DNA of 64,000 bases. It comes from an uncultured virus (IMG/VR IMGVR_UViG_3300042691_049071). Taxonomy: Duplodnaviria > Heunggongvirae > Uroviricota > Caudoviricetes. Position numbers and translations under genes: made by a program. The DNA is taken from IMG/VR virus record IMGVR_UViG_3300042691_049071; one strand, 5' to 3'. A model generated the notes under the pieces. That model was not told the origin of the DNA. It saw only the letters and a program-made list of their open reading frames with translations, and did no database searches. Position 1 is the first letter of the stretch; each line of letters starts with the position of its first letter. Below, one piece after another: positions 1 to 64,000 of this stretch.

Positions 1-70
1 TGCTGTATATTGTAGCATAGATTAATACAAAGCCGTCCTAGAAGGACGGGGTTTTAGACCCAATTTCCCG
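1..70 (-). mobile_element. Left end of an IS200/IS605-family element extending beyond the left window edge
   Basis: 31-70 AGCCGTCCTAGAAGGACGGGGTTTTAGACCCAATTTCCCG aligns without gaps to the end of the complete IS at 46451-46490. Subterminal hairpin CCGTCCT-aga-AGGACGG at 33-49. Confidence 0.8.
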
Positions 71-266
71 CAATAAACCATCCATCCCATTGAGTCCCGT
101 CATCATGAAAATGAGAGGCGAAAGATAGTTTTGGATGTAGTCCAAGAAGTTGGATGAACAACAAACATCGGTGGTCGTAGAGTTCCTCAAAGGTATGGTA
201 GCCATCGGAAATTTTGTTAGGGTCGCAGGGAATGAACTCCTTGCCGATAGTGATTCCTTCTGTCAT
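54..266 (-). pseudogene. Phage protein with DGYHTFxELYxHR motif, truncated by the IS end
   Basis: SDGYHTFEELYDHRCLLF...WDGWFIAG resembles a recurrent phage hypothetical family. The frame stops inside the IS end sequence. Confidence 0.6.
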
Positions 267-474
267 AAGTTTGTAGTATTGGTAAACGATCGCTTAGTAA
301 CCTCGCGATCAAAAAACCTGACTCACCCGTGGAGTCTAAGGTAAAAAATTCAACACCATCTTCGTCTTTGTGGCGTAGTACAATCGACATAATGCTATCA
401 CTTCCGTATTAAGTTGGTAGAGGCTTGGGTAGTCGCATACCGCGAAGCCACAACAATACTACCATAAAATTGCG

Positions 475-3400
475 TTACCTCACTCCGCTAGTAACACCCG
501 CTACTCGTCTCAAGACATTATTAAGCGTGTCATTAACAGCCTTCTGAACATCGTTGCCCACACCCGCCGCAGAGCTGATATTACTTTGAGTATTGATAGC
601 GATCGGGGCATTAACCGTAATATTCCCACTTGTACCCAGAGCTGCGCCCGTGGGATTGCCCTGTTGCTGAGGAACAAGATCTTTGCCGCCAAGACTACCA
701 AAAGCCTGCGCCAATGCTTCTGCTCTTTGAAGCTGAGCTTCGTCAAGCAAGGCGATCGGCTTGTCGAGTTTCTTCTGAGCTTCCTCAAATGCCTTATCGT
801 CGATCTTCAGCGTCACGGGGTTCTCGGAGATCTGCTTTGACACACGGTTGAATTCTGCCTCCAATCCTGCGGTTAAATCTTTAACCTTGAGATCTGGAGC
901 AACCAACACCTTGGAGAAGCCTTCATCGATTTGCTGAATTAACTTGTCGAACGAAGATATGATCGTCTGTTCTGGCTTTGCTTCCTCCGTAGGTTTACCA
1001 CCATACTTAGCGTTAAGCTCCTCAAACGAGTTAGCTTGAGCAGGATACTTCTTGTTAAGCTCCTCAAAGCTGCCTGCCACGCCCTTGTCGGGATACTTCT
1101 TGGCTAACTCCTCAAAACTAGTGGCGAACGGCGCGTTATTAGGTTTAGGTTCAGGTGCAGCCGTAAATACTCCGCCCTGCTCAACCTGCCCAAGCAATGC
1201 TGAGGTGGGGTTCCTAAACGAAGTACCGCGAACATTAACAGGTTGACTTGCCGCAGCCACGGCATTACTTACATCCGTGGTAGTCAATGCTGCTGTACCC
1301 GTATTCTGGGTTAGGCGAGCAAGCTGCTCTCGTTGTAGGCGCTCTTGCAGTGCAGGATTTCTGGTTGCGCCGATAACATCACCGATCGCCGTATTGGTTT
1401 CGCCCTGCTGTTTGTTAGCGAGAGCTTGGCGATCGTTCTTATTAACAATCTCATTAACCTTCGCTTCGTCAGCAATGAAGCCCTTTTCCTGCTGCAATCC
1501 ACCTAATTCAAGGAAATTCTTTTCCTGACCAAGTTTGGCTTGAGCAAGTTTAAGCTTCGCCTCCTCGGACTGGGGACGCAATTTAACTTCAAGTTCGGCG
1601 GCTTTGATGGCAGCATCCTGTGAGGCGATGTCCACCTTCTTCTTGGCGATCGCGATGTCATTCTCGACCTTCTTGCGCTCAAGCAATAAGTCCCGCTTCT
1701 GGATTTCACGCTCCAAGGACTCGGCTTCAAATTTTTGCTGTTGTTTGAGGGAGTTAAGCTTCAGTACAGCCAATTTTTCTGCAAGGATTAGCTTTCTCTC
1801 TTCAAGTTCAAGGTCAGCAAAGTTACCTTCACCACCAGCCTTTCGGATAGCAGCTTGTTGGCGATCGTAAATCTTGTTGAGTGCACTGAACTCAGATTCG
1901 CGCAAAGCCACAGTGGACTGAGCTAGTTTATTTGCCGACTCGGACAGGCGGCTTTGATTTTCAAGGCTCTTTTCCAGTGCAGTAAATAGTAGCTTTTGAC
2001 GCTCAAGCTTGAGATTTTGCTGCTCGATTGTGACTGCGTATTTCTGAGCTTCTAGGACTAGGCGATCGCGTACTGCGGAAACCAGTCCCTCAATTGCTGC
2101 GAGTTCAGCTTCGGCAAGCTGCTTGGTTAGCTCAGCAACTTTTAATCGATTAGCATTCTCGGTTTCCCTGCTAACACCAACACCTTTCTTCTTAAGATCT
2201 TCAATCTGCTTCTGCTTCTGTTGTTCAAGCTGAAGTTCAAGAGTAATACTACGCTTCCGCTCAGCAGCCTCCTGAAGCTTGATTTCGGATTCAAGCTTAA
2301 CCCCCGACTTGCGAAGCTGGGCAATTTGCGCTAGTCGCTGGGTCTCACCAACCTTTTCGGCTTGGAGGGTCTCCTTGATGCGGAAATCGAGAGTTCGCAA
2401 CGCTTCTTCGGCTTGAGCTTTAGCTCTGTCGGCTGCGGCTTTTTGTTCCACCTCAGCAAACCTTCTTTCATCTTCCTTTCTCTGCGCGATCGCAATAGCA
2501 GAAGCATCAGCGGAAGCCTTCTTGGAAGCTGCTAAAGAAGCCCTACCCGCAGCTTCGGCTTCAGGATTTTTCTTGAGAATATTCTCTATCTGCTCTTTAC
2601 GGGCTTGTTGGGCTTTTTCCTGAGCTTCTAGTTCTGCAACCTTTTTGTTGGCGGCATTCCTTCGTTCTTCGACAATTTTGTTTATGTCGAAGAACTGACC
2701 CCTCTTCGCCGCCGCAACAACTCTAGGGTCTTTAAATAGATCCTTTGTCTCCGAGGGAGATAAAGTTGTTGTATTTCCCCGTTCAACGGCTTTCTGTAAT
2801 CGACCTCTCTCTGCTCTAGCTTCAGCAAGAGCTTTGCTAGTACCGCCAAGCTGCGCGGTAACATCATCCAGATCCTTCTGAGATCCCTCACTAAGTTTTA
2901 AGACATCATCTAGCTTACCCTTCTGAGTGGTTATGCCAATAATCTGCTTTTCTAGGTTACTGACCGAGACAGAAACCTCATTGAATTGCCGAACAGTTTC
3001 AGCCGTACCTAGACCACTCTTATTAATCTGATCCAAAGAATCTTTCTTCGCCTTCTCAGCCTTTAAGTCCGTGTTTAGAGACGATATCTTTTGATCAAGA
3101 GCAGGAGCTTGTTGCTTTCTTAAGGCTTCAATCTTGGATGGATCGCCAGTTGCCGCCGCGACCTGAGCTTCGGCTATTAGACGATCGCGCTCAATCTGTT
3201 CTTGCTGCTCCTTGGCATTTCGCTCTCGGATTACCTTTCTCGCCTCAAAGGATTTCTTCTCAGCCTCAAACTGAGCGTCAATTTTGTCTATCTCGTTTTT
3301 ACCTGTCAGGACGCTAGCCTCAGACTCGGAGATCTTGCCAGTGGCGAGCAAAGCTTGAATCTTTGCCTGCTGTACGTCGATTGTGGCAATGCGCTTTTGA

Positions 3401-6400
3401 GCTTCTTTGTTGTATGCCTCAGTAATTGCTTGTTGAGCTTTGATTTGGAGGTCGCGATCAGCGGAGACGTTGGTGGCGATACTGATAAAGTTTTTAGCAA
3501 CCTCGTCAGCCCTTAAAATACCAGCTTCCTGCAAGACCGTAGAAGCCTCCAAGAGTTCAGTCATCTTTGTCTTGAATATCGCAGGGTCTCCCGCAGATCT
3601 AGCCAGAGCTTCTTCGGCGGCTTTATATTTTGCCGTTGACTGCTCAATCGCACTCCCGATGCGAGGTAAATCGATCGGAGCGATTTTGAGATCAACAGAC
3701 TTAAAGGCTTCTTTTAGTTTTGTGGCTTCACCGATCAGGTCTTTGGCTATTTGACTGCTAGCCTTCTTGTTACTCTCGATCTGCTGAATAATAGTATCGA
3801 TATCTCCAATTCTAGTGGCAATGTCTTCCTTCTTGGTCTCAATCGCCAACTCAGTTGCCTTGACAGCTTCAGCATCACCCCTCTCTTGAAGGACGTTCTT
3901 CTTCTGCTCCAGTCGGATCAGTTCTTCCTGTTCAGCAATTAGCTGGGCGAGTCCTTCTCTTTTTTGGAGGTTGATCTCCGCCCTTACCTTAGAAAGAGCA
4001 AGATCTTCGGCAGCGGATCTTGTTTGAATGTCGGATTCTTTTGCATTCGTCCCAGAAAGAGAGCCAAGTCCAGCTATGAATTTTTTGCCAAAGTCTTGCT
4101 CGTATTCTTTTTCCACTTCTGCCCTGATTCTTGCTTCGGGATCTACTGGAGTTGCTTGCAAGCTCCTGAGTTGTTGGAGCTTGGCTATCTGGCGATCATA
4201 AAGTTTCAAGGTAGGATCGTCAACCAAGATTTTTGGATCTCGAATAGCGTCAACATACTTCTGCCTAGCGATTGTTAGTTTATTAAGCTCGCCAAGCGCG
4301 TCTTTACCTTGGGACGCATTAAGAATATCAATCTTTTGTTTAGTGTCTTTAAGTGCGTTTCCAAGCCTCTCAGCCCCGTTCGCCACTGTCTTGTTTTGTT
4401 CGTCAATAAACCCGATATACGTGGTAATACCAGCAAACAGAGCCGTCAGTAGCAGGGTTGGTCCAACCTCCGCAATAACATTCTTGAATGAGTTGACAAG
4501 CCCCTTCGCTGCTTTTCTAACAGGGATGTCGAGCTGTTCGGCTTGAGCGCTAAGTCTTTGGATATTAGCGTCTATATTCTGAGCGTCTTTCCCTATCTTC
4601 TCCAGACTAGAACCGTTAGCAGATAACCCTGTACTCGGATCTATGGTTTTAGCTTCAGCAGCAAGGGCTTTTCGCTTTTCGTTAAAGGATTTTAATTCCT
4701 CTAGGGTTTTAAGCCTTTCAGCTCGATTAGGATCAATAAATTGCCCCGCTCTAACGTCTAATTCTTGCAAGAAGTTTCTATTACTTTTTTCTCCTTTTCC
4801 AGAAAGAGATGCAGCGATCGCCTTCCCAGTATCTTTTGCTTGAGCAACAGCATTCTCAAAGCCCTTCGAGACGAAAGCTCCTACATCAAAAGATCCGATA
4901 TTTCTAAGAGTTTTGCCTAGATCGAACTGACTGAGCTTTATCAGAGCAGAGTCGATTTTGCCCGAAAAAGCAAGAACCTGATCTCCCGCTTTTAGGAAGC
5001 TGTTTAGCAATCCAACTCCAACCGCATCCCTAATCTTTGCTAGCTGGGCTAGAGGTTTTTCTAAAACAAGTTGACTAAGTGGCGCTACCAGCTTCTGATC
5101 TTCGATGGATGCCTTAACCGCATTGACTTGGGCGATCGCGTATTCCCTTTGAACCTTTGCTATTTTGGAGGCTTCTGGATCTATATTGACATTTATCCGA
5201 GCCTCTTTTGACGCTCGAATAATATCCTTCTCAATTTCTTTCACCCTAAGCTTTGCTTGGGCTACATCCTTGTCTGTTATTAGTTTTTGAGGAATACTAA
5301 CTTCGGTTTTTCCTTCCCTAAACTCTTTGGATACTCTTGTCGCAGCCTCTTTTGCGTCTCTAGCTTGGGATGCCTTTTCCCTAAGCTCAGAAGCTCTGGC
5401 TAGATTGTTTTCCTGAATAGCTTTTTTTTCTTGAGCCAACAAACTTAGCTCTTCTTTTTTTGATTTAAGCGCTTCCCTTAAACTTGTTTGAGAAACCTCC
5501 TTTCTTAATCCTTCGTCCTTGGGCAGCAGTGGCGCTACAAAAGTCTTTGTCTTCCCCTCCTCCTTGGCTAAGCCCAAGATTTCTTTGAGGCTGTCGTTAG
5601 CTCTTTTAATCTTGGTGAATGTTTCTGAAATACCAGTACTCAGGGTTCCGATACTGTTGTTAACACCCTTAAAAACAGCAGAAAGCGTACCACCAAAAAG
5701 TTTTACTACGGCGATCGCTATTAAAAGCCCTCCAACTATCTTTTGAAAGGGGTTTGAATTCTCCCCAAAAGTAAAGAGTGGCAATATCGTGTCGCCAATC
5801 AACTTAAAGACGGGAGCTAATATAGCTCCAACGGTATCGGCAAACTTACGGATTGCTGCCGTCAAGTCCTGAATTATCTTTTGTAAGCCTTTGTTTTTCA
5901 GGATTAACTGATCTAAAAAGACAAAACCAACTCCAACCCCAGCCCCTAGCAGTACGCTATTAACAGCAAATTCCCTCGCCGCCGCACCTGCAAGTTGTAA
6001 GCTCTTAGCAAAGAGCGAGTTAGCTTTTTCAGCATTGCTGGCGACCCCAGTAAATTTAGCAAGTTGTTTTGAAGCGTCGTTGATTAAGGGCGCGAGGCTA
6101 CCAAAGATTTCGCTTTTTCCGACAATACGAGAAAGAACGAGTAAAGCCCCTGGCGCGCCAATAAACGCTTTCTCAAAAACGGTTTTTAAAGCGGGAAATG
6201 CTTGAGCAAGACCAGCTAACTTGATACCTAGCCCGCCGATTTGTGGAGCTAGGGAAACCAAGAACCCTGACAAAGGAGCCAATCCTCCCAGTAGTCCCTG
6301 CAACTGTTTCGTTGCGAAGCTTGCTGCCCCAGGTATCTTGTCTAAGTTAGCCGCAAAGGTTAAAAATCCAGCAGCACCTCTATTTCCGAGAACAGAAGTA

Positions 6401-9165
6401 AGGTTCAAGAACTGATTGAAGAGACTATTCGATCTCTTGTCAACTATAAACAGTAACTCACCGACCCCTGGAAGAATCTTGGACAAGAACCCAAAGCCTT
6501 GCCCTAGCCCCAATATTCCTGCCGACAATACTTTAGCTCCGACAGAAGCGGTAATAAATGCGCCGCCCAAAGGAGCCACCAGCTTAAAGATCTCAAGGAA
6601 AACCGCGATCGCTGGCTTAAGGATATTAATAGCAAAGACTACTGAATCTGAGAAGGCTGTAATAGCCCCCGCTAATGACTCCACCAAATACTCTGGAATT
6701 GCGCCAAAAAGCTGGGCTATGGGATCGCTTAAAGCCTTAAACAGAACAACAATCTTGTCGAAAGCTCGAAAGAAAATAGAAACCAGTTTCTCGACCTGTG
6801 TTGATATAACATCTTGGTTTGCCGCAAGAAATTTGTAAACACCGTCTAGCTCCTTAACGATGGGAGCTAAGAACTTAGCCCCAGCTTTGCGTCCAATCTC
6901 GTCAAATACCTCTTGGATGTTGCTCGTGATCCCTGATATCGTCTGGCTTGCGAGCTTGTTGCCAACCTTAAATGCTTCCAGCTTCCTGAGTAGTTCATCA
7001 ACAAAAGTCCCCTGCGCCTTCCACTTTGAGACCATCTCATTATTGATGCTGAGATTCTTCGCAAGCACAGAGTTTTGGTCGATAGTTCCTTGAACAATTG
7101 AGGTTATTTCTTGCCTTGCTTGGAACAAAGGCACTCCCAGAGTCCCTAGCGCCGCAGCCGTCGAGGTAACGATATTTGCGGATTGATCTAGATTTGCCCC
7201 AATCGAACTGGCTTGACCCGCGACGATTTGAAACAAATCGACGAGATCTTTTGAAGTTACCCCCACTAATTCCAATGAGTCTTTACGAATCTTCGCGATC
7301 GCGCCTTCAACCGCAGGACCAAGAGCCTGAATAGCCTTGGTTGGGTCGGATATTGTTACACCATTCTGGATAATACGATTCGTCGCAACGAGGCTGGCTT
7401 GTGTCGCTAGCAACTGTTCTTGAAGCCTTGCGTTTTGCCCAATTAATAACTGGAATGGCCCGTTCTGCACAAACCCCTGTAAAGCTTGCAATCCAAAAGA
7501 CAGGAAAGTAAGTCGCTGCGAAACCTCAAAAACAGCGTTGGTCGCTTTACTCGCACCCGTCTCTAGCAGTTCAAATAGTTCTAATGGTTCTGTAGCGCCA
7601 GCGATCGGATCTGACACCAAAGAAACTAAGCTGATTGGCTGAACAAGCTTCTGGGGTACTTGAGAAATCTTTTCTAGGCTACCAAGTACAAACGCATCAA
7701 TGTTATCGAGAACACCTGTAATTTCTTCAAAAACAGCAGCGCGAAAACCTTCAGCAAAGCTAGAAGCAGCTTTATTCCCCGCGAGAGTCAGAGCTTCGGT
7801 AATGCCGCCGCCAAGGAACTCGTCTACCTGAGCTATATATTCAGCGATCGCGCCACCACCTTTAATACTGTCAAGCCCAGCACCAAGCCCGTCATCAAAG
7901 CCTTTAGCTAGATCCCTTGAAGTCTTTTTGAGGGGATCTAAAATCCCAACAGAGAAAGTCGCTGCATCAATTCCGATTAGCTTCTTTAAGTTGTCTTTCT
8001 GGGCATTAAAAGCGGGCGCAACAACAAGATCAAATACCGCATTAAGATCGTCGTCTAAAAGATTTCTCCTAATATTCCTCAGATTAGAAAAAGCCGTCTC
8101 TACAAGAAAATTCCCCGCCGCTTGGAGTTCATTCTTAGAAGTTACCTGTGCAGCCCCTCTTAACTTGGTGGCAAGCAGCTTGCCGATAGGCAGGTTCCCT
8201 TTTTCTAAAACGTCGGGGAACCTCTGTCCAAGTCGATCAATAACATCGCCCAAAGCGCCGCCAAGTTGAGCGTCTATCTCCTTAAACTCTGCGCTTGCAG
8301 GGGTTCTTTCACCTAAAACGGCTTGAGCTACCTTTTTCCCAAATGCGTTAGATAGTTTTGCGCCAGCTAACTGGGCTGATTCAAGGTTCGGGGTTAACTC
8401 TCCAACTGCCAGTTCTCTAGCAGCTCCGACAACCGATCCTTGAGCGAGCTTCCCAGCTACTCCACCCAATAGGTTTGACTTCCCCGCCGCTTGAATCGAT
8501 TGAACGATCTTTGAAGTTAAATTCACCCCAAAAACACTACCTAGTGCAGTATCGAGGGCGCTAGGTAGTGTTTTGCCTACAAATCCCGATAACAGTGTTT
8601 CTGACAAGGAACTGTCTAGCTGTGCCGACAGTGAGTCGATACTCACACCTAGTTTTGACTCAAAAGCGGTAGCAAGATCGGAGTTCTTAATTTTTTGTTC
8701 AAGTGTCTTTGAGAATGTGTCGGCAGTCTTGATGACGACATTTTCAAGCTGCTTGCCCATTACCGCAGGATCAAAAAGCTGAATAGTACTACTTGAGGAT
8801 CTAGAGGTAAAACCCGAACCAAAATCCTTAGAGACCCCTGAGACCTCTTTGACTAACACCGAAAGCCTTGCGGTCTTGTTTAAGGCTTCGTCCGCAGCGG
8901 TCGAAAGCTGTTGAATTAGTGTTTGACCAACTGGAGTGTCTAGCGCCGATCGCACTGACTGAACAGCATCGCCAAGCAACCCTAGCGACTTTATGCCCGA
9001 TACGGAAGTTGCAAGTAATGCTCCGCCGAAAGCTGTTATTTTTCCCTGAGCAAACTGTGCTGCCGCTCCCGCAGTTCCAAGGGAGTCGCTTAATACGCCA
9101 ATAGTCTTTGAGGCTTGATCCTTGGCTTGGATTAAGATTTCGACAACATTTGTCTGCGGAGCCAT
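475..9165 (-). CDS. Tail tape measure protein (~2900 aa)
   Basis: N-terminal VEILIQAKDQAS; Ala/Gly/Leu-rich helical body with a TMP core (..QARQEITSIVQG..) followed by long coiled coils. ATG at 9165 preferred over TTG at 9177. Confidence 0.85.
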   Translation of the reverse strand: MAPQTNVVEILIQAKDQASKTIGVLSDSLGTAGAAAQFAQGKITAFGGALLATSVSGIKSLGLLGDAVQSVRSALDTPVGQTLIQQLSTAADEALNKTARLSVLVKEVSGVSKDFGSGFTSRSSSSTIQLFDPAVMGKQLENVVIKTADTFSKTLEQKIKNSDLATAFESKLGVSIDSLSAQLDSSLSETLLSGFVGKTLPSALDTALGSVFGVNLTSKIVQSIQAAGKSNLLGGVAGKLAQGSVVGAARELAVGELTPNLESAQLAGAKLSNAFGKKVAQAVLGERTPASAEFKEIDAQLGGALGDVIDRLGQRFPDVLEKGNLPIGKLLATKLRGAAQVTSKNELQAAGNFLVETAFSNLRNIRRNLLDDDLNAVFDLVVAPAFNAQKDNLKKLIGIDAATFSVGILDPLKKTSRDLAKGFDDGLGAGLDSIKGGGAIAEYIAQVDEFLGGGITEALTLAGNKAASSFAEGFRAAVFEEITGVLDNIDAFVLGSLEKISQVPQKLVQPISLVSLVSDPIAGATEPLELFELLETGASKATNAVFEVSQRLTFLSFGLQALQGFVQNGPFQLLIGQNARLQEQLLATQASLVATNRIIQNGVTISDPTKAIQALGPAVEGAIAKIRKDSLELVGVTSKDLVDLFQIVAGQASSIGANLDQSANIVTSTAAALGTLGVPLFQARQEITSIVQGTIDQNSVLAKNLSINNEMVSKWKAQGTFVDELLRKLEAFKVGNKLASQTISGITSNIQEVFDEIGRKAGAKFLAPIVKELDGVYKFLAANQDVISTQVEKLVSIFFRAFDKIVVLFKALSDPIAQLFGAIPEYLVESLAGAITAFSDSVVFAINILKPAIAVFLEIFKLVAPLGGAFITASVGAKVLSAGILGLGQGFGFLSKILPGVGELLFIVDKRSNSLFNQFLNLTSVLGNRGAAGFLTFAANLDKIPGAASFATKQLQGLLGGLAPLSGFLVSLAPQIGGLGIKLAGLAQAFPALKTVFEKAFIGAPGALLVLSRIVGKSEIFGSLAPLINDASKQLAKFTGVASNAEKANSLFAKSLQLAGAAAREFAVNSVLLGAGVGVGFVFLDQLILKNKGLQKIIQDLTAAIRKFADTVGAILAPVFKLIGDTILPLFTFGENSNPFQKIVGGLLIAIAVVKLFGGTLSAVFKGVNNSIGTLSTGISETFTKIKRANDSLKEILGLAKEEGKTKTFVAPLLPKDEGLRKEVSQTSLREALKSKKEELSLLAQEKKAIQENNLARASELREKASQARDAKEAATRVSKEFREGKTEVSIPQKLITDKDVAQAKLRVKEIEKDIIRASKEARINVNIDPEASKIAKVQREYAIAQVNAVKASIEDQKLVAPLSQLVLEKPLAQLAKIRDAVGVGLLNSFLKAGDQVLAFSGKIDSALIKLSQFDLGKTLRNIGSFDVGAFVSKGFENAVAQAKDTGKAIAASLSGKGEKSNRNFLQELDVRAGQFIDPNRAERLKTLEELKSFNEKRKALAAEAKTIDPSTGLSANGSSLEKIGKDAQNIDANIQRLSAQAEQLDIPVRKAAKGLVNSFKNVIAEVGPTLLLTALFAGITTYIGFIDEQNKTVANGAERLGNALKDTKQKIDILNASQGKDALGELNKLTIARQKYVDAIRDPKILVDDPTLKLYDRQIAKLQQLRSLQATPVDPEARIRAEVEKEYEQDFGKKFIAGLGSLSGTNAKESDIQTRSAAEDLALSKVRAEINLQKREGLAQLIAEQEELIRLEQKKNVLQERGDAEAVKATELAIETKKEDIATRIGDIDTIIQQIESNKKASSQIAKDLIGEATKLKEAFKSVDLKIAPIDLPRIGSAIEQSTAKYKAAEEALARSAGDPAIFKTKMTELLEASTVLQEAGILRADEVAKNFISIATNVSADRDLQIKAQQAITEAYNKEAQKRIATIDVQQAKIQALLATGKISESEASVLTGKNEIDKIDAQFEAEKKSFEARKVIRERNAKEQQEQIERDRLIAEAQVAAATGDPSKIEALRKQQAPALDQKISSLNTDLKAEKAKKDSLDQINKSGLGTAETVRQFNEVSVSVSNLEKQIIGITTQKGKLDDVLKLSEGSQKDLDDVTAQLGGTSKALAEARAERGRLQKAVERGNTTTLSPSETKDLFKDPRVVAAAKRGQFFDINKIVEERRNAANKKVAELEAQEKAQQARKEQIENILKKNPEAEAAGRASLAASKKASADASAIAIAQRKEDERRFAEVEQKAAADRAKAQAEEALRTLDFRIKETLQAEKVGETQRLAQIAQLRKSGVKLESEIKLQEAAERKRSITLELQLEQQKQKQIEDLKKKGVGVSRETENANRLKVAELTKQLAEAELAAIEGLVSAVRDRLVLEAQKYAVTIEQQNLKLERQKLLFTALEKSLENQSRLSESANKLAQSTVALRESEFSALNKIYDRQQAAIRKAGGEGNFADLELEERKLILAEKLAVLKLNSLKQQQKFEAESLEREIQKRDLLLERKKVENDIAIAKKKVDIASQDAAIKAAELEVKLRPQSEEAKLKLAQAKLGQEKNFLELGGLQQEKGFIADEAKVNEIVNKNDRQALANKQQGETNTAIGDVIGATRNPALQERLQREQLARLTQNTGTAALTTTDVSNAVAAASQPVNVRGTSFRNPTSALLGQVEQGGVFTAAPEPKPNNAPFATSFEELAKKYPDKGVAGSFEELNKKYPAQANSFEELNAKYGGKPTEEAKPEQTIISSFDKLIQQIDEGFSKVLVAPDLKVKDLTAGLEAEFNRVSKQISENPVTLKIDDKAFEEAQKKLDKPIALLDEAQLQRAEALAQAFGSLGGKDLVPQQQGNPTGAALGTSGNITVNAPIAINTQSNISSAAGVGNDVQKAVNDTLNNVLRRVAGVTSGVR

Positions 9166-9200
9166 AAGAATAACCAAAAATAGTCTTCTTGGTTATTCTT
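9166..9200. promoter_or_regulatory. 12-bp perfect hairpin directly upstream of the tape-measure ATG
   Basis: AAGAATAACCAA (9166-9177) / TTGGTTATTCTT (9189-9200). Confidence 0.55.
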
Positions 9201-9213
9201 GCAGCGTCAACCA

Positions 9214-9564
9214 TTACTTTATTTTTTCTGGCTCATATCGAGATACCAAAGCCCATACCAAGTCGTCCGACGGCTTAATCTTGAGATCGCTCCACTCGCC
9301 AAGGTACTTGTAATACCTAGCGCAACTATCTTCTACCCTGTTTATAGTCTCTATTGTGTTCCTGTATTTCTCCTCGCTTTCATTGAAGCTCGCAATATTT
9401 TTTAAAAATTGCTCTTTTTCTCCTAACAGTTTGTAGCCTGACCGACACAGTTTGTAGTCTGGATATATCGCTGAAACGGCTAGATCGGCGCGAGCATGAT
9501 TAAAGAGACTAACCACACCTAGTCCGCCCACCAAGACGGCTAGTACAACAAATATCTTTTTCAT
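9214..9564 (-). CDS. Small secreted or membrane-anchored hypothetical protein (moron-like)
   Basis: MKKIFVVLAVLVGGLGVV signal-like N-terminus. TATAAT lies upstream on the minus strand (9588-9593). Confidence 0.7.
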   Translation of the reverse strand: MKKIFVVLAVLVGGLGVVSLFNHARADLAVSAIYPDYKLCRSGYKLLGEKEQFLKNIASFNESEEKYRNTIETINRVEDSCARYYKYLGEWSDLKIKPSDDLVWALVSRYEPEKIK

Positions 9565-9617
9565 TGTTTTTACGATTTCTTTGTGGCATTATAGCGCGAT
9601 CGCTAACGACGTTTTCA

Positions 9618-10247
9618 CTATCTTGCGATCAGTATTCGCAAGCGATAAGAATCTTTCTTTTGCTCTGAACTGGAGCTAGGCTTGTTATTCCTTACCAAGT
9701 TAGCCACGTATTTTTTCTCGAAATCGGACTCCAGCTTTGTAAACTCTCCTCCTATCTTTACTGCGTACAACTGAGTTTTTGGCATACTTGGCAACGGGGT
9801 AAAACCTTCTTTTTCGTAAATACTTCTCCTTTTCTCTCCAGCGTCATCCTTATCATAGGGAGAACACCTGATCACGCAGTCTTCTGGAAGTAAATCTAGG
9901 TGTTCTTTAAAAGCGTTTTTTGATATTTTTATTATTTTTTTAGCGGTACTTGAATCCATACCCCCTTTTCTATCAAAAGACTCGTTAACTTGAAACCCCA
10001 TTTCGTATATAGGACTGCCCTCTCTTTCACCTCTTTTTAAACTCCCAAATGTAATAATCGCAGATCCTGCACTACCCACTGTGTAAACACTACCATTGTC
10101 TTTGTGTTTGTAAGTAAAAGAGTTGTTTTTCGTATCTACCGAAGACAACTGAAAACCCCATCTAGGAACTATCTGTTTCGCAAAAAACATTTTAGTCGCT
10201 CCAACTAGATCTTTCGCTTCTTCCTTTCGCTTTTTTGGGATATTCAT
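9618..10247 (-). CDS. Hypothetical protein with GNAT-like C-terminal motif; probably the 3' part of a split gene starting at 10732
   Basis: RRSIYEKEGF resembles GNAT motif B. The frame is open upstream to 10481 without an ATG. Confidence 0.55.
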   Translation of the reverse strand: MNIPKKRKEEAKDLVGATKMFFAKQIVPRWGFQLSSVDTKNNSFTYKHKDNGSVYTVGSAGSAIITFGSLKRGEREGSPIYEMGFQVNESFDRKGGMDSSTAKKIIKISKNAFKEHLDLLPEDCVIRCSPYDKDDAGEKRRSIYEKEGFTPLPSMPKTQLYAVKIGGEFTKLESDFEKKYVANLVRNNKPSSSSEQKKDSYRLRILIAR

Positions 10248-10573
10248 TTTGTCGATAATCGCGTCCGCTTTTTCTCCCTGCGATATTGATGCTTGGTAGG
10301 CAGAAAGCAGAGCAGCATCTGTTATTTGATACTTTTTATCAAGAGCGTTAACACCGATATAAGAAGTCGCTAAAGCAGCCGCAACTCCAACCCCAGTTGC
10401 AGCACCTCGGAGTTTAATATTGTTGGTCTTCTCCGTGTTATTACCAAAAGATACGTCAACCGATTTTCGTGTCGCTTTACTTTATAAAGACTCGCCTTCG
10501 CTCTTTTTTGCCGCGATCGCCGCCGCGCCACCAACCAAAGCCGCAGTACCTAGCCCTACACCAATATTCCGAG

Positions 10574-10732
10574 CTAAATCACCAGCAGCCTTCTTTCGCC
10601 AATCTTCTGACAGGCACTCCCACGCTGGATATACCCCTGTTTACATTTAATTTTCTTGCCGCTGTCACGGCGCAAAACTACAGATACCTGTCCTTCAAGG
10701 TAGGCTAAATCGTTGGCTAAATCCCCCGTCAT
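10574..10732 (-). CDS. 52-aa ORF absent from the ORF track: leader module of the putative cargo-protein family
   Basis: Manual translation MTGDLANDLAYLEGQVSVVLRRDSGKKIKCKQGYIQRGSACQKIGERRLLVI*. ATGA overlap with the upstream stop. Confidence 0.6.
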   Translation of the reverse strand: MTGDLANDLAYLEGQVSVVLRRDSGKKIKCKQGYIQRGSACQKIGERRLLVI

Positions 10733-11061
10733 TTTTTACTCCGCTTCTTGATTATCTTGCTAATAGCCTTAGCGCCACTCGCGGCTCTAGATTCAACTTT
10801 ACCCGTGGCACGACCCGCGTTAAATATGGCTTTCCCCGTATTTAACTTCCCCTTCAAGCCGTCCTCGTCCTTGTTGGTAAGTTTAGCGATCGCCACAGCA
10901 GTCAGCCCAGTAATTACACCACGACCAACTGCGCCAGCAACGCCTTTGATAATTCTGCCGACTTTACCTTTGCTGCAAGTAGCGCCTTGAGGGATACAGT
11001 ACGTTTGTCCGTCTTCGCCTTGGCATGGTTTGCCGCGATCGCATGTTGTGTCTAATCTCAT
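10729..11061 (-). CDS. Small basic protein with RLD + Cys knuckle + Gly/Ala helix (putative head cargo)
   Basis: MRLDTTCDRGKPC...YCIPQGATC; overlaps neighbouring genes at both ends. Confidence 0.75.
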   Translation of the reverse strand: MRLDTTCDRGKPCQGEDGQTYCIPQGATCSKGKVGRIIKGVAGAVGRGVITGLTAVAIAKLTNKDEDGLKGKLNTGKAIFNAGRATGKVESRAASGAKAISKIIKKRSKK

Positions 11062-13691
11062 GGAGTTTGTTTCCTCGCTTTACGGCGCTGAGTTAATGTG
11101 GCATTGAGTTTCTTAGCGATCGCGTCAGCAGCATCCACCGAGAGGTAGTCCACCCAACTACCATTGGAGCCAGTGAAATTGTCGGGATTTTTACCCCTAA
11201 AAGGAGTCCGACTCCAGAGATCTCCATCTGACCAGAGATCAGTTTTTGGAGTCTTCAGGATATCTCCGTCTGGCTTCTTGGAGTCCGCCTTATCTCCGCC
11301 AAAACCTAGTTCGGGAGTTCCCAGTGTTACGAGGTGGATCTGCTTGGCGATGTAAGAGCCAGAAACATTGCCCTGAGAACCGACTTTTTGCATGGACTCC
11401 AAGATATCCAAGGCTCTTTTTGCTGTCTCGCCGCCTTGCTTTAGTCCAACAATAGCGATCGCGGGATGCTCTGTCGTATTACCACCGTAAGTGGAGTTGC
11501 CAATCTGGTAAAGCTCCGCAGCTAACCTCACCGCCTCGGGGTCTCTACCCGCCTTGAGGGACTTACTCATTACGGCTTCGTAACTCTTCGCCATCGTGTC
11601 GATAATGCCCATAACCCGACCTTTCGACTGCGGTGGAAGGGTGCGATCAAAAGCGATTACATCGCTCTGGCCATACATATCGCGATCAGTCTGGTCTTTG
11701 ACTTTTTTGCTGTTGTCGGTAATTGACTTGGCTACGTTACTGCTAGGGGTTTCACCATCACCAATAGCCACGATTACTTGGGGTTTTGTCGGTGCAGGGG
11801 ATGTTGTGCCGCCACTGGCGACGATGGCTTGGGCTTCAAGCGCTGATCTTTGGATATTGTCATTGTATTTAACTCTAGCAAGGACTGCTGCACCTACCGT
11901 GGTTTGCGCCAATACAGCCGCAGCGCTAATAGTGGCAGCAGTGGGATTATCCTTGTATTTGTCACCAATAGCGGAAGTCAGGTTCCACAGTTTCCCAAGC
12001 GCGGGGTTTACAGTCTTCAGCAAAGTCCCTGTTGCCTCAAAGACCTCTTTCTTTGACTTATCGCTAGACTTACTTCCCGCAACAGAATTAGAAAAGAAGC
12101 CAAAAGTTTCTCGAATTTTGTCCCTGACTGCGCCATTCGTCAAGTAGTCCTCAATCTCATGCCCTTTTACCGAGCTAACAAACTGGGCAAACTTCTTGGG
12201 TAAAATCGAGAAGGGGTCGTTCTTAGACGTGATAGTGCGGTTATTGATATTTGCCCAGTTCTTATCGTCCTGAGTTGTGCCACCTGTTAGCCCAAAGGAT
12301 ACTCCTCCGAGTCGAGCAATATTGAGTCGTTTCAGTACTTCGCCGCCGTCAATACCTTTGGGCGGTTTGATTCGACTAAGAATCTCCGCAGCCTCGTCAA
12401 CGACATTACCTCCAGAGCCGTGGCTAACCACGTTTAGAGGCTTATCGCGATACTTGGAGCCATAAGCATATAGCTTGGAGGCTAAGTCCACCGCAGCCTC
12501 GTTCCTGCCACCCACGGCATTGCTTAAATATTTGCCAAAACTTTCCTTGGCGACATACCCCAAATACAAGGGATTGTAGTTGCCATTCTTGTCTTTTTGT
12601 TCAATGTTCGTGGGCGGAACATTGAACTCAGTGTTGTTAAAAGGAATGATTTCCTGAGTCTTGTTAAACCATTGCTCTCGCTTTGATGTATCCAGAGGGG
12701 TTTTCAGGTATTCAGCAACCTTGTCACCCGAAGATCCAAGGTTAGAAAATCCACCCACAGCAAAGGTAATTTGAGGCTTGCTTGTTGACTCGATAGGAGT
12801 GGTTTGCGCTCTTTGGTATGCCATTAGCGCCGATTCGGGCAATCCTTCCTTGTAGCGATCGCGAGCCGACATCATTACCGACGAAGGAATGCCCAATAAA
12901 ATACTTGCCGCCAATATCCCTGCCGCAGGACGATTATCGCCAAAGAACTTACTAACCTTCTCAATATCTTTCCAAGCACCAGCTACGGGTTGAGGTAATA
13001 AACTCTTAAGAGCTTTCTTGTTTGACTCCGCACGGTTTAACCCTTCTCGGACAATCTTTTGGCGATCGGGGTTGGCTTTTTGCAAGCGAATTGATTCGCG
13101 TAGCTGGGATTGGCTCATGTACGAGTAGCGATAAACCCCACGTTTACGAGCTTCATCTTTTAATTCGCGGATGTTTTTGTTATCTAATTCATCCTCAACA
13201 GGGGCAACGCCGACGAACTTAGCTTTTTGGACCTCGTTTACCGCATCATTCAGATCTGAAATTTCTTGCCTATTTAAAGCTTCGGGTACGTCAATACGAC
13301 AGGTATCGGTCTTGGAGATGCAGGCTCCCTTACAAGACAGCCCAACTTTACAGTTTTTAGGCTTAGAAATTTTGTCAGCACGCTGTCCAATATTGTTTGC
13401 ATACGCAAGTAAGTACTGATCTGCGTCAGTATCTACTGCATCAGTGCGTCCATCCAGTACTTGCTTGTATTCAATGTGATCGCCTAGCACCAGTCGAATC
13501 AGCTTGCGATCCTTATCGTCATCGCGAAACAGGCAGGTAATTAGCCCGTCATCGCCAATATTGATGTTAACAATCTGATCGATGCTCCCGTAAGCGCGAG
13601 AAATAATGCGAGTCAATAGTCTCGCGATTACCCTTCTAGCTGCGAGTGGATCTGTGTTTTGAATTACTGGTGCTGGTGCGATCGCGTACAT
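11058..13691 (-). CDS. Large putative virion protein: Cys knuckle, Rho-N/HeH-like motif, two alpha/beta-hydrolase-like domains
   Basis: RADK..CKVGLSCKGACISKTDTC; NIRELKDEARKRGV..SQSQL. Repeated domain: LNVVSHGSGG..RLGG..SKNDPFS..GH, then IAIVGLKQGG..LVTLGTP..SDGDLWS. Confidence 0.7.
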   Translation of the reverse strand: MYAIAPAPVIQNTDPLAARRVIARLLTRIISRAYGSIDQIVNINIGDDGLITCLFRDDDKDRKLIRLVLGDHIEYKQVLDGRTDAVDTDADQYLLAYANNIGQRADKISKPKNCKVGLSCKGACISKTDTCRIDVPEALNRQEISDLNDAVNEVQKAKFVGVAPVEDELDNKNIRELKDEARKRGVYRYSYMSQSQLRESIRLQKANPDRQKIVREGLNRAESNKKALKSLLPQPVAGAWKDIEKVSKFFGDNRPAAGILAASILLGIPSSVMMSARDRYKEGLPESALMAYQRAQTTPIESTSKPQITFAVGGFSNLGSSGDKVAEYLKTPLDTSKREQWFNKTQEIIPFNNTEFNVPPTNIEQKDKNGNYNPLYLGYVAKESFGKYLSNAVGGRNEAAVDLASKLYAYGSKYRDKPLNVVSHGSGGNVVDEAAEILSRIKPPKGIDGGEVLKRLNIARLGGVSFGLTGGTTQDDKNWANINNRTITSKNDPFSILPKKFAQFVSSVKGHEIEDYLTNGAVRDKIRETFGFFSNSVAGSKSSDKSKKEVFEATGTLLKTVNPALGKLWNLTSAIGDKYKDNPTAATISAAAVLAQTTVGAAVLARVKYNDNIQRSALEAQAIVASGGTTSPAPTKPQVIVAIGDGETPSSNVAKSITDNSKKVKDQTDRDMYGQSDVIAFDRTLPPQSKGRVMGIIDTMAKSYEAVMSKSLKAGRDPEAVRLAAELYQIGNSTYGGNTTEHPAIAIVGLKQGGETAKRALDILESMQKVGSQGNVSGSYIAKQIHLVTLGTPELGFGGDKADSKKPDGDILKTPKTDLWSDGDLWSRTPFRGKNPDNFTGSNGSWVDYLSVDAADAIAKKLNATLTQRRKARKQTP

Positions 13692-13692
13692 A

Positions 13693-14907
13693 TTATTTAC
13701 CCTTCCGAGGAATACGTGTATAAATCAAACGAGAAGGAGTCGATTCGTATTTCGCGCCTTTAGCATTCCCGGATGTTTCTCCAGTTCCTTTTCTGCGATT
13801 CATTTCTTTGTAGGCTTCGAGAATAGCTTGATGCCTCTCCTCGCCCCTTTCGTCAATTTCCTTAATAGCAGACTCCAGCAGTTCCTTGCCTTTCAGCCCC
13901 TCAGATCTCTTTTTTGTTAAAACCTCTTCATCTAGTTTCATAGTCGCTATCTTCAGCATCTTTAGCTCATTCGAGGTCTGTCTGTTCATTTCTATCCCTG
14001 CGAAATAGCGACTAGACGGGTATACAACCTTAGAAGTCCTAGTTTTTGTCCCTTGCTCCCCAAGGAACTCCCCTTTTCTGGCTCTAAGGCTATACATGTT
14101 TTTTGCGCTGGTAGCCCTAAACTCCGTGAGACTGTTAAACCCCATTTTTTGCTGCTTTTCCAGTAGAACGAAGTCTTGCGCTGAAAGGGTTGCGTCTAGG
14201 GGGTGATTGTGAGTTATAACGCTAATATTTTTCCTTTGCCCGAATGGGAATAGCTTTGCGTAGTCCGTGAGTCCGTACCCAAAACCAGCCCTGCTTCCTC
14301 CTCTGATTATCAGAGGTTTACCCTCCTTATCAAAAGCGTATACCGTCTCAAAATCGTTGTCTTTAATTCGCGCCTCCGCAGCAGCTACGCTCAACGCTAA
14401 CTCTGGGTTCATATGTTGGTATGATTTTTTCAATTCATTAGGAATGCCGTCTTTAGCCAACTGCTCGCGATCTTTCTTGAACTCGGAGAACGCCCTGATA
14501 TCCGCAGTCTTCTCTCTGACAACCTGTAGTCCGATCATTCCGCCCACACCCAAAGACAGATATCTTCCAACAGGTATTTTCCTTGTTTCTTGTGGAGATA
14601 GTTTTTCCGCGATCGCCTCTTGAACACCTTCGATCTTCGGCGGCACAAAAGCTGGGGATTGCAGTCCTCTTCGGTTGGACTCGCTTCTTCTCATGGCGAT
14701 CGCCGCTAAACCAGCCAAACCAGCAGCAGTGATCGCGCCTCCAACACCCGCCACAACTTTCCGAGAAGGTCTCCGCGAAGAACCAGCTTCACCTTCCGCA
14801 CCTTCGCGAAAGTAGGAGTAGGCTTTCCGCCCCTGAGTAGCAGGGACTTTCACCTCTTTTCGGGCATCACTACGGATTATTTTTGATAAAGCAGCGATCG
14901 CGTACAT
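13693..14907 (-). CDS. Putative virion protein with JAB/MPN-like domain
   Basis: FETVYAFDKEG...ITHNHPLDATLSAQD fits E..HxH..S..D. N-terminal leader shared with 14910-16511. Confidence 0.65.
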   Translation of the reverse strand: MYAIAALSKIIRSDARKEVKVPATQGRKAYSYFREGAEGEAGSSRRPSRKVVAGVGGAITAAGLAGLAAIAMRRSESNRRGLQSPAFVPPKIEGVQEAIAEKLSPQETRKIPVGRYLSLGVGGMIGLQVVREKTADIRAFSEFKKDREQLAKDGIPNELKKSYQHMNPELALSVAAAEARIKDNDFETVYAFDKEGKPLIIRGGSRAGFGYGLTDYAKLFPFGQRKNISVITHNHPLDATLSAQDFVLLEKQQKMGFNSLTEFRATSAKNMYSLRARKGEFLGEQGTKTRTSKVVYPSSRYFAGIEMNRQTSNELKMLKIATMKLDEEVLTKKRSEGLKGKELLESAIKEIDERGEERHQAILEAYKEMNRRKGTGETSGNAKGAKYESTPSRLIYTRIPRKGK

Positions 14908-14909
14908 GA

Positions 14910-16511
14910 TTACTTCTTAGCCTTTTTACGGTTTGCCTCGTCTTCTTCCTTCTTTGCTGCCATAGCGCCCAAGGCTAATACCCCCGCAGCAGGGGTTAGT
15001 GTAGCAACCGTATTTGCAGCGATCGCGCCACCAATGGACATACCTCGACCATGACCGCGTTTACGCAGCGCCCGATAAGTGCCGCTACCGATTGGGCCAG
15101 CTAAGGACTGGACTGCACCACCACCAAAGGCTTTCGCGGTTTCGCCTAAGCAATTCTTCTCTTGAGGGATGCAAACCTTGCCGCAAGACTTACTCCCTGA
15201 GCCGCACTTTGCATCTTCACGGATCTGCTCAACAAGGCTGTCGATTCGCATGTAAACGGAATTATTTCTCACTTGCTTATCCTCTGGTTTAATAAAATCT
15301 TTGGGACCAAACTTGGTCTTTGGACGACCGAGTTTCCTCTTTCCACCTTGAGGCAGGGCCTTAATGGTTATACCTCCAAGCTTTCTCTGAACCTTGCTAG
15401 GTTCTTTAACCTCTTCGGCTTGCACGTCATTCGCTTTGTTCTCGACAAAAGTGCTGTAAAAACTTTGGGCGAAATTAGCGACAGACTCAGCCGCCGATCG
15501 CGTACCTTGACCAGCCTTATAAGCAGCAGACTTGGCTACCGATCGCGTCTTTTGACCAGCTTTATAAGCCAACTGATTCACATCATATTCTTTGTCGGGT
15601 AGCGAGGATATACCGCCAGCTTGTCGATCGCGCTCCCATCCTTCCCTGCCCTTACGGACAAGTCTGCCTAGCGCAGCACCAGCAGAACCTGAGACTTTCG
15701 TTAGTAGTGTTTTTTGTGGTTTAGCGATCGCACTCCCACTATTCTCACCCGATTCACCCGCAGTAACAGTTAATCCACCAGTAGACACCTTGGGTGCAGG
15801 AGGATTGTAAGGCAATCGGGTTAAGGGAGGAGGTGTAGCGGCTTCAGGTTTGTTGACAGGGACTAATGCCCCACCGACTTGTACTTTTGGTTTTGGCGAT
15901 GGTAGGCGATCGGGGGGAGCTGGTCTATTACCTTTTATTACGGCTTGCCGAATCGATTCATCTGTTTTATCACCACTCATTCGCGGGGCATCTTCAAAAT
16001 CGGTGAGCTTTAGCGGCTCTCTCTCTGTCGTTTTGTTTTTCTTTGCCGCTTTACGCTGTTCATACGCTTCTTCCTCCGCAGCATCCTCTGCCGCATACCT
16101 AGCTCGACGGGCCTCGCCACTCTCTTCAGGTTTCTCTGTAATTTTTGAAACCGCCTTTTTGACCGCAAAAGAAACGGCTTTATTTACAGCTATACTTCCC
16201 GCAAGTGTAGCTACAGTCTCGCCAGTCCTGATCGCAGCTTTCTTGGCAAACTCACCAACCCGACTCGCGGTGGACTGAGGTGCTACAACAGGAGCGGGAA
16301 CCTCAACTGGTGTTCGTAAGGCTTTTGATTCTTCTGGCTTCTTCCTCATCGCGATCGCTGCTGCCCCCAATCCACCCAAGGTAAGTGCAGCGCCAATACC
16401 CGCAGCACCTTTCTTCGCTATTCCGACATTGCGATAATACGAATAAGCCTTACGCCCATTTTGTGCTGGGACTTTTACTTCTACCTGTGCATCTAATCTG
16501 TCAGTACTCAT
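14910..16511 (-). CDS. Low-complexity putative virion/cargo protein with leader modules at both ends
   Basis: N-term RLDAQVEVKVPAQNGRKAYSYYR + Gly/Ala helix. C-term REDAKCGSGSKSCGKVCIPQEKNC + Gly/Ala helix. Confidence 0.7.
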   Translation of the reverse strand: MSTDRLDAQVEVKVPAQNGRKAYSYYRNVGIAKKGAAGIGAALTLGGLGAAAIAMRKKPEESKALRTPVEVPAPVVAPQSTASRVGEFAKKAAIRTGETVATLAGSIAVNKAVSFAVKKAVSKITEKPEESGEARRARYAAEDAAEEEAYEQRKAAKKNKTTEREPLKLTDFEDAPRMSGDKTDESIRQAVIKGNRPAPPDRLPSPKPKVQVGGALVPVNKPEAATPPPLTRLPYNPPAPKVSTGGLTVTAGESGENSGSAIAKPQKTLLTKVSGSAGAALGRLVRKGREGWERDRQAGGISSLPDKEYDVNQLAYKAGQKTRSVAKSAAYKAGQGTRSAAESVANFAQSFYSTFVENKANDVQAEEVKEPSKVQRKLGGITIKALPQGGKRKLGRPKTKFGPKDFIKPEDKQVRNNSVYMRIDSLVEQIREDAKCGSGSKSCGKVCIPQEKNCLGETAKAFGGGAVQSLAGPIGSGTYRALRKRGHGRGMSIGGAIAANTVATLTPAAGVLALGAMAAKKEEDEANRKKAKK

Positions 16512-16894
16512 CGATTTGGTATCCTCGTTAAAATAATTTCCCAGCTAAAACTCTTATTTTCGATAGTCCCCATTACTTCGTTACACTTAATCGAGTTGTC
16601 AACGATGTAATACTTTCCCTTGCCCGTAAGCTGAGCCTCGGTGTATGCCGCAGATATACCACTCACCTGATAGTCGTCAATACCAACCTTGATATTAGTG
16701 CTTTCAAACAAGGCGACGGTACGAGGGTTAACTCGTAGAATCGTGGGGTGAGGCAATATCTCTAGCCTTGTTTCGCCCGACGCAGTGCGAGTCACCACTG
16801 TTAATGGCAGCACGTTAGGCGCACCGATCGCATCTCCTGCTCGACGATCGCGCAGTCCTTGAAGTTTAGTAATAAGTTTGTTGGCTAGAGACAT
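16508..16894 (-). CDS. Putative head-closure/neck protein
   Basis: 128 aa, beta-rich, downstream of the DUF4054-like adaptor; assignment by position only. Confidence 0.45.
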   Translation of the reverse strand: MSLANKLITKLQGLRDRRAGDAIGAPNVLPLTVVTRTASGETRLEILPHPTILRVNPRTVALFESTNIKVGIDDYQVSGISAAYTEAQLTGKGKYYIVDNSIKCNEVMGTIENKSFSWEIILTRIPNR

Positions 16895-16992
16895 ACTGCT
16901 ATTGTTTGATGCTCATAAGCAAACAAGCGATCGCTGGTTGATTTAGCGATCGCTTGTAAGATCCTTTTGTACGCATGGTACATAGGGCTAAA

Positions 16993-17241
16993 TTAAGGAG
17001 ATACAACCATCCAGTCGTCGGACAAAAGATCTGTTTGGGAGGCAAGCCAAGGTACTAAACTTCTTGGAGCATCCAGATTGTCGGATTGTAAACCAGTAGT
17101 GTCGATATAGATATACGGGTGGGTCATTTTTGAGTGTGCATCGGGACGCTGAATCTGAATAAAGATACCTTTGCCGTTCCAACCCGTTCTGGCAACCTTG
17201 CCACCCGATTTAATAGCTTCCAAAGCTTCGGAGAATGTCAT
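16993..17241 (-). CDS. tad2: DUF2829 / Tad2-like anti-defence nucleotide sponge
   Basis: MTFSEALEAIKSGGKVARTGWNGKGIFI...PYIYI...VPWLASQTDLLSDDW matches the DUF2829 signature. ATG at 17241 has a GAGG RBS. Confidence 0.85.
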   Translation of the reverse strand: MTFSEALEAIKSGGKVARTGWNGKGIFIQIQRPDAHSKMTHPYIYIDTTGLQSDNLDAPRSLVPWLASQTDLLSDDWMVVSP

Positions 17242-17263
17242 TGTGTCCTCTTTAAATAATAAC

Positions 17264-17683
17264 TCAGAAGGCAATAAATGGCGGCACAGCAGGAATACTG
17301 TCACCCATAAAACCACCTGTTAGGACTAACTCCTTGAGCATCAAAAATTGCTGTCCATAGGTGGTTCGAGATAGATATACATCGGAGAATCTGCCATTAC
17401 CGTTTGCGGGAGTGGAAGTTCTCCGATTCGACATAGACTCACCTGCATCAATCGCCTTAGCATTAGAAATCGTCACCGTACCTTCCTCGGTGTTCAAGGC
17501 AAGGTAGTGAGCGGTCAACAACATTACCGCCATCTCCGCATTCTCACCCCACTCCTCAATCGAACAGAACCGCGAATAGAAGTTCAACCAGTTCTGCATA
17601 AAGATCGGCGACTCCCCAACAAAGTCGGAGAATGCTGCCTCGTAGGTAAAAGTATCTGCGGAAACGACGGGGTATGTTGCCAT
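17264..17683 (-). CDS. DUF4054-like head-tail adaptor
   Basis: WGE..EMAVMLLTAHYL and YLSRTTYGQQFL motifs; located downstream of the capsid gene. Confidence 0.75.
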   Translation of the reverse strand: MATYPVVSADTFTYEAAFSDFVGESPIFMQNWLNFYSRFCSIEEWGENAEMAVMLLTAHYLALNTEEGTVTISNAKAIDAGESMSNRRTSTPANGNGRFSDVYLSRTTYGQQFLMLKELVLTGGFMGDSIPAVPPFIAF

Positions 17684-17687
17684 GTGT

Positions 17688-18311
17688 TTAGACTGTTTCT
17701 ACGTGAGCACGTTCTGCACTGCGGAGGCTTTCTAGTTCGTCGTTCTTGAGTTCTTCAAGTCTTGCCTTAATTGCACGGGCAACGTCTGGACGAGACTGAG
17801 ATTCACGACCATGCCAAAGCTCCAACTCAGCCTTGTCGTAGGAAGCTTTGATCAGTGCTTTTGCTTTTTCTGGGGTAAAGTGAATCGACATTGCTGTATC
17901 GTTAGCAATGCCTTCGATGTCTGCGCGATCAGGAGTGAGGATTTCTAAAACGCCTTCTTTTATTAGGCGCTCAAGATGTTCGGCGCTAGGGCGATGGGAT
18001 TGAATAGCGCGAGCGGTTTCGAGAGGGATTTGGTTTGGACCAAAGTTAATCCACAAGCTTGTTAGGGGTAAGGAACTCATACCCTTGGGCACATTAACAT
18101 CAGCAAGAATATCTCTGGCGCGATCGTTTGGAGGGTACTGAAGGTTAAACGGTGCGTTGCGTTTTTCATTGTGTTTGAACGACCAGATCACATAAGCATG
18201 GGGATCTTCAGTCTTGTATTCTGGCTCTGGAGTGGGTGCTTCCAAGACGGCAGTTGTAGATTTTGCCTTGGGGGTTTTAATTTCGGTTTGAGAGATAGTT
18301 TCTTCAGGCAT
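17688..18311 (-). CDS. Head-operon hypothetical protein with C-terminal helical motif
   Basis: C-terminal ELELWHGRESQSRPDVARAIKARLEEL is typical of proteins following capsid genes. Start chosen at ATG 18311. Confidence 0.6.
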   Translation of the reverse strand: MPEETISQTEIKTPKAKSTTAVLEAPTPEPEYKTEDPHAYVIWSFKHNEKRNAPFNLQYPPNDRARDILADVNVPKGMSSLPLTSLWINFGPNQIPLETARAIQSHRPSAEHLERLIKEGVLEILTPDRADIEGIANDTAMSIHFTPEKAKALIKASYDKAELELWHGRESQSRPDVARAIKARLEELKNDELESLRSAERAHVETV

Positions 18312-18321
18312 GATTTCTTCT

Positions 18322-18759
18322 TTATGCTGGGAGGTATAAAAGGTCTGATTTTGGCTTTTGGAGCGCATTGCTTTTAGCTACATACTCATAAAGCTTAGTG
18401 ATAGGCACTGCTTCGGTATGGGATTGACTATCCCAGCCAACGTGCATCACCACGATCGCCTCAAATGGGTTGTAGTTACTTAGCGCTGCATGAGCTTCAC
18501 CCTGAACGCCATCTGCCTGTTCGCGTAGTGCTTCTGGGCGCATAAACCTTGCAATTACGCCGAACTGATCGCTAATGCAGGACATAATAATGCCCTTCTC
18601 GCCAATATGATTGCGATTGGCATGGAGCAGGGTTTCAGCGTGGTTCTTGATTACAACATCGAATTCATCGGCGATCGTGCCGATAATTACGCGATCGCAA
18701 TAGGTAAAGTTCCGCAGAAGCGGTGCGTTAAGGAGGAGGTGGTCAGGGTTTTGTTTCAT
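18322..18759 (-). CDS. Hypothetical protein
   Basis: 145-aa ORF co-oriented with the operon. Confidence 0.55.
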   Translation of the reverse strand: MKQNPDHLLLNAPLLRNFTYCDRVIIGTIADEFDVVIKNHAETLLHANRNHIGEKGIIMSCISDQFGVIARFMRPEALREQADGVQGEAHAALSNYNPFEAIVVMHVGWDSQSHTEAVPITKLYEYVAKSNALQKPKSDLLYLPA

Positions 18760-18776
18760 AATTCAATAAATATAAA

Positions 18777-18810
18777 AATATCGAGCGCAGGTATTCCCAC
18801 GCTCGATATT
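18777..18810 (-). terminator. Hairpin after the major capsid gene
   Basis: AATATCGAGCG..CGCTCGATATT followed by a T-run on the minus strand. Confidence 0.65.
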
Positions 18811-18820
18811 GACGATCGCT

Positions 18821-19732
18821 TTACAATCCGTGTAGCCAGAGTACGGAGTAGGGACGCTTGATAATCAAGCCACCATATTTCATGCGAGCGGTGCGTTGCA
18901 TACCACGAGGTAGCTCAATCCACTTCTTGAAGGAGAAAGGCTCCGTGATACGGAACTTGATTTTGTTCGGGTCGCGCTTGTAATAGCAAGCAACGTTAGA
19001 ACCGCCATCACCAACACCTTCGAGGGGGAGTAAGGGCATTACATCCTTGATGTAAGTTGCCTTGCTGAGGTAGTAGTCGAGGACAGAATCGCTGTTGAAG
19101 TCACTGAGACGACGGAAGCTGATTTCGTCGTGAGTTGCTTGGGCAAACAAGATGGTGTCAGGAGTCTCGATATTACGAGTCAAGCGACGCATCGAGTTGC
19201 CAGTATCGTTCAACACTGCGAGCATCTGAGCGACAGTAGTAGAACTGTTGAAAGCGAATGCCGAGTAGGACTTCAGGGTGTCGGGGTGGTTGAAGAAGCC
19301 ACGCAGTTGACCGTCACCAAGGAATACCATCTTGTCGAGGTATTGCTGACCTGCTTCAAGCACGATCTGGACTTTTTCTGCTTCAATGCTAGTACCGAAC
19401 TTCTGGGAAAGCTCGATCTCTTTGTCATTGAGAGTGTAAGCACCGATATGCTCAGAAACTCTTTGGCGGAATTCTCTCGACACGATCTCAACGTTGGGAA
19501 CGTGGGTGGTGTAGTCGCGAGCAGCTTCCCACCGACCGATACCTGTTACCTTGCGATAGCCAGTTTCTTCGAGTTCGGGTTTATTCCAGTCTTCGCGAGG
19601 AATGAGAGTACCGTTCGCCCAGTAAAGCTGTTCGTACTCTTCTTTTTCGAGGGTCTGTTCTAGTTCAACGAGCTGCTCCTTGAAGTAGCCCACTGACCAG
19701 TCATCATTTTTGATTTCAGTAGCTGTAGTCAT
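18821..19732 (-). CDS. Major capsid protein, DUF2184/HK97-like
   Basis: VFLGD..LRGFFNHP, ETPDTILF, CYYKRDP, YGGLIIKRP. AGGAG RBS before ATG 19732. Follows scaffold and decoration genes. Confidence 0.85.
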   Translation of the reverse strand: MTTATEIKNDDWSVGYFKEQLVELEQTLEKEEYEQLYWANGTLIPREDWNKPELEETGYRKVTGIGRWEAARDYTTHVPNVEIVSREFRQRVSEHIGAYTLNDKEIELSQKFGTSIEAEKVQIVLEAGQQYLDKMVFLGDGQLRGFFNHPDTLKSYSAFAFNSSTTVAQMLAVLNDTGNSMRRLTRNIETPDTILFAQATHDEISFRRLSDFNSDSVLDYYLSKATYIKDVMPLLPLEGVGDGGSNVACYYKRDPNKIKFRITEPFSFKKWIELPRGMQRTARMKYGGLIIKRPYSVLWLHGL

Positions 19733-19742
19733 TGAACTCCTC

Positions 19743-20615
19743 CTAGAAGTTTGCGTAAACTTTGACAACCCTGTTGTTGTTGATGTCGGTTACAACATCC
19801 GAGCGGAAACTAGCGCGGGTCGAAGCATCGATCGCGCTGTTCGCATTGGTCTTCTGGGCGTAGCCCTTAGAACCAGCAGCAACAGAGATAAACACGGTAT
19901 CGGACTCAGCAATGCTGGTTTCCAAGGTAGGAACCCAAATACCAGAGAGATCACCCAATCGGCGTTGAACGTCAACAGCTAACTGGTTAGCTTCATAAGC
20001 CGTAGTTGCCGCAGGTCCAACTTGATCCTTTTGAACGGAAGTGTTGAGGCGGGTAATACCGCAAATAGCGGTAATTGCGTCACCACTATTGGGGAGGCGA
20101 ATACTGCCGCCGTTGAGGGTTCCAGGTACGCGAGGGGCTGCACCAGCAATCTTGGTGACAAACAAGCCAAAACCAATGCGAGATGGACTTGCCGCCGCTG
20201 TGGTTGGAGTGGTAGGCACGGTCAAAGGTGCTGCACCACCACCGCCAATCGTGACGAACATTGGAGTGTTGTCTTTGCGGTGCGTGAAGACCAAGGTGGA
20301 GGTGTTGTTTACTACCGAGGCAAGCTGGCTAGCACGAAGGTTGGCGCGGAAAGCATTAAACAGACCTGTGGCTAGATCAGCACGAACAGTTGTAGTAGTA
20401 GTAAAGGAAATGGTGATTGGGCTGGAGGAAGTTTCATCATCGTAAAGAGTGATGGTGTACACGGTAGCCGTAACAGGGGTTGCGGGGGTTGTAACCGTCC
20501 ACACTTCCTTAACATAGCCACTGTCGTTGTGATAGGCTTCAACGGAACCTACGCCCATGCCCTCAACCATTCCAGCGAGAGCCTGTGTGTAATACTGGCG
20601 ATAAACTTTTTGCAT
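19743..20615 (-). CDS. Capsid decoration/cement protein
   Basis: Lies between scaffold and MCP; ALAGMV..IGFGLFV..GIWV motifs; Thr-rich insertion. Confidence 0.7.
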   Translation of the reverse strand: MQKVYRQYYTQALAGMVEGMGVGSVEAYHNDSGYVKEVWTVTTPATPVTATVYTITLYDDETSSSPITISFTTTTTVRADLATGLFNAFRANLRASQLASVVNNTSTLVFTHRKDNTPMFVTIGGGGAAPLTVPTTPTTAAASPSRIGFGLFVTKIAGAAPRVPGTLNGGSIRLPNSGDAITAICGITRLNTSVQKDQVGPAATTAYEANQLAVDVQRRLGDLSGIWVPTLETSIAESDTVFISVAAGSKGYAQKTNANSAIDASTRASFRSDVVTDINNNRVVKVYANF

Positions 20616-20627
20616 TTTAAGTGGCTC

Positions 20628-22124
20628 CTATTTCTTGTTAGAACGAGTTAAGGGCTTGGCGTAGTTCTTGCCGTAGCGCTCGTTGTTGCGGGCTGCTGCA
20701 TCCTTCTTCTCTTCGGAATCTTTACGCTCAGTGCGACCAACCTTCACGACGGTCTCTAGGCGATCTGCGTAGCTAGACGCAGGAACAAGAGTTGCGTACT
20801 CAGCCGCGCTATCGAAACGAGCTTCGATGTAGCTATCATTGCGATCGCTTAAATCAACTTCAGGATGAATAGCCTTCAGTGCAGCGCGACGAATCTCAGT
20901 GGAGTCCATCGTGGTTTCAATGCCTGCATCCTCGATGTTGATGCCCTTGGAAGCAAGAAGTTCATGAGTCTTGCCAATTGCATCGAGGCGATCGGCAGTC
21001 TGGCGATTAATTTCTTCGGCAAGAAATTCACGGACTTCATCGGAGTCAAGAACGATCGCAAGGTCGGAAGAATCCATCTTCTTGCCCTTCTTCATCTTCT
21101 TCTTGATAAAGTTAGGCATTTCACCTTCAGCCTCTTCGTCATCGCCATCATCTTCGGCATCTTTGTTGTCGTCTTCTGACTTCGACATGTTGCCGTCCTG
21201 ACGGATGGTTTCGAGTTGGGTTAGGGTCTCGGTTAGCTCATCTTCAAGAGCGTCAGCACGACCCTTGGTGCGATTAACCTCGGAAGTAAGATCGGCGATC
21301 GCATCAGCCTTCTCTTTGAGTTCAACCTCAAGGGAATCTACGCGAGACTTGTATTTAGATAGTTCTTCGAGTTTTTGCGACAGGGGGTAGAGCGCGATGT
21401 CCTCCACCTGAAACTCGCCAGCGCCATCCACGCGCAATGTTTTTGTTTTCAAATCGGACATAGCGGAGCTACCCTCATTTTTAATTGTTGGAATAACGAC
21501 AACGCTGTTCGGAGTAGAGGCTTTAACCTGGATCGAGTCAAAGCGAACTAACTCAACAACCTCATCCTCATCGGTATCGGCACTATCGAGGTGCATCCTC
21601 ACAGCGCTCCCCCCGCGTGGATTATCGGTTGCGGCGCAATGGTCTGGTCGAATCTTGGTTTGAACGCGATCAAAATCGCCCCGATAGGTGATCTGGTCGA
21701 TCGCGTCGAACCATTCGCCATTCGGGGCTTCTACGATTTCGCATTCATATCCAAGAGAAAGACCGTTTTTTTTGCCTGCCTTTACGGACTGGGCAAAATC
21801 GGGGTTAGAGATTCGGGCAATATTCTGTACAACCCCCTCGTTATCGTTGTACTCACCCGCCCTTGTTAATTCACCAACAGCGCTATCTCGTTTTCCCCGC
21901 AATAGCGAAGATGGATGCTCGACAGTCATCGGCAATCCTTTTAGGGACTCAAGGAAGTCGCGATCGCGGTTTGCCGAAGCAGGTCGCAATTCACGAACTT
22001 TCTTCCCATCACCTCGAAAGTATGTCAATATGCCGTCACGACAAACCGTGCTGTACGCATACAGCCCGTCCGCACGTTCTTCGGTGCGGGTCGCGAAACT
22101 TACGTCATCAAAACGAAATGCCAT
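20628..22124 (-). CDS. DUF2213-type prohead protease/scaffold
   Basis: RDGILTY, SLKGLPMTVEHP, GLSLGY, QTKIRPDHCA..PRGG; acidic coiled-coil scaffold; SDRNDSYIEARFD. Confidence 0.9.
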   Translation of the reverse strand: MAFRFDDVSFATRTEERADGLYAYSTVCRDGILTYFRGDGKKVRELRPASANRDRDFLESLKGLPMTVEHPSSLLRGKRDSAVGELTRAGEYNDNEGVVQNIARISNPDFAQSVKAGKKNGLSLGYECEIVEAPNGEWFDAIDQITYRGDFDRVQTKIRPDHCAATDNPRGGSAVRMHLDSADTDEDEVVELVRFDSIQVKASTPNSVVVIPTIKNEGSSAMSDLKTKTLRVDGAGEFQVEDIALYPLSQKLEELSKYKSRVDSLEVELKEKADAIADLTSEVNRTKGRADALEDELTETLTQLETIRQDGNMSKSEDDNKDAEDDGDDEEAEGEMPNFIKKKMKKGKKMDSSDLAIVLDSDEVREFLAEEINRQTADRLDAIGKTHELLASKGINIEDAGIETTMDSTEIRRAALKAIHPEVDLSDRNDSYIEARFDSAAEYATLVPASSYADRLETVVKVGRTERKDSEEKKDAAARNNERYGKNYAKPLTRSNKK

Positions 22125-22288
22125 TGGCTCGATAACTCAGGTCAATGGCATTACTTTCTTGTTTTGTCAAGATGAATATTCGGTTTTATGGAAATTAGCG
22201 ATCGCCTTTCTTTAAATACGCTCAATACCGCCACAAATCCACCACAAATCCGCGTTTCAGTGCGAAAATCTGGGTAGAGTTACCAGTT

Positions 22289-22849
22289 TTGAATATGGCA
22301 GTAAAAAGTAAAGTTAAGCTCGGTGCGTATATCGGGCGAAGACTGGAACAGGAACGTACCGATGCCGACTACGGGCAGCAGGAAGTTATCGACGAAATCC
22401 ACAGAATCACCTCATCCCCAGAAGTTATTGCCGCATTAGAAATGTCTGTTGCCGCAAACCTGACAAAGTTTCGAGAGTTTCGGGGTAAACGTCAGAAAGA
22501 CTTAGCCGCAGATCTAAATAAACTGCGCGACACCTTGCATAGCACAGGCATAGACACTGAAGTATCTGGCGACGTGTCTTGGATGTCCAAGGTTGAGAAT
22601 AGCGATCGCATCATGCAGGCGGTCGAACTACGACTCTTTAGCCTCGCCTTGGGCGTACCGATGGAGGCGTTCTTCCCCGATGAGTTAAATGTCTTGGCGG
22701 AGAGTAATGACCCGTTCGCTCCTTACCGATATCTGGGACGCAGTATTGAAGGTATTCAAAAGTATCGACATGTCAGCCGCAACAAAATCGCGATCGTTTA
22801 TTGTTCAGAAGGGTTGTCTTTGCCTGATGGTGTGGGGAAATACTTATGA
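22289..22849 (+). CDS. XRE-family HTH regulator with C-terminal extension
   Basis: NLTKFREFRGKRQKDLA...SWMSKVENSDR...LFSLALGVPMEAFF. Confidence 0.75.
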   Translation: MNMAVKSKVKLGAYIGRRLEQERTDADYGQQEVIDEIHRITSSPEVIAALEMSVAANLTKFREFRGKRQKDLAADLNKLRDTLHSTGIDTEVSGDVSWMSKVENSDRIMQAVELRLFSLALGVPMEAFFPDELNVLAESNDPFAPYRYLGRSIEGIQKYRHVSRNKIAIVYCSEGLSLPDGVGKYL

Positions 22850-23079
22850 GTCTTCATTCAAGTCCCGAATTCACTGGTACAATCATTCGAGAAAGCCATG
22901 AGAGTGGCGTTTTGCTAGTCACGGTCGTAGAGTTACCAGGCCTAGTCTTAGTGCTCAACTCCCATAGCGAAGAAGAAATCGTATTGCCCCAAGCTATTAG
23001 ATCGTATCTAAGTCTTGAGGAGCAATTGAAGATTAAGCGATCGCGAACCAAGGTCACAGCAGCAAAAATATCTATCTAA
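22846..23079 (+). CDS. HicB-like small protein
   Basis: ESGVLLVTVVELPGL..SEEEIVLPQAIRSYL resembles the HicB N-terminal domain; ATGA overlap. Confidence 0.5.
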   Translation: MSLHSSPEFTGTIIRESHESGVLLVTVVELPGLVLVLNSHSEEEIVLPQAIRSYLSLEEQLKIKRSRTKVTAAKISI

Positions 23080-23106
23080 TTCCGATCTGAATCACCCGAA
23101 GAAACC

Positions 23107-25011
23107 ATGTCCTATGAAGCCCTGCCGTCGGGAAGCTTAGTTAAAGCTCCCATCGATCTGATCGAAACTCATCCACAGAACCCCGCTCCTATATCACAGA
23201 GGTATAGTGAAATATTGGGCTATCCCGTCAGAGTTGAGGATGCTCAGGTCGAGTCCTTGATTGAACTGCTAAGGGCGGAGGGCTACAACCCCAATAAGCC
23301 TATGCTGCTCAGACCAGTTAGCGATCGTCTCCAAGCCGTTGAGGGCAACCACCGATTTGTGGCGATGTGGATGCTCACCAAGGTTCTCAAGGAATTTGAG
23401 CAGGACTATATTCCCGCGATCGTGGAAGACCTATCCGAAGAGGACGCTCTAATCAAGTTAAGTACGCTCAATACTCAGCGCAGGATGGAGGGTTGGCGGT
23501 TAGCTCGATTGGCTTACTACACTTGCGTTGAGAAAGGTATGTCTCAGCCTGAGTATGCGGCAAAGGTGGGGTACGTCCTTGAAGGCGGAAAACCAAATGG
23601 TCCACGAATTTCTAAGTTGATTCAAGCCTGTCGATTTGTTGACTATATTTCCGCCAACTCGCCAGTTGAAGAGCTACAAGATGTCGAGGTCTTAACTGAA
23701 CCGAAAAATGGCTTATTTAGGTCGGTCGATCGCGTCGCTGAATTTATGTACTTCGATCAAGAGGACTGGTTATGGATTGCGGAGTTCTACCTCCGCCACC
23801 ACATGCAGATCTCGGCAAGGCAACGGGTCAATCTAGCCAAAGCAATCAAAGATACAAAGGATTTGCTTAACAGGTCTACCTCCTACCCCGATCGCTGGAG
23901 CCAATGGCTTCGATGGGAATATATACGCGGAGAGGTGGCTAGTCAGTGTGCGGCGAACGAAGAATCACAGCTAGCCAAAAGTTTGTTGCCTCAACTAATC
24001 TCCGAGGCGAATAAAACTTACGAGTCGGATGACCTGCCATTTATTCATAACTATCACGAAGTTACTGGTAACAGGGTTGAAGAGAGAACCGCCAATCTCA
24101 AGGAGGAGTTTCGTACTGAGTTAATCAAGCAGATCGAAGGGCGTAGCGCCAAGTTTTACAGGCTTGTTGATGTTGCCGAAGCTGCGCGAACTGTAATCGA
24201 TCGCTATGCGTTTATCGAACAGAAATACGAGAACTTTAAGAAGATCGGAAATACGGTACATATCGAGCAAGAGATTGTTGCGATCGCACCTCCGACAACC
24301 TCAAAGCCAAAATCCACACCAACAACATCTACGCGATCGCCTATCACGGAACCAAAGCCTAAACTCGACACCGAAAAACGAGTATGGATTGAGGAGCAAT
24401 ACCAACCCAAAGGTATCGTTTCTTCCCTAGAAGACTACACCTTTCATGATGGCAAACAGTACGGGCTGATATTTTCTCGCCTTGGTAATAGCGGCATGGA
24501 GGACTTCTTTCAAAATACCGACTATATCTATAGAACACTCACCGAGGGCGGAGTATTCGCTTTAATATTGCCGCATAAATACTCCTTCGCGGTAATTGAG
24601 GAGCTTGAGTATAAGGTAGCTAGCTCTAGTCGCTTACACCTTCGAGGCTTGGATGGCGGTATATATTCCGACGATGAAAAACCAAGGTTAGCGATCGCTG
24701 CTTCAAACCGTACATTAATCCATCAAGAGTACGAAGAATTATTGTTGTTCACTACGCAGGATGATACTCCTCTGCCATTGCGATCGCCCCTCCCTCGGAT
24801 GGCACTAGAACCAGTTCACGATATCTTGACCGCTTTTGGCGATCCTAACGAGCCGTTTTTAGACCCATTTGCTTTCAGTGGCGAGGTCGTAGTTGCGGCA
24901 AAAAGTTTGGGCTATCGGTGTGATTATCTTGTGGCGAACCCAACTCAGTTAGATTTAGTCGCTCGTTGGTGCGATCGGACTGAGTTTCCTGAGAGTTTAT
25001 TTAAAGCATAA
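23107..25011 (+). CDS. ParB-N domain protein fused to a degenerate DNA methyltransferase-like domain
   Basis: IETHPQNP, LQAVEGNHRF, IPAIV. C-terminal FLDPFAFSG..AAKSLG (motif I-like); no clear DPPY. Confidence 0.7.
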   Translation: MSYEALPSGSLVKAPIDLIETHPQNPAPISQRYSEILGYPVRVEDAQVESLIELLRAEGYNPNKPMLLRPVSDRLQAVEGNHRFVAMWMLTKVLKEFEQDYIPAIVEDLSEEDALIKLSTLNTQRRMEGWRLARLAYYTCVEKGMSQPEYAAKVGYVLEGGKPNGPRISKLIQACRFVDYISANSPVEELQDVEVLTEPKNGLFRSVDRVAEFMYFDQEDWLWIAEFYLRHHMQISARQRVNLAKAIKDTKDLLNRSTSYPDRWSQWLRWEYIRGEVASQCAANEESQLAKSLLPQLISEANKTYESDDLPFIHNYHEVTGNRVEERTANLKEEFRTELIKQIEGRSAKFYRLVDVAEAARTVIDRYAFIEQKYENFKKIGNTVHIEQEIVAIAPPTTSKPKSTPTTSTRSPITEPKPKLDTEKRVWIEEQYQPKGIVSSLEDYTFHDGKQYGLIFSRLGNSGMEDFFQNTDYIYRTLTEGGVFALILPHKYSFAVIEELEYKVASSSRLHLRGLDGGIYSDDEKPRLAIAASNRTLIHQEYEELLLFTTQDDTPLPLRSPLPRMALEPVHDILTAFGDPNEPFLDPFAFSGEVVVAAKSLGYRCDYLVANPTQLDLVARWCDRTEFPESLFKA

Positions 25012-25038
25012 AAAAGGGTCTCAGTTGAGACCCTTTTT
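25011..25038. terminator. Bidirectional intrinsic terminator
   Basis: AAAAAGGGTCTCA-gt-TGAGACCCTTTTT between convergent genes. Confidence 0.85.
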
Positions 25039-25049
25039 ATTGGTGTAGT

Positions 25050-25802
25050 TTAGTCGAAGAACTTTCTGACCGCCGCTTCTATGTCTTTGTTGGGCATCGG
25101 GTAGCACCAGATCGGCATCATCCGACCGTTGCAAATTCTTTCTTCTTGCTTGCCAAGATCCCCACAAGTCGCCTTTACGAACTTGCCGAGAGTAGTACGG
25201 CTCTGAGTAGTCACGGGCAACTTCAAGGACTCTGCAATCTCTACGGCTCCCATCCACTTTGTCTCTGAGGCTGGAGCAATCGCTTTGATAACAGCCATTG
25301 CGTCGTTGATCACAACATCTACAAGCATTTGACATAGGCGAGGATCGGTATCGGCAAGCATATCCTTGATCTCGAAAACCGACTTCGCTGTTTCGAGTGC
25401 AATTACACGAGAGGGTAGCGCAGGAGACGGAGTTGAGGTAGGAACTGAAGGGGTTTCATATTTGCCAGTCTTGCGAATACTTGGAAGAACTTCTTCGCAG
25501 ACCCAATCTTGGAAAGGCTCGGCTTGCGGTTTGCGAGACTTCATTGTGAGACGATACAAACCAGATTCGGAGATGGCTAGAAGCCTTGTGATGTCTGGTT
25601 CGTTACTTAAAGTGATACCCCTCTCCTTCAAGTTTAGCACCTGCTTTTCGCGATCTTTTAGGGGATTGCACGCCTTGCTTACGTTCTCCAGATCCAAGAT
25701 GTTGCAAACATCTTGGGCTACGAACCAAGGATTTCCGTTAATCATCAAGACCTTGATGCTGCTTCCATTAAAATCAAACTGCGTTAAACTTGTGTTGGAC
25801 GT
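25050..25802 (-). CDS. BRO-N domain antirepressor-like protein
   Basis: PWFVAQDVC, ISESGLYRL, SRKPQAEPFQDWVCEEVLPSIRKTGKY. The domain's first strand (FDFNGSSIKV) lies upstream of 25748; the apparent start codon is ACG at 25802. Confidence 0.85.
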   Translation of the reverse strand, partial: TSNTSLTQFDFNGSSIKVLMINGNPWFVAQDVCNILDLENVSKACNPLKDREKQVLNLKERGITLSNEPDITRLLAISESGLYRLTMKSRKPQAEPFQDWVCEEVLPSIRKTGKYETPSVPTSTPSPALPSRVIALETAKSVFEIKDMLADTDPRLCQMLVDVVINDAMAVIKAIAPASETKWMGAVEIAESLKLPVTTQSRTTLGKFVKATCGDLGKQEERICNGRMMPIWCYPMPNKDIEAAVRKFFD

Positions 25803-25899
25803 ATATCTAGCCTTTTTAGGTATGTGTTACGCGATCGCACCTTCAAAAACTTGCGATCGCTATCCCAGTATTGTACCTTGATTTTGTGGCGATTTTGTG

Positions 25900-26337
25900 T
25901 TAATCCTCGCGTAAATATTCATCCAGAATAATCCCGATCTCCACCTCATCCTCCTTGGAAATGCCCAAAAATTTACGCACGGGTAAACCCTCTAGTCCTA
26001 ATTGATGCTTCCGCATGTAGTCCACATTAGTACCTACAACCACACGATCTTTGGTTGCCGCATAGTTTATGGATGCCCGACCTCGACCTGATGCTTGGAG
26101 AATTTTGTCGATATACCCCTTAGCTTTCTTTAGCCGCCTTGTGTAGGATGTATTAGCCTTCCAAGGATTTCCGTCAGGATCAACCTCTTTCTCGAATCTC
26201 TGGTCTGTACTCAATAAAAGTTGCTGTCCGATCTCATTCATTACTGGAGTGAGGTCGGACGTTTTTTTGACAAGCTTTCGGAGTCGCTCTTGAATAGCTT
26301 TGTCGTCGTAAGCGAGTGAGACTATAGGTTCAGGCAT
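25900..26337 (-). CDS. Phage virion morphogenesis protein (Mu gp31/gpG-like)
   Basis: DLTPVMNEIG..RFEKEVDPDGNPW..ILQASG..VGTNVDY..HQLG..PVRKFLGIS. Confidence 0.85.
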   Translation of the reverse strand: MPEPIVSLAYDDKAIQERLRKLVKKTSDLTPVMNEIGQQLLLSTDQRFEKEVDPDGNPWKANTSYTRRLKKAKGYIDKILQASGRGRASINYAATKDRVVVGTNVDYMRKHQLGLEGLPVRKFLGISKEDEVEIGIILDEYLRED

Positions 26338-27037
26338 TAGTTTTGATCTGCTTTTTAACTTGGGTGCGAAGATCTGGAGACAACCGCTTTAGTCCTTGTT
26401 CCAATATTTGCGCCCTAGTCTTGGTGTCAGTACCACGCTTAAAACTAGGATTATCGATCAAAGTATCAGGATCTGGCGGGTTGTAGAGGATTTCGATACC
26501 GTTGCGTTTACAGTAATCTTCTGTAACACTCATGCAGGTACACTTACACTGAAATCCAAGGGGGAAAGAAATGGATTTCCAGAATGGGTGATCGGCAGGG
26601 ATGGCTTTATTATGCAAAGCCTTGTGAGTGGGTCTTGGTACAACGGAATCTCGATGCCGCCATAACCATAAAGGTCGCTTAGCCAGCATTTCAGGACTCC
26701 GCATCACCTTCTCCCTGCCCTGCCAATAAGACTTGTTGATGTTCGTATCAAATATCAACTTAATCCTCTGGCCACTCGGCTGATATCCTGCGCGACCAAT
26801 GCGACGATTAAAGCTGCGGGTGAACTGCTCAAAGGATGTGCCGTCCTCAAGGGCTTTGCCGATTAACCACTTAGTCGCTTCGAGTAAGTCAGCTCGCATT
26901 AAGCCAGATACCATAAATGCGTGGTCGTGAATACGAGCATCCAGTCCCTTGTAATCGGACAACGGGATGGCTAACCGATCGCGTAAAGCAGCGATCGCTT
27001 CAACAGGTTTTAGCTTGAGGTACTCAGGTGTTGCCAC
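26330..27037 (-). CDS. MuF / Mu gp30-like minor head protein
   Basis: HAFMVSG, RIKLIFDTN, PRPTH, DHPFW..FPLGFQCKC. GTG at 27037 overlaps the upstream TAG. Confidence 0.85.
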   Translation of the reverse strand: MATPEYLKLKPVEAIAALRDRLAIPLSDYKGLDARIHDHAFMVSGLMRADLLEATKWLIGKALEDGTSFEQFTRSFNRRIGRAGYQPSGQRIKLIFDTNINKSYWQGREKVMRSPEMLAKRPLWLWRHRDSVVPRPTHKALHNKAIPADHPFWKSISFPLGFQCKCTCMSVTEDYCKRNGIEILYNPPDPDTLIDNPSFKRGTDTKTRAQILEQGLKRLSPDLRTQVKKQIKTNA

Positions 27038-29295
27038 TAGCCCACCCTCCGAAGCTGGTCGCGAGTTTCCCAATAGGCTTCAAGGTAGGCTTCTGAGGGC
27101 GCGATCGCGTCGTTATTGGTTTTATTCTCAGGAACAAGGAGATCTAGTAGCTGGTCTTTTTTAGCTCCTTTCGGAATAGTTATGTTCCTAGCATCAAGCA
27201 GTTCTTTCAGTTTTGCGACAGTTAGTTTAGCGGCTTTTTCTCGTTCAGGGTTCGGAGTGTTGGCGATAGTAGTAGGTTGCGATCGCGTAGCATTCTGCTC
27301 ACCCGTATTAGCCGCAGGGGTTGACTGTTGGGATGCTGGCTTAACATACTTTTTGCCAACCATCGCCTCATGAAGGTTTGCCAAACCCTTACCTTCGGGA
27401 GTTTCTAGTCCTAAGACCTCTATTTCCTTGCTGATGAGGTTTGATAGTTTTGTTTTCTGCTCTGGGGTTGCTTTCTCAGCAAAGACATCTTGATCTGCTT
27501 GAGAAAATTTCTTCGTGTTTTGTAGCTCATAAGAGGCTTTTATACTTGAAATCTCATCAAAAACCTTGGAGATTCTCGCAGACTCTTCTTGTGCCAACTC
27601 TTTTTTGCTTTTAGGTCTAGTAGGGGGTTTATCGCTGGTGACTTCAGGAGGTGCTTCGGAGGTAACTTGTTCCTCTTCCTTGGGGGGCTTGCTACGCCCT
27701 TTTTTTGGAGTATCTTCTTTTGGTTTGATACCTGTGATCGCCGCTTTAAGCTCGGCAACGCCAGTCCTCTCCTCTTCGCTAGTAGCTCTAGCTTCTTTGT
27801 AGGCAACAGCATCATCCAACAATTTCTTGCGATCGCTTTCTGGATCGGTCAGTTTTTGTGCTTCAGAGATAAGCTTAGAAGTTTTTACCTGATCTAAATC
27901 TCTTACGAGCGTCTTACCGTATTTGTCGGTAACTAATTGGATTCGCCCACCACTATTCTTTGCCAAGTCTTCAATTTCTTGATCTATATCGGTGTTCTTG
28001 TACTGAGGTTTCTTTCTTAGCTCGCTAACTAATCCCGACTGAGCGACAAAACCATCTTCAGATATGTTTCGAGAGAGCTTTGCTGACAGATCGTCAACCA
28101 AGGTTCGCTTTTGCTGCCTTGTATTTTTTTCTGGCTGTGGAGTTTCTACGTCTGACTTTGGCGCTTGAGGCTTTGCTGACTTTTGTGGAGGCTGAGATTT
28201 AGCTTCAGGGTTTTTGAGCTTCTCGGCGATCGTCGCCTCAACCTCTGCTCTAGTTTTGCGAAAACGCATTTCGCCAACAGCGATAGGTGGATTGCCGTCA
28301 CGCAAATCGATTAAATATTTGTTTGCGCTGGGAGATCCAAGAGGTGAGCCATCCTTCTTATTGGTAGCACCCCTAAACTCGATCGCATCCTCAAGCCCAT
28401 AGTCCTTAAATTTGTCGTAAAGAGCCTGCATATCTAATGACTGACGATCTCGCCCAGCTTTTGTAATGCGCCCACCACCGATTCGGGATTTTACGTCCTC
28501 AATCCGAACAAAGCCTTCGTCCCCTTCAAAGTCAAGGGAAGAGACCTTTCTTTGAATATCTTCTGGGGAATACTGTTTTTCCTTTAAACTTGCTGATAGC
28601 GCCGATTCATACCCCCTGTTTTGAGAAATATACTTTGAATCGATAAGCTCCTTCTCGATCTTGTACCCTTCTTCCTGCTCTGGCGTTTTGATTTCTGGTT
28701 GCTGACTCTTAGGTGATTTTACTGGTGGCTGAGATTCCTTCTCCTCAACAATAGGCTGCACTTCCTTGATATCAGTATTTACGGGCTGAACAGGCTTATT
28801 AGCGATCGCCGCACCAACCCCCAACCCAACAGTCGCCGCAGCACCAACTCCCAGTCCGACATTTGTTACGTTATTCGACTCAGGAGAAGTTGGTCTTTGC
28901 CTGACAGGTTCTTGATATGGCTCACTAGACCTTCCAGCGTTAATCACTGCACCAGTCAATGCTAATCCACCAACCGCCAGTCCTGCCCCGATCGCCGCTT
29001 TACCCAAGAAACCCATTTCAGATCTTGGGCGAGATTCTTCCTGCGATCGCGCCAATGCTTTTTCCAGCTTAGAAGGAGGTAGCGCATTTACGCCCTGCCC
29101 TTGAGGAGCCTTTCGATAATAAAAACCACCTCTAACTCGCCTATCCTGAACGCAGACAAACCCCGCCCTTGGAGCACAAGCGTCGTAGCGCAGTTTCACT
29201 TCAAGGGCTGCGTCGATATACTCTTGAGGCATAACATCAAGAGTGATTTCGTCTAGGTATAGGCCCGCGAGGTAGTTCTTATCTAGGTCTGGCAT
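27037..29295 (-). CDS. Large charged putative cargo protein with Gly/Ala helices and C-terminal HeH-like motif
   Basis: EYIDAALEVKLRYDAC..CV; AAIGAGLAVGGLAL; LTVAKLKELLDARNITIPKGAKKDQLLDL. Confidence 0.7.
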   Translation of the reverse strand: MPDLDKNYLAGLYLDEITLDVMPQEYIDAALEVKLRYDACAPRAGFVCVQDRRVRGGFYYRKAPQGQGVNALPPSKLEKALARSQEESRPRSEMGFLGKAAIGAGLAVGGLALTGAVINAGRSSEPYQEPVRQRPTSPESNNVTNVGLGVGAAATVGLGVGAAIANKPVQPVNTDIKEVQPIVEEKESQPPVKSPKSQQPEIKTPEQEEGYKIEKELIDSKYISQNRGYESALSASLKEKQYSPEDIQRKVSSLDFEGDEGFVRIEDVKSRIGGGRITKAGRDRQSLDMQALYDKFKDYGLEDAIEFRGATNKKDGSPLGSPSANKYLIDLRDGNPPIAVGEMRFRKTRAEVEATIAEKLKNPEAKSQPPQKSAKPQAPKSDVETPQPEKNTRQQKRTLVDDLSAKLSRNISEDGFVAQSGLVSELRKKPQYKNTDIDQEIEDLAKNSGGRIQLVTDKYGKTLVRDLDQVKTSKLISEAQKLTDPESDRKKLLDDAVAYKEARATSEEERTGVAELKAAITGIKPKEDTPKKGRSKPPKEEEQVTSEAPPEVTSDKPPTRPKSKKELAQEESARISKVFDEISSIKASYELQNTKKFSQADQDVFAEKATPEQKTKLSNLISKEIEVLGLETPEGKGLANLHEAMVGKKYVKPASQQSTPAANTGEQNATRSQPTTIANTPNPEREKAAKLTVAKLKELLDARNITIPKGAKKDQLLDLLVPENKTNNDAIAPSEAYLEAYWETRDQLRRVG

Positions 29296-29848
29296 ACTGT
29301 CTCTTTACTTCCAAATAGGCGGCTTGATATTCAACAGGCTTAGTCGAGTCAATCCGTTTTGACTTTGCCAACGGCTTTTTATAACTAGGCTTCTCGTCCT
29401 GCCCACCACAAGCACACTGAGATTTCTTCAAGCCTTTCTTCTTGCAGTCGGAGCATCCACACATCCCATCCATAGAGTCCACCTTATATTTATTACTTCC
29501 ATTCGCAGGCAGGCTCTTTGACCAAAGATCTTTCCTTGCCCAATGGTTTGGGCTGAACACATCGTTCGCCGTGGACTGCCCAGATTTATTTTTAATTCCC
29601 GCCGATCGCGCTAAGTAGCTTTTCTTGGCTTCGGCACTGTAGTTGTTCTGATATCCAGTTGCGCCATAGTGGACAACCTTGACGCGATCACCTTTCTTCA
29701 CCAGTACGGCTCGCTTCTTGCCTGGTCGCCATGACTTAACTGGCTTGTTAAAACCAGGAAAGGTATGTCCAGCATAATTAATGCCGTCACCTTCCTTCTT
29801 GAGACAGCGCTTACCTGCCGAAATATATCCTTTGCCACACTGAGTCAT
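29279..29848 (-). CDS. Basic virion-associated hypothetical protein
   Basis: CGKGYISAGKRC leader; KKRAVLVKKGD..VHYGATGY..KSYLAR..SPNHWARKDLW resembles a small viral protein family. Confidence 0.65.
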   Translation of the reverse strand: MTQCGKGYISAGKRCLKKEGDGINYAGHTFPGFNKPVKSWRPGKKRAVLVKKGDRVKVVHYGATGYQNNYSAEAKKSYLARSAGIKNKSGQSTANDVFSPNHWARKDLWSKSLPANGSNKYKVDSMDGMCGCSDCKKKGLKKSQCACGGQDEKPSYKKPLAKSKRIDSTKPVEYQAAYLEVKRQYARPR

Positions 29849-29958
29849 GATTCAGATCTGAATACGTTGCCCGATAATAAGCGATCGCTAAATTAACTGC
29901 ATTCAAAATTCCCGAAGACGCGATCGCTACAGTTGCGGTATTTAGTAGTGCGACCATT

Positions 29959-30615
29959 ATGGCAAGTTTCGCAACAGCATCAGATGCGTTGACAGCAGCA
30001 TTAGCTGTTGTGGATGCTCGGCTAACGAATATAGATGTTAACGAAAAGCTTGAACTTTATCTGGAACTGATAAATCGTCGAGCCGCAATTCAACAGGCGA
30101 TCGCCGCTAGCGGAGGTGGTGGCACTGTTATTCAAAAGTCCAACGCCTTTCAAAGTTCCGCATCGCTCACTCGTGGTAACGCTATTACCACTTCTTATTT
30201 GGCGAACGATGTGATATTTGGAGCTTTTGAACTTCAAAACATTGGTAATAATGCTGGCTCCATCTTTCTTACGGAGATACACTTCGTAATGAACACCACA
30301 GCTCTTCCTAGCGGCATCGGAAATCTGCGAGCTTTTCTTTACAACGTTACGCCGCCAAGCGCTTACCTTGATAACAATGCCTTCTCTGTTCCGTCAGGCG
30401 ATCGCGCTTCAATTCTTACCCCTCAAGGCATTTCGTTGGGTACTCCAGCCCTCGCAAACGGAGGTGGCTCGCTAGTCCTTTCTCGCATGAACATAAACCA
30501 GCAATTCAAACTTTTAGGTACGTCTTTGTTTGGCTATTTGGTTACGGAGGGCGCATGGGTCCCTACAGCTAATCCAGAAACAGCAACGATTAGAGTAATG
30601 GCGATCGAGGCTTAA
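29959..30615 (+). CDS. Putative structural protein
   Basis: 218 aa, beta-rich; first gene of the plus-strand block. Confidence 0.6.
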   Translation: MASFATASDALTAALAVVDARLTNIDVNEKLELYLELINRRAAIQQAIAASGGGGTVIQKSNAFQSSASLTRGNAITTSYLANDVIFGAFELQNIGNNAGSIFLTEIHFVMNTTALPSGIGNLRAFLYNVTPPSAYLDNNAFSVPSGDRASILTPQGISLGTPALANGGGSLVLSRMNINQQFKLLGTSLFGYLVTEGAWVPTANPETATIRVMAIEA

Positions 30616-31404
30616 ATGAAAAGGAGTACTCAACAGATCATTCTTTCGGGCGCTTTAGATCCTGATACCCAAGCATATATCAATGCTGTTGAATTGACTG
30701 ATGGGCAACCATTAGAGCGCAATGTTCGTATCGGCGTTAATGAGTTTATTGTTGGCTGTAAGCAAGATGGAAATTGGAATGCGATCGCCTCTAGCTGTAT
30801 CCTTGCAGGAGCGCGAACTTTAGCAGGGGCATTGATTCCTCTTAAAGGTGTTGCGCCAAGCAATGTTAATTTTGTTGCCAGTGACTATAATCGCAAGACA
30901 GGTTTACTAGGCGATGGTAGTACCAAATACCTAAATACTAATAGAAATGACAATGCTGATCCTTTAAATGATTGTCACATATCTGCTTATGTAAGCCAGC
31001 CTAGCTCTCAGTCAGCGGGAGTTTATAGTTATATTGGTGCGTCGAAAGACGTTAGTTTTTATTCTGGCAGAATTATTCATCTAGATGTCGGAGGGGGTAT
31101 AAACGTTTTTATGCGATATGGTGAGAATCCTGCTATAGGAGCAAACACAGGTGGATTTATCGGAGGCTCTAGAAATAATGGTGTTGATTTTGTAGGGCGA
31201 ATTGCAAGGGCAAGCAGTACAATTACGCGAAGTTCGGACACTGCTGTAGCCATTCCTATCACTGTATTTGCTTTGAGTTATGGAGCCTCAATAATTAGAT
31301 ATAGTTCGCCACGTATTGTTTTTTACTCTATTGGGTCTTCTATTGATTTACTTAAGCTTGAATTTCGCGTCAACAATTTAGTCTCTGCATTAGGTGCGGT
31401 ATGA
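30616..31404 (+). CDS. Putative fibre/lectin-like structural protein
   Basis: DPDTQAYINAVE..DGQPLE..GCKQDGNW..ILAGARTL..DYNRKTGL motif, recurrent in aquatic phages. Confidence 0.6.
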   Translation: MKRSTQQIILSGALDPDTQAYINAVELTDGQPLERNVRIGVNEFIVGCKQDGNWNAIASSCILAGARTLAGALIPLKGVAPSNVNFVASDYNRKTGLLGDGSTKYLNTNRNDNADPLNDCHISAYVSQPSSQSAGVYSYIGASKDVSFYSGRIIHLDVGGGINVFMRYGENPAIGANTGGFIGGSRNNGVDFVGRIARASSTITRSSDTAVAIPITVFALSYGASIIRYSSPRIVFYSIGSSIDLLKLEFRVNNLVSALGAV

Positions 31405-31835
31405 ACAAACAGCAATTTATTCAATCAATAAAAACAGCTAATCCTGAATGGAATGCTCAGCAAATCGTGAGCTACGCAAATACACCTCGAACAATTCCCA
31501 ACCCTGTGAATCGCCCAACAGTGCCGAAACAGGTTAATTTTACTGCGGTCTCCTCTCAAATCGTGGCAGCCGATCGCGTCAAAATTCAAAATCAACTAAA
31601 AGGTACTTACGAATCGCTTCTTACTAATATTAATAAAGGGCAAGTGCAAGATGTGGGCTTGGATGTTGAGAACTTAATCGGGAGTGGACTACTAAGCGCT
31701 GAAACGATTACTATTCTGCAATCAGCGATCGCCGAAGTAATCGCGGGAGAACCCGATCCTAATTGGCAACCTACAGTGTATCAACCTCCCTATGCAGATC
31801 ACGGGTTAACGCCAGTGCTACTTGATGAAGTTTGA
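31401..31835 (+). CDS. Hypothetical protein (possible fibre chaperone)
   Basis: 144-aa ORF with ATGA overlap. Confidence 0.6.
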   Translation: MNKQQFIQSIKTANPEWNAQQIVSYANTPRTIPNPVNRPTVPKQVNFTAVSSQIVAADRVKIQNQLKGTYESLLTNINKGQVQDVGLDVENLIGSGLLSAETITILQSAIAEVIAGEPDPNWQPTVYQPPYADHGLTPVLLDEV

Positions 31836-31873
31836 GTGGCGATCGCTAATACGGGTAATTCGTTTTTTGCTTT

Positions 31874-31907
31874 GGATGGGTTTGATAGTTTAAGCCCATC
31901 CTTTTTT
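31874..31907 (+). terminator. Intrinsic terminator-like hairpin
   Basis: GGATGGGTTT..AAGCCCATCC followed by a T-run. Confidence 0.6.
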
Positions 31908-31917
31908 ATTGAGCCAA

Positions 31918-32784
31918 ATGGCGACGAACACTTTTAGTTTTCGGCAGGGCGATAGTTATACGATTGGCATTAGACTTGATGCCAGTTATGACATCTTAGG
32001 CTTGCAAGAAATTAAGGTTTCCTTGTTTGGTAATACGTTTGCGCCTAACACTACCGTAGACCCCAGGGTATTCAAGATTGAGATCTCTTCCGATGAGTCG
32101 GCAGCGTTAAGTTCTAGTTACTACCCTCTTGAATTACTTCTTGATGACGTTAATTTTGGGGTTAAGAAATTTGTTCTAGCGATCGCTTACGCCACCCCTT
32201 CAGCAACAGCTAGTAATGGCTCGATAAATACTGGCTACGACATAATCCTAGACGTAAAGATCTCCGATACCCCAATCGAGATCACTTCCACTGTAATTAC
32301 TCTTGTTAGGGGGGAAAAGGGAGATAAGGGGGATAAAGGCGATCAGGGGGCGGATGGAGAAGTCTCGGATGGAGACAAAGGTGATGTGATTGTCTCTGGT
32401 AGTGGCAGCAATTGGGCAATCAACCCATCCGCCAAGAATCAAGCTGTAACTCAATCATATCTAGCGGGTGCTTCGCTTAGCGCTCTTAGATTGGTAAAAT
32501 TAAACGCCTCAAATCAGCTTGTATATGCTGATAGTTCTACCGATGCGACAGTATTAGGCTTAACCTTTCAGGCTGTTTCTAGTGGTGTTGCACCTATCAC
32601 TGTCTTAAGTGGATTGGTAACAGATTCTAGCTGGAGTTGGGTAAGAGGATCGCCGCTATATCTCGGTTCTAATGGTCAACTTTCTGCTTCCATCCCCTTA
32701 TCTGGCTTTATTGTTCCAGTCGGGAATGCTGAAGCGCCAACAATTGTAAACATTAATATTATGCAAGGAGTGCAAATAAGCTAA
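31918..32784 (+). CDS. Fibre/spike protein with short collagen-like stretch
   Basis: GEKGDKGDKGDQGADG; C-terminal LYLGSNGQLS..P..GF..VG domain. Confidence 0.7.
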   Translation: MATNTFSFRQGDSYTIGIRLDASYDILGLQEIKVSLFGNTFAPNTTVDPRVFKIEISSDESAALSSSYYPLELLLDDVNFGVKKFVLAIAYATPSATASNGSINTGYDIILDVKISDTPIEITSTVITLVRGEKGDKGDKGDQGADGEVSDGDKGDVIVSGSGSNWAINPSAKNQAVTQSYLAGASLSALRLVKLNASNQLVYADSSTDATVLGLTFQAVSSGVAPITVLSGLVTDSSWSWVRGSPLYLGSNGQLSASIPLSGFIVPVGNAEAPTIVNINIMQGVQIS

Positions 32785-33293
32785 TGACTACCAACAAGTT
32801 TCTAACTTTTCTATCCAATAAAATCCAACTCGTTACAGCGATCGCATCAAGCGCGGGTGTTGGTGACGCAAATAAGATCATTGCTACTGGCTCTGACGGC
32901 AAACTTGACAGCACACTCATGCCTACGGGGATTGGTGCTGACACTCAATCAGTTGTGGCTAGTGAGAACCTTTCGGCTGGTGATTGGGTAAACGTTTATG
33001 ACAACGGCGGTACTCCCAATGTCCGCAAGGCAGACGCAAACCCTGAAAGAGCCGCAACTGGGTTTGTATTATCTTCGGTAACAAGCGCTTCTAACGCAAC
33101 TGTTTACAGGGCTGGAACAAATACAGGTCGAACAGGTTTGACCACTGGTACTTACTACTATCTGTCTGCAACGGCTGGAGGTGAATCTGCTACAGCCCCA
33201 ACAACTTCGGGTGATGTGATTCAAGGTCTAGGCTACGCTAGTTCTACTACCGCGATCGCGTTCCAGCCTACGACCCCTATCGCAGTAGCTTAA
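32784..33293 (+). CDS. Capsid fibre/decoration-like protein
   Basis: ASENLSAGDWVNV..RKADA..GFV..GLTTGTYYYLS. Confidence 0.65.
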   Translation: MTTNKFLTFLSNKIQLVTAIASSAGVGDANKIIATGSDGKLDSTLMPTGIGADTQSVVASENLSAGDWVNVYDNGGTPNVRKADANPERAATGFVLSSVTSASNATVYRAGTNTGRTGLTTGTYYYLSATAGGESATAPTTSGDVIQGLGYASSTTAIAFQPTTPIAVA

Positions 33294-33296
33294 TAA

Positions 33297-33809
33297 ATGA
33301 CTCCTAAATTCCTTTCGTTTTTATCAAATAAAATCCAACTTTTATCAGCGATCGCCAGTTCATCAGGATCTAGCGACGCTGATAAAATTGTTGCGACTGA
33401 TTCAGGCGGGAAAATTGATAGAAGCTTTTTAAGCCGTGTCGTCTCTCTCATCGACGCTGCGGTAATAACACCAAATGCCAATACTACCGATATTGGGATT
33501 CTCACCCTCTCGCAAAGTACAACCTTTGCTAATCCTACTGGAACGCCTACTGACGGGCAACTACTTCAAATAAGAATTACTAGCAGTACAAGCCGTTCTA
33601 TTTCTTTTGGCACTGCTTATGAAGCAGCTAGTTCCCTCACGTTACCATTGGCTACTACTGGTGGCGGCGCTGAAGACTGGATCGCTTTTCGATGGAATGG
33701 AACTAAGTGGAAATTAGTCGCCACAACGATCGGAGTGTCATCGCCGCCAAGCTTCACGATCGCGGAAGTCGTAGAAGAAGTAACTTCATTAATAATTGCA
33801 ATGGGGTAA
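33297..33809 (+). CDS. Fibre-tip-like protein, N-terminus paralogous to 32784-33293
   Basis: Shared KFLxFLSNKIQLxxAIASSxG..DA.KI.AT; TFANPTGTPTDGQ domain. Confidence 0.65.
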   Translation: MTPKFLSFLSNKIQLLSAIASSSGSSDADKIVATDSGGKIDRSFLSRVVSLIDAAVITPNANTTDIGILTLSQSTTFANPTGTPTDGQLLQIRITSSTSRSISFGTAYEAASSLTLPLATTGGGAEDWIAFRWNGTKWKLVATTIGVSSPPSFTIAEVVEEVTSLIIAMG

Positions 33810-33812
33810 TAA

Positions 33813-34376
33813 ATGAAAACGCTGATTAAAAATTACACCTTCAACCCTACTGCAAAGACGGTCACATTTACCGACTACACATCGATTTTGCCAGAGCGAA
33901 TACTGCAAATAGCCAATGTTACTGACGGCATTGTTATCTATCAATTTAATCAATCCGCAAAAATCGGCACTGTATCAGGTAATGTTTTGACTTTGGTATT
34001 TAATACTACAGGAATGTCAAACACCGACGTTCTCCAAATCTTTTATGATGATGGGGAAGTAGGGGCAAATTTATCTGAACAATTAGTACACGAAGATTTG
34101 CTTTACACACTAAATGAAGCATTACAGCGATTAAACAAGATAGCTGCTGCTTGTGGTATTGCTGCTGATCTACGTGTAACCCTGCTAGGCGGTACAACTT
34201 CTGTAACAGGCACATTAACAGGTGTAACTACAGTAACGACTGTCAGCACGGTAACGACTGTCAGCACGGTGACAAACCTAACTCAAATAGGAGCGCAACC
34301 AGCAACACAGGTAATCCCTGCAATACAAAACCAAACAGCAATTTTAAACAATATTCTTAATTTGGCGGTGACATAA
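33813..34376 (+). CDS. Structural protein with Thr/Val repeats
   Basis: YTFNPTAKTVTF..NVTDGIVIY; 18-nt tandem repeat at 34233-34268. Confidence 0.65.
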   Translation: MKTLIKNYTFNPTAKTVTFTDYTSILPERILQIANVTDGIVIYQFNQSAKIGTVSGNVLTLVFNTTGMSNTDVLQIFYDDGEVGANLSEQLVHEDLLYTLNEALQRLNKIAAACGIAADLRVTLLGGTTSVTGTLTGVTTVTTVSTVTTVSTVTNLTQIGAQPATQVIPAIQNQTAILNNILNLAVT

Positions 34377-35815
34377 TGCCTTTAACCCAGAAAAATATAG
34401 CAGGGGTGCATAGTAAGCAGTTTGAGCAACTTACCCCCTGTCCAGTGGCAACATCGACAGGTTCGTTCATTGTTGCAGACAGCACAGGGCGATCCAACCT
34501 AGTTTTATTCGTTTCTAGTGCTACGGTTCACTACCTTTGGCACAACAACGAACAAGGATGGGTACAAATTCCGTCAGGTGCGCTTGCTGGTACTTTTGGT
34601 GCAGGTTCTTGTGGAGTATTTCACCCTTGGTCTATTGCTTATACAGCTAACGGTGGTTCTACAACTACGGTTACAGTGGCTTTAAGTACCCATAATATTA
34701 ATGGATTAGCCGTCGGTCAGACAATTGAGTTCTTAAATGCTTCCAATATTGGACTACGCCGAACAGTAACAGAGATTCGCACTGGTGGAGTAGCTGGTAA
34801 TACAATTACCCTTACTCTTAATTCTCCATTACCTAACGCTGTAGCTAACACTAATACTTTTAGGCTTACTACAGGGCGCTTTTTTGTACTTTGCGCTGGT
34901 ACTTTAGCTACTAACTCTTTTAAAGCTTTTGATGTTGGTACTTATGCGTGGTCAGCGTCTCTTACAATTACAGGATTATCTGCATCATGGGGTACTGATG
35001 GCGACATGACGCTAGCCTATCATGTGGGCAAGCCATTTGCGACGGGAACTCTAGATAGTGCAACAGGTACTACTTTCACTGATTCAAAAACATGGACTGC
35101 AAGCCAATGGATTAACTCAGTAATTCGGATTACGGGCGGTCTAGGGATTGGTCAAACCCGTGTAATCACGGCTAACACATCAACTCAAGGCACTGTCGCA
35201 ACTTGGACAACAACTCCTGACGCTACTAGTACCTATGAGATAGAAGGCGATGAGAACTTTATATATTTGGTAGGCAATAACGCTGTCACCATGTATAAAT
35301 ACAGTATATCCGCTAATACATGGGCAACCGTAGCACCTACAGTAGCTAGAGGTGGCGCACCAGTTGCAGGTTGTAGTTTTGACTGGATTGGAAAAACTAA
35401 CAATACAGAGCTAGACAACGAAAACAATATTTTTGCAGGACGCTATATCTATTCGTTTAGAGGTGGCAATACAGCTACGTTAGATCGTTTTGATATTGCT
35501 GGTGGTACAGGCGGCGCAGGTACATGGGAAGCTATTACCTATATCGGTGCGGAAACATTTGGGAGTGGCTCTCACTACACTTGGAAAGGGAGCTACATCT
35601 ATATCCAGAAGGAAGCAACTTCCCGCTTCTTCAAGTTCTCAGTACGCGGTAATTATTTAGAACCTTTTGCCACAAACATTTATACCAACGGCGCGGCGGC
35701 AATTGGCAATCGTATGTGGACTTGGAGTTATCAAGAGAGTGAAGTGGACAAGGTTTCTTGGCTCTATTCCTTGGGGCAAACTCTCACTGTTTTACACCGT
35801 ATTATGCTGTTCTAG
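34376..35815 (+). CDS. Beta-rich, Kelch/propeller-like putative receptor-binding protein
   Basis: Repeated IY..G/YKYSISANTW and IYSFRGG..LDRFDI blades; Thr/Gly-rich. Confidence 0.6.
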   Translation: MPLTQKNIAGVHSKQFEQLTPCPVATSTGSFIVADSTGRSNLVLFVSSATVHYLWHNNEQGWVQIPSGALAGTFGAGSCGVFHPWSIAYTANGGSTTTVTVALSTHNINGLAVGQTIEFLNASNIGLRRTVTEIRTGGVAGNTITLTLNSPLPNAVANTNTFRLTTGRFFVLCAGTLATNSFKAFDVGTYAWSASLTITGLSASWGTDGDMTLAYHVGKPFATGTLDSATGTTFTDSKTWTASQWINSVIRITGGLGIGQTRVITANTSTQGTVATWTTTPDATSTYEIEGDENFIYLVGNNAVTMYKYSISANTWATVAPTVARGGAPVAGCSFDWIGKTNNTELDNENNIFAGRYIYSFRGGNTATLDRFDIAGGTGGAGTWEAITYIGAETFGSGSHYTWKGSYIYIQKEATSRFFKFSVRGNYLEPFATNIYTNGAAAIGNRMWTWSYQESEVDKVSWLYSLGQTLTVLHRIMLF

Positions 35816-35908
35816 AGGTACTTATAGCAGTTATTGAATCGCAAATACATACACAATCTCATGTTATATCGAAAACGAGCGATCACAGCGCAATATATTG
35901 CTAACCCT

Positions 35909-36571
35909 ATGGAGACATTGATCGCCATCTTACCTCAAAACCAAAAAGCGACAGAAGGGCAACCTGTGCAGCAACCTCTTCAATGGGATATCCCAAAGGA
36001 GATAGCTGCTTACTCACCATTGGCAACCCCAATATTTATTATTGGTCTTATCGCTTGGAGGAAATGGGGTCAGCGATGGTACGATCGCTACAAAAGTCAA
36101 CTGCTTCGACCTTACCGAATCATCGAGCAAATCGAAAATAATATGCAGGTGATTCGAGCTATGGCAAATGCACACAGAGCCATGCTTCTAGAGGTTGACA
36201 CAAAATTAAGTGATTTAAAAATCGTCAATCAAACCGTAATGGACGCAGGGATCGCCGAACTATCCTTGGAGTTCAATCAAGAGCAAACGGAGTGTATCAA
36301 GGCGATCGTCAATCGTTTTAAAGAGAGTAATTTCATTCTTCGCGAAGTGGAAAAGATCCCCGAAGGCCCCTATCGCGGATTCATGCTTCAACGGGGGATT
36401 TGCTGGATTATTTACTGTAAATTAGGGGAATCTGATTCAAAAGTATGGTTTGTGGCTCTGCATTACCGCTACGAGATCTACACGAATTACGAGAATGCTC
36501 ACAAAAAATTGAGACAGGAGATTGCTGACCTGTGCTCTCAAACTTATTCTTTGCTCCTTCAAAAGCCATAA
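35909..36571 (+). CDS. Single-TM protein with GAF-like soluble domain (candidate T4-T-type holin)
   Basis: TM PIFIIGLIAW followed by ANAHRAMLLEV..GFMLQRGICWIIYC..FVALHY. Start uncertain. Confidence 0.4.
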   Translation: METLIAILPQNQKATEGQPVQQPLQWDIPKEIAAYSPLATPIFIIGLIAWRKWGQRWYDRYKSQLLRPYRIIEQIENNMQVIRAMANAHRAMLLEVDTKLSDLKIVNQTVMDAGIAELSLEFNQEQTECIKAIVNRFKESNFILREVEKIPEGPYRGFMLQRGICWIIYCKLGESDSKVWFVALHYRYEIYTNYENAHKKLRQEIADLCSQTYSLLLQKP

Positions 36572-36631
36572 TATGCCAGATTTTAAAAGCTCTATACTTA
36601 GGGGGGGATTCAGAAAGAAGAGTTTAGGGGG

Positions 36632-37051
36632 TCAGGCAAACCCAGCTTGATCCTGCCCAGATAATGTGGCGATCGCCAACCATTCCGCCAATCCGTTAGA
36701 AAAACCCTCGTCGTTATACTCATCAAGTTTGTAGATAGAGTCAATGCGATCGCGCACTTCTTCCAGCGATAGTCCCTCGCCTTGCCACTGCTTTAGCTTT
36801 CGCCCAATCACTTGAGTGAATTTTTCAATTTCTGGGGCTAGGTTTTCTTGCGCTAATTGGGAGATGCGATCGCGTAAATCGTTTTCCTCAATATCGGCAA
36901 TCTCGTCGTCAAACCTTTCTAGGTATTCGGGGTTCTCTTGGTCAATGCGATCGCGGAGTAACTGCATCGCGTCGTCGAACAGAATGTCGATTTCGCTAGG
37001 TGCGATCACATCAGTCCTGTAGCCAAGCTTTTCTAATACTTCGAGCTTCAT
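36632..37051 (-). CDS. Head protein resembling the C-terminal helical part of Mu gp29 (DUF935)
   Basis: SLEEVRDRIDSIY..FSNGLAEWLAIATLSG; ATG at 37051. Confidence 0.5.
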   Translation of the reverse strand: MKLEVLEKLGYRTDVIAPSEIDILFDDAMQLLRDRIDQENPEYLERFDDEIADIEENDLRDRISQLAQENLAPEIEKFTQVIGRKLKQWQGEGLSLEEVRDRIDSIYKLDEYNDEGFSNGLAEWLAIATLSGQDQAGFA

Positions 37052-37269
37052 AGTTTTAACCCTAAATCTTTGCAGGCTTTGACAGCATCTTTCTCTGAGT
37101 CGGCGGCGTACAGGCAGAACTTGTCGGCGATCGCCTGTACCTTCCACAAACCCGCCCATCCTTGTTCGATCTCAACTGGTTCTTGTGTATTCACAATGTT
37201 AGTGACACGAATCAAGGTGTTGCTGAGCAGGTGGGAGTTCTGAATATCTTCGAGTGTTAATTTTGCCAT
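37048..37269 (-). CDS. Hypothetical protein
   Basis: 73 aa, coupled to the portal stop. Confidence 0.6.
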   Translation of the reverse strand: MAKLTLEDIQNSHLLSNTLIRVTNIVNTQEPVEIEQGWAGLWKVQAIADKFCLYAADSEKDAVKACKDLGLKL

Positions 37270-38919
37270 TTACTTGAGTCGTCCCTCAACCCACATCTTA
37301 GCAAAGGGAGAGTCCAAATCTTTAAACAACCGAGAAGCGATTTCTACTGCCGAGATGGAGTCCTGTTTAACACCTTCTTCGGGAGGTGTATCTGTTTGAC
37401 CTTGATCTGCTCCTTGATCACCAAAGTAGTCGCCACCATACGCCTGTAGAGCTGCAAGCTCTTGTTGTTGCTTGGCTAATTTTTCATCTTGCTTCAGCTT
37501 CTCCCACGCTTCTTTGTCTAGGGAGACCTCGTAGGAGTACTCTGTTCCACCGTAGAGGCTAGCGCGAACTTCATCCTTCGTAAGAGCGCCCGACTGAGTT
37601 TGCAATGCGATAAGCATATTAGTATGAGCAGTTTGATTGGCTACTTCATCCTTGCGACTCTCTACATAGAGAGGTCTAAAATTATAAGACCATCCATCGG
37701 GAATCTTGCCCTTGGTGGGACCATCTTGGGCGAGCCAAATATACTTGTAAAGCATATCCAACTTGCGGTGACGATAGTTCTGCTCTTGGTAAGCGGCAAC
37801 GGTTTTTGACCAGACCTGATCTTCGGTTTCGCCAGTACCACCTGCCGCCAGCCCCTTTGGACCACGCCCAAAGATCATTGTGTAGGGAATACCCACGGCA
37901 GCAACCAGATCTTCTTGAAAGCTCGCCTTCATATCGGACAAGCCTTGGTAGTTCCGCACCAGATAGGTGAGGTCATCTTCCGAGTCTACCGACACCGCCC
38001 CTAGCTTCCGCATCTGCATCTTCATAGCGCGGAACTGTTCTGAAAGAATGGTTAAAGCTTTTGGCACTCCATTGGTAGTGGCAGCTCCACCAGCAGCTTT
38101 TTCTTGGGCAAGATTTTGCTTGATCAGGTTCTGAAGATTCTTCATTTTGTGGAGAAGAATCGTGTGATCTTGAATCATCTCCGCCATTGCGTCGGAGACC
38201 TTTGTGTAGCGAGCAATTTCTTTGAGCGCCGAAACAATTAGCGGGTCGCCCCATCCGCCTGTCGATCGCAGTAACCTTGGAGGAAGACGAGTACCGTCAA
38301 ATCTAATAATCCGCGATTTATGAATTAGGTTGAACGAGGTGTAGTTTGAGCCTAACTTATCTAGCTTGGATTTCGATTCTTGGGAGTAAAAGACCTGATA
38401 AAAGTCGGGGTCATCCGAGGGTGCGTCAAGGTTAGGGAAATACGGGCGGATATCCTGCGGGTCAAGCTCGTAGATACCTTTAATGGTTTTAATTTTTGCC
38501 GTATTGACTGGCTCATTGGGAGGTAGCCCATCGTCAATATTTAGCAGTAATGCTGCACCACCATAAATGTTTGCTAGCCAGTCAGTTTTATTGAATTTGT
38601 ACTTTGCTTCGATTCTTTCTTCGTACTGCTCAAAGGCTGTCGCAATCTTGCGATCGGTATCCTTGACTAAGCTAATCTCAGTCCATTTTCTTGTTGCCTC
38701 ATCAGGAAACACCGAGACAATTTTCTTTCCTAGCCAATCTCTAGATAGCTCTTCAAGAGCTTTGTAGCTTAATCTACGCCGATCGCCCGTGTTGTTCATT
38801 CCCAGATCGTTCTGAGCGAGTAAGTTGTTGTTATACTCAGCTTCATAGAGCGCATCAATAATGGCTCCGTCTTGTCTCACGTAGACTTCGGGGTGATCTG
38901 TTTCTTTGGGCATATTCAA
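37270..38919 (-). CDS. Portal protein, DUF1073-type
   Basis: KIVSVFPDEATRKW, ANIYGGAALL, IHKSRIIRFDG, GWGDP, AAVGIPYTMIFGRGPKGL, FRPL. Confidence 0.85.
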   Translation of the reverse strand: MNMPKETDHPEVYVRQDGAIIDALYEAEYNNNLLAQNDLGMNNTGDRRRLSYKALEELSRDWLGKKIVSVFPDEATRKWTEISLVKDTDRKIATAFEQYEERIEAKYKFNKTDWLANIYGGAALLLNIDDGLPPNEPVNTAKIKTIKGIYELDPQDIRPYFPNLDAPSDDPDFYQVFYSQESKSKLDKLGSNYTSFNLIHKSRIIRFDGTRLPPRLLRSTGGWGDPLIVSALKEIARYTKVSDAMAEMIQDHTILLHKMKNLQNLIKQNLAQEKAAGGAATTNGVPKALTILSEQFRAMKMQMRKLGAVSVDSEDDLTYLVRNYQGLSDMKASFQEDLVAAVGIPYTMIFGRGPKGLAAGGTGETEDQVWSKTVAAYQEQNYRHRKLDMLYKYIWLAQDGPTKGKIPDGWSYNFRPLYVESRKDEVANQTAHTNMLIALQTQSGALTKDEVRASLYGGTEYSYEVSLDKEAWEKLKQDEKLAKQQQELAALQAYGGDYFGDQGADQGQTDTPPEEGVKQDSISAVEIASRLFKDLDSPFAKMWVEGRLK

Positions 38920-39033
38920 TAGCGATCGCGTATGTCCATCTGACAGGCGATCGCCACTGAATCAGGAGTATTTGCTAAAAAAGCAAAACAGGACTGCGTT
39001 GGCAATCCTGTTTTAGGTGATTCAGATCGGAAT

Positions 39034-39912
39034 CTAGGTTAAAGGGAGACGGCTGTTTACAAGGCGATCCATATCGTCCCGAACTTTATTAGCAATTACC
39101 GAAGCCCTAGAAATTAATTCGATCTTTTCTCTCCTTAAGTCGGTAAGTTCATTGGCGTAGCCCCTTGCCACCTCTTTTAGATCCTCGCCTTGCGCTCGAA
39201 GATCCGTTACCTCGCCTTCAAGTCTCTGGACTTCTTTTTGGCTTAGCGATAGTTCGTCAAGGCGGAGGAGTTGACAGCTGCGCTCGCCTTCAAGTCTCTG
39301 GACTTCTTTTTGGCTTAGCTGCAAAGACTCAATATGGTTTTGCTCTCGGTCTTTAAGGTTTGTGTTTTCTTCCTTGAGATTTGCAATCTGCCTACGAAGA
39401 TCAGCGATCGCTATTAGAATCCGATCAATCTCCTCCTTAGTTATTGCGCTTGGAGGATCTTCAAATTCTTGATCCTGTAGGGCGATCGCGCCAATCTCCC
39501 GAATAGCTTCGCGGTACTGAAGCCTTTCTCTCTGGAGATCATAGGCACTTTTCTCGATCTTTGTGTACTCTGTGTCGGTCACGTATGGAGGGGACTCCAC
39601 TTCGACATACAGAAAGTTCGTGCCAACTCTTGCCAGCCTATATCCAATCTCAGACCTAGCTCGACGGATATAATTTATCTGCGACTCCAGCTTTGTATAG
39701 AACTCGTCGGTCTCAATGTCGGACGGAGAAAAACCTTCGTCTAGCAAGAGCCTGCCAAGGTAATCAATCTTTTTAGCAAACAGCTTTTTGGTTTCTACTG
39801 CTCGTTCGTAGTCTTCTAGCTGCTTAGCATAGGTCCGTGCAAGTTTCTGAATACTATCGTGCTGCGATCGCGGGACGAACCACTTGGAAAGGATGTTGTT
39901 AATTAGGCTCAA
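39034..39912 (-). CDS. Coiled-coil hypothetical protein with internal duplication
   Basis: Heptad pattern; 37-nt exact repeat at 39211-39247 and 39283-39319. Confidence 0.7.
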   Translation of the reverse strand: MSLINNILSKWFVPRSQHDSIQKLARTYAKQLEDYERAVETKKLFAKKIDYLGRLLLDEGFSPSDIETDEFYTKLESQINYIRRARSEIGYRLARVGTNFLYVEVESPPYVTDTEYTKIEKSAYDLQRERLQYREAIREIGAIALQDQEFEDPPSAITKEEIDRILIAIADLRRQIANLKEENTNLKDREQNHIESLQLSQKEVQRLEGERSCQLLRLDELSLSQKEVQRLEGEVTDLRAQGEDLKEVARGYANELTDLRREKIELISRASVIANKVRDDMDRLVNSRLPLT

Positions 39913-40604
39913 ATTAATTCCTCCAGCTCATCCGCGTCTGGGGGTGCGGGAGTGCTAACCACAGTGAGTCGATTGGCTTGCTGTTCAGCTAAAGCCCTCT
40001 GAAGTTCTTGCTCGTCAATCGTGAGAAGATCGGGACGTAGTTCGGTTAGTTTCTCGTCGGGAATAGCAATCAATTTTTCGGCAGTTTTGACTGCGGCGAG
40101 TTCTTCAGGAGTTACTTGCTGCCCAGTGAGATCTTCTAAGGTTGGTACTTCGGGAACTTTTTCGCTGAAGCCTTTTTTCTTGCGAGATTTCTTTTCTGGC
40201 TGAGGCTCCTCCACTACGGTTTCCGCATTTTGAGGTAGCACTGCATTGATAAACTCAATGAGTTCAGTTGCACCCAAATTTACTGGCAAGGTAGGGATTA
40301 GCTTTCTGAGATTATTCTCCAATGCTATGCGGGGATTCTTGGCGGGGTCTGGCTCGATTTCGGGGTCTAGGTTTAGAAAAAACAAGAAAGCCGAGCCGCG
40401 ATCGCTAGATTGCGTTTCGACCATTAAATCCTGAAAGGCTTTTAGGGGATCTCTGGTTGTTAGCGCCGACTCGTAGGCTTTATCGGACGACATTTTTAAA
40501 AGCGACCATATAATCTTGGTGGCAGGATCGATCGCGGCATCGCCAGAAACGAGGGGATACTCAATGCCGCGCACAGTAATGGTGTTAGTCAACGTATTCT
40601 CCAA
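39909..40604 (-). CDS. Hypothetical protein (possible tail assembly chaperone)
   Basis: Acidic 231-aa ORF in the operon; assignment by position only. Confidence 0.5.
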   Translation of the reverse strand: MENTLTNTITVRGIEYPLVSGDAAIDPATKIIWSLLKMSSDKAYESALTTRDPLKAFQDLMVETQSSDRGSAFLFFLNLDPEIEPDPAKNPRIALENNLRKLIPTLPVNLGATELIEFINAVLPQNAETVVEEPQPEKKSRKKKGFSEKVPEVPTLEDLTGQQVTPEELAAVKTAEKLIAIPDEKLTELRPDLLTIDEQELQRALAEQQANRLTVVSTPAPPDADELEELI

Positions 40605-41067
40605 ATCTATTTAAGTTTGTTTGATAGTAGAGAATCACGCCGAAAGGGATATCTACTATCCATTCGGGAGATTGCTCATACTGGGTTCTGAGTGGTTGCC
40701 GAGGTACGGGGGTTATATCCTGCCCATCCCACTCGACCCCATAAAAATTAGGGTCAGCGATTTTGACCTTGTTATATTTCGCGATCGCCTGCGGGATGAA
40801 TATCAACTCGACAGGAATGCTGTCTTTATATTTCTGCTCCGTGGCATAGCCCTTAATCGCTAGCACTTCCACCCTCTGAGTAAAGTATGCTCGGTTGGGG
40901 CTGTTGGGGCGATCGCGATCGCGCCCAAAACTGCCAATCGAAGCTAAGCCCACTGTCTCATCGGCGATTACGTTGTAGTAGTCGCCATCGGAGTTCAGAT
41001 GCAGCTCAGATTTTATATGGGCGATAAAGTGATTTATCGACTGAGTGACGGATGTTGGCGTAAGCAT
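40585..41067 (-). CDS. Putative tail completion/terminator protein
   Basis: 160 aa, N-terminal helix followed by beta strands; context. Confidence 0.4.
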   Translation of the reverse strand: MLTPTSVTQSINHFIAHIKSELHLNSDGDYYNVIADETVGLASIGSFGRDRDRPNSPNRAYFTQRVEVLAIKGYATEQKYKDSIPVELIFIPQAIAKYNKVKIADPNFYGVEWDGQDITPVPRQPLRTQYEQSPEWIVDIPFGVILYYQTNLNRFGEYVD

Positions 41068-41194
41068 CGTGGCGATCGCTAAACATTTGCCTTGATATTA
41101 CCATGAAACTACGTTATGGTTGTTATGCGATCGCCTAGTTTTCTGCAATTTTACTAGGCGATCGTATTAAAGAAGAAATCACTAAGACTTAATT

Positions 41195-41926
41195 ATGAGA
41201 CTAAATCAAATCATTGCCGTATTAAAAACGGTTAAAAGCAATTCGGATAAAGCTATCACTGAGCTTTATCACAGAATCCAGAAGGATAAGCTTTTCTCTG
41301 GACTTTCAAAGACCTATCAACCCAAAGATGATGACGGACAGGTTTACCCTCCTGAGCTAAATAATGTCGTCTACAAGGCTCCTGAACTCCTTGAGAACTT
41401 CGTCTCCTCGGTTGCTGAGTGGTACGACCTTGCCTACTCGCAAGACATGGCTAACACGACGGCAAAAGCCGACGTGGTTGTTGACGGCGTTGTTATTCTT
41501 GAGAACGTGCCTATAACACACCTTCTATTCTTGGAAGATCGTCTTGCTGAGGTCAAAGCCTTCGTCTCCAAACTTCCTGCGCTACCAGTAGACAAAGACT
41601 GGAGCTATAGCGCTGCTAAGGGCTTTTATGTTACGCCTCCGAAAGAGAGTCTAAAATTCAAGAAGATCACAAACTTCGTCGTCGCCTATGAAGCTACTCC
41701 TGAGCACCCCGCCCAGATCCGAGAAGTTAGCAAGGATGAGGCAGAAGGTACTTGGACTACTGTTGAGTATCATTCTGGATTGCCAAGCGATCGCGTAAAA
41801 GTTCTCGCCAAGAGAGTTGATAAGTTGATCGCTGCCGTACTTCAAGCTCGTCAAGAGGCTAACTCTCAAGTCGTGACAGAAGCAAAATCAGCCGAAAAGA
41901 TTTTTGGTTATTTATTTGCAGACTAG
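41195..41926 (+). CDS. Conserved hypothetical protein (243 aa) linked to the downstream ncRNA
   Basis: MRLNQIIAV..SKTYQPKDDDG..P..AKADVVVDG..VPITHLLFLE..EATPEHPAQ..GTWTT..AREAN-like..IFGYLF. Recognised from memory as a widespread uncharacterised bacterial/phage family. Confidence 0.85.
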   Translation: MRLNQIIAVLKTVKSNSDKAITELYHRIQKDKLFSGLSKTYQPKDDDGQVYPPELNNVVYKAPELLENFVSSVAEWYDLAYSQDMANTTAKADVVVDGVVILENVPITHLLFLEDRLAEVKAFVSKLPALPVDKDWSYSAAKGFYVTPPKESLKFKKITNFVVAYEATPEHPAQIREVSKDEAEGTWTTVEYHSGLPSDRVKVLAKRVDKLIAAVLQARQEANSQVVTEAKSAEKIFGYLFAD

Positions 41927-41934
41927 TGTATATT

Positions 41935-42315
41935 GGGGTGAGAGTACAAGCTTAGATTCAGTACTGTAAGAGATTGTTTGTAGGTTCGAGTCCTCCCCCG
42001 CGTACTTGCGCGGGTAGGCAAATGGTAAAGCCGATCTTTTACGCCAAGTATTTTAAGTTGAAAATTAAATTCAGACTATTGCTCTAGATTTAAACTCAAG
42101 ACCCACCCCTTTGTATCGACTGCTAATGACCTCCACCTGAAGACGTGGGTTCAAATCCCACAGGGGCCTTATCATGGCTCTTTCGTAAAGCGGTAATACG
42201 TCAGGTATTAAGATAAGACATTAGCGACTGGAAATAAACAAGGCAACGGCGGTGCGGATAGGTAAATACCTAAAATAATATTGAAGCCTCAGATTGGGTA
42301 TATCTGGGGTTTCGC
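41935..42315 (+). ncRNA. Structured ncRNA with two circularly permuted tRNA-like (YrlA-like) domains
   Basis: Each of two units has T-arm, 7-bp loop-closed acceptor stem and D-arm, enclosed by closing helices (41966-42042 and 42122-42225). Terminal hairpin at 42283-42313. Confidence 0.8.
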
Positions 42316-42338
42316 CTTTTAAAGATATTCCTATAGTC

Positions 42339-42533
42339 ATGATTGAAGATATTGAGTCGCCAAGACTAACCAACAGAGAACAATCTCGTAGACCTCACGG
42401 AGGCAAGACCGAGATTTATTGCTATGGATGCGATAGAAATCAAGTTCGAGTAGGTGAAAGGTGTTCCGTCTGCGGAATAAAATTTTATGGGACACAAGCA
42501 AGGGTTCGAGACAAGAAAGTTTACGAAAGCTAA
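42339..42533 (+). CDS. Small zinc-finger protein
   Basis: CYGCD..CSVCG; ATG at 42339. Confidence 0.55.
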   Translation: MIEDIESPRLTNREQSRRPHGGKTEIYCYGCDRNQVRVGERCSVCGIKFYGTQARVRDKKVYES

Positions 42534-43264
42534 AATCCTTCAGGAAAATCAACACCCCGATCGCGTAAAATTCCCGCAATATCATCTTTAATCCCTTCCC
42601 AATATTCCCGATCAATCTTGCCGACTGCGACAGTCCTAGAAGTGGTCGGGAATTTTTGATCTTTCTCGGCATCTTTGGGATCTCGCTGGAGGTTGGCGGC
42701 TTCTTCGAGGATGTCCATGACCATGCCCATGCCAAAACTTTTAAGTACCGTATCCCCAGAGCCTTTAAAGTTTAGATGCACTGCGGCAATAATGCGAGCG
42801 TCCAAATTGCCTGTCGAGAGTGGGGCGGAAGGTTTGTCTTTGGATTGTTTGGGTTGACGACTTTGCTTAGCGGGATATGTCAAGCCCATCAGTAATTGCA
42901 ACTGAGATAGACCAGGCATTTCCTGCTCATAGCCAACGGGTTTAACTGGCTCAGTGCAGAAGAAAAAGTTATGGCGGGACTTGGTGGTGAGATTGTCGAT
43001 GTTTAGGAGACAGTCTGGTTGTGTTCGACGGAATATCAGCGCGATCGCCTCTAAATGTTTGCGCGATCGATAGACCAAGAACTGATGTACCGTAATTTCA
43101 TCCTTCAATACCGCATCGGGCGGATATACTGGCACACCCTTAATCAATTCCAGCATATCGTCAATAACGGGGATTAACTCGAAGCGCGTATGGAAGGACG
43201 GCTCGCGGAGGAATTCCCACGATTCATCTTCATATTCAATTTTCTGGGGATAAATTAAGGGCAC
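42530..43264 (-). CDS. Hypothetical protein (possible tail chaperone)
   Basis: 244-aa ORF coupled to the upstream gene. Confidence 0.55.
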   Translation of the reverse strand: MPLIYPQKIEYEDESWEFLREPSFHTRFELIPVIDDMLELIKGVPVYPPDAVLKDEITVHQFLVYRSRKHLEAIALIFRRTQPDCLLNIDNLTTKSRHNFFFCTEPVKPVGYEQEMPGLSQLQLLMGLTYPAKQSRQPKQSKDKPSAPLSTGNLDARIIAAVHLNFKGSGDTVLKSFGMGMVMDILEEAANLQRDPKDAEKDQKFPTTSRTVAVGKIDREYWEGIKDDIAGILRDRGVDFPEGF

Positions 43265-43991
43265 TTACGGCTAAGTTGTTGTTATCGAAGGCTAATCTCA
43301 AGGTAATGCTCTGCGCGTCGGCATCAAAAGCCTCGATCACGGGCAAAACATCCCTGATCACTACATGGTACGGCACTTCGTCTTTTATAGCTACAAGGTT
43401 CAGTTCAATGGCGGGTAAGGGCTGATTAGTGCTAACAACAACATCGTCCACCAAAACAACTGCCATTTGAGAGACGATCCGTTTGCCATAAAAGCTCCTA
43501 TTAACTTGAAAAGTACCATCGGGAGCGATCGCCACATCATTCCCGTCGGTATACTTGTCGGCAATTCGCAGTGAAATATTGTCGCAAAGGACTTTGGGTT
43601 GATCGGTTGTGTCAATCTTATAATTAGCTGTCAATCTTTGGGTTGGTTCTAATCTGCCCGTACCATCTTGATTGACGTTGGCTTGAAACAAATAACGCTG
43701 GCGATAGTTTTTGTGGACTTTGTAATCCGAGCCAGAAGCGATCGCCACAATCTCCGCACTATTCGCTGTCTCAAATGACAATGCGACCACAGGCATTTTT
43801 ACTGGCGTACTTTCCTGCGATCGCATCTTACCGAAAAACATTTTGTCCGAGCAGGTATCTCGAAAGACCTCCTGCTCGGAGACGGCGATCGCGCCCAAGG
43901 ACGGATACGCCAAAACTACTCGGCTTGGCTCCAATACAAGCCAAGCACGGTAGAACACCATATCGTCGAGATTAGACTCCACGAGCAGCAC
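43236..43991 (-). CDS. Putative tail/structural protein
   Basis: Beta-rich 251-aa ORF; context. Confidence 0.5.
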   Translation of the reverse strand: MLLVESNLDDMVFYRAWLVLEPSRVVLAYPSLGAIAVSEQEVFRDTCSDKMFFGKMRSQESTPVKMPVVALSFETANSAEIVAIASGSDYKVHKNYRQRYLFQANVNQDGTGRLEPTQRLTANYKIDTTDQPKVLCDNISLRIADKYTDGNDVAIAPDGTFQVNRSFYGKRIVSQMAVVLVDDVVVSTNQPLPAIELNLVAIKDEVPYHVVIRDVLPVIEAFDADAQSITLRLAFDNNNLAVSALNLSPEN

Positions 43992-44685
43992 GTAAAGCCT
44001 TGATAGAGTTAGCGTGTTTAGCAGGTGCTAGGTTGACAACGCCGCTAGCGCTTGCGGCTGTGGGCTGAGCGCCGTCAAAGGACTGGAAATCCACGCTGAC
44101 TTGGAAGTAAGCATCGGTATCACCAGAAACACTAGCGTTGATATTGGTGGTAAAGATCTTGCCGTAGTTGGGTACACCGCTCGCAGCCGTCGGAACGGTC
44201 GTACTGGAAATGGTTAGGGATGTACCAGTTTCGGTAAGGGCGATCGTGTGCGCTTGACCAGGAATTACTGAAGTAACATTGATTGTGTAGGGACTGGCAA
44301 CGGAGGCGGTGCTGGCATATAAGTAGGGATTGATATTAATCAGCGCTAACACAATTTCAATAATATCTGCAATACTGTCTCCAGTCTGAACGGTGTATTG
44401 CACTACACGAGTTTTTGGGGAGCCAGAACCGTCGGTTGCTGTGATAACAATAGTGTCGCCTGCGGTAGGAGATGTTGCGGCAATTGTAAACGCAGAAACT
44501 TGGGCGATCGCGCTAGGGTTGAAAGATAGGTAGTGGTCAATCGTATTGCGCTTGTTGGAACCCGCAAAATTAACACTAGTCTGAGCGGTCAACGGCAGCG
44601 TTGTATTGGTCAAAGTAGTCGCGGTTTGACCGTAAGTAATCGAAGATACTGCTTGTGCCGCAGCGTCGGGGCTATAAGATGGCAT
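43972..44685 (-). CDS. Thr/Ala/Ser-rich structural protein
   Basis: FTIAATSPTAGDTIVIT..YTVQTGDSIADI resembles the insertion domain of 19743-20615. Confidence 0.6.
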   Translation of the reverse strand: MPSYSPDAAAQAVSSITYGQTATTLTNTTLPLTAQTSVNFAGSNKRNTIDHYLSFNPSAIAQVSAFTIAATSPTAGDTIVITATDGSGSPKTRVVQYTVQTGDSIADIIEIVLALININPYLYASTASVASPYTINVTSVIPGQAHTIALTETGTSLTISSTTVPTAASGVPNYGKIFTTNINASVSGDTDAYFQVSVDFQSFDGAQPTAASASGVVNLAPAKHANSIKALRAARGV

Positions 44686-44823
44686 TGAAAGTAATCCTCA
44701 TGAGGGAATCTCTTGAAGGATTTCAGTTAAACAAGAAGCCTGTTTTTTATTAGAGGAATTAGCGAATACTAACTCCTGTTTTCCCTCGTTCTTGAGGTAC
44801 AATTACTCTACTTGTTGAAACAC

Positions 44824-46008
44824 TCACCGTGCTGAAGCAACGGTGAGTCTTAACGCATCACTGAGACTTGCTACCGAAGCAGTCTTATTGTCTCTCCGCG
44901 TTCGTTTAGAGTCGTGGCAGTTCCCTATCCCGACTTTGTCTATATTTTTAGCAGCATTCTCATCGCGGTCATGGGTAGTACCACAATTTAGGCAAGTAAC
45001 AGTCCTGATACTGAGATCTAACTTGCCCCATTGGTAGCCACAATGCGAACAGACTTGACTGGTAGGTTCCCATCGACTAACCGTTGAGAAAGTTCTGCCA
45101 TACTTTTTGGATTTAGCCTCGCAAAGAGTTCTAAATTCTCTCCATCCTTGCTGACTAATTGCCCGTGCAAGTTTGCGATTTTTGACCATGCCAGAAACAT
45201 TGAGATCTTCTAAAGTGATTGCTTGGTTTTTGCGTACCACTTCAGTAGAGACTTTATGCAAAAAATCGCTTCTAGTATCAGCAATTTTGTTGTGTTTTTT
45301 TGCAATTCTCAAACGAGTTTTATTCCGTCTGTTAGAGCCTTTAGACTGCCTTGCTAATTTGCGCTGTAGCTTTCTAACCTTTTTATCCAGTTTGGAGTAA
45401 TCAGGGCTTTGAAACTTTTCACCCGTACTGAGTACAGCAAAAGTTTTGATTCCAAGATCGATCCCTACTGATGGATTAATTGGCTCTATATGTTCTGGTT
45501 CTATGTCAACTACAAAGCTAAGAAAATATCGGTTAGCGCAGTCTTTAATCACTGTTACAGAGCTAGGTTCCGATGGTAGTTTTCTAGACCATACTGGTTT
45601 GATATCTCCTATCTTGGCTAAATAGACGCTATCACCCGAAAGAGAAAATGCTGCTTTGGTAAACTCAGCAGATTGATTATTGGTTTTCTTTTTAAATTTT
45701 GGAGATCCAACTTTTTTACCTTTGCGCTTTCCTTTTAGAGAATTAAAAAAGTTCCGATAGGCAACATCTAAATATCTTAGGGACTGCTGCAAAGGTACAG
45801 ACGATACATCTTTAAGCCATTGCCTTTCTTCAGTCTTTTTGGACTGAGTAAGCATAGCCGAAAGCTTGTTAAAGCCAATTGCCTTACCAGAAGCCTTGCA
45901 CAGCGCTAGAGCGTCATTCCAGACCACACGGACACAACCAAACAATTGAGCTAAGCTCTTTTGCTGTTGGTCAGTTGGGTAAAACCTGTATTGATATCTA
46001 GCTTTCAT
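44824..46008 (-). CDS. tnpB: TnpB RNA-guided endonuclease
   Basis: YRFYPT..FGCVR, GIDLG, TLEDL, CSHCG/CLNCG, DRDENAA; the RuvC D-E-D triad appears intact. Confidence 0.95.
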   Translation of the reverse strand: MKARYQYRFYPTDQQQKSLAQLFGCVRVVWNDALALCKASGKAIGFNKLSAMLTQSKKTEERQWLKDVSSVPLQQSLRYLDVAYRNFFNSLKGKRKGKKVGSPKFKKKTNNQSAEFTKAAFSLSGDSVYLAKIGDIKPVWSRKLPSEPSSVTVIKDCANRYFLSFVVDIEPEHIEPINPSVGIDLGIKTFAVLSTGEKFQSPDYSKLDKKVRKLQRKLARQSKGSNRRNKTRLRIAKKHNKIADTRSDFLHKVSTEVVRKNQAITLEDLNVSGMVKNRKLARAISQQGWREFRTLCEAKSKKYGRTFSTVSRWEPTSQVCSHCGYQWGKLDLSIRTVTCLNCGTTHDRDENAAKNIDKVGIGNCHDSKRTRRDNKTASVASLSDALRLTVASAR

Positions 46009-46059
46009 TGCTTATGCTAAAATTGGTCTGTAGGTTTATTATATATTGGTCTGCTTAAA

Positions 46060-46461
46060 ATGACAACCAGTTTACGCAAAGAAAGACATAGTGTTTCTGA
46101 CCTTAAAATACATTTGGTCTGCGTTACAAAATATAGACGAAAAATCTTTACTTCCGAAAGTCTCGCTGTAATTGAAAAATCGTTTGGAGAAGTGGCAACA
46201 AAGATGGATTTTCAGGTACAAGAGTTTAATGGTGAGTCAGATCATATTCACGCTTTGATTGAGTACCCTCCTAAGCTGTCTGTGTCTCAAATAGTCAATG
46301 CTTTAAAAGGTGTCTCAAGCCGAAGATATGGTCAAGCTGGCTATACTAAGCCTTATGGGAAAGATGCGCTATGGAGTCCCAGCTATTTTGTGTCTTCTAT
46401 CGGCGGCGCACCCTTGGAAATACTCAAGCAGTACATTCAAAACCAAGAAAAGCCGTGCTAG
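46060..46461 (+). CDS. tnpA: TnpA Y1 HUH transposase
   Basis: HLVCVTKYRR, DHIH, KGVSSR, LWSPSYF, QYIQNQ. Confidence 0.95.
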   Translation: MTTSLRKERHSVSDLKIHLVCVTKYRRKIFTSESLAVIEKSFGEVATKMDFQVQEFNGESDHIHALIEYPPKLSVSQIVNALKGVSSRRYGQAGYTKPYGKDALWSPSYFVSSIGGAPLEILKQYIQNQEKPC

Positions 46462-46672
46462 AAGCACGGGGTTTTAAACCCATTTTTCTGATAATGAACT
46501 GCTGCATGTAATTACCAAATTCGGCTTGACTCATTACCATCACATCCTTACGATAGCGAGCAAACCAGCGCGAAAATGCCTTTGCTCGAATCCTTGTTTT
46601 GGGATCGTCTTTTGACTTCTTTGCGCTACTTTTGCCTTGTTTTTGTTCTACCACCATAGTTAATACAGGCAT
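46424..46672 (-). pseudogene. Small HTH-like gene whose 3' end is interrupted by the IS
   Basis: RYRKDVMVMSQAEFGNYM, then reads into the IS left end. Confidence 0.4.
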
Positions 46673-46795
46673 AATTTTCCTCTTGTCGTTGCCATAAAAG
46701 TGACACATTTTTACGTTGTATATGGTATCTTTATAAGATGCCCATATATGGAGTCAAATCCATAGTATAAGGATACACCAAAAACGAAAATCTGT

Positions 46796-47251
46796 ATGGC
46801 AAATTCCGATTCTGCCACAAGGCTAGCGATCGCACGATTGACAGGAGCGGATCTACCTGCTTTTGTCCCCGCAGCGATCGCCGATGAGGTCGCAGTCCTA
46901 GTCAGGGAGTGCATTTTACAGCCAACCACGACCAGTACAATAAAAGTTACAACAAAGGTTCGGGAAGAGATATCCGACCATTTAAAGCGGCATAAAACCC
47001 CAAAATATACGATCGCCCAGTATCTTACGATGGTTTTATGTACGGTTTCTACCACGTCAGATTTAATCGATCAGCACGATCGCGGACTAATTTCAGATAA
47101 AGAATTTATCAAACAGATCAAAAATGACAAAAACCGCAGTAGGGCTAAAGTCCCCAGCAAAATGGGTCGGAAGAAAGCAGGCGCTAATGCCAGCGATCGC
47201 GAGATATTTCCCCGCGAAGTTCACAAAGGAACCCGTACCAAGGTTTCTTGA
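46796..47251 (+). CDS. Hypothetical protein (possible DNA-binding)
   Basis: 151-aa ORF overlapping the start of dam. Confidence 0.45.
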   Translation: MANSDSATRLAIARLTGADLPAFVPAAIADEVAVLVRECILQPTTTSTIKVTTKVREEISDHLKRHKTPKYTIAQYLTMVLCTVSTTSDLIDQHDRGLISDKEFIKQIKNDKNRSRAKVPSKMGRKKAGANASDREIFPREVHKGTRTKVS

Positions 47252-48014
47252 TTTTAAGAAGGATGTTGGCGATTTCCACGATCCCTTTGTGGGTACTGGT
47301 AGTGCATTTTTATATTTTGCAGATGGGTTTCGAGGCGATCGCAAGATCTTTGTCAGTGACAGTAATCCTGAACTCATTAATATTTGGCTATGTATTCAAG
47401 CTGATCCTCTAAGGCTTTTAAGATCCTTGCTTGAATACAAACGCCCTGTATTTAACAGCGCCGAATCGTACTATGACGAAAGGCAGATCTTCAATCAGCA
47501 GTTTAAAGGTTTTTACGACTACGAGCTGGCAGCAAGAATGATTTACTTAATTCAGGCTGGTTTCAATAGCCTATGGAGGGTTAACAGCGACGGTGAAATG
47601 AACACGCCTTTTGGCTCTCAGAAGCGAATTGACCTTCCTACTGAGAATGATTTGACCGCGCTTTCGGTTCTCCTTCAAAAAGCGACAATCAAGCATCAGC
47701 CTTTTGAAGAGTCGCTAAAAGATGCACAGCCGAATGATGTCGTCTATCTCGACCCGCCATATATTGAAGTCAAAAAGAATTCCTTTAACAAATACACCAC
47801 CAAAGGCTTTAGCAAGGAACAACAGGTTCTCCTCCGCCAAGAAGCTGATCGCCTGCATGATTTAGGCGCTTACGTCTACGTCAGTAATAGCGATACTCCC
47901 TTGAGTCGTGAAATTTGGTCTGGTTGGAAGATCGCGGAACTAACGCGATCGGGCTGCATGAACTCGGACGCAACCAAGCGTCAACGGGTTGGAGAGTTGT
48001 TGTTTTACAAATAA
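47124..48014 (+). CDS. dam: Dam-family DNA adenine methyltransferase
   Basis: KWVGRK, DPFVGTGS, SDSN, FNSLWRVN..NTPFG, YLDPPY, VSNS. Confidence 0.9.
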   Translation: MTKTAVGLKSPAKWVGRKQALMPAIARYFPAKFTKEPVPRFLDFKKDVGDFHDPFVGTGSAFLYFADGFRGDRKIFVSDSNPELINIWLCIQADPLRLLRSLLEYKRPVFNSAESYYDERQIFNQQFKGFYDYELAARMIYLIQAGFNSLWRVNSDGEMNTPFGSQKRIDLPTENDLTALSVLLQKATIKHQPFEESLKDAQPNDVVYLDPPYIEVKKNSFNKYTTKGFSKEQQVLLRQEADRLHDLGAYVYVSNSDTPLSREIWSGWKIAELTRSGCMNSDATKRQRVGELLFYK

Positions 48015-48618
48015 AAAGCCAGTCGCGGGACTGGCTACAGGTAAAACAACAAAAAGACAACTATACGGAAATCAAGATACCGAGCATTTGTGGAGAACAG
48101 CTAGGCATTTGGATATTAGCACAGAATTAAAACAAATCACCGTAAGGTCGATGCGAGGAGGCGCTTTCTCGTTCGGACCTTACGATTTTCGGGTCGATCG
48201 CGGGTCGATTTTGGGTAATCCCTACGAGATGGCGAAAGATGAATCGAATCGCGATCGCGTATGCCTTGCCTACAAACACTGGTTATATGCCAATATTCAG
48301 TGTTGGCTAGACCTGAAGAATAAGGCGATCGCAAAACCTCTCTGGGGTGCAATTTATATAGATCCCAAGAGTATGGCGATCGCCTCGGATCTCCGAATTG
48401 CTATGTCGTGGAAGCAGGTTACTGTCGCTCAAGTTGAAAGCGAATTTACTCGCCTGTGTTATGAAGCAACCCAGCACGATATCAACCTCATTTGCTGGTG
48501 TTTTCCGAAAGCTTGCCACGCGGATGTACTGCGAGCAGCCCTGATCTGGTACTACGAGGCGCACTACCTAAAGGAGTGTGCGCGAATCGAAACAACTATT
48601 AAAGAATTTTTTGGATAA
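47989..48618 (+). CDS. DUF4326-like protein
   Basis: VDRGSILGNPY, RDRVC..Y, LICWCFPKACHADVL. True start probably later. Confidence 0.75.
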   Translation: MESCCFTNKKPVAGLATGKTTKRQLYGNQDTEHLWRTARHLDISTELKQITVRSMRGGAFSFGPYDFRVDRGSILGNPYEMAKDESNRDRVCLAYKHWLYANIQCWLDLKNKAIAKPLWGAIYIDPKSMAIASDLRIAMSWKQVTVAQVESEFTRLCYEATQHDINLICWCFPKACHADVLRAALIWYYEAHYLKECARIETTIKEFFG

Positions 48619-48622
48619 AAAT

Positions 48623-48811
48623 ATGGATACAAACGTTAAGTCTGGATTTTTTGAGATTGGCGATCGCGTAGAAATGGCGGGTTTATCTCGCCATGTCGGA
48701 GTCATTACCGCTATTAAGGATAGTCCGTACTCAGGGCTAACCTATAGCGTCAAGGTCGGCGACAACAAACGTCTTGACGGCATCAACCCTATGGCATTAA
48801 CAAAACTATGA
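48623..48811 (+). CDS. Small SH3/KOW-like hypothetical protein
   Basis: FEIGDRV..GVIT..YSV. Confidence 0.55.
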   Translation: MDTNVKSGFFEIGDRVEMAGLSRHVGVITAIKDSPYSGLTYSVKVGDNKRLDGINPMALTKL

Positions 48812-49140
48812 TCACAAAGCGACCAGCGATCGGTCGGCTAGTACGGCTACCCAGTAAAATTGTCACCATTATGGGTTACAAGGACGGGGTTTTCTTGGTG
48901 CGTATCGGTGCTGGGAAAACCCAGAAAATCACAGAGTCTTTCTTTATGTCTCACGGCACTCTTGTCCCGAAAGAATGGCAAGAAGAGAAGAAGTCTGTAC
49001 CCAAACAGGAATACGTGAACCGAGAGTTTAGGCGATTCTTTGAGGAGCGAGCAGAGAGGGACTACCAAGAAAAGATCTTCAAAGGATTTACAATCGAAGA
49101 TGAGGTTATTGAAGGATTTGAGGCGATCTCCGAAGAATAA
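48808..49140 (+). CDS. Hypothetical protein
   Basis: ATGA-coupled ORF. Confidence 0.6.
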   Translation: MITKRPAIGRLVRLPSKIVTIMGYKDGVFLVRIGAGKTQKITESFFMSHGTLVPKEWQEEKKSVPKQEYVNREFRRFFEERAERDYQEKIFKGFTIEDEVIEGFEAISEE

Positions 49141-49146
49141 AACACA

Positions 49147-49175
49147 AAAAAGCACCTAGTTCTAGGTGCTTTTTT
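49147..49175. terminator. Bidirectional intrinsic terminator
   Basis: AAAAAGCACCTAG-tt-CTAGGTGCTTTTTT between convergent genes. Confidence 0.85.
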
Positions 49176-49182
49176 GTGTATC

Positions 49183-50934
49183 TTAACTAGCGATCGCCAT
49201 CAATTTGACCAGCCCTGCCTTACGCAGTGTTTCCTGTCGAAGCTTGGCTTGAAAGTACGGTTTATCCTCGTCCTGCGCCGTCCGATACAGCTCCAGCCAG
49301 TATTTCTCCCGCTTCTCGCAGTATATATACTGAATCTTAGCGATCGCACGGTCAACTACCTCCTTAACGTCACCAACGATCGCTTCCTGCATTGCGTAAG
49401 GGATATCCGAAAAATATTCGTCCAGAAACCTCTCCCACAATGCACAGTGCTCTTCATGGGCGAACTCAATCTCTTGAAGCAGGATATATCCCCGCAAATC
49501 GGGATGGTGGACAAAGGCTTTTAGTATCTGCATTTCGGCTAGTTGTAGAGCAGTATAATTGGGTTTTGCGGCAACCTGTGGTGATTCAGATCGGAATACC
49601 GATCGCGCAAGTCGATGTAAATCCTCCTCGATGCGAACAGCTAAGCGAGCATTGCCTTGGGCAAGTTTTTGGGCGCACTTATGGGTATAGTGGCTGCGGC
49701 GCGGATCGATTGGTAGTGGGGCGAGTATCTGCGCGATCGCCTGATTAGCTTGCTGAAATTGGGCGGAGTCGTTGAGATCTTTGCCTTTTAGTTCGAGGTC
49801 GATCAGCCAATCGAGGTATAGCGGCGCATCGCGGAGCAGGGATAAGTATGCCTCAGAGCCGTAAGTGGTTAGATATTCGTCGGCATCTTTCTTGCCCTCA
49901 ATAGTCAGTACTCGCAGATTTACCGTGCCGTCTAGAACTAAGTCTAGAACTTGGCTTACAGCTTTTTTAGTTGCGGTAATACCCGCTTTGTCCGAGTCAA
50001 AGTTAGACACTATTCGCTTGGATTCGGTATGGCGTAATATCTGCTTGATTTGAGCGGCGCTTAGCGCTGTACCCATAGAACCAACAGCATGGGTAATCCC
50101 ATTTTGGTGCAAGGAAATTACGTCAAGATGCCCTTCGACAATTACTGCCTCGTCGTTCTTGGCGATCGCGTCACAAGCTTTGTCTAGTCCAAACAGTAGT
50201 TCGCCTTTTTTGAACAACTCGGTTTCGGGCGAGTTGATATACTTTGCGCCGTCGTTCTCACCGCTTAACGATCGCACAGAAAATCCAACCACGCGACCAC
50301 GAATATCGGTGATCGGGATGATTAGGCGATCGCGAAATCGGTCGTAGTAGCCCTCGTTTTCTTTGCGCGGTATTACCAGTCCCAATTCTTCAAGGGTTTG
50401 AATAGGGATATTTAGCTCGGCAAGATTACTCCACCCCGCAGGCGCGTAACCAAGCTTGAATTTCGTACATGTATCTCTGGAAATTTTGCGCTTTTCTAGG
50501 TATGCAAGGGCTTTTGTACTGAACTGTTGCTGGTAGTAACGGGTGACTTTGGCGATCGCGTCGTAGAGGTATTCTCTATGCGATCGCTCCTCAATAATTT
50601 GCCGAGCATGTTCAGGCTCTTCGGTTTTAATCTCGACGTTGTATTGCTTAGCTAGATTGATTACCGCTTCAGAGAAGGACTGGCGACCCTCTTCCATCAA
50701 GAACTTTATTACTCCACCCGATGCCCCGCAGTTATGGCAGTAGTACATATTCTTGCTGGGGTCTACCGAGAGGGCGGTGGGGTTCGTCCCGTTGTGAAAT
50801 GGGCAAGCGCCACGAAATGAGTGTCCTGAGCGTTTTAGGACTACGCGATCGCTGACAATATCTACGATGTCGGCTTTATCGTTTACGGCAGCGATCGTGT
50901 CTTGGTGGATGCGGAAAGATTTAGTTTTTAGCAT
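49183..50934 (-). CDS. dnaG: DnaG-type DNA primase, cyanobacterial-like
   Basis: CPFH..CHNC zinc finger, YYDRFRDR, KYINSPET, VEGHLD, FDSDKAG, KDADE. Confidence 0.95.
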   Translation of the reverse strand: MLKTKSFRIHQDTIAAVNDKADIVDIVSDRVVLKRSGHSFRGACPFHNGTNPTALSVDPSKNMYYCHNCGASGGVIKFLMEEGRQSFSEAVINLAKQYNVEIKTEEPEHARQIIEERSHREYLYDAIAKVTRYYQQQFSTKALAYLEKRKISRDTCTKFKLGYAPAGWSNLAELNIPIQTLEELGLVIPRKENEGYYDRFRDRLIIPITDIRGRVVGFSVRSLSGENDGAKYINSPETELFKKGELLFGLDKACDAIAKNDEAVIVEGHLDVISLHQNGITHAVGSMGTALSAAQIKQILRHTESKRIVSNFDSDKAGITATKKAVSQVLDLVLDGTVNLRVLTIEGKKDADEYLTTYGSEAYLSLLRDAPLYLDWLIDLELKGKDLNDSAQFQQANQAIAQILAPLPIDPRRSHYTHKCAQKLAQGNARLAVRIEEDLHRLARSVFRSESPQVAAKPNYTALQLAEMQILKAFVHHPDLRGYILLQEIEFAHEEHCALWERFLDEYFSDIPYAMQEAIVGDVKEVVDRAIAKIQYIYCEKREKYWLELYRTAQDEDKPYFQAKLRQETLRKAGLVKLMAIAS

Positions 50935-51325
50935 CTACCCAGTCTTCCCATGCGCGGAACTCGGTGAAGTCGTGGCGACCAAGCAGGAAGTTGTCTCTGT
51001 GAAATGAACACCCTTTCCAAGCCTGACCCTCAACACAGAACCAAATATCTCCGCAGGACGTTTTTATTTTTAGATTCGTCCTGTCCACCCTTATGATTGT
51101 TACCCCACGGGAGTTCAAAAACGGCTCAAGCTTGGCTGCGTAGTCAACAATATATTTGGACTGAAGGATTGTTACAAAAATCTTCTCGCCAGCTACAAGT
51201 TTTTGCAGAAAAGTAGAATCACTGGTATCGATACCTGATCTCTGGAAATCGTCTTTCAGAAACTTCTGAGTCATTTTTTTTAGCTTGGCTGAGTTGCCTT
51301 TTGTCCCTTCTCTCTTGACGAACAT
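50921..51325 (-). CDS. Hypothetical protein
   Basis: 134-aa ORF with an RBS, overlapping the dnaG start. Confidence 0.6.
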   Translation of the reverse strand: MFVKREGTKGNSAKLKKMTQKFLKDDFQRSGIDTSDSTFLQKLVAGEKIFVTILQSKYIVDYAAKLEPFLNSRGVTIIRVDRTNLKIKTSCGDIWFCVEGQAWKGCSFHRDNFLLGRHDFTEFRAWEDWVDAKN

Positions 51326-51378
51326 ATTTACCTCTTTTGAAAATCTTTTGCGCGATCGCCTCTGTAACGAGCGATCGC

Positions 51379-51564
51379 CTATTCATACTCTTCGTACACG
51401 CGATCGCAAGCATTGCAACCCAGTGAACCGTCACTAAACTCGTGGAACACATTGGCTCCGCACTTACAGAAAAAGCGCTTGCCCTCCACGCGGATGAGGG
51501 CGCTCTGTTTGACTATTGTTCTTTTAGCTAGAGCTTTATCTTGTGACAAAATCTGGTTAGCCAT
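51379..51564 (-). CDS. Small zinc-ribbon protein
   Basis: FCKCGANVF..CNAC. Confidence 0.6.
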   Translation of the reverse strand: MANQILSQDKALAKRTIVKQSALIRVEGKRFFCKCGANVFHEFSDGSLGCNACDRVYEEYE

Positions 51565-51653
51565 TGAGCCTCTCACTTAGGTTTATTTAGTTAGATGCGG
51601 TTGTCTGTTGGTAGCAGGCGATCGCTTCGACAAAAATAATTCTAGTACAAGTG

Positions 51654-51682
51654 TTGCATTATGGCAAGACATCGGTTAGACT
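51654..51682 (+). promoter_or_regulatory. Sigma70-like promoter of the rightward early operon
   Basis: TTGCAT-N17-TAGACT in the divergent intergenic region. Confidence 0.5.
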
Positions 51683-51707
51683 ATTTTTAAGTTAGCAGGG
51701 TGAAGCT

Positions 51708-51923
51708 ATGAGTACTAGAAACAAAAGAATTATGATTACGCCGAGTCCAAAGGCTTTATCGATCGTGGAAGCCATAGAAAATCAGGACGAGGAGACAAAA
51801 AGCGAGATTTTTAGCAGAGCAGTAATAATTGAAGACGCGCTCCGAAAAGCCGCGTCCGACGGGGCTGCTGTCTATATCGAGAAGCCTAACGGCGATCGCG
51901 AAAAAATTGTTTTAGTTGGATAG
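51708..51923 (+). CDS. Ribbon-helix-helix (CopG-like) regulator
   Basis: RIMIT..TKSEIFSRAV..GAAVYIEK. Confidence 0.65.
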   Translation: MSTRNKRIMITPSPKALSIVEAIENQDEETKSEIFSRAVIIEDALRKAASDGAAVYIEKPNGDREKIVLVG

Positions 51924-51931
51924 GCGATCGC

Positions 51932-52165
51932 ATGAAACCTGATTATCACAACGTTAGTAATTTCAATTCAGAAAAAGGTTTTGTTCAAGTGTGCTACTCG
52001 AACCATGAGTCACTACCGCATATTCTGATTGAAAAGAGAGAAGATGGAGAACCCATTTCCACTCCCTACCAAAACATTCACGAGGCTGTCCGCAAGTATA
52101 GGGCGATCGCCTTTGAACTCGGACTAGACAGGAAGACCTGCTTTAACTACCCCAAGCCTTATTAG
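51932..52165 (+). CDS. Hypothetical protein
   Basis: 77-aa ORF flanked by HIP1 sites. Confidence 0.55.
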   Translation: MKPDYHNVSNFNSEKGFVQVCYSNHESLPHILIEKREDGEPISTPYQNIHEAVRKYRAIAFELGLDRKTCFNYPKPY

Positions 52166-52192
52166 GCGATCGCGTAAAACTAAGAGAAAATA

Positions 52193-52450
52193 ATGGACGA
52201 ATTATTGCAGCAACTTGAAACGATGGGGTTAAAACATTGCACGATTATTGGCTCCGCGCCCAACTGCAAAGGAATTGGGTTTTTCACCCATATAGCCCCA
52301 AAAGACTCTAACTTCGATCCCTATGTTTCGCCTGTGTTTGGCGAGACTAAGTATGAGTCGTTGAAAGAGGCGATCGCTGAGTGGAAAGCCTCTCAAGACT
52401 ACGCCATCGAATTGATTGACTTCTTATCTGCCGCAGGAACAATTGGCTAG
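52193..52450 (+). CDS. Hypothetical protein
   Basis: 85-aa ORF flanked by HIP1 sites. Confidence 0.55.
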   Translation: MDELLQQLETMGLKHCTIIGSAPNCKGIGFFTHIAPKDSNFDPYVSPVFGETKYESLKEAIAEWKASQDYAIELIDFLSAAGTIG

Positions 52451-52781
52451 GCGATCGCTAAATCTTAATTTCCTAACGTAGTTTTGTTGTGTTATTGTGG
52501 ATTCACCAAAGAAGCAAATGAGAGACCCACCTGCTAAAAATAAGCAAAAAATAAAAGAGCTAACGACCAAGCTGCTCTTTCATTTCTTTGGAATTTAGTT
52601 GTTTCACATCATTTCGGTCAGTTACGACCGCCAATTCTAGATAACTCTAACACATGGCGATCGCTTTGTGAAGAGAAATTTACGGAATTGGTGAAAAAAC
52701 TGGTAGACAAGTGGTTTCTTGGGTATCTCAAGGGCGCTTTGGTTGTTTATTTCACATTAGTTTCGTAGGAAAAATTTAATT

Positions 52782-54173
52782 ATGCACGATCAAGATCTTC
52801 TTGATAGTCAAGCCTTATTCAGGCTTTTTGATCGCCCTATTGCGTATCACAAATGTTTTGCCGATATCTCAGGCAGTGTCGTAGCTGCCGTAATGTTGTC
52901 TCAATCCGTCTACTGGACTAAGACGCTCCCGCCAGAAAAAGATGGTTGGTTCTACAAGACCGCCGCCGAATGGCAAGAAGAGACTGGAATGACGCGAAGC
53001 GAGCAAGAAAACGCTCGAAGGAAACTCAAGACCATCGGTGTATTGCAAGAAAAAAAAGAAGGTGTCCCTTGCAAGCTCTACTACCGCATCAACGTCTTGG
53101 CTATACGAGAGTTGATTCTTGGCACTAAGAGAATTGTCGATCTCGACACGTTTCTGGAGATAAATGAGCAATCCTTATTGAGCCTATCTCGCACGGGACT
53201 GATGAGGGCTACCAAGCTTCAAGCCGAGAGACAGTATGTGGACTACAGAGATGTAGTTAAAACGCATGGGCTTCACTGTCATGTATGCAACCAAGCGATC
53301 GATTTTGGTATGAACATGAGCAAAATTGCCTTTGATCATGTCGTCCCGCTAAGCAAAGGAGGTAGCCACACCTTTGACAATATTCGCCCAGCGCACCAAA
53401 AATGCAACCAACAAAAAGGTTCTAAAACGCTGGAAGAGTCATGTCTGTCAGAACAAAGCATCTCTGTTTGTCAAAACAAAGCAAACAAGGATGTCTTGGT
53501 AAATCAATCAAGAGCGTCAAAGCAAAACAACCAAGACGGCTTTGGCAAGACAGACAATCTATATACAGAGATTACTACAGAGATTACTACAGAGATAAGA
53601 GCGGATGATTTTTTCACGATCGCTCCTTCGTCGCAGAATCAAGATAAATCCTTTCCCGCGCAAACAACTCCGAGAATTGAAGAAACCCCAAACCCCCAAA
53701 GCCCCCTTTCCCCTTTGCCCGAAAATTTACCGAAGAAGGTCGTCGTGGATAAAATGGGCGATCGCTTCAACCAAGGCAAGTCTTACAATCGCCATGCACC
53801 CAAGCTACTCGTAGAAGCTGGCTACGCGGAATGGCATAACGGCAAGCACCCGAATGACTGGCGTAAGTCTCTAATTGATGTCTGCATTCAGCGAAAGAAA
53901 AAGCGGGGCGACGAAGCAACAGTAGGGGCAGCCACCGATTTTATTTTCAACGTAATGAAAGATTGCATAGCTCTTGGTTTTTGGGGCAAGTTTCAAGAAC
54001 TCGTCGATCAAGCCCTCAAACTCGAAGCTTCCGAAGCGATCGCCGCTCAACAACGACAAGCCGAACAACAGCGATTTGAGCAGCCCGAAGATGATGGAGA
54101 GCGAGTCGATATTGACAAGATTCGTGCAGAACTCAAGCGCAAACAGTTACTCAGAAGATCACAGGCAGCATAA
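52782..54173 (+). CDS. Phage replication initiator (wHTH) with inserted HNH domain
   Basis: DRPIAY..GSVVAAVMLSQ..DGWFYKT..WQEETG; CHVC..DHVVPLSKGG..DNIRPAH..CN..KG; TEITTEITTE. Directly upstream of dnaB. Confidence 0.8.
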   Translation: MHDQDLLDSQALFRLFDRPIAYHKCFADISGSVVAAVMLSQSVYWTKTLPPEKDGWFYKTAAEWQEETGMTRSEQENARRKLKTIGVLQEKKEGVPCKLYYRINVLAIRELILGTKRIVDLDTFLEINEQSLLSLSRTGLMRATKLQAERQYVDYRDVVKTHGLHCHVCNQAIDFGMNMSKIAFDHVVPLSKGGSHTFDNIRPAHQKCNQQKGSKTLEESCLSEQSISVCQNKANKDVLVNQSRASKQNNQDGFGKTDNLYTEITTEITTEIRADDFFTIAPSSQNQDKSFPAQTTPRIEETPNPQSPLSPLPENLPKKVVVDKMGDRFNQGKSYNRHAPKLLVEAGYAEWHNGKHPNDWRKSLIDVCIQRKKKRGDEATVGAATDFIFNVMKDCIALGFWGKFQELVDQALKLEASEAIAAQQRQAEQQRFEQPEDDGERVDIDKIRAELKRKQLLRRSQAA

Positions 54174-54175
54174 CA

Positions 54176-55900
54176 ATGAAAGACATTCAACAAGTCCAAA
54201 GACTCAACGCGCAGATCGAACCCAACAACGTCGAAGCCGAGCAACTCATCATTGCGGGGATTTTTGAGGGTGGAAGCCTTCTTAGCCTAGTCGTAGATGC
54301 AATCACACCTGAGATGTTTTTTTCGAGCCTTCTAGGGGCATTTTACAGGGCAGCTTTATTCCTGAGAGACAGCGATCGCGATATCAACACCCTAAACCTT
54401 GCAGCGTCATTGCGGGAAACGGGTTTTAAAGACCTCTACGGCTTTGAAAGTATCGCCGCCTTGGTTAACAGCACCTATGCCGACGTAATGGGTAGCACAT
54501 ACGTCCAGAGCCCCGCCCATTATGAATCTGCTGCGGCATTAATCCGTGGAGCCTCTATTCGCCGAGATTTAATTAAAGCCAGTAGAGCTGCGATCGCTGC
54601 CGCCTACGATGAGGAAGTCACCATTCTTGATGCCTGTACTAAAGCACAAGACATGATTGGCGAGGCGATGTCCGCATCCCAACCTCGCAGCACGGTATTT
54701 GAAGTGGGTGCAGCCTACACCGATCGCATTGCCGAATTTCTTGACCCAGAAGCTGAAGATAGCAGCCCAATCATTCCTAGCGGGTACGCAGCTTGGGATG
54801 AGATGCTTGAAGGTGGCTTTAGGGGCGGAGAATTCACCGTAATTGGTGGAGACTCTGGGATTGGCAAATCCATGTTGCTGTTTGGAGCGGCGTGGAACAT
54901 GGCTAAATTTCTTTCGGCTCAAGGCAAGGTCGGCTATATCGGCTCTATGGAGATGTCCACACGTAATGTCGTTGACCGATGGATTGCGTCAGAGGCAAAA
55001 GTTGCCCTATCTCGTATGCGTCGAAGAGATTTTCGGGATGAAGACCTTGAAAGGATCGCTAAAGCCTCTGCTGTCGGAGATTTGCTTAACAACTTGGCGA
55101 TCGATGAGGACAACAAGGCTACCATCCCCCAGATACTCAATCGAGCCAAAGAATTTGCTCGCAAACATGCAAGGAAACATGGCGGGGCTGGTGAGTTAGG
55201 ATTTATCGTTATCGATAACATCAAAATTGCCGAAAAAGGCGGAGATGATTTTAGCTTAATCAACCGATACGTCAAGGAAATGAAGGGGATCGCCAAAGAC
55301 TACAACATCCCAGTGATTTCTTTGTCTCAGCTAACCAAAGAGTCTTTAAAAGGCACAGACAAGCGCCCAACCATTGATGGCTTGTACGGTGGCAAGGCGA
55401 TCGAGGAGAATGCTGACGACGTTTTTGGCTTGTATCGAGGCGAGAAATATGACGATTTTGAGCTTCCCTCCGATCGCGCCGAGATAATCTCATTAAAGCG
55501 CCGCAATGCAGATGGCTGTGGGAAGAATAGAAAGGTTATATTGGGGTATAACGGCTCTCTTGCTACTTTCTTTGATATTGGCGCACCGAAACCCGCTCAA
55601 AAGTCGGAGTCAAAACAGGCGATCACTACATCACCCTCCGATAACACCAACTATTTTGGCGATCTCGAAGATGGATGCCAAGTCGTACTCAACATTTCCT
55701 ACTCAACCCCCGAAGAAAAGCAGGAAATGAACGATCGCATCAACGCAGGAGAAATACCAAAGCCAAATGAAGTCTGTGGAGTGACCCATTTAAGCATTGC
55801 CGAGACCCCAGAAGTCGGCAAATTTGGTATCGCCCATCTACTACTCCCTGACAATTCGGTGATCAAGGTTGCCGTAGACGAATTGCGTCGAGTTAGCTAG
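54176..55900 (+). CDS. dnaB: DnaB-like replicative helicase
   Basis: EAEQ N-terminus, GGDSGIGKS, SMEMS, FIVID, SLSQL, IEENAD, KRR. Confidence 0.9.
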   Translation: MKDIQQVQRLNAQIEPNNVEAEQLIIAGIFEGGSLLSLVVDAITPEMFFSSLLGAFYRAALFLRDSDRDINTLNLAASLRETGFKDLYGFESIAALVNSTYADVMGSTYVQSPAHYESAAALIRGASIRRDLIKASRAAIAAAYDEEVTILDACTKAQDMIGEAMSASQPRSTVFEVGAAYTDRIAEFLDPEAEDSSPIIPSGYAAWDEMLEGGFRGGEFTVIGGDSGIGKSMLLFGAAWNMAKFLSAQGKVGYIGSMEMSTRNVVDRWIASEAKVALSRMRRRDFRDEDLERIAKASAVGDLLNNLAIDEDNKATIPQILNRAKEFARKHARKHGGAGELGFIVIDNIKIAEKGGDDFSLINRYVKEMKGIAKDYNIPVISLSQLTKESLKGTDKRPTIDGLYGGKAIEENADDVFGLYRGEKYDDFELPSDRAEIISLKRRNADGCGKNRKVILGYNGSLATFFDIGAPKPAQKSESKQAITTSPSDNTNYFGDLEDGCQVVLNISYSTPEEKQEMNDRINAGEIPKPNEVCGVTHLSIAETPEVGKFGIAHLLLPDNSVIKVAVDELRRVS

Positions 55901-55958
55901 TTAAAAGCCCACGAGATTTATTTCTTGTGGGTAAAAACACACAAAATTACAACAAGAC

Positions 55959-56177
55959 ATGGAAAACAACAACCCTCCACTCGAAATAAAAAGATGGGAC
56001 GGCAAGAACTTTTACTTCAAAGGGTATGCCGACTACCAACAACACTCATCAAAGCGCTCGAAAACAGCTCAGAGGAATAGGAAATGGGTTCAAGCTCCTC
56101 TTTATGAATCACCTGACGGAGAAAGCTTTCTCCTACCCTATTCACATGACGGCAAACCTTATACCCGAACTCCATAA
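55959..56177 (+). CDS. Hypothetical protein
   Basis: 72-aa ORF in the operon. Confidence 0.5.
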   Translation: MENNNPPLEIKRWDGKNFYFKGYADYQQHSSKRSKTAQRNRKWVQAPLYESPDGESFLLPYSHDGKPYTRTP

Positions 56178-56179
56178 TC

Positions 56180-56674
56180 ATGCAAGAAGAAATTTCTCAA
56201 TCAGAAATCGACGAGATCGCCGCCGCAAGACTCAAAAGAATGCAGCGATCGCAGCAGCGTTCAATCGATGAGCTTGTTCCGAAAAACCCAAGTCCCGCAC
56301 CAGCAAAGCAGTCAAGGCCGTTAACGAACAACTACTGGAACAAGTCCAAAAACGAAGACATCGTAAAAAACCCTCGCCATGTTGCCGACATTTACACCAT
56401 GACCCCGTGGATACCCCAGCCACAGGTGAATGATGTTTGCGCGATCGCCGAACGACCATACGGCGACTGGATAGATCTCGAAGCGGAGCACATCGAAGGC
56501 AAGTGGGATAGGCAAAGATTTATCGAATCCGCCTACAACTGGCAATTCCGCAGCTTGATGCGATGTGTTGCTATCTCCGAGGATGGGCTTATGGCAACAG
56601 TGTCGGTCTCAGGAACCCGCAAACGCTTACCACTGGTGTGTCTCTGGGAAATGAATAAATGTGTTGACATATAA
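56180..56674 (+). CDS. Hypothetical protein
   Basis: 164-aa ORF in the operon. Confidence 0.6.
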   Translation: MQEEISQSEIDEIAAARLKRMQRSQQRSIDELVPKNPSPAPAKQSRPLTNNYWNKSKNEDIVKNPRHVADIYTMTPWIPQPQVNDVCAIAERPYGDWIDLEAEHIEGKWDRQRFIESAYNWQFRSLMRCVAISEDGLMATVSVSGTRKRLPLVCLWEMNKCVDI

Positions 56675-56692
56675 CCTATCAGGCTCTATCAT
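56664..56692 (+). promoter_or_regulatory. Near-consensus sigma70 promoter, likely giving a leaderless mRNA
   Basis: TTGACA-N17-TATCAT, 8 nt before ATG 56701. Confidence 0.6.
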
Positions 56693-56700
56693 GTTCTGGT

Positions 56701-56988
56701 ATGGATAAATCACTCAGAAAAAATCTCAAGGTCTGGGCAGCCAAGACTGATCCTAACCAAATGCCGAGCTTAGATGTGGAGTTAACAGTGTCTCAACAAA
56801 CTGCACTTAGGATTTACAGGCTGCTTGAAGATGGTCAATGGTGGAAAACGGCAGCGATCGCCGAGAGACTCAATAAGAGCCCTGAACAAGTCAGGGACGT
56901 TCTTCAGTCAATTAGAGAGCCTTGGAAACTGAGATCAAGTAGGTCAAGGATAAACGGAGGCTTTAAGAGGTATGACCAAAATGTTTAA
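56701..56988 (+). CDS. Winged-HTH DNA-binding protein
   Basis: IYRLLEDGQWWKTAAIAERLNKSPEQVRDVL. Confidence 0.7.
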   Translation: MDKSLRKNLKVWAAKTDPNQMPSLDVELTVSQQTALRIYRLLEDGQWWKTAAIAERLNKSPEQVRDVLQSIREPWKLRSSRSRINGGFKRYDQNV

Positions 56989-57400
56989 GTGTCAACAGAA
57001 CCTAATTAATCCTGATAAAGAAACAAGAGCTGTGCTTGAGTTCCTTTGTGGTGAGTCAGTAAAATTAGGAAATTGCGCTATTTATTATTCTCGACAACTA
57101 TTCTTTAAGACTGGGAAAGCTCCGTCTAAGTATGATTTACAAAAAGAACTTAGTGTAAGGAATAAAAATTTACACTACCAAGCTTTTTATTCTGATACAG
57201 CTCAGCAGGTTTTAGGTGATGTTGCGGAGTCCTTTAAGGGCTTTTTTGGTTTGCTCAAAGCTCTTAAAGCTGGAAGGGTGTCTCAAAAGCCTAAACTACC
57301 TAATTACCGCAAAGGTGGTATGGCCGTAGTAACCTATACGGGTCGCTCCGTAAAACTTGAGAATGGATTACTGCCGACGAATTTAATTGGTCTGCCCTAA
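56972..57400 (+). pseudogene. tnpB: N-terminal fragment of a cyanobacterial TnpB
   Basis: CQQNLI..AVLEFLC..KLGNCAIYYSRQLFFKTG..AQQVL..VAESFK..KPKLPNYRKGG; no RuvC domain. Confidence 0.8.
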
Positions 57401-57406
57401 GCGCCG

Positions 57407-57706
57407 ATGGATCGTTCTAAACTCCTAGCCAAAATCCAGTGCCAGCGAATGTGGTTAGAAGATATTCGTGGCAAGTCTCTAGCTGAGGAGCTAGAGATCT
57501 GGAAGAATAAATACCTTACCGCAAACAATCTCACGCATCTGGATACTCAGGGGCTAGAGCAACTGTTTAAGGCGCTTGAGTCGATGGTTAAAGCTGCGGT
57601 GAGTAATTTTGAGGAGTTGGATAGTCAGGCGCGAGAGAGGATTAAAGCTGGCGACCACTCGATTCGGTTTGTTGAAAAGATTGTTGAAGATGATGAATAT
57701 TTTTAG
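57407..57706 (+). CDS. Hypothetical protein
   Basis: 99-aa ORF. Confidence 0.55.
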   Translation: MDRSKLLAKIQCQRMWLEDIRGKSLAEELEIWKNKYLTANNLTHLDTQGLEQLFKALESMVKAAVSNFEELDSQARERIKAGDHSIRFVEKIVEDDEYF

Positions 57707-57715
57707 GAGGTTGAT

Positions 57716-58150
57716 ATGGTAAGTGTCAGGCGTTATTTAAGTTGCCCAGTTAGACCCTACGAAGAAGGGATGGCTCTATACTCTGATCGCCTGGGAAAAT
57801 GGTTTCACGATATCGGTGATGTCTGGGAATACTACGAAGATCAGATCGGAGAAGATGAGGATATTGATCTTGAATGGGCGGAAGCCAAGCAATCTCCTCA
57901 AGGTATTTGTGAAATGGCTCGCCTTTTCTTAGGTAGACCAGTTTATTTGCCGTGGGCTGAGATTGCTGAATTTGATCTACCTGATGGTGTTGACGATATC
58001 TCGGAAATACTGCCGCCAAGCCACGAGATCCGCGTAAAACTTGCCGAGTTAAACAAGCTGATCGAAGAAACAAAGCTGGTTGTTTGCTACGAGGAGTCTA
58101 GCTACCGCCCAGATCCAGAAACCTTGGACTTTAAGTGCGCGATCGCCTAA
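57716..58150 (+). CDS. Acidic hypothetical protein
   Basis: AGGAGG RBS; 144 aa. Confidence 0.65.
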   Translation: MVSVRRYLSCPVRPYEEGMALYSDRLGKWFHDIGDVWEYYEDQIGEDEDIDLEWAEAKQSPQGICEMARLFLGRPVYLPWAEIAEFDLPDGVDDISEILPPSHEIRVKLAELNKLIEETKLVVCYEESSYRPDPETLDFKCAIA

Positions 58151-58250
58151 GCCGCTTTTTCAGATCTGAATTACCGCAAAAGCACAATGAAAACTCGGCA
58201 GTTCGAGATTAAATTCAGAAACCATCCAGAACAGCAAGGAGCAAAAAGCA

Positions 58251-58817
58251 GTGATTGACAAAACAAGATTAGAAATAGCGAACAGGGTCTTAGTAGTACT
58301 CGGCGAGTCGTATCGTAAGACCGAGTTTGTAGTTAGCGATCGCAACCGACTTTGCCTGAACTGGTTTGATTATTATGGGAAAGCTCATTCCCGCCCTTGG
58401 GCAACAAGAGGTGGATCTTCATACCCAAGCTGGAGCGATAAACTGTCTTGCGGCGGCACGATGATGACGGCGATCGCGCAGTTGGCTTTATGGGTTCGAG
58501 GATTGCCTTGCTACCCCATCCAGACTTGGGAGTATTGGTGCGGAGAGACGGTTGGAATGAGAGGTGGGGAGAAAATTCTTCCGCTCTTAAGGAATAGTGG
58601 CTGTTATCCCGATGGACTTAGTTGCGCTTTTTGTGGGGCTAGGGATGGCAAGAGGGATTGGTATTGGTTCTCGCCTCACCCCAAGCATTCTGGGTTTGGA
58701 TGCCAGCGCCCAGAATGCCAGCCAATCAAAGATCTCAGAAATAGTCTAATCGACAAACAACAAAATCGCGTCAAAAGAATTTTATCCTTGCAACGCATCC
58801 CTGCTTCCGTAAAATAG
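58251..58817 (+). CDS. Trp/Cys-rich hypothetical protein
   Basis: 188-aa ORF; GGTMMTAIAQL; CAFC. Confidence 0.6.
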   Translation: MIDKTRLEIANRVLVVLGESYRKTEFVVSDRNRLCLNWFDYYGKAHSRPWATRGGSSYPSWSDKLSCGGTMMTAIAQLALWVRGLPCYPIQTWEYWCGETVGMRGGEKILPLLRNSGCYPDGLSCAFCGARDGKRDWYWFSPHPKHSGFGCQRPECQPIKDLRNSLIDKQQNRVKRILSLQRIPASVK

Positions 58818-58964
58818 TTTGATTAATAACGTAGATTTATGGCAATATTGACAGAAGCATTTCAAGAAAGATGAACAAACTAATTGCCTACTTGGTAAGC
58901 AAGATCGGATCTGCTTACCACTCTGCAAGATTCCTGCTATCTATACTTAAATTGGAATTTCCCC

Positions 58965-59279
58965 ATGTTAGACCCCATAGAGCTACAGGTCAGTATTTTC
59001 GAGATGGAGTTCACACAGGCGATCACGCACCAACCACTCCCAGAAGCAAGAAAAGCAGTAGCCGATTATTTGCAGCTACTGGAGTACAAGAAGGACTCGA
59101 TAATCAGGCTGAGACCTCAAGTGACATCCTTGGTTTCTGGACTGGAGACCCTCTCAATCGCTTTCTCCATACAGTCAACCGAAAGTCGGGAGGAACTCAA
59201 GGCGATCGCGGTAAGGATTTGCAGGATGTTGCTGAAGTTAAACATACTGCTCAAGGAAGCGGTGAGTGGGATCTGCTAA
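58965..59279 (+). CDS. Helical hypothetical protein nested in an alternative frame of 58871-59521
   Basis: Amphipathic helical composition; which frame is real is unresolved. Confidence 0.4.
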   Translation: MLDPIELQVSIFEMEFTQAITHQPLPEARKAVADYLQLLEYKKDSIIRLRPQVTSLVSGLETLSIAFSIQSTESREELKAIAVRICRMLLKLNILLKEAVSGIC

Positions 59280-59520
59280 AACCCCAGCAGCGTCAAGCTA
59301 TCATTCTTGATTTAATGCGGGAATGTCAGGCACAGGTCAAAGATGGTGTCTACCACATATTTACTACCCATGACATCGTAATGCTATGCGATCGCCCTGA
59401 CACTCACTGGGAAATCGTTTTTGAAGATTTATTGCAGCTCAATCGCGAGGAAAAAATATTGATTACCACTTTTTGCAATACGAAGGGCGAGCTGTGCGTC
59501 CCTTGCTGGGGGCTAAAGTA

Positions 59521-60795
59521 GTGAGAAAGCTAAAATATATTACTGTTTGTTCTGGCATAGAAGCCCAGTCTGCCGCATGGGATAAAGATTGGGAGGCGAT
59601 CGCGTTCTCAGATATTGACCCATTTTGTAACGCTTTCTTGGCTCACAAATATCCGTCAGTCCCGAATCTTGGAGACCTAAATAGTATCGACTGGAGCCAG
59701 ATCAAGGATGCCGACATCTTTATGGGGTCAACCCCCTGCCAAGCATTTTCTCTTGCTGGGAACCGTCTTTCTTTAGGCGATGCTCGCGGTCAATTAACAA
59801 AAACATTTGTGGAGGCATGGAATGAACTTACAGCTAGAGATCAATGCCCTATACTCTTCTGGGAAAACGTCGATGGAGTCCTGTCAACCCGCGACAACGC
59901 TTTTGGATGTATGCTCGCGGCAATTTTGGGAGAGGAAGAACCGTTGTCTTCTCGCAGAAGAAACGGCAAATGGTCGCGTTCAGGCTTTTTTCTTGGACAA
60001 CACCGTAGTGTCGCATACCGAGTTATCGATGCTCAATACTTTGGAGTACCCCAGCGAAGAAATCGAATCTTCCTCTGTGCGATCGATACTAGAGTCTTGG
60101 GAAAGTTATTCCCAGAAATACCCGCAAGCGAGTTATCAGGACTGGCAGGCGTACCAGCAGCGATACTATTTGAGCCAGAAGGCGAAAGACGGGTTGTTAC
60201 GAAGGTCAGCAACTCAAAAAGTAAGATTACCAAGACTGCTAAAACTAGCGCTGGAGAGCCACTTAACGTTTGTCGAGAAGAACTTCTGGCTGCTGCGATC
60301 GCTGATCATCTTAGCTTAGGTGTTGATGAACAGGACTGGCGATTAGCCAACGAAGAATCCGTAACTGGTCCTATTCTTGCAAACTGTGGCAAAAAACAAT
60401 GGCTTGGGAACCAAGAGGGTTTTTCTGGTCGTTACCACCTAGTCAGAGAAATCGCCTTTTCCTCCGTCGATAATGGCAGGGATGCTGGGAAGGTATGCCC
60501 ACCAATCAGGGCAGGTAAGCACGATCAAAGCTGGATGAATGGTCGAGGTGGCGGTGCAGCGATCGCAATGCAAGATACTCGAACCGCATACATTACTCGC
60601 CGTTTTACTCCAACCGAGTGTTTGCGACTGATGGGCTTTCCCGACGACTATCTTGACTTTGACTATCAAGGCAAACCTGCTAGCGATACTCGTAAGTACG
60701 CAGCGATCGGTAACAGTATCGCAGTGCCGTGTTTATCATGGCTGCAACGTCGGACAATAAAAGTATTAGATGCGATCGCGAAGAGTTTTAACTAG
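59521..60795 (+). CDS. DNA (cytosine-5) methyltransferase
   Basis: VCSGIEA, GSTPCQAFS, WENVDG, PQRRNRIF, RRFTPTECLRLMGFPD, GNS. GTG start inferred. Confidence 0.9.
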   Translation: MRKLKYITVCSGIEAQSAAWDKDWEAIAFSDIDPFCNAFLAHKYPSVPNLGDLNSIDWSQIKDADIFMGSTPCQAFSLAGNRLSLGDARGQLTKTFVEAWNELTARDQCPILFWENVDGVLSTRDNAFGCMLAAILGEEEPLSSRRRNGKWSRSGFFLGQHRSVAYRVIDAQYFGVPQRRNRIFLCAIDTRVLGKLFPEIPASELSGLAGVPAAILFEPEGERRVVTKVSNSKSKITKTAKTSAGEPLNVCREELLAAAIADHLSLGVDEQDWRLANEESVTGPILANCGKKQWLGNQEGFSGRYHLVREIAFSSVDNGRDAGKVCPPIRAGKHDQSWMNGRGGGAAIAMQDTRTAYITRRFTPTECLRLMGFPDDYLDFDYQGKPASDTRKYAAIGNSIAVPCLSWLQRRTIKVLDAIAKSFN

Positions 60796-60805
60796 AGAGA
60801 ATACT

Positions 60806-61018
60806 ATGGATGGCTCAACACGAATCAAATTTACTCTTGGGATTGGTTTTCAGTCAGACCAAGAGGATGTCTTTGACTTAGAAGGACTTATTGAAAATTG
60901 GGCGGAACTAAGCCAAGAGGATCTGGAAGAAGCTTTGTATAACGAATGGAAGAAATGGATATGGGAGTTTATTGATGGTGGATGGGAAATTGCTAAAGGC
61001 GAAGAGGCGAATGACTAA
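60806..61018 (+). CDS. Small acidic hypothetical protein
   Basis: Acidic, Trp-rich ORF. Confidence 0.55.
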   Translation: MDGSTRIKFTLGIGFQSDQEDVFDLEGLIENWAELSQEDLEEALYNEWKKWIWEFIDGGWEIAKGEEAND

Positions 61019-61086
61019 ATGATCGCCGATCAATGGTCGAAAGTTTTGCTTGAAAACATATAAAACTACCACAAAATTGAATTATC

Positions 61087-61281
61087 ATGAAGGAATCGGA
61101 TTTGGATAACGCGATCGCTTCCGCAAAGCTTTTCTTAGAGTTCGCGGAAGTGATGAAAGAGTATTTTCAAAACAATCCCAAGGCTGGAAATACCAACAAT
61201 ATATTCTATGGAGAGCAGAGAGGGCTGATCAAACATCAAGCTCGCATTCTCTCCCATTTTCTAGCAAAACTGAGGAAATGA
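61087..61281 (+). CDS. Hypothetical protein
   Basis: 64-aa ORF. Confidence 0.5.
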   Translation: MKESDLDNAIASAKLFLEFAEVMKEYFQNNPKAGNTNNIFYGEQRGLIKHQARILSHFLAKLRK

Positions 61282-61514
61282 TGACCCAGTATATACAGAC
61301 CGAATTCTGCCTTGATTTAAGGCGAGGTAATACCGAATCACTGCCTACATGGATGAAAAGCGTAGGAGATCGCCCACCAACTCTCCCTTTGAAACCACTC
61401 TCAATTCAATTACCATTATTCGATACCGCGTCCTATGTCTCAAAAGCTTCTACTAAAACCAAAGCCACCAGAGGCGATCGCCATAAACAGGTTGCTATTC
61501 CGACCCCGCAATAG
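61278..61514 (+). CDS. Hypothetical protein
   Basis: ATGA-coupled ORF. Confidence 0.45.
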   Translation: MMTQYIQTEFCLDLRRGNTESLPTWMKSVGDRPPTLPLKPLSIQLPLFDTASYVSKASTKTKATRGDRHKQVAIPTPQ

Positions 61515-61542
61515 TGAAAGCCCTAACCAGTCCCGCAGATTA

Positions 61543-61878
61543 ATGTCTGACGGGCTGGTTGCCCACTATCCAGTAAACGTCGAGGCGGATCTGGTGATTG
61601 CTGAGTGCATCTCCGAGATACTTCAGGAGCACCAGTCTTGCTTGGGTAAGGGCATCGATCACTTCGCGATCGCTATTTACTGGGGCAACAAGATTCGTAT
61701 TGAGGCAAAACCTCTTGAGCGACTACGTTGGCTTCAGGACTCCAACTGGAGAACTGATTTCTGGAAGACGTTAGGCGATCGGGCGGAGAGCTACAACCCC
61801 ACCACCCATCTCAATATCGGATATATCTCTGGAGATGGGTTGGGATGCACAAAATTACAGGCGATCATGGAGGTGTAA
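61543..61878 (+). CDS. Hypothetical protein
   Basis: Start uncertain (ATG 61435 or 61543). Confidence 0.5.
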   Translation: MSDGLVAHYPVNVEADLVIAECISEILQEHQSCLGKGIDHFAIAIYWGNKIRIEAKPLERLRWLQDSNWRTDFWKTLGDRAESYNPTTHLNIGYISGDGLGCTKLQAIMEV

Positions 61879-62078
61879 TGGAGACGATTGAACAGATTTG
61901 CTTTAATTGCAAGTATCTAGGATCTCAGCCCGTTACCGACACTTGGTTAAGAGTTGGAGACACTGACTACTGGTGCGACAACGAGGACGTTATTGAAGTA
62001 CCTCAGACCTTAGACCCCGATCTGATGGAGCACTACCCAGACACGTGCAAAAAATTTGAAGCGATCGTGGAGGCTTAG
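61878..62078 (+). CDS. Small Cys-rich protein
   Basis: CFNCKY..WC..TCKKFE; GGAGG RBS. Confidence 0.55.
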   Translation: METIEQICFNCKYLGSQPVTDTWLRVGDTDYWCDNEDVIEVPQTLDPDLMEHYPDTCKKFEAIVEA

Positions 62079-62701
62079 TGGGAGTTCTAGCAGATTGGCA
62101 AATCAAGTATTTGTGCAGAGACAATTCTTGGCAGATCCCTCGTCTCACCAAGCAGGACTTCTTGCACCCTAGCAGAATAAACACCATATTCAAGATGTGG
62201 TTTTGGAAAAATTTCTTGCCCATACCAGAAGTCCCTTTGGTAACGCCTTATATTCCAGAGAATGTGGGGTGCTCAAGCTTAGATATTTTTATCGGAGACA
62301 CGATCAAGAAGTCTACGCCTAACGGCTGGATTGATATCGATCTCAGTCAGGGGCAGAAATATGCGCTGCACTATGGCGAGTTCGTTCTAACTTCTGGGGT
62401 CGAAATATGCAATTTCCCCCGATGGATTGCCGCCTCAATCGACCTCAGATCCAGTTCTGCGAGATTGGGGTGTCAACACTTAAAGGCGGGGCACTGCGAA
62501 CCAGGTTGGCACGATTCGGTTCCAACACTGGAATTGATATGCGTTGACAAAAACCAGCCTTTTATTCTTGAAAAAGGCATGCGCGTATGTCAAATGATTT
62601 TTCAAACAATGGATGCGGAACCACTGGTTTCGTATGCCGAACATGGTCACTACAACGGCGATCGCACAGTACAGGAAGCTAAGCCAGATGCTACAAGATA
62701 A
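62078..62701 (+). CDS. dcd: dCTP deaminase
   Basis: LADWQI, SLDI, LRSSSARLG, AGHCEPGW, TLEL, GMRVCQMIF, Y..GHY. Confidence 0.9.
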   Translation: MGVLADWQIKYLCRDNSWQIPRLTKQDFLHPSRINTIFKMWFWKNFLPIPEVPLVTPYIPENVGCSSLDIFIGDTIKKSTPNGWIDIDLSQGQKYALHYGEFVLTSGVEICNFPRWIAASIDLRSSSARLGCQHLKAGHCEPGWHDSVPTLELICVDKNQPFILEKGMRVCQMIFQTMDAEPLVSYAEHGHYNGDRTVQEAKPDATR

Positions 62702-62901
62702 AGTCACCTTAGACAGCATTGTTGAAGAGTTAGAGAATGTTAGTACCAGAATAACCAGTGCTCCGCTTGTAGGTTACGACGAGACTGGGTCTTTGAGGTA
62801 CATAACAGCTTGGGATATCCACACAGTTGAAGAGGGTGAGGAGGATTTTCTTCCTTTTATTACTTCTGCCCGACTGGTTTTTAGATTTGGAGATATAGCC
62901 G

Positions 62902-63297
62902 ATGTCTGAATCCCACGTTAATTATTCAATCCCTGAGCCACCCCCGATCGCCACCGATGAACCCGCAATCATCGACCTAGCAATCGAGGATATCGAAACC
63001 TATGGTGGTGAATTTAAAATACTTATTCCCCACCTGCGCGATCGCCTAGCTATGGGTATAGATAAACATGGCACTCCCCTCCAGAAGTCCAACGGGCGAA
63101 ATCACAGGATTGATGGATTTCAAGAGCTTGAAGATTTTATTGCTTACATGAAGCAAGGTCTTGAGCGAGGAGACGAGGAGATGAGGTGGTTTTACTACCA
63201 AGGACTCATCCTTGCTTCCGACTTTGCCGAACTCTTAGAGGGCAAGCAATTTAACTACAACGTCAAAAAGAAAACCATACTAAGACCAAACGAATAG
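62902..63297 (+). CDS. All-alpha NTP pyrophosphatase-like (MazG-type) protein
   Basis: RLAMGIDKHGTPL..NGRN..DGFQELEDFIAY. Confidence 0.5.
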   Translation: MSESHVNYSIPEPPPIATDEPAIIDLAIEDIETYGGEFKILIPHLRDRLAMGIDKHGTPLQKSNGRNHRIDGFQELEDFIAYMKQGLERGDEEMRWFYYQGLILASDFAELLEGKQFNYNVKKKTILRPNE

Positions 63298-63303
63298 GAA
63301 CTA

Positions 63304-63675
63304 GTGATGACCACAAGAAAAAAGACCGCGATCGCGCAACAAGTCGATTCCAGCACAAGCGTAACCACTTCGGAAGTGGTTGATTTTGCCTTGATTGCCG
63401 AAGCGATCGCCTTTAAAACCCACGATGCTATACGAAACTCAAGATCTGCTGATTCTCTATATGCGGAGAAGGCTTCCGAAGTGGCGATCGGTGATTTAGT
63501 CGCGAACATTTCCGATCTAACCGTGGGTGCTAGCTGTCTAGATAGCGTCGGCACGGTACTGGAGATTCGGGATGGCGAAATCGAAGTTCGTCGTATAGAC
63601 GGAGTTACTCGATATGTGCTTCCCGCGATCGGTACTTATGTTGCGGCAAAGGGAGGTAAGGATGTTTCAGTATGA
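63304..63675 (+). CDS. Hypothetical protein
   Basis: 123-aa ORF. Confidence 0.55.
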   Translation: MMTTRKKTAIAQQVDSSTSVTTSEVVDFALIAEAIAFKTHDAIRNSRSADSLYAEKASEVAIGDLVANISDLTVGASCLDSVGTVLEIRDGEIEVRRIDGVTRYVLPAIGTYVAAKGGKDVSV

Positions 63676-64000
63676 AGCAACAATTGTTGCCGACAGCCTA
63701 AATCCGTGGGGGACGAGGCTGACCTCCTTTGTTCTTACCTATCCACGGTTTATACATGCAGAAATGTTGCGGCACAGAGTCTTTTCTCGCTGTGTATCAA
63801 GTTCACGGGCTATTCCGATCGCCAAGATGATCAAAGCTGTCGAAGAAGCCGATCTGTATCCAGTCTTTTGGGGTGCAGCGCAAAAAGGCATGGCAGCTGA
63901 CTATGAGATTAAAGAGGAAGACAAATGGTACGCGATCGCTATATGGGACGAGCACAGAAAAGCGACTATAAAAGCGGTTAAAAAGCTCTCTGATGTAGGT
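63662..64000 (+). CDS. thyX: FAD-dependent thymidylate synthase, 5' part (runs off the window; not in ORF track)
   Basis: Manual translation MFQYEATIVADSLNPWGTRLTSFVLTYPRFIHAEMLRHRVFSRCVSSSRAIP (RHRxxS signature); GGAGG RBS. Confidence 0.85.
   Translation, partial: MFQYEATIVADSLNPWGTRLTSFVLTYPRFIHAEMLRHRVFSRCVSSSRAIPIAKMIKAVEEADLYPVFWGAAQKGMAADYEIKEEDKWYAIAIWDEHRKATIKAVKKLSDVG

Follow-up and report, generated by a model that had tools for sequence, protein, structure and literature searches.

The gene array and its cassettes

The window, i.e. the whole stretch of 64,000 nucleotides that was analysed, derives from a CL131/PaV-LD-like phage whose hosts are filamentous cyanobacteria. Its region 9618–16511 holds five genes and one broken gene with six copies of one connector module, which consists of a short aromatic helix, one or two R-x-D-(A/S) sites, a basic mini-knuckle in a 4-, 2- or 0-cysteine form, and a Gly/Ala-rich, moderately hydrophobic helix. 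All array coordinates refer to the minus strand.

14910–16511, minus: g533
about 16398–16502, minus: g533 N-terminal 0-Cys module, R-L-D-A in front
16347–16403, minus: g533 N-terminal hydrophobic helix
15150–15206, minus: 4-Cys knuckle of the g533 C-terminal module, tandem R-I-D-S / R-E-D-A
14970–15026, minus: g533 C-terminal hydrophobic helix
13693–14907, minus: g404
about 14776–14874, minus: g404 0-Cys module, R-S-D-A
14698–14754, minus: g404 hydrophobic helix
about 13711–14418, minus: g404 JAB/RadC-like payload, HNHP motif near 14197–14211
11058–13691, minus: g877
13299–13352, minus: 4-Cys knuckle of the g877 module, R-T-D-A
about 13092–13175, minus: g877 HeH/Rho_N-like stretch
12870–12926, minus: g877 hydrophobic helix ahead of hydrolase-like domain 1
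about 12057–12794, minus: g877 hydrolase-like domain 1
11880–11936, minus: g877 hydrophobic helix ahead of hydrolase-like domain 2
about 11112–11774, minus: g877 hydrolase-like domain 2
10729–11061, minus: g110
10975–11043, minus: g110 4-Cys knuckle
10885–10941, minus: g110 amphipathic Gly/Ala helix
9618–10732, minus: sixth cassette, broken reading frame
10592–10723, minus: sixth-cassette 2-Cys module, knuckle 10610–10645
10574–10732, minus: sixth-cassette 52-aa ORF
10509–10565, minus: sixth-cassette hydrophobic helix, in a different frame from the module
9618–10247, minus: sixth-cassette 209-aa ORF, GNAT-like payload

The middle of g533 is a long low-complexity basic linker, g877 begins with a conserved domain of ~80 amino acids that is followed by its module, and g110 is a bare cassette without enzymatic payload, with an M-R-L-D start and a basic tail. 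The reading frame of the sixth cassette shifts near 10597, where an A-run (near 10593–10597) differs by one base, and is stopped by a TAA near 10483; in the near-identical contig L003 it is a single intact ORF of 371 amino acids. The payloads of the window are JAB/RadC-like, GNAT-like, two α/β-hydrolase-like and HeH/Rho_N-like, in addition to low-complexity basic regions. The JAB-like, GNAT-like and HeH assignments of the initial annotation were supported at modest strength; its tandem hydrolase corresponds to the two hydrolase-like domains of g877, but the GxSxG serine nucleophile is absent from both, so that not every payload is an enzyme.

Detection and spread of the connector module

The motifs that had been quoted as shared between consecutive genes were all found in place, among them the EVKVPA..GRKAYSY variant, which g533 and g404 carry N-terminally. 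The helices C-terminal to the knuckles have Kyte-Doolittle means of 1.5–1.9 over 19 residues, which is borderline for a membrane helix. In a plain all-against-all BLASTP, no pair stood out beyond the N-termini of g404 and g533 (E = 9e-14) and g110 with the C-terminus of g533 (E = 0.003). A profile (HMM A1) was built from 22 module segments, none of them from CL131, and detected modules in CL131 gp048 (five stretches, 98 bits) and in gp044, gp045 and gp047 (26–31 bits each); among the 1454 six-frame ORFs of the window it returned six instances, all within 9618–16511, and its best reversed-sequence control had E = 1.6; for segments taken from the window itself, this test is circular. An independent test of the window ORFs was provided by HMM A2, made from CL131-type proteins only, for which the top three of the 1454 ORFs were the C-terminal part of g533 (E = 3.4e-6), g877 (0.0086) and g110 (0.0091), with a best reversed control of 0.054; the 2-Cys and 0-Cys variants were not detected in this search. 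Judged by profiles, the module is real. The term leader, in the sense of an N-terminal element, was not borne out, as the module also occurs internally and C-terminally, up to seven times per protein; it is better described as a connector between domains.

Among 1.84 billion proteins, the module profile identified 177 representative proteins, many of which hold 2–7 modules. The module starts ≤30 residues from the protein start in 69 of 120 long module proteins, separate genes in one relative are fused in another, and gene starts coincide with module starts. Reuse of one module before diverse payloads, as initially claimed, is supported, and close relatives (MCP identity 95% for L004 and 91% for L005) shuffle it: in the window the JAB-like payload follows a 0-Cys module, in L004 the module before it is of the 2-Cys type. 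Payloads may be shuffled by recombination at the connectors. The payloads of relatives include lipases, LRAT, J-domains (DnaJ), kinases, ADP-ribosyltransferases (ART), InPase and LPD1, and this repertoire, with its lipase-type hydrolases, is typical of injected effectors.

Virion proteins and genomic context

ORF044–048 of CL131 are syntenic with the array and carry the same module ahead of their payloads (JAB, coil, GHSAG-hydrolase), and g877 is homologous to ORF048 (E = 8e-45). All five were detected by LC-MS/MS of CsCl-purified CL131 virions, with 175 PSMs and 54.6% coverage for ORF048 and 123 PSMs for ORF045, as compared with 86 for the MCP (PMC6293099, Table S5). The claim of capsid cargo is supported insofar as homologous module proteins are virion components of CL131; head location, cleavage at R-x-D, ejection and membrane anchoring of the array proteins are inferred. 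The features of the window that bear on this context are the following.

475–9177, minus: g2900, homologous to the tape measure proteins of CL131 (E = 1.5e-127) and PaV-LD
18821–19768, minus: major capsid protein (PF09950/DUF2184 type)
19743–20615, minus: cement-like protein
20628–22124, minus: DUF2213 prohead protease fused with a scaffold-like region, 11 R-x-D-(A/S/G), proposed module-cutting enzyme
26330–29848, minus: split minor-head-protein set
29279–29848, minus: g189, weak 2-Cys knuckle N-terminally, R-I-D-S and aromatic helix C-terminally
27037–29295, minus: g752, degenerate module, two hydrophobic helices, HeH
26330–27073, minus: MuF

The array genes form part of a structural operon that runs on one strand. 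In the window, CL131 and Nostoc prophage-like loci, the array immediately precedes the tape measure gene, which is the usual place of tail genes. The module was not found in the tape measure homologue g2900, and the module proteins show no similarity to TMP. In a second phage lineage, module ORFs are located between portal/MuF and the DUF2213-cement-MCP genes, an order seen in 5/5 loci that show both module and DUF2213 (of 20 loci), with no tape measure gene near the module genes. Module ORFs adjoin MuF ORFs in L009 and PaV-LD, and the portal-MuF fusion of CL131, which bears Y-R-A-D-A at the junction of portal and g189-like domain, has an InPase region and a C-terminal region in common with module proteins. 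Co-occurrence with the DUF2213/DUF2184 head type was observed in every phage-like locus retrieved. In the window, the MuF domain is absent from the array proteins and encoded by the separate gene listed above; in PHROG 220 and CL131 gp012, the portal and the g189, g752 and MuF regions form one fusion. The initial annotation had extended the array parts to 27037–29848. With HMM A1, g189 matched at E = 0.02 and g752 was not detected among the window ORFs, and the extension is only weakly supported; g752 does contain R-Y-D-A, C-x7-C and two hydrophobic helices.

The R-x-D motif and the prohead protease

The DUF2213 protein of the window contains 11 R.D[ASG] motifs versus 0.86 expected (about 12-fold; 0/300 shuffles reach 11), and only g533 was enriched (3 vs 0.40) among 52 other ORFs tested. 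A comparable excess is seen in PaV-LD ORF071 (12 vs 0.86) and a weak one in the CL131 protease (3 vs 0.46–0.50), while a Vibrio phage DUF2213 protein showed no R.D[ASG] enrichment. R.D is the top over-represented gapped pair in 6/9 DUF2213 proteins tested, including that of Xanthomonas phage DIBBI, with K.D at the top in T1-like phage SH6, and R.D sites keep their position across DUF2213 proteins of about 26–45% identity. In the modules, [RK].D is found ≤25 residues upstream of 149/153 4-Cys knuckles, with R as first residue in 136; tandem R.D occurs in 66/164 modules versus 8/817 background windows, and R-x-D is followed by A, S or G in 85/149 modules and by K or R in 40. R-x-D is plausibly a prohead-protease site, as had been suggested, at which cleavage would occur; alternatively, it may belong to the structure of the knuckle. 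The module may have a packaging-tag (capsid-targeting) role, but if cleavage takes place after R-x-D, knuckle and hydrophobic helix remain on the mature payload and are then unlikely to be a packaging tag that is removed.

Interpretation

With moderate confidence, the array is regarded as a set of polyvalent-type effectors that are packaged in the head, processed by protease and ejected, with the connector joining them. The array proteins would enter the prohead along with the portal/MuF set and be cleaved after R-x-D by the DUF2213 protease, whose own scaffold region is littered with the motif; basic fragments of knuckle, hydrophobic helix and payload would remain in the head with the DNA and be ejected upon infection, where the helix may tether the payload to the membrane of the host or aid its crossing. 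The array looks like plug-and-play delivery of tools into the host cell.

The position between head-tail connector and tape measure genes (window, CL131 and, in the knuckle-pattern search, 8/8 cyanophage-like loci) would also suit tail-associated proteins, i.e. membrane-penetration or tape-measure accessory proteins riding in or at the tail, whose helices insert into the host envelope while lipase/LRAT-type domains breach membranes. Hydrophobic Gly/Ala-rich helices are likewise typical of tape measure proteins, and lipase, Tle3-like and LRAT are common payloads. This is nevertheless unlikely in view of the gene order of the second lineage, the dissimilarity to the tape measure protein, the domains that some module proteins share with the portal-MuF fusion, and the R-x-D motif common to modules and prohead protease-scaffold; payloads of the J-domain, kinase, ART and GNAT kinds suggest targets in the cytoplasm, and the CL131 PSM counts are high for lumen cargo.

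It is quite unlikely that uncleaved polyvalent proteins are packaged and delivered whole, with the module as stable linker and recombination joint and R-x-D within the knuckle fold, although polyvalent proteins such as N4 vRNAP are reported to be packaged unprocessed (PMC5512222), the residue after R-x-D is variable, and the coverage of CL131 ORF048 extends across the protein. The bare 4-Cys knuckle is also found in small signal-peptide proteins of proteobacteria and is thus an autonomous mini-fold, but these secreted knuckles lack R-x-D, which is hence not needed for the fold; moreover, the 0-Cys and 2-Cys variants retain R-x-D, the knuckle-free scaffold region is strongly enriched for the motif and conserves its positions, and module starts match gene boundaries. 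Membrane proteins that the infected cell produces, e.g. for exclusion, lysis or envelope remodelling, would account for the hydrophobic helices, and the virion proteomics concern CL131 homologues, not the window's own phage; the abundance of these homologues in purified virions, the homology of g877 to one of them, and the location within a same-strand structural operon render such a non-cargo role highly improbable.

Comparison with known systems

The internal proteins of T4 are basic, packed with DNA and injected; their short N-terminal capsid targeting sequence, which terminates at a protease site containing an acidic residue, acts through the scaffolding core and is removed. In the array, by contrast, the module also lies inside proteins, and the N-terminal piece ahead of R-x-D may have no more than four residues (M-R-L-D), so that it cannot be the tag itself. 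T4 Alt is an ADP-ribosyltransferase (PMC5512222). The MuF polymorphic toxins of temperate phages (Jamet et al. 2017, PMC5576092) bear variable toxin/effector domains on a head-associated carrier encoded beside portal and head genes, like the array; there the carrier is the MuF domain, which the array proteins lack. A set of head-internal proteins is also known from P1 (DarA/Hdf/DarB), some very large, capsid-bound, DNA-interacting and leaving with the DNA (PMC12810830); no sequence relation to the array was found, and there is no common connector module.

In the giant phages SPN3US and phiKZ (PMC10052503), a single prohead protease cuts numerous internal head proteins at the three-residue motif A-X-E, in which an acidic residue precedes the cut and a small one is preferred after it; several motifs occur per propeptide, and the protease cuts itself too. 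The array model resembles this, but the protease family is different, the R-x-D cut of the array is a proposed one, and SPN3US substrates lose N-terminal propeptides; the passages considered describe no repeated connector of knuckle and hydrophobic helix. The polyvalent proteins of Iyer, Burroughs, Anand, de Souza and Aravind 2017 (PMC5512222) are large multi-domain effectors encoded among portal, MuF and capsid genes, scarce in cyanobacteria, with predicted head packaging and injection and extensive mosaicism; RadC/JAB, GNAT, ART, InPase, RelA/SpoT-like and LPD1 domains are common to them and the module proteins. The words cysteine, transmembrane and Zn-ribbon are absent from the main text of that article, and the connector of R-x-D, Cys knuckle and hydrophobic helix is so far undescribed. 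No zincin-like processing peptidase was found for the array, for which the prohead protease is proposed as processor. Compared with polyvalent proteins, the array cassettes are often separate genes, and one conserved connector precedes every payload.

Genome setting and relatives

The 64-kb window is phage DNA that also encodes replication genes. Its capsid protein has its nearest relatives in Aphanizomenon phage vB_AphaS-CL131 and Planktothrix phage PaV-LD (34% identity). Two IMG/VR contigs, L002 and L003, are near-identical to it (>99.9%), and further relatives follow with capsid identities of 95% (L004) and 91% (L005). There are 129 copies of the palindrome GCGATCGC, known as the cyanobacterial HIP1 signature, where about one would be expected. 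The minus strand carries genes for a portal, a MuF protein, a Mu-G-like morphogenesis protein, a DUF2213 protease-scaffold, a cement-like protein, the major capsid protein (PF09950, DUF2184), a DUF4054 connector and a 2900-aa protein, g2900, which resembles the tape measure proteins of CL131 and PaV-LD (E=1.5e-127 against CL131 gp049). Between the connector genes and this tape measure gene lies an array of g533, g404, g877, g110 and a broken sixth gene. The features needed here are:

37270-38919, minus strand: portal
29279-29848: g189, minor-head set
27037-29295: g752, minor-head set, with a Pfam HeH domain
26330-27073, minus strand: MuF protein
20628-22124, minus strand: DUF2213 protease-scaffold
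14910-16511, minus strand: g533, array
13693-14907, minus strand: g404, array
11058-13691, minus strand: g877, array
10729-11061, minus strand: g110, array
9618-10732, minus strand: broken sixth gene, array
475-9177, minus strand: g2900, tape measure-like protein

The portal, g189, g752 and MuF genes, separate in the window (26330-38919) and with a plus-strand block at 29959-36571 between portal and g189, match consecutive stretches of a single fused protein in PHROG 220 and CL131 gp012. A 634-aa ORF (23107-25011, plus strand) with a marginal ParB-like PHROG match (E=6.8e-4) and no significant stretch breaks up the minus-strand structural genes, and an IS200/IS605-type transposase-like gene (44824-46008, minus strand; PHROG 506, E=2.7e-118) is found within the phage. 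A Tad2-like (anti-Thoeris) gene at 16993-17316, minus strand (Pfam E=3.8e-23), is situated within the group of head-tail connector genes, a short way upstream of the array. The stretch 9600-11100 is present nearly whole in contigs of 20 public runs from nine studies (share of words 0.93-0.98), mostly freshwater or lake metagenomes, three being labelled 'fungus metagenome' (X1, X2 and X5).

The connector module

Each array gene holds, in register, an R-x-D motif, two to five mostly basic residues, a knuckle and a Gly/Ala-rich hydrophobic helix. The knuckle occurs as C-x2-G-x2-C-x3-C-I-x5-C, as C-K-x-G-Y-x-x-R-G-x-x-C or as the Cys-free V-P-A-x-x-G-R-K-A-Y-S-Y. Pfam, PHROGs and NCBIfam gave no match for g110, g404, g533, g877 or the 209-aa ORF within the sixth gene, and pairwise BLAST relates the N-termini of g404 and g533 (E=9e-14) and, weakly, g110 to the g533 C-terminus, with no other pair seen. 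At profile level the motifs do align, as the initial annotation had proposed: a profile built from module segments without CL131 (A1) finds the CL131 modules, eight clearly and one weakly, and the top three hits of a CL131-type profile built without the window's lineage (A2) among 1454 six-frame ORFs of the window are the window's own knuckles, with reversed-sequence controls for both searches at E 0.05 or worse. The extension of the array to 27037-29848, also proposed there, is weak, g189 matching at E=0.02 and g752 being undetected by profile. Upstream, a fixed-register profile has no conserved columns other than R-x-D, so that the aromatic helix preceding many modules was assessed by loose patterns only.

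The idea of a shared leader is confirmed as far as the shared module goes; judged from its sequence contexts, however, the module is a connector and more than a leader. The sixth gene of L004 contains two modules, and a 571-aa protein of L004 reads module, JAB domain, second module, tail; L005 has the C-terminal module of g533 as a gene of its own (148 aa), and five modules are present in CL131 gp048 (1811 aa). Of 120 long module proteins, 69 carry a module within the first 30 residues and 90 at least two, at a median spacing of 378 residues. Relatives with two to seven modules bear mixed payloads, for example hydrolase-like, LRAT and GNAT-like domains in P0015, or LRAT and HipA-like domains in P0024. 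Most cassettes of the window are single genes, and g877 combines an HeH-like with two hydrolase-like domains.

Searching 1.84 billion proteins with A1 yielded 177 representatives at E<=1e-3 and 30 at E<=1e-10, the largest proteins reaching 3641 aa with seven matched stretches. Some 38 of the 150 matches listed (of 177) are short and have a bare four-Cys knuckle without R-x-D, many with a signal peptide, and four proteobacterial genome loci (L016-L019) are alike in this respect, so the knuckle would be a mini-fold of wider distribution. None of 25 short knuckle proteins matches a Pfam family for it at E<=1e-4. The bare form, C-x2-G-x-P-C-G-x2-C-I-x5-C-H, is often present in two copies (P0100, P0121, P0155, P0067 and others), and its carriers are small signal-peptide proteins and Cys-rich proteins of proteobacterial MAGs. 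Related loci were retrieved with A2, which is narrower than A1 and biased towards CL131-type knuckles; a locus search for the module protein P0053 gave no viral locus.

Payloads

In an alignment of ten g404 sequences (A4), E83, E92 and T-H-N-H-P (137-141) are invariant, S152 and D155 occur in at least 90% of rows, and the JAB/MPN (RadC-like) metal-site motif E ... H-x-H ... S-x-x-D is present. For the AF2 model (mean pLDDT 64, core 76-97) the best Foldseek match was RadC 2qlc (E=4.1e-3, none at 1e-3), and VIA-align gave JAMM1 at Z 6.7 (rmsd 4.0, 112 aligned) and RadC at Z 6.3, the top 50 being nearly all JAB/MPN chains with every Z <8; these fold scores are below the level that would stand alone. 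A MuF/minor-capsid assignment of g404 from ESM Atlas clusters (TM ~0.5) was kept as a lead only, since its own model matched JAB/RadC.

The model of the GNAT-like payload (9618-10247, 209 aa; mean pLDDT 78) has a best Foldseek match at E=2.6e-3 and aligns by VIA-align with AAC(2')-Ia at Z 7.1 (rmsd 4.0, 127 aligned), the top 50 being almost all GNATs, again with every Z <8. Acetyltransf_1 occurs in 17% of the proteins of one near ESM Atlas cluster (score 0.90), and G137, R140 and G148-F149 are conserved in the family alignment A5. PDB searches by sequence with g404, the intact GNAT-like protein of L005 and a g877 family profile returned nothing usable.

g877 itself has no match in Pfam, NCBIfam or PDB sequences. 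It contains an HeH/Rho_N-like stretch, which in homologues reaches or nears the Pfam cut-off for Rho_N, and two further domains whose homologues are the hydrolase domains in CL131 gp048 (residues 1286-1759, E=8e-45). The equivalent of its C-terminal domain in P0027 matches DUF676 (E=2.9e-6). No G-x-S-x-G nucleophile elbow was found in the g877 family, whose consensus is H-G-x-G-G without a conserved Ser, at the position where three domains of CL131 gp047 and gp048 have G-H-S-A-G. Of the payloads first proposed, the JAB-like, GNAT-like and HeH assignments are modestly supported; the tandem hydrolase of g877 is better called hydrolase-like, lacking the Ser nucleophile.

A Pfam survey (E<=1e-4) of 105 long module proteins found LRAT (15), lipase or other alpha/beta-hydrolase (15), DnaJ (13), kinase-type (5), LPD1 (2) and ART (1) domains, and for at least 23 of the first 51 Pfam gave no family. 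Homologues of g877 also carry InPase and LRAT, with RelA_SpoT and ART-PolyVal below threshold. Long DNA repeats are absent from the array, the only matches being short ones around GCGATCGC, so that repeats of this length do not account for payload shuffling in this genome. The palindrome sits right at the start of g877 and of g404 (13678-13685 and 14894-14901), which is why both begin with M-Y-A-I-A.

The sixth cassette (9618-10732) proved polymorphic in nature when contigs were compared, alleles being read from contig consensus, which does not show minor variants. Only the window has the TAA near 10483; L002, L003 and the contigs of all four runs compared have a sense codon there. The A-run at 10593-10597 is one base shorter, breaking the frame, in the window, L002 and two of the four runs, and of intact length in the other two and in L003, where the frame spans 371 aa. 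In the short allele the GNAT-like part could be started at its own ATG (10247) without the connector.

R-x-D and the DUF2213 protease

The window's protease-scaffold protein contains R.D[ASG] 11 times against 0.86 expected, a number reached in none of 300 shuffles, and among 52 other ORFs of the window only g533 is enriched; the PaV-LD counterpart has 12 against 0.86. In an unbiased count of gapped residue pairs, R.D ranks first in six of nine DUF2213 proteins, including that of Xanthomonas phage DIBBI (L021; 11 against 2.2 expected), and K.D ranks first in T1-like Shigella phage SH6 (L020; 11 against 3.7); R.D is not the top pair in the CL131 or Vibrio phage DUF2213 proteins. The R.D sites of the protease-scaffold align across divergent proteins. 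In the modules, [RK].D lies at most 25 residues upstream of 149 of 153 four-Cys knuckles, and two such motifs 3-12 residues apart are found in 40% of modules versus 1% of background. The excess of [R/K]-x-D in unrelated phages hints at a family-wide cleavage specificity of DUF2213 proteases.

The prohead protease of T4 cuts scaffold and cargo at a short motif with an acidic residue. For SPN3US it is established that the prohead protease likewise cuts both at one short acidic motif, A-X-E (PMC10052503). The DUF2213 literature, searched by title and abstract opening, names no cleavage specificity and gave no experimental cleavage site, nor was one found under 'major head subunit precursor' with cleavage. 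The C-terminal region of the scaffold conserves D-L-S/T-x-R-x-D-S/A-Y-x-x-G (window 20628-22124, minus strand; CL131 gp038; PaV-LD ORF071; L009), and its D-S-Y-x-x-G stretch resembles the aromatic helix D-S-x-Y-L-E-G upstream of many modules. This likeness may mark a candidate shared docking element.

Virion evidence and location

The syntenic, module-bearing ORF044-048 of CL131 were all detected by LC-MS/MS in CsCl-purified virions (PMC6293099).

Table. PSMs of CL131 virion proteins (PMC6293099, Table S5)
ORF044, module protein: 9
ORF045, module protein: 123
ORF046, module protein: 11
ORF047, module protein: 24
ORF048, module protein: 175
ORF049, tape measure: 110
ORF040, capsid: 86
ORF038, protease-scaffold: 90

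Virion presence is hence known for the CL131 homologues and is predicted by homology for the window's own phage. As to where in the particle the array proteins reside, three lines point to the head: the R.D[ASG] sites of the protease-scaffold, the module in the portal/MuF gene set, and the gene context in a distant lineage. Regarding the second, PaV-LD ORF061 and ORF065 each adjoin a MuF-like ORF, L009 has a module between InPase-like and MuF ORFs, and the CL131 portal-MuF fusion shows Y-R-A-D-A at a domain junction. A tail-side location would be in keeping with the gene order of the window, CL131 and all eight loci retrieved through the CL131-type knuckle, where the array abuts the gene for the tape measure protein. 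In the more distant lineage (20 IMG/VR loci found with P0085), however, the module ORFs lie between portal/MuF and the DUF2213-cement-capsid genes: the order in L024 is portal, MuF, module with DnaJ, a 1517-aa multi-module protein, module with LPD1, two module proteins, kinase-like, DUF2213, and in L036 a 1412-aa multi-module protein with a terminal ART domain is directly followed by DUF2213, cement and capsid genes. Furthermore, the module proteins have domains in common with the portal-MuF fusion but not with tape measure proteins; no tape measure match was seen among 163 proteins of the module and g877 searches, and the array proteins do not match CL131 gp049, which g2900 does.

Proposed mechanism and implications

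For a head location, the module proteins would assemble into the prohead and be cut after R-x-D by the protease; the basic fragments (knuckle, hydrophobic helix and payload) would stay with the DNA and then be ejected, and the hydrophobic helix would, as the least supported step, act at the host membrane. The module helices are moderately hydrophobic (Kyte-Doolittle means 1.5-2.1), as would be fitting for a protein that has to remain soluble inside the capsid. A bolder and rather doubtful proposal is that the connector is a self-contained unit to load, cut and anchor cargo of phage heads: docking of the cargo to scaffold or shell would fall to the aromatic helix, R-x-D would be the DUF2213 release site, with [R/K]-x-D specificity extending to T1-like and other phages, and knuckle and Gly/Ala helix would carry the released effector into or across the host membrane. 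Any domain behind the connector would then be delivered. This would explain how freely J-domains, kinases, lipases, ARTs and GNATs are shuffled, and also the natural on/off alleles, where a change of one base separates the GNAT-like payload from its connector.

Injected phage proteins decide the first minutes of infection, and detailed knowledge of them is limited to a few model phages. An entire clade of cyanophages, which infect bloom-forming filamentous cyanobacteria such as Aphanizomenon, Planktothrix and Nostoc, appears here to deliver a changeable effector set joined by one simple connector. If true, this would provide a sequence signature for virion-borne effectors in viral dark matter, matched by 177 representative clusters, a cleavage motif that can be tested in the widespread, uncharacterised family of DUF2213 prohead proteases, and a candidate for a natural system by which proteins of choice could be loaded into phage heads.

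Comparison with known systems

MuF polymorphic toxins carry an N-terminal MuF domain (PF04233) on the toxin protein, whereas the array proteins are devoid of it, Pfam Phage_Mu_F being found only at 26330-27073. Polyvalent proteins combine several unrelated effector domains in one polypeptide, as do g877 and the multi-module relatives. Of their signature domains, InPase is present in P0013 and P0017 (above the Pfam cut-off) and LPD1 in P0142, P0143 and L024, and g404 has a RadC-like motif and fold candidate, with no Pfam match in the array proteins of the window. Processing by a zincin-like metallopeptidase is a common but not universal polyvalent theme (PMC5512222); no such family was found at the thresholds used, with one sub-threshold Peptidase_M90 match in L024. 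The polyvalent-protein survey records few such proteins in cyanobacteria, a gap that the array, if so interpreted, would fill. Passages and terms checked in PMC5512222 describe neither the connector nor the R-x-D logic nor a layout of one cassette per gene, and no earlier description of them was found in the other literature searched. The array shares domains with polyvalent proteins and fits their theme, and is best regarded, from its sequence, as a polyvalent-type system with an apparently undescribed connector, R-x-D logic and cassette layout.
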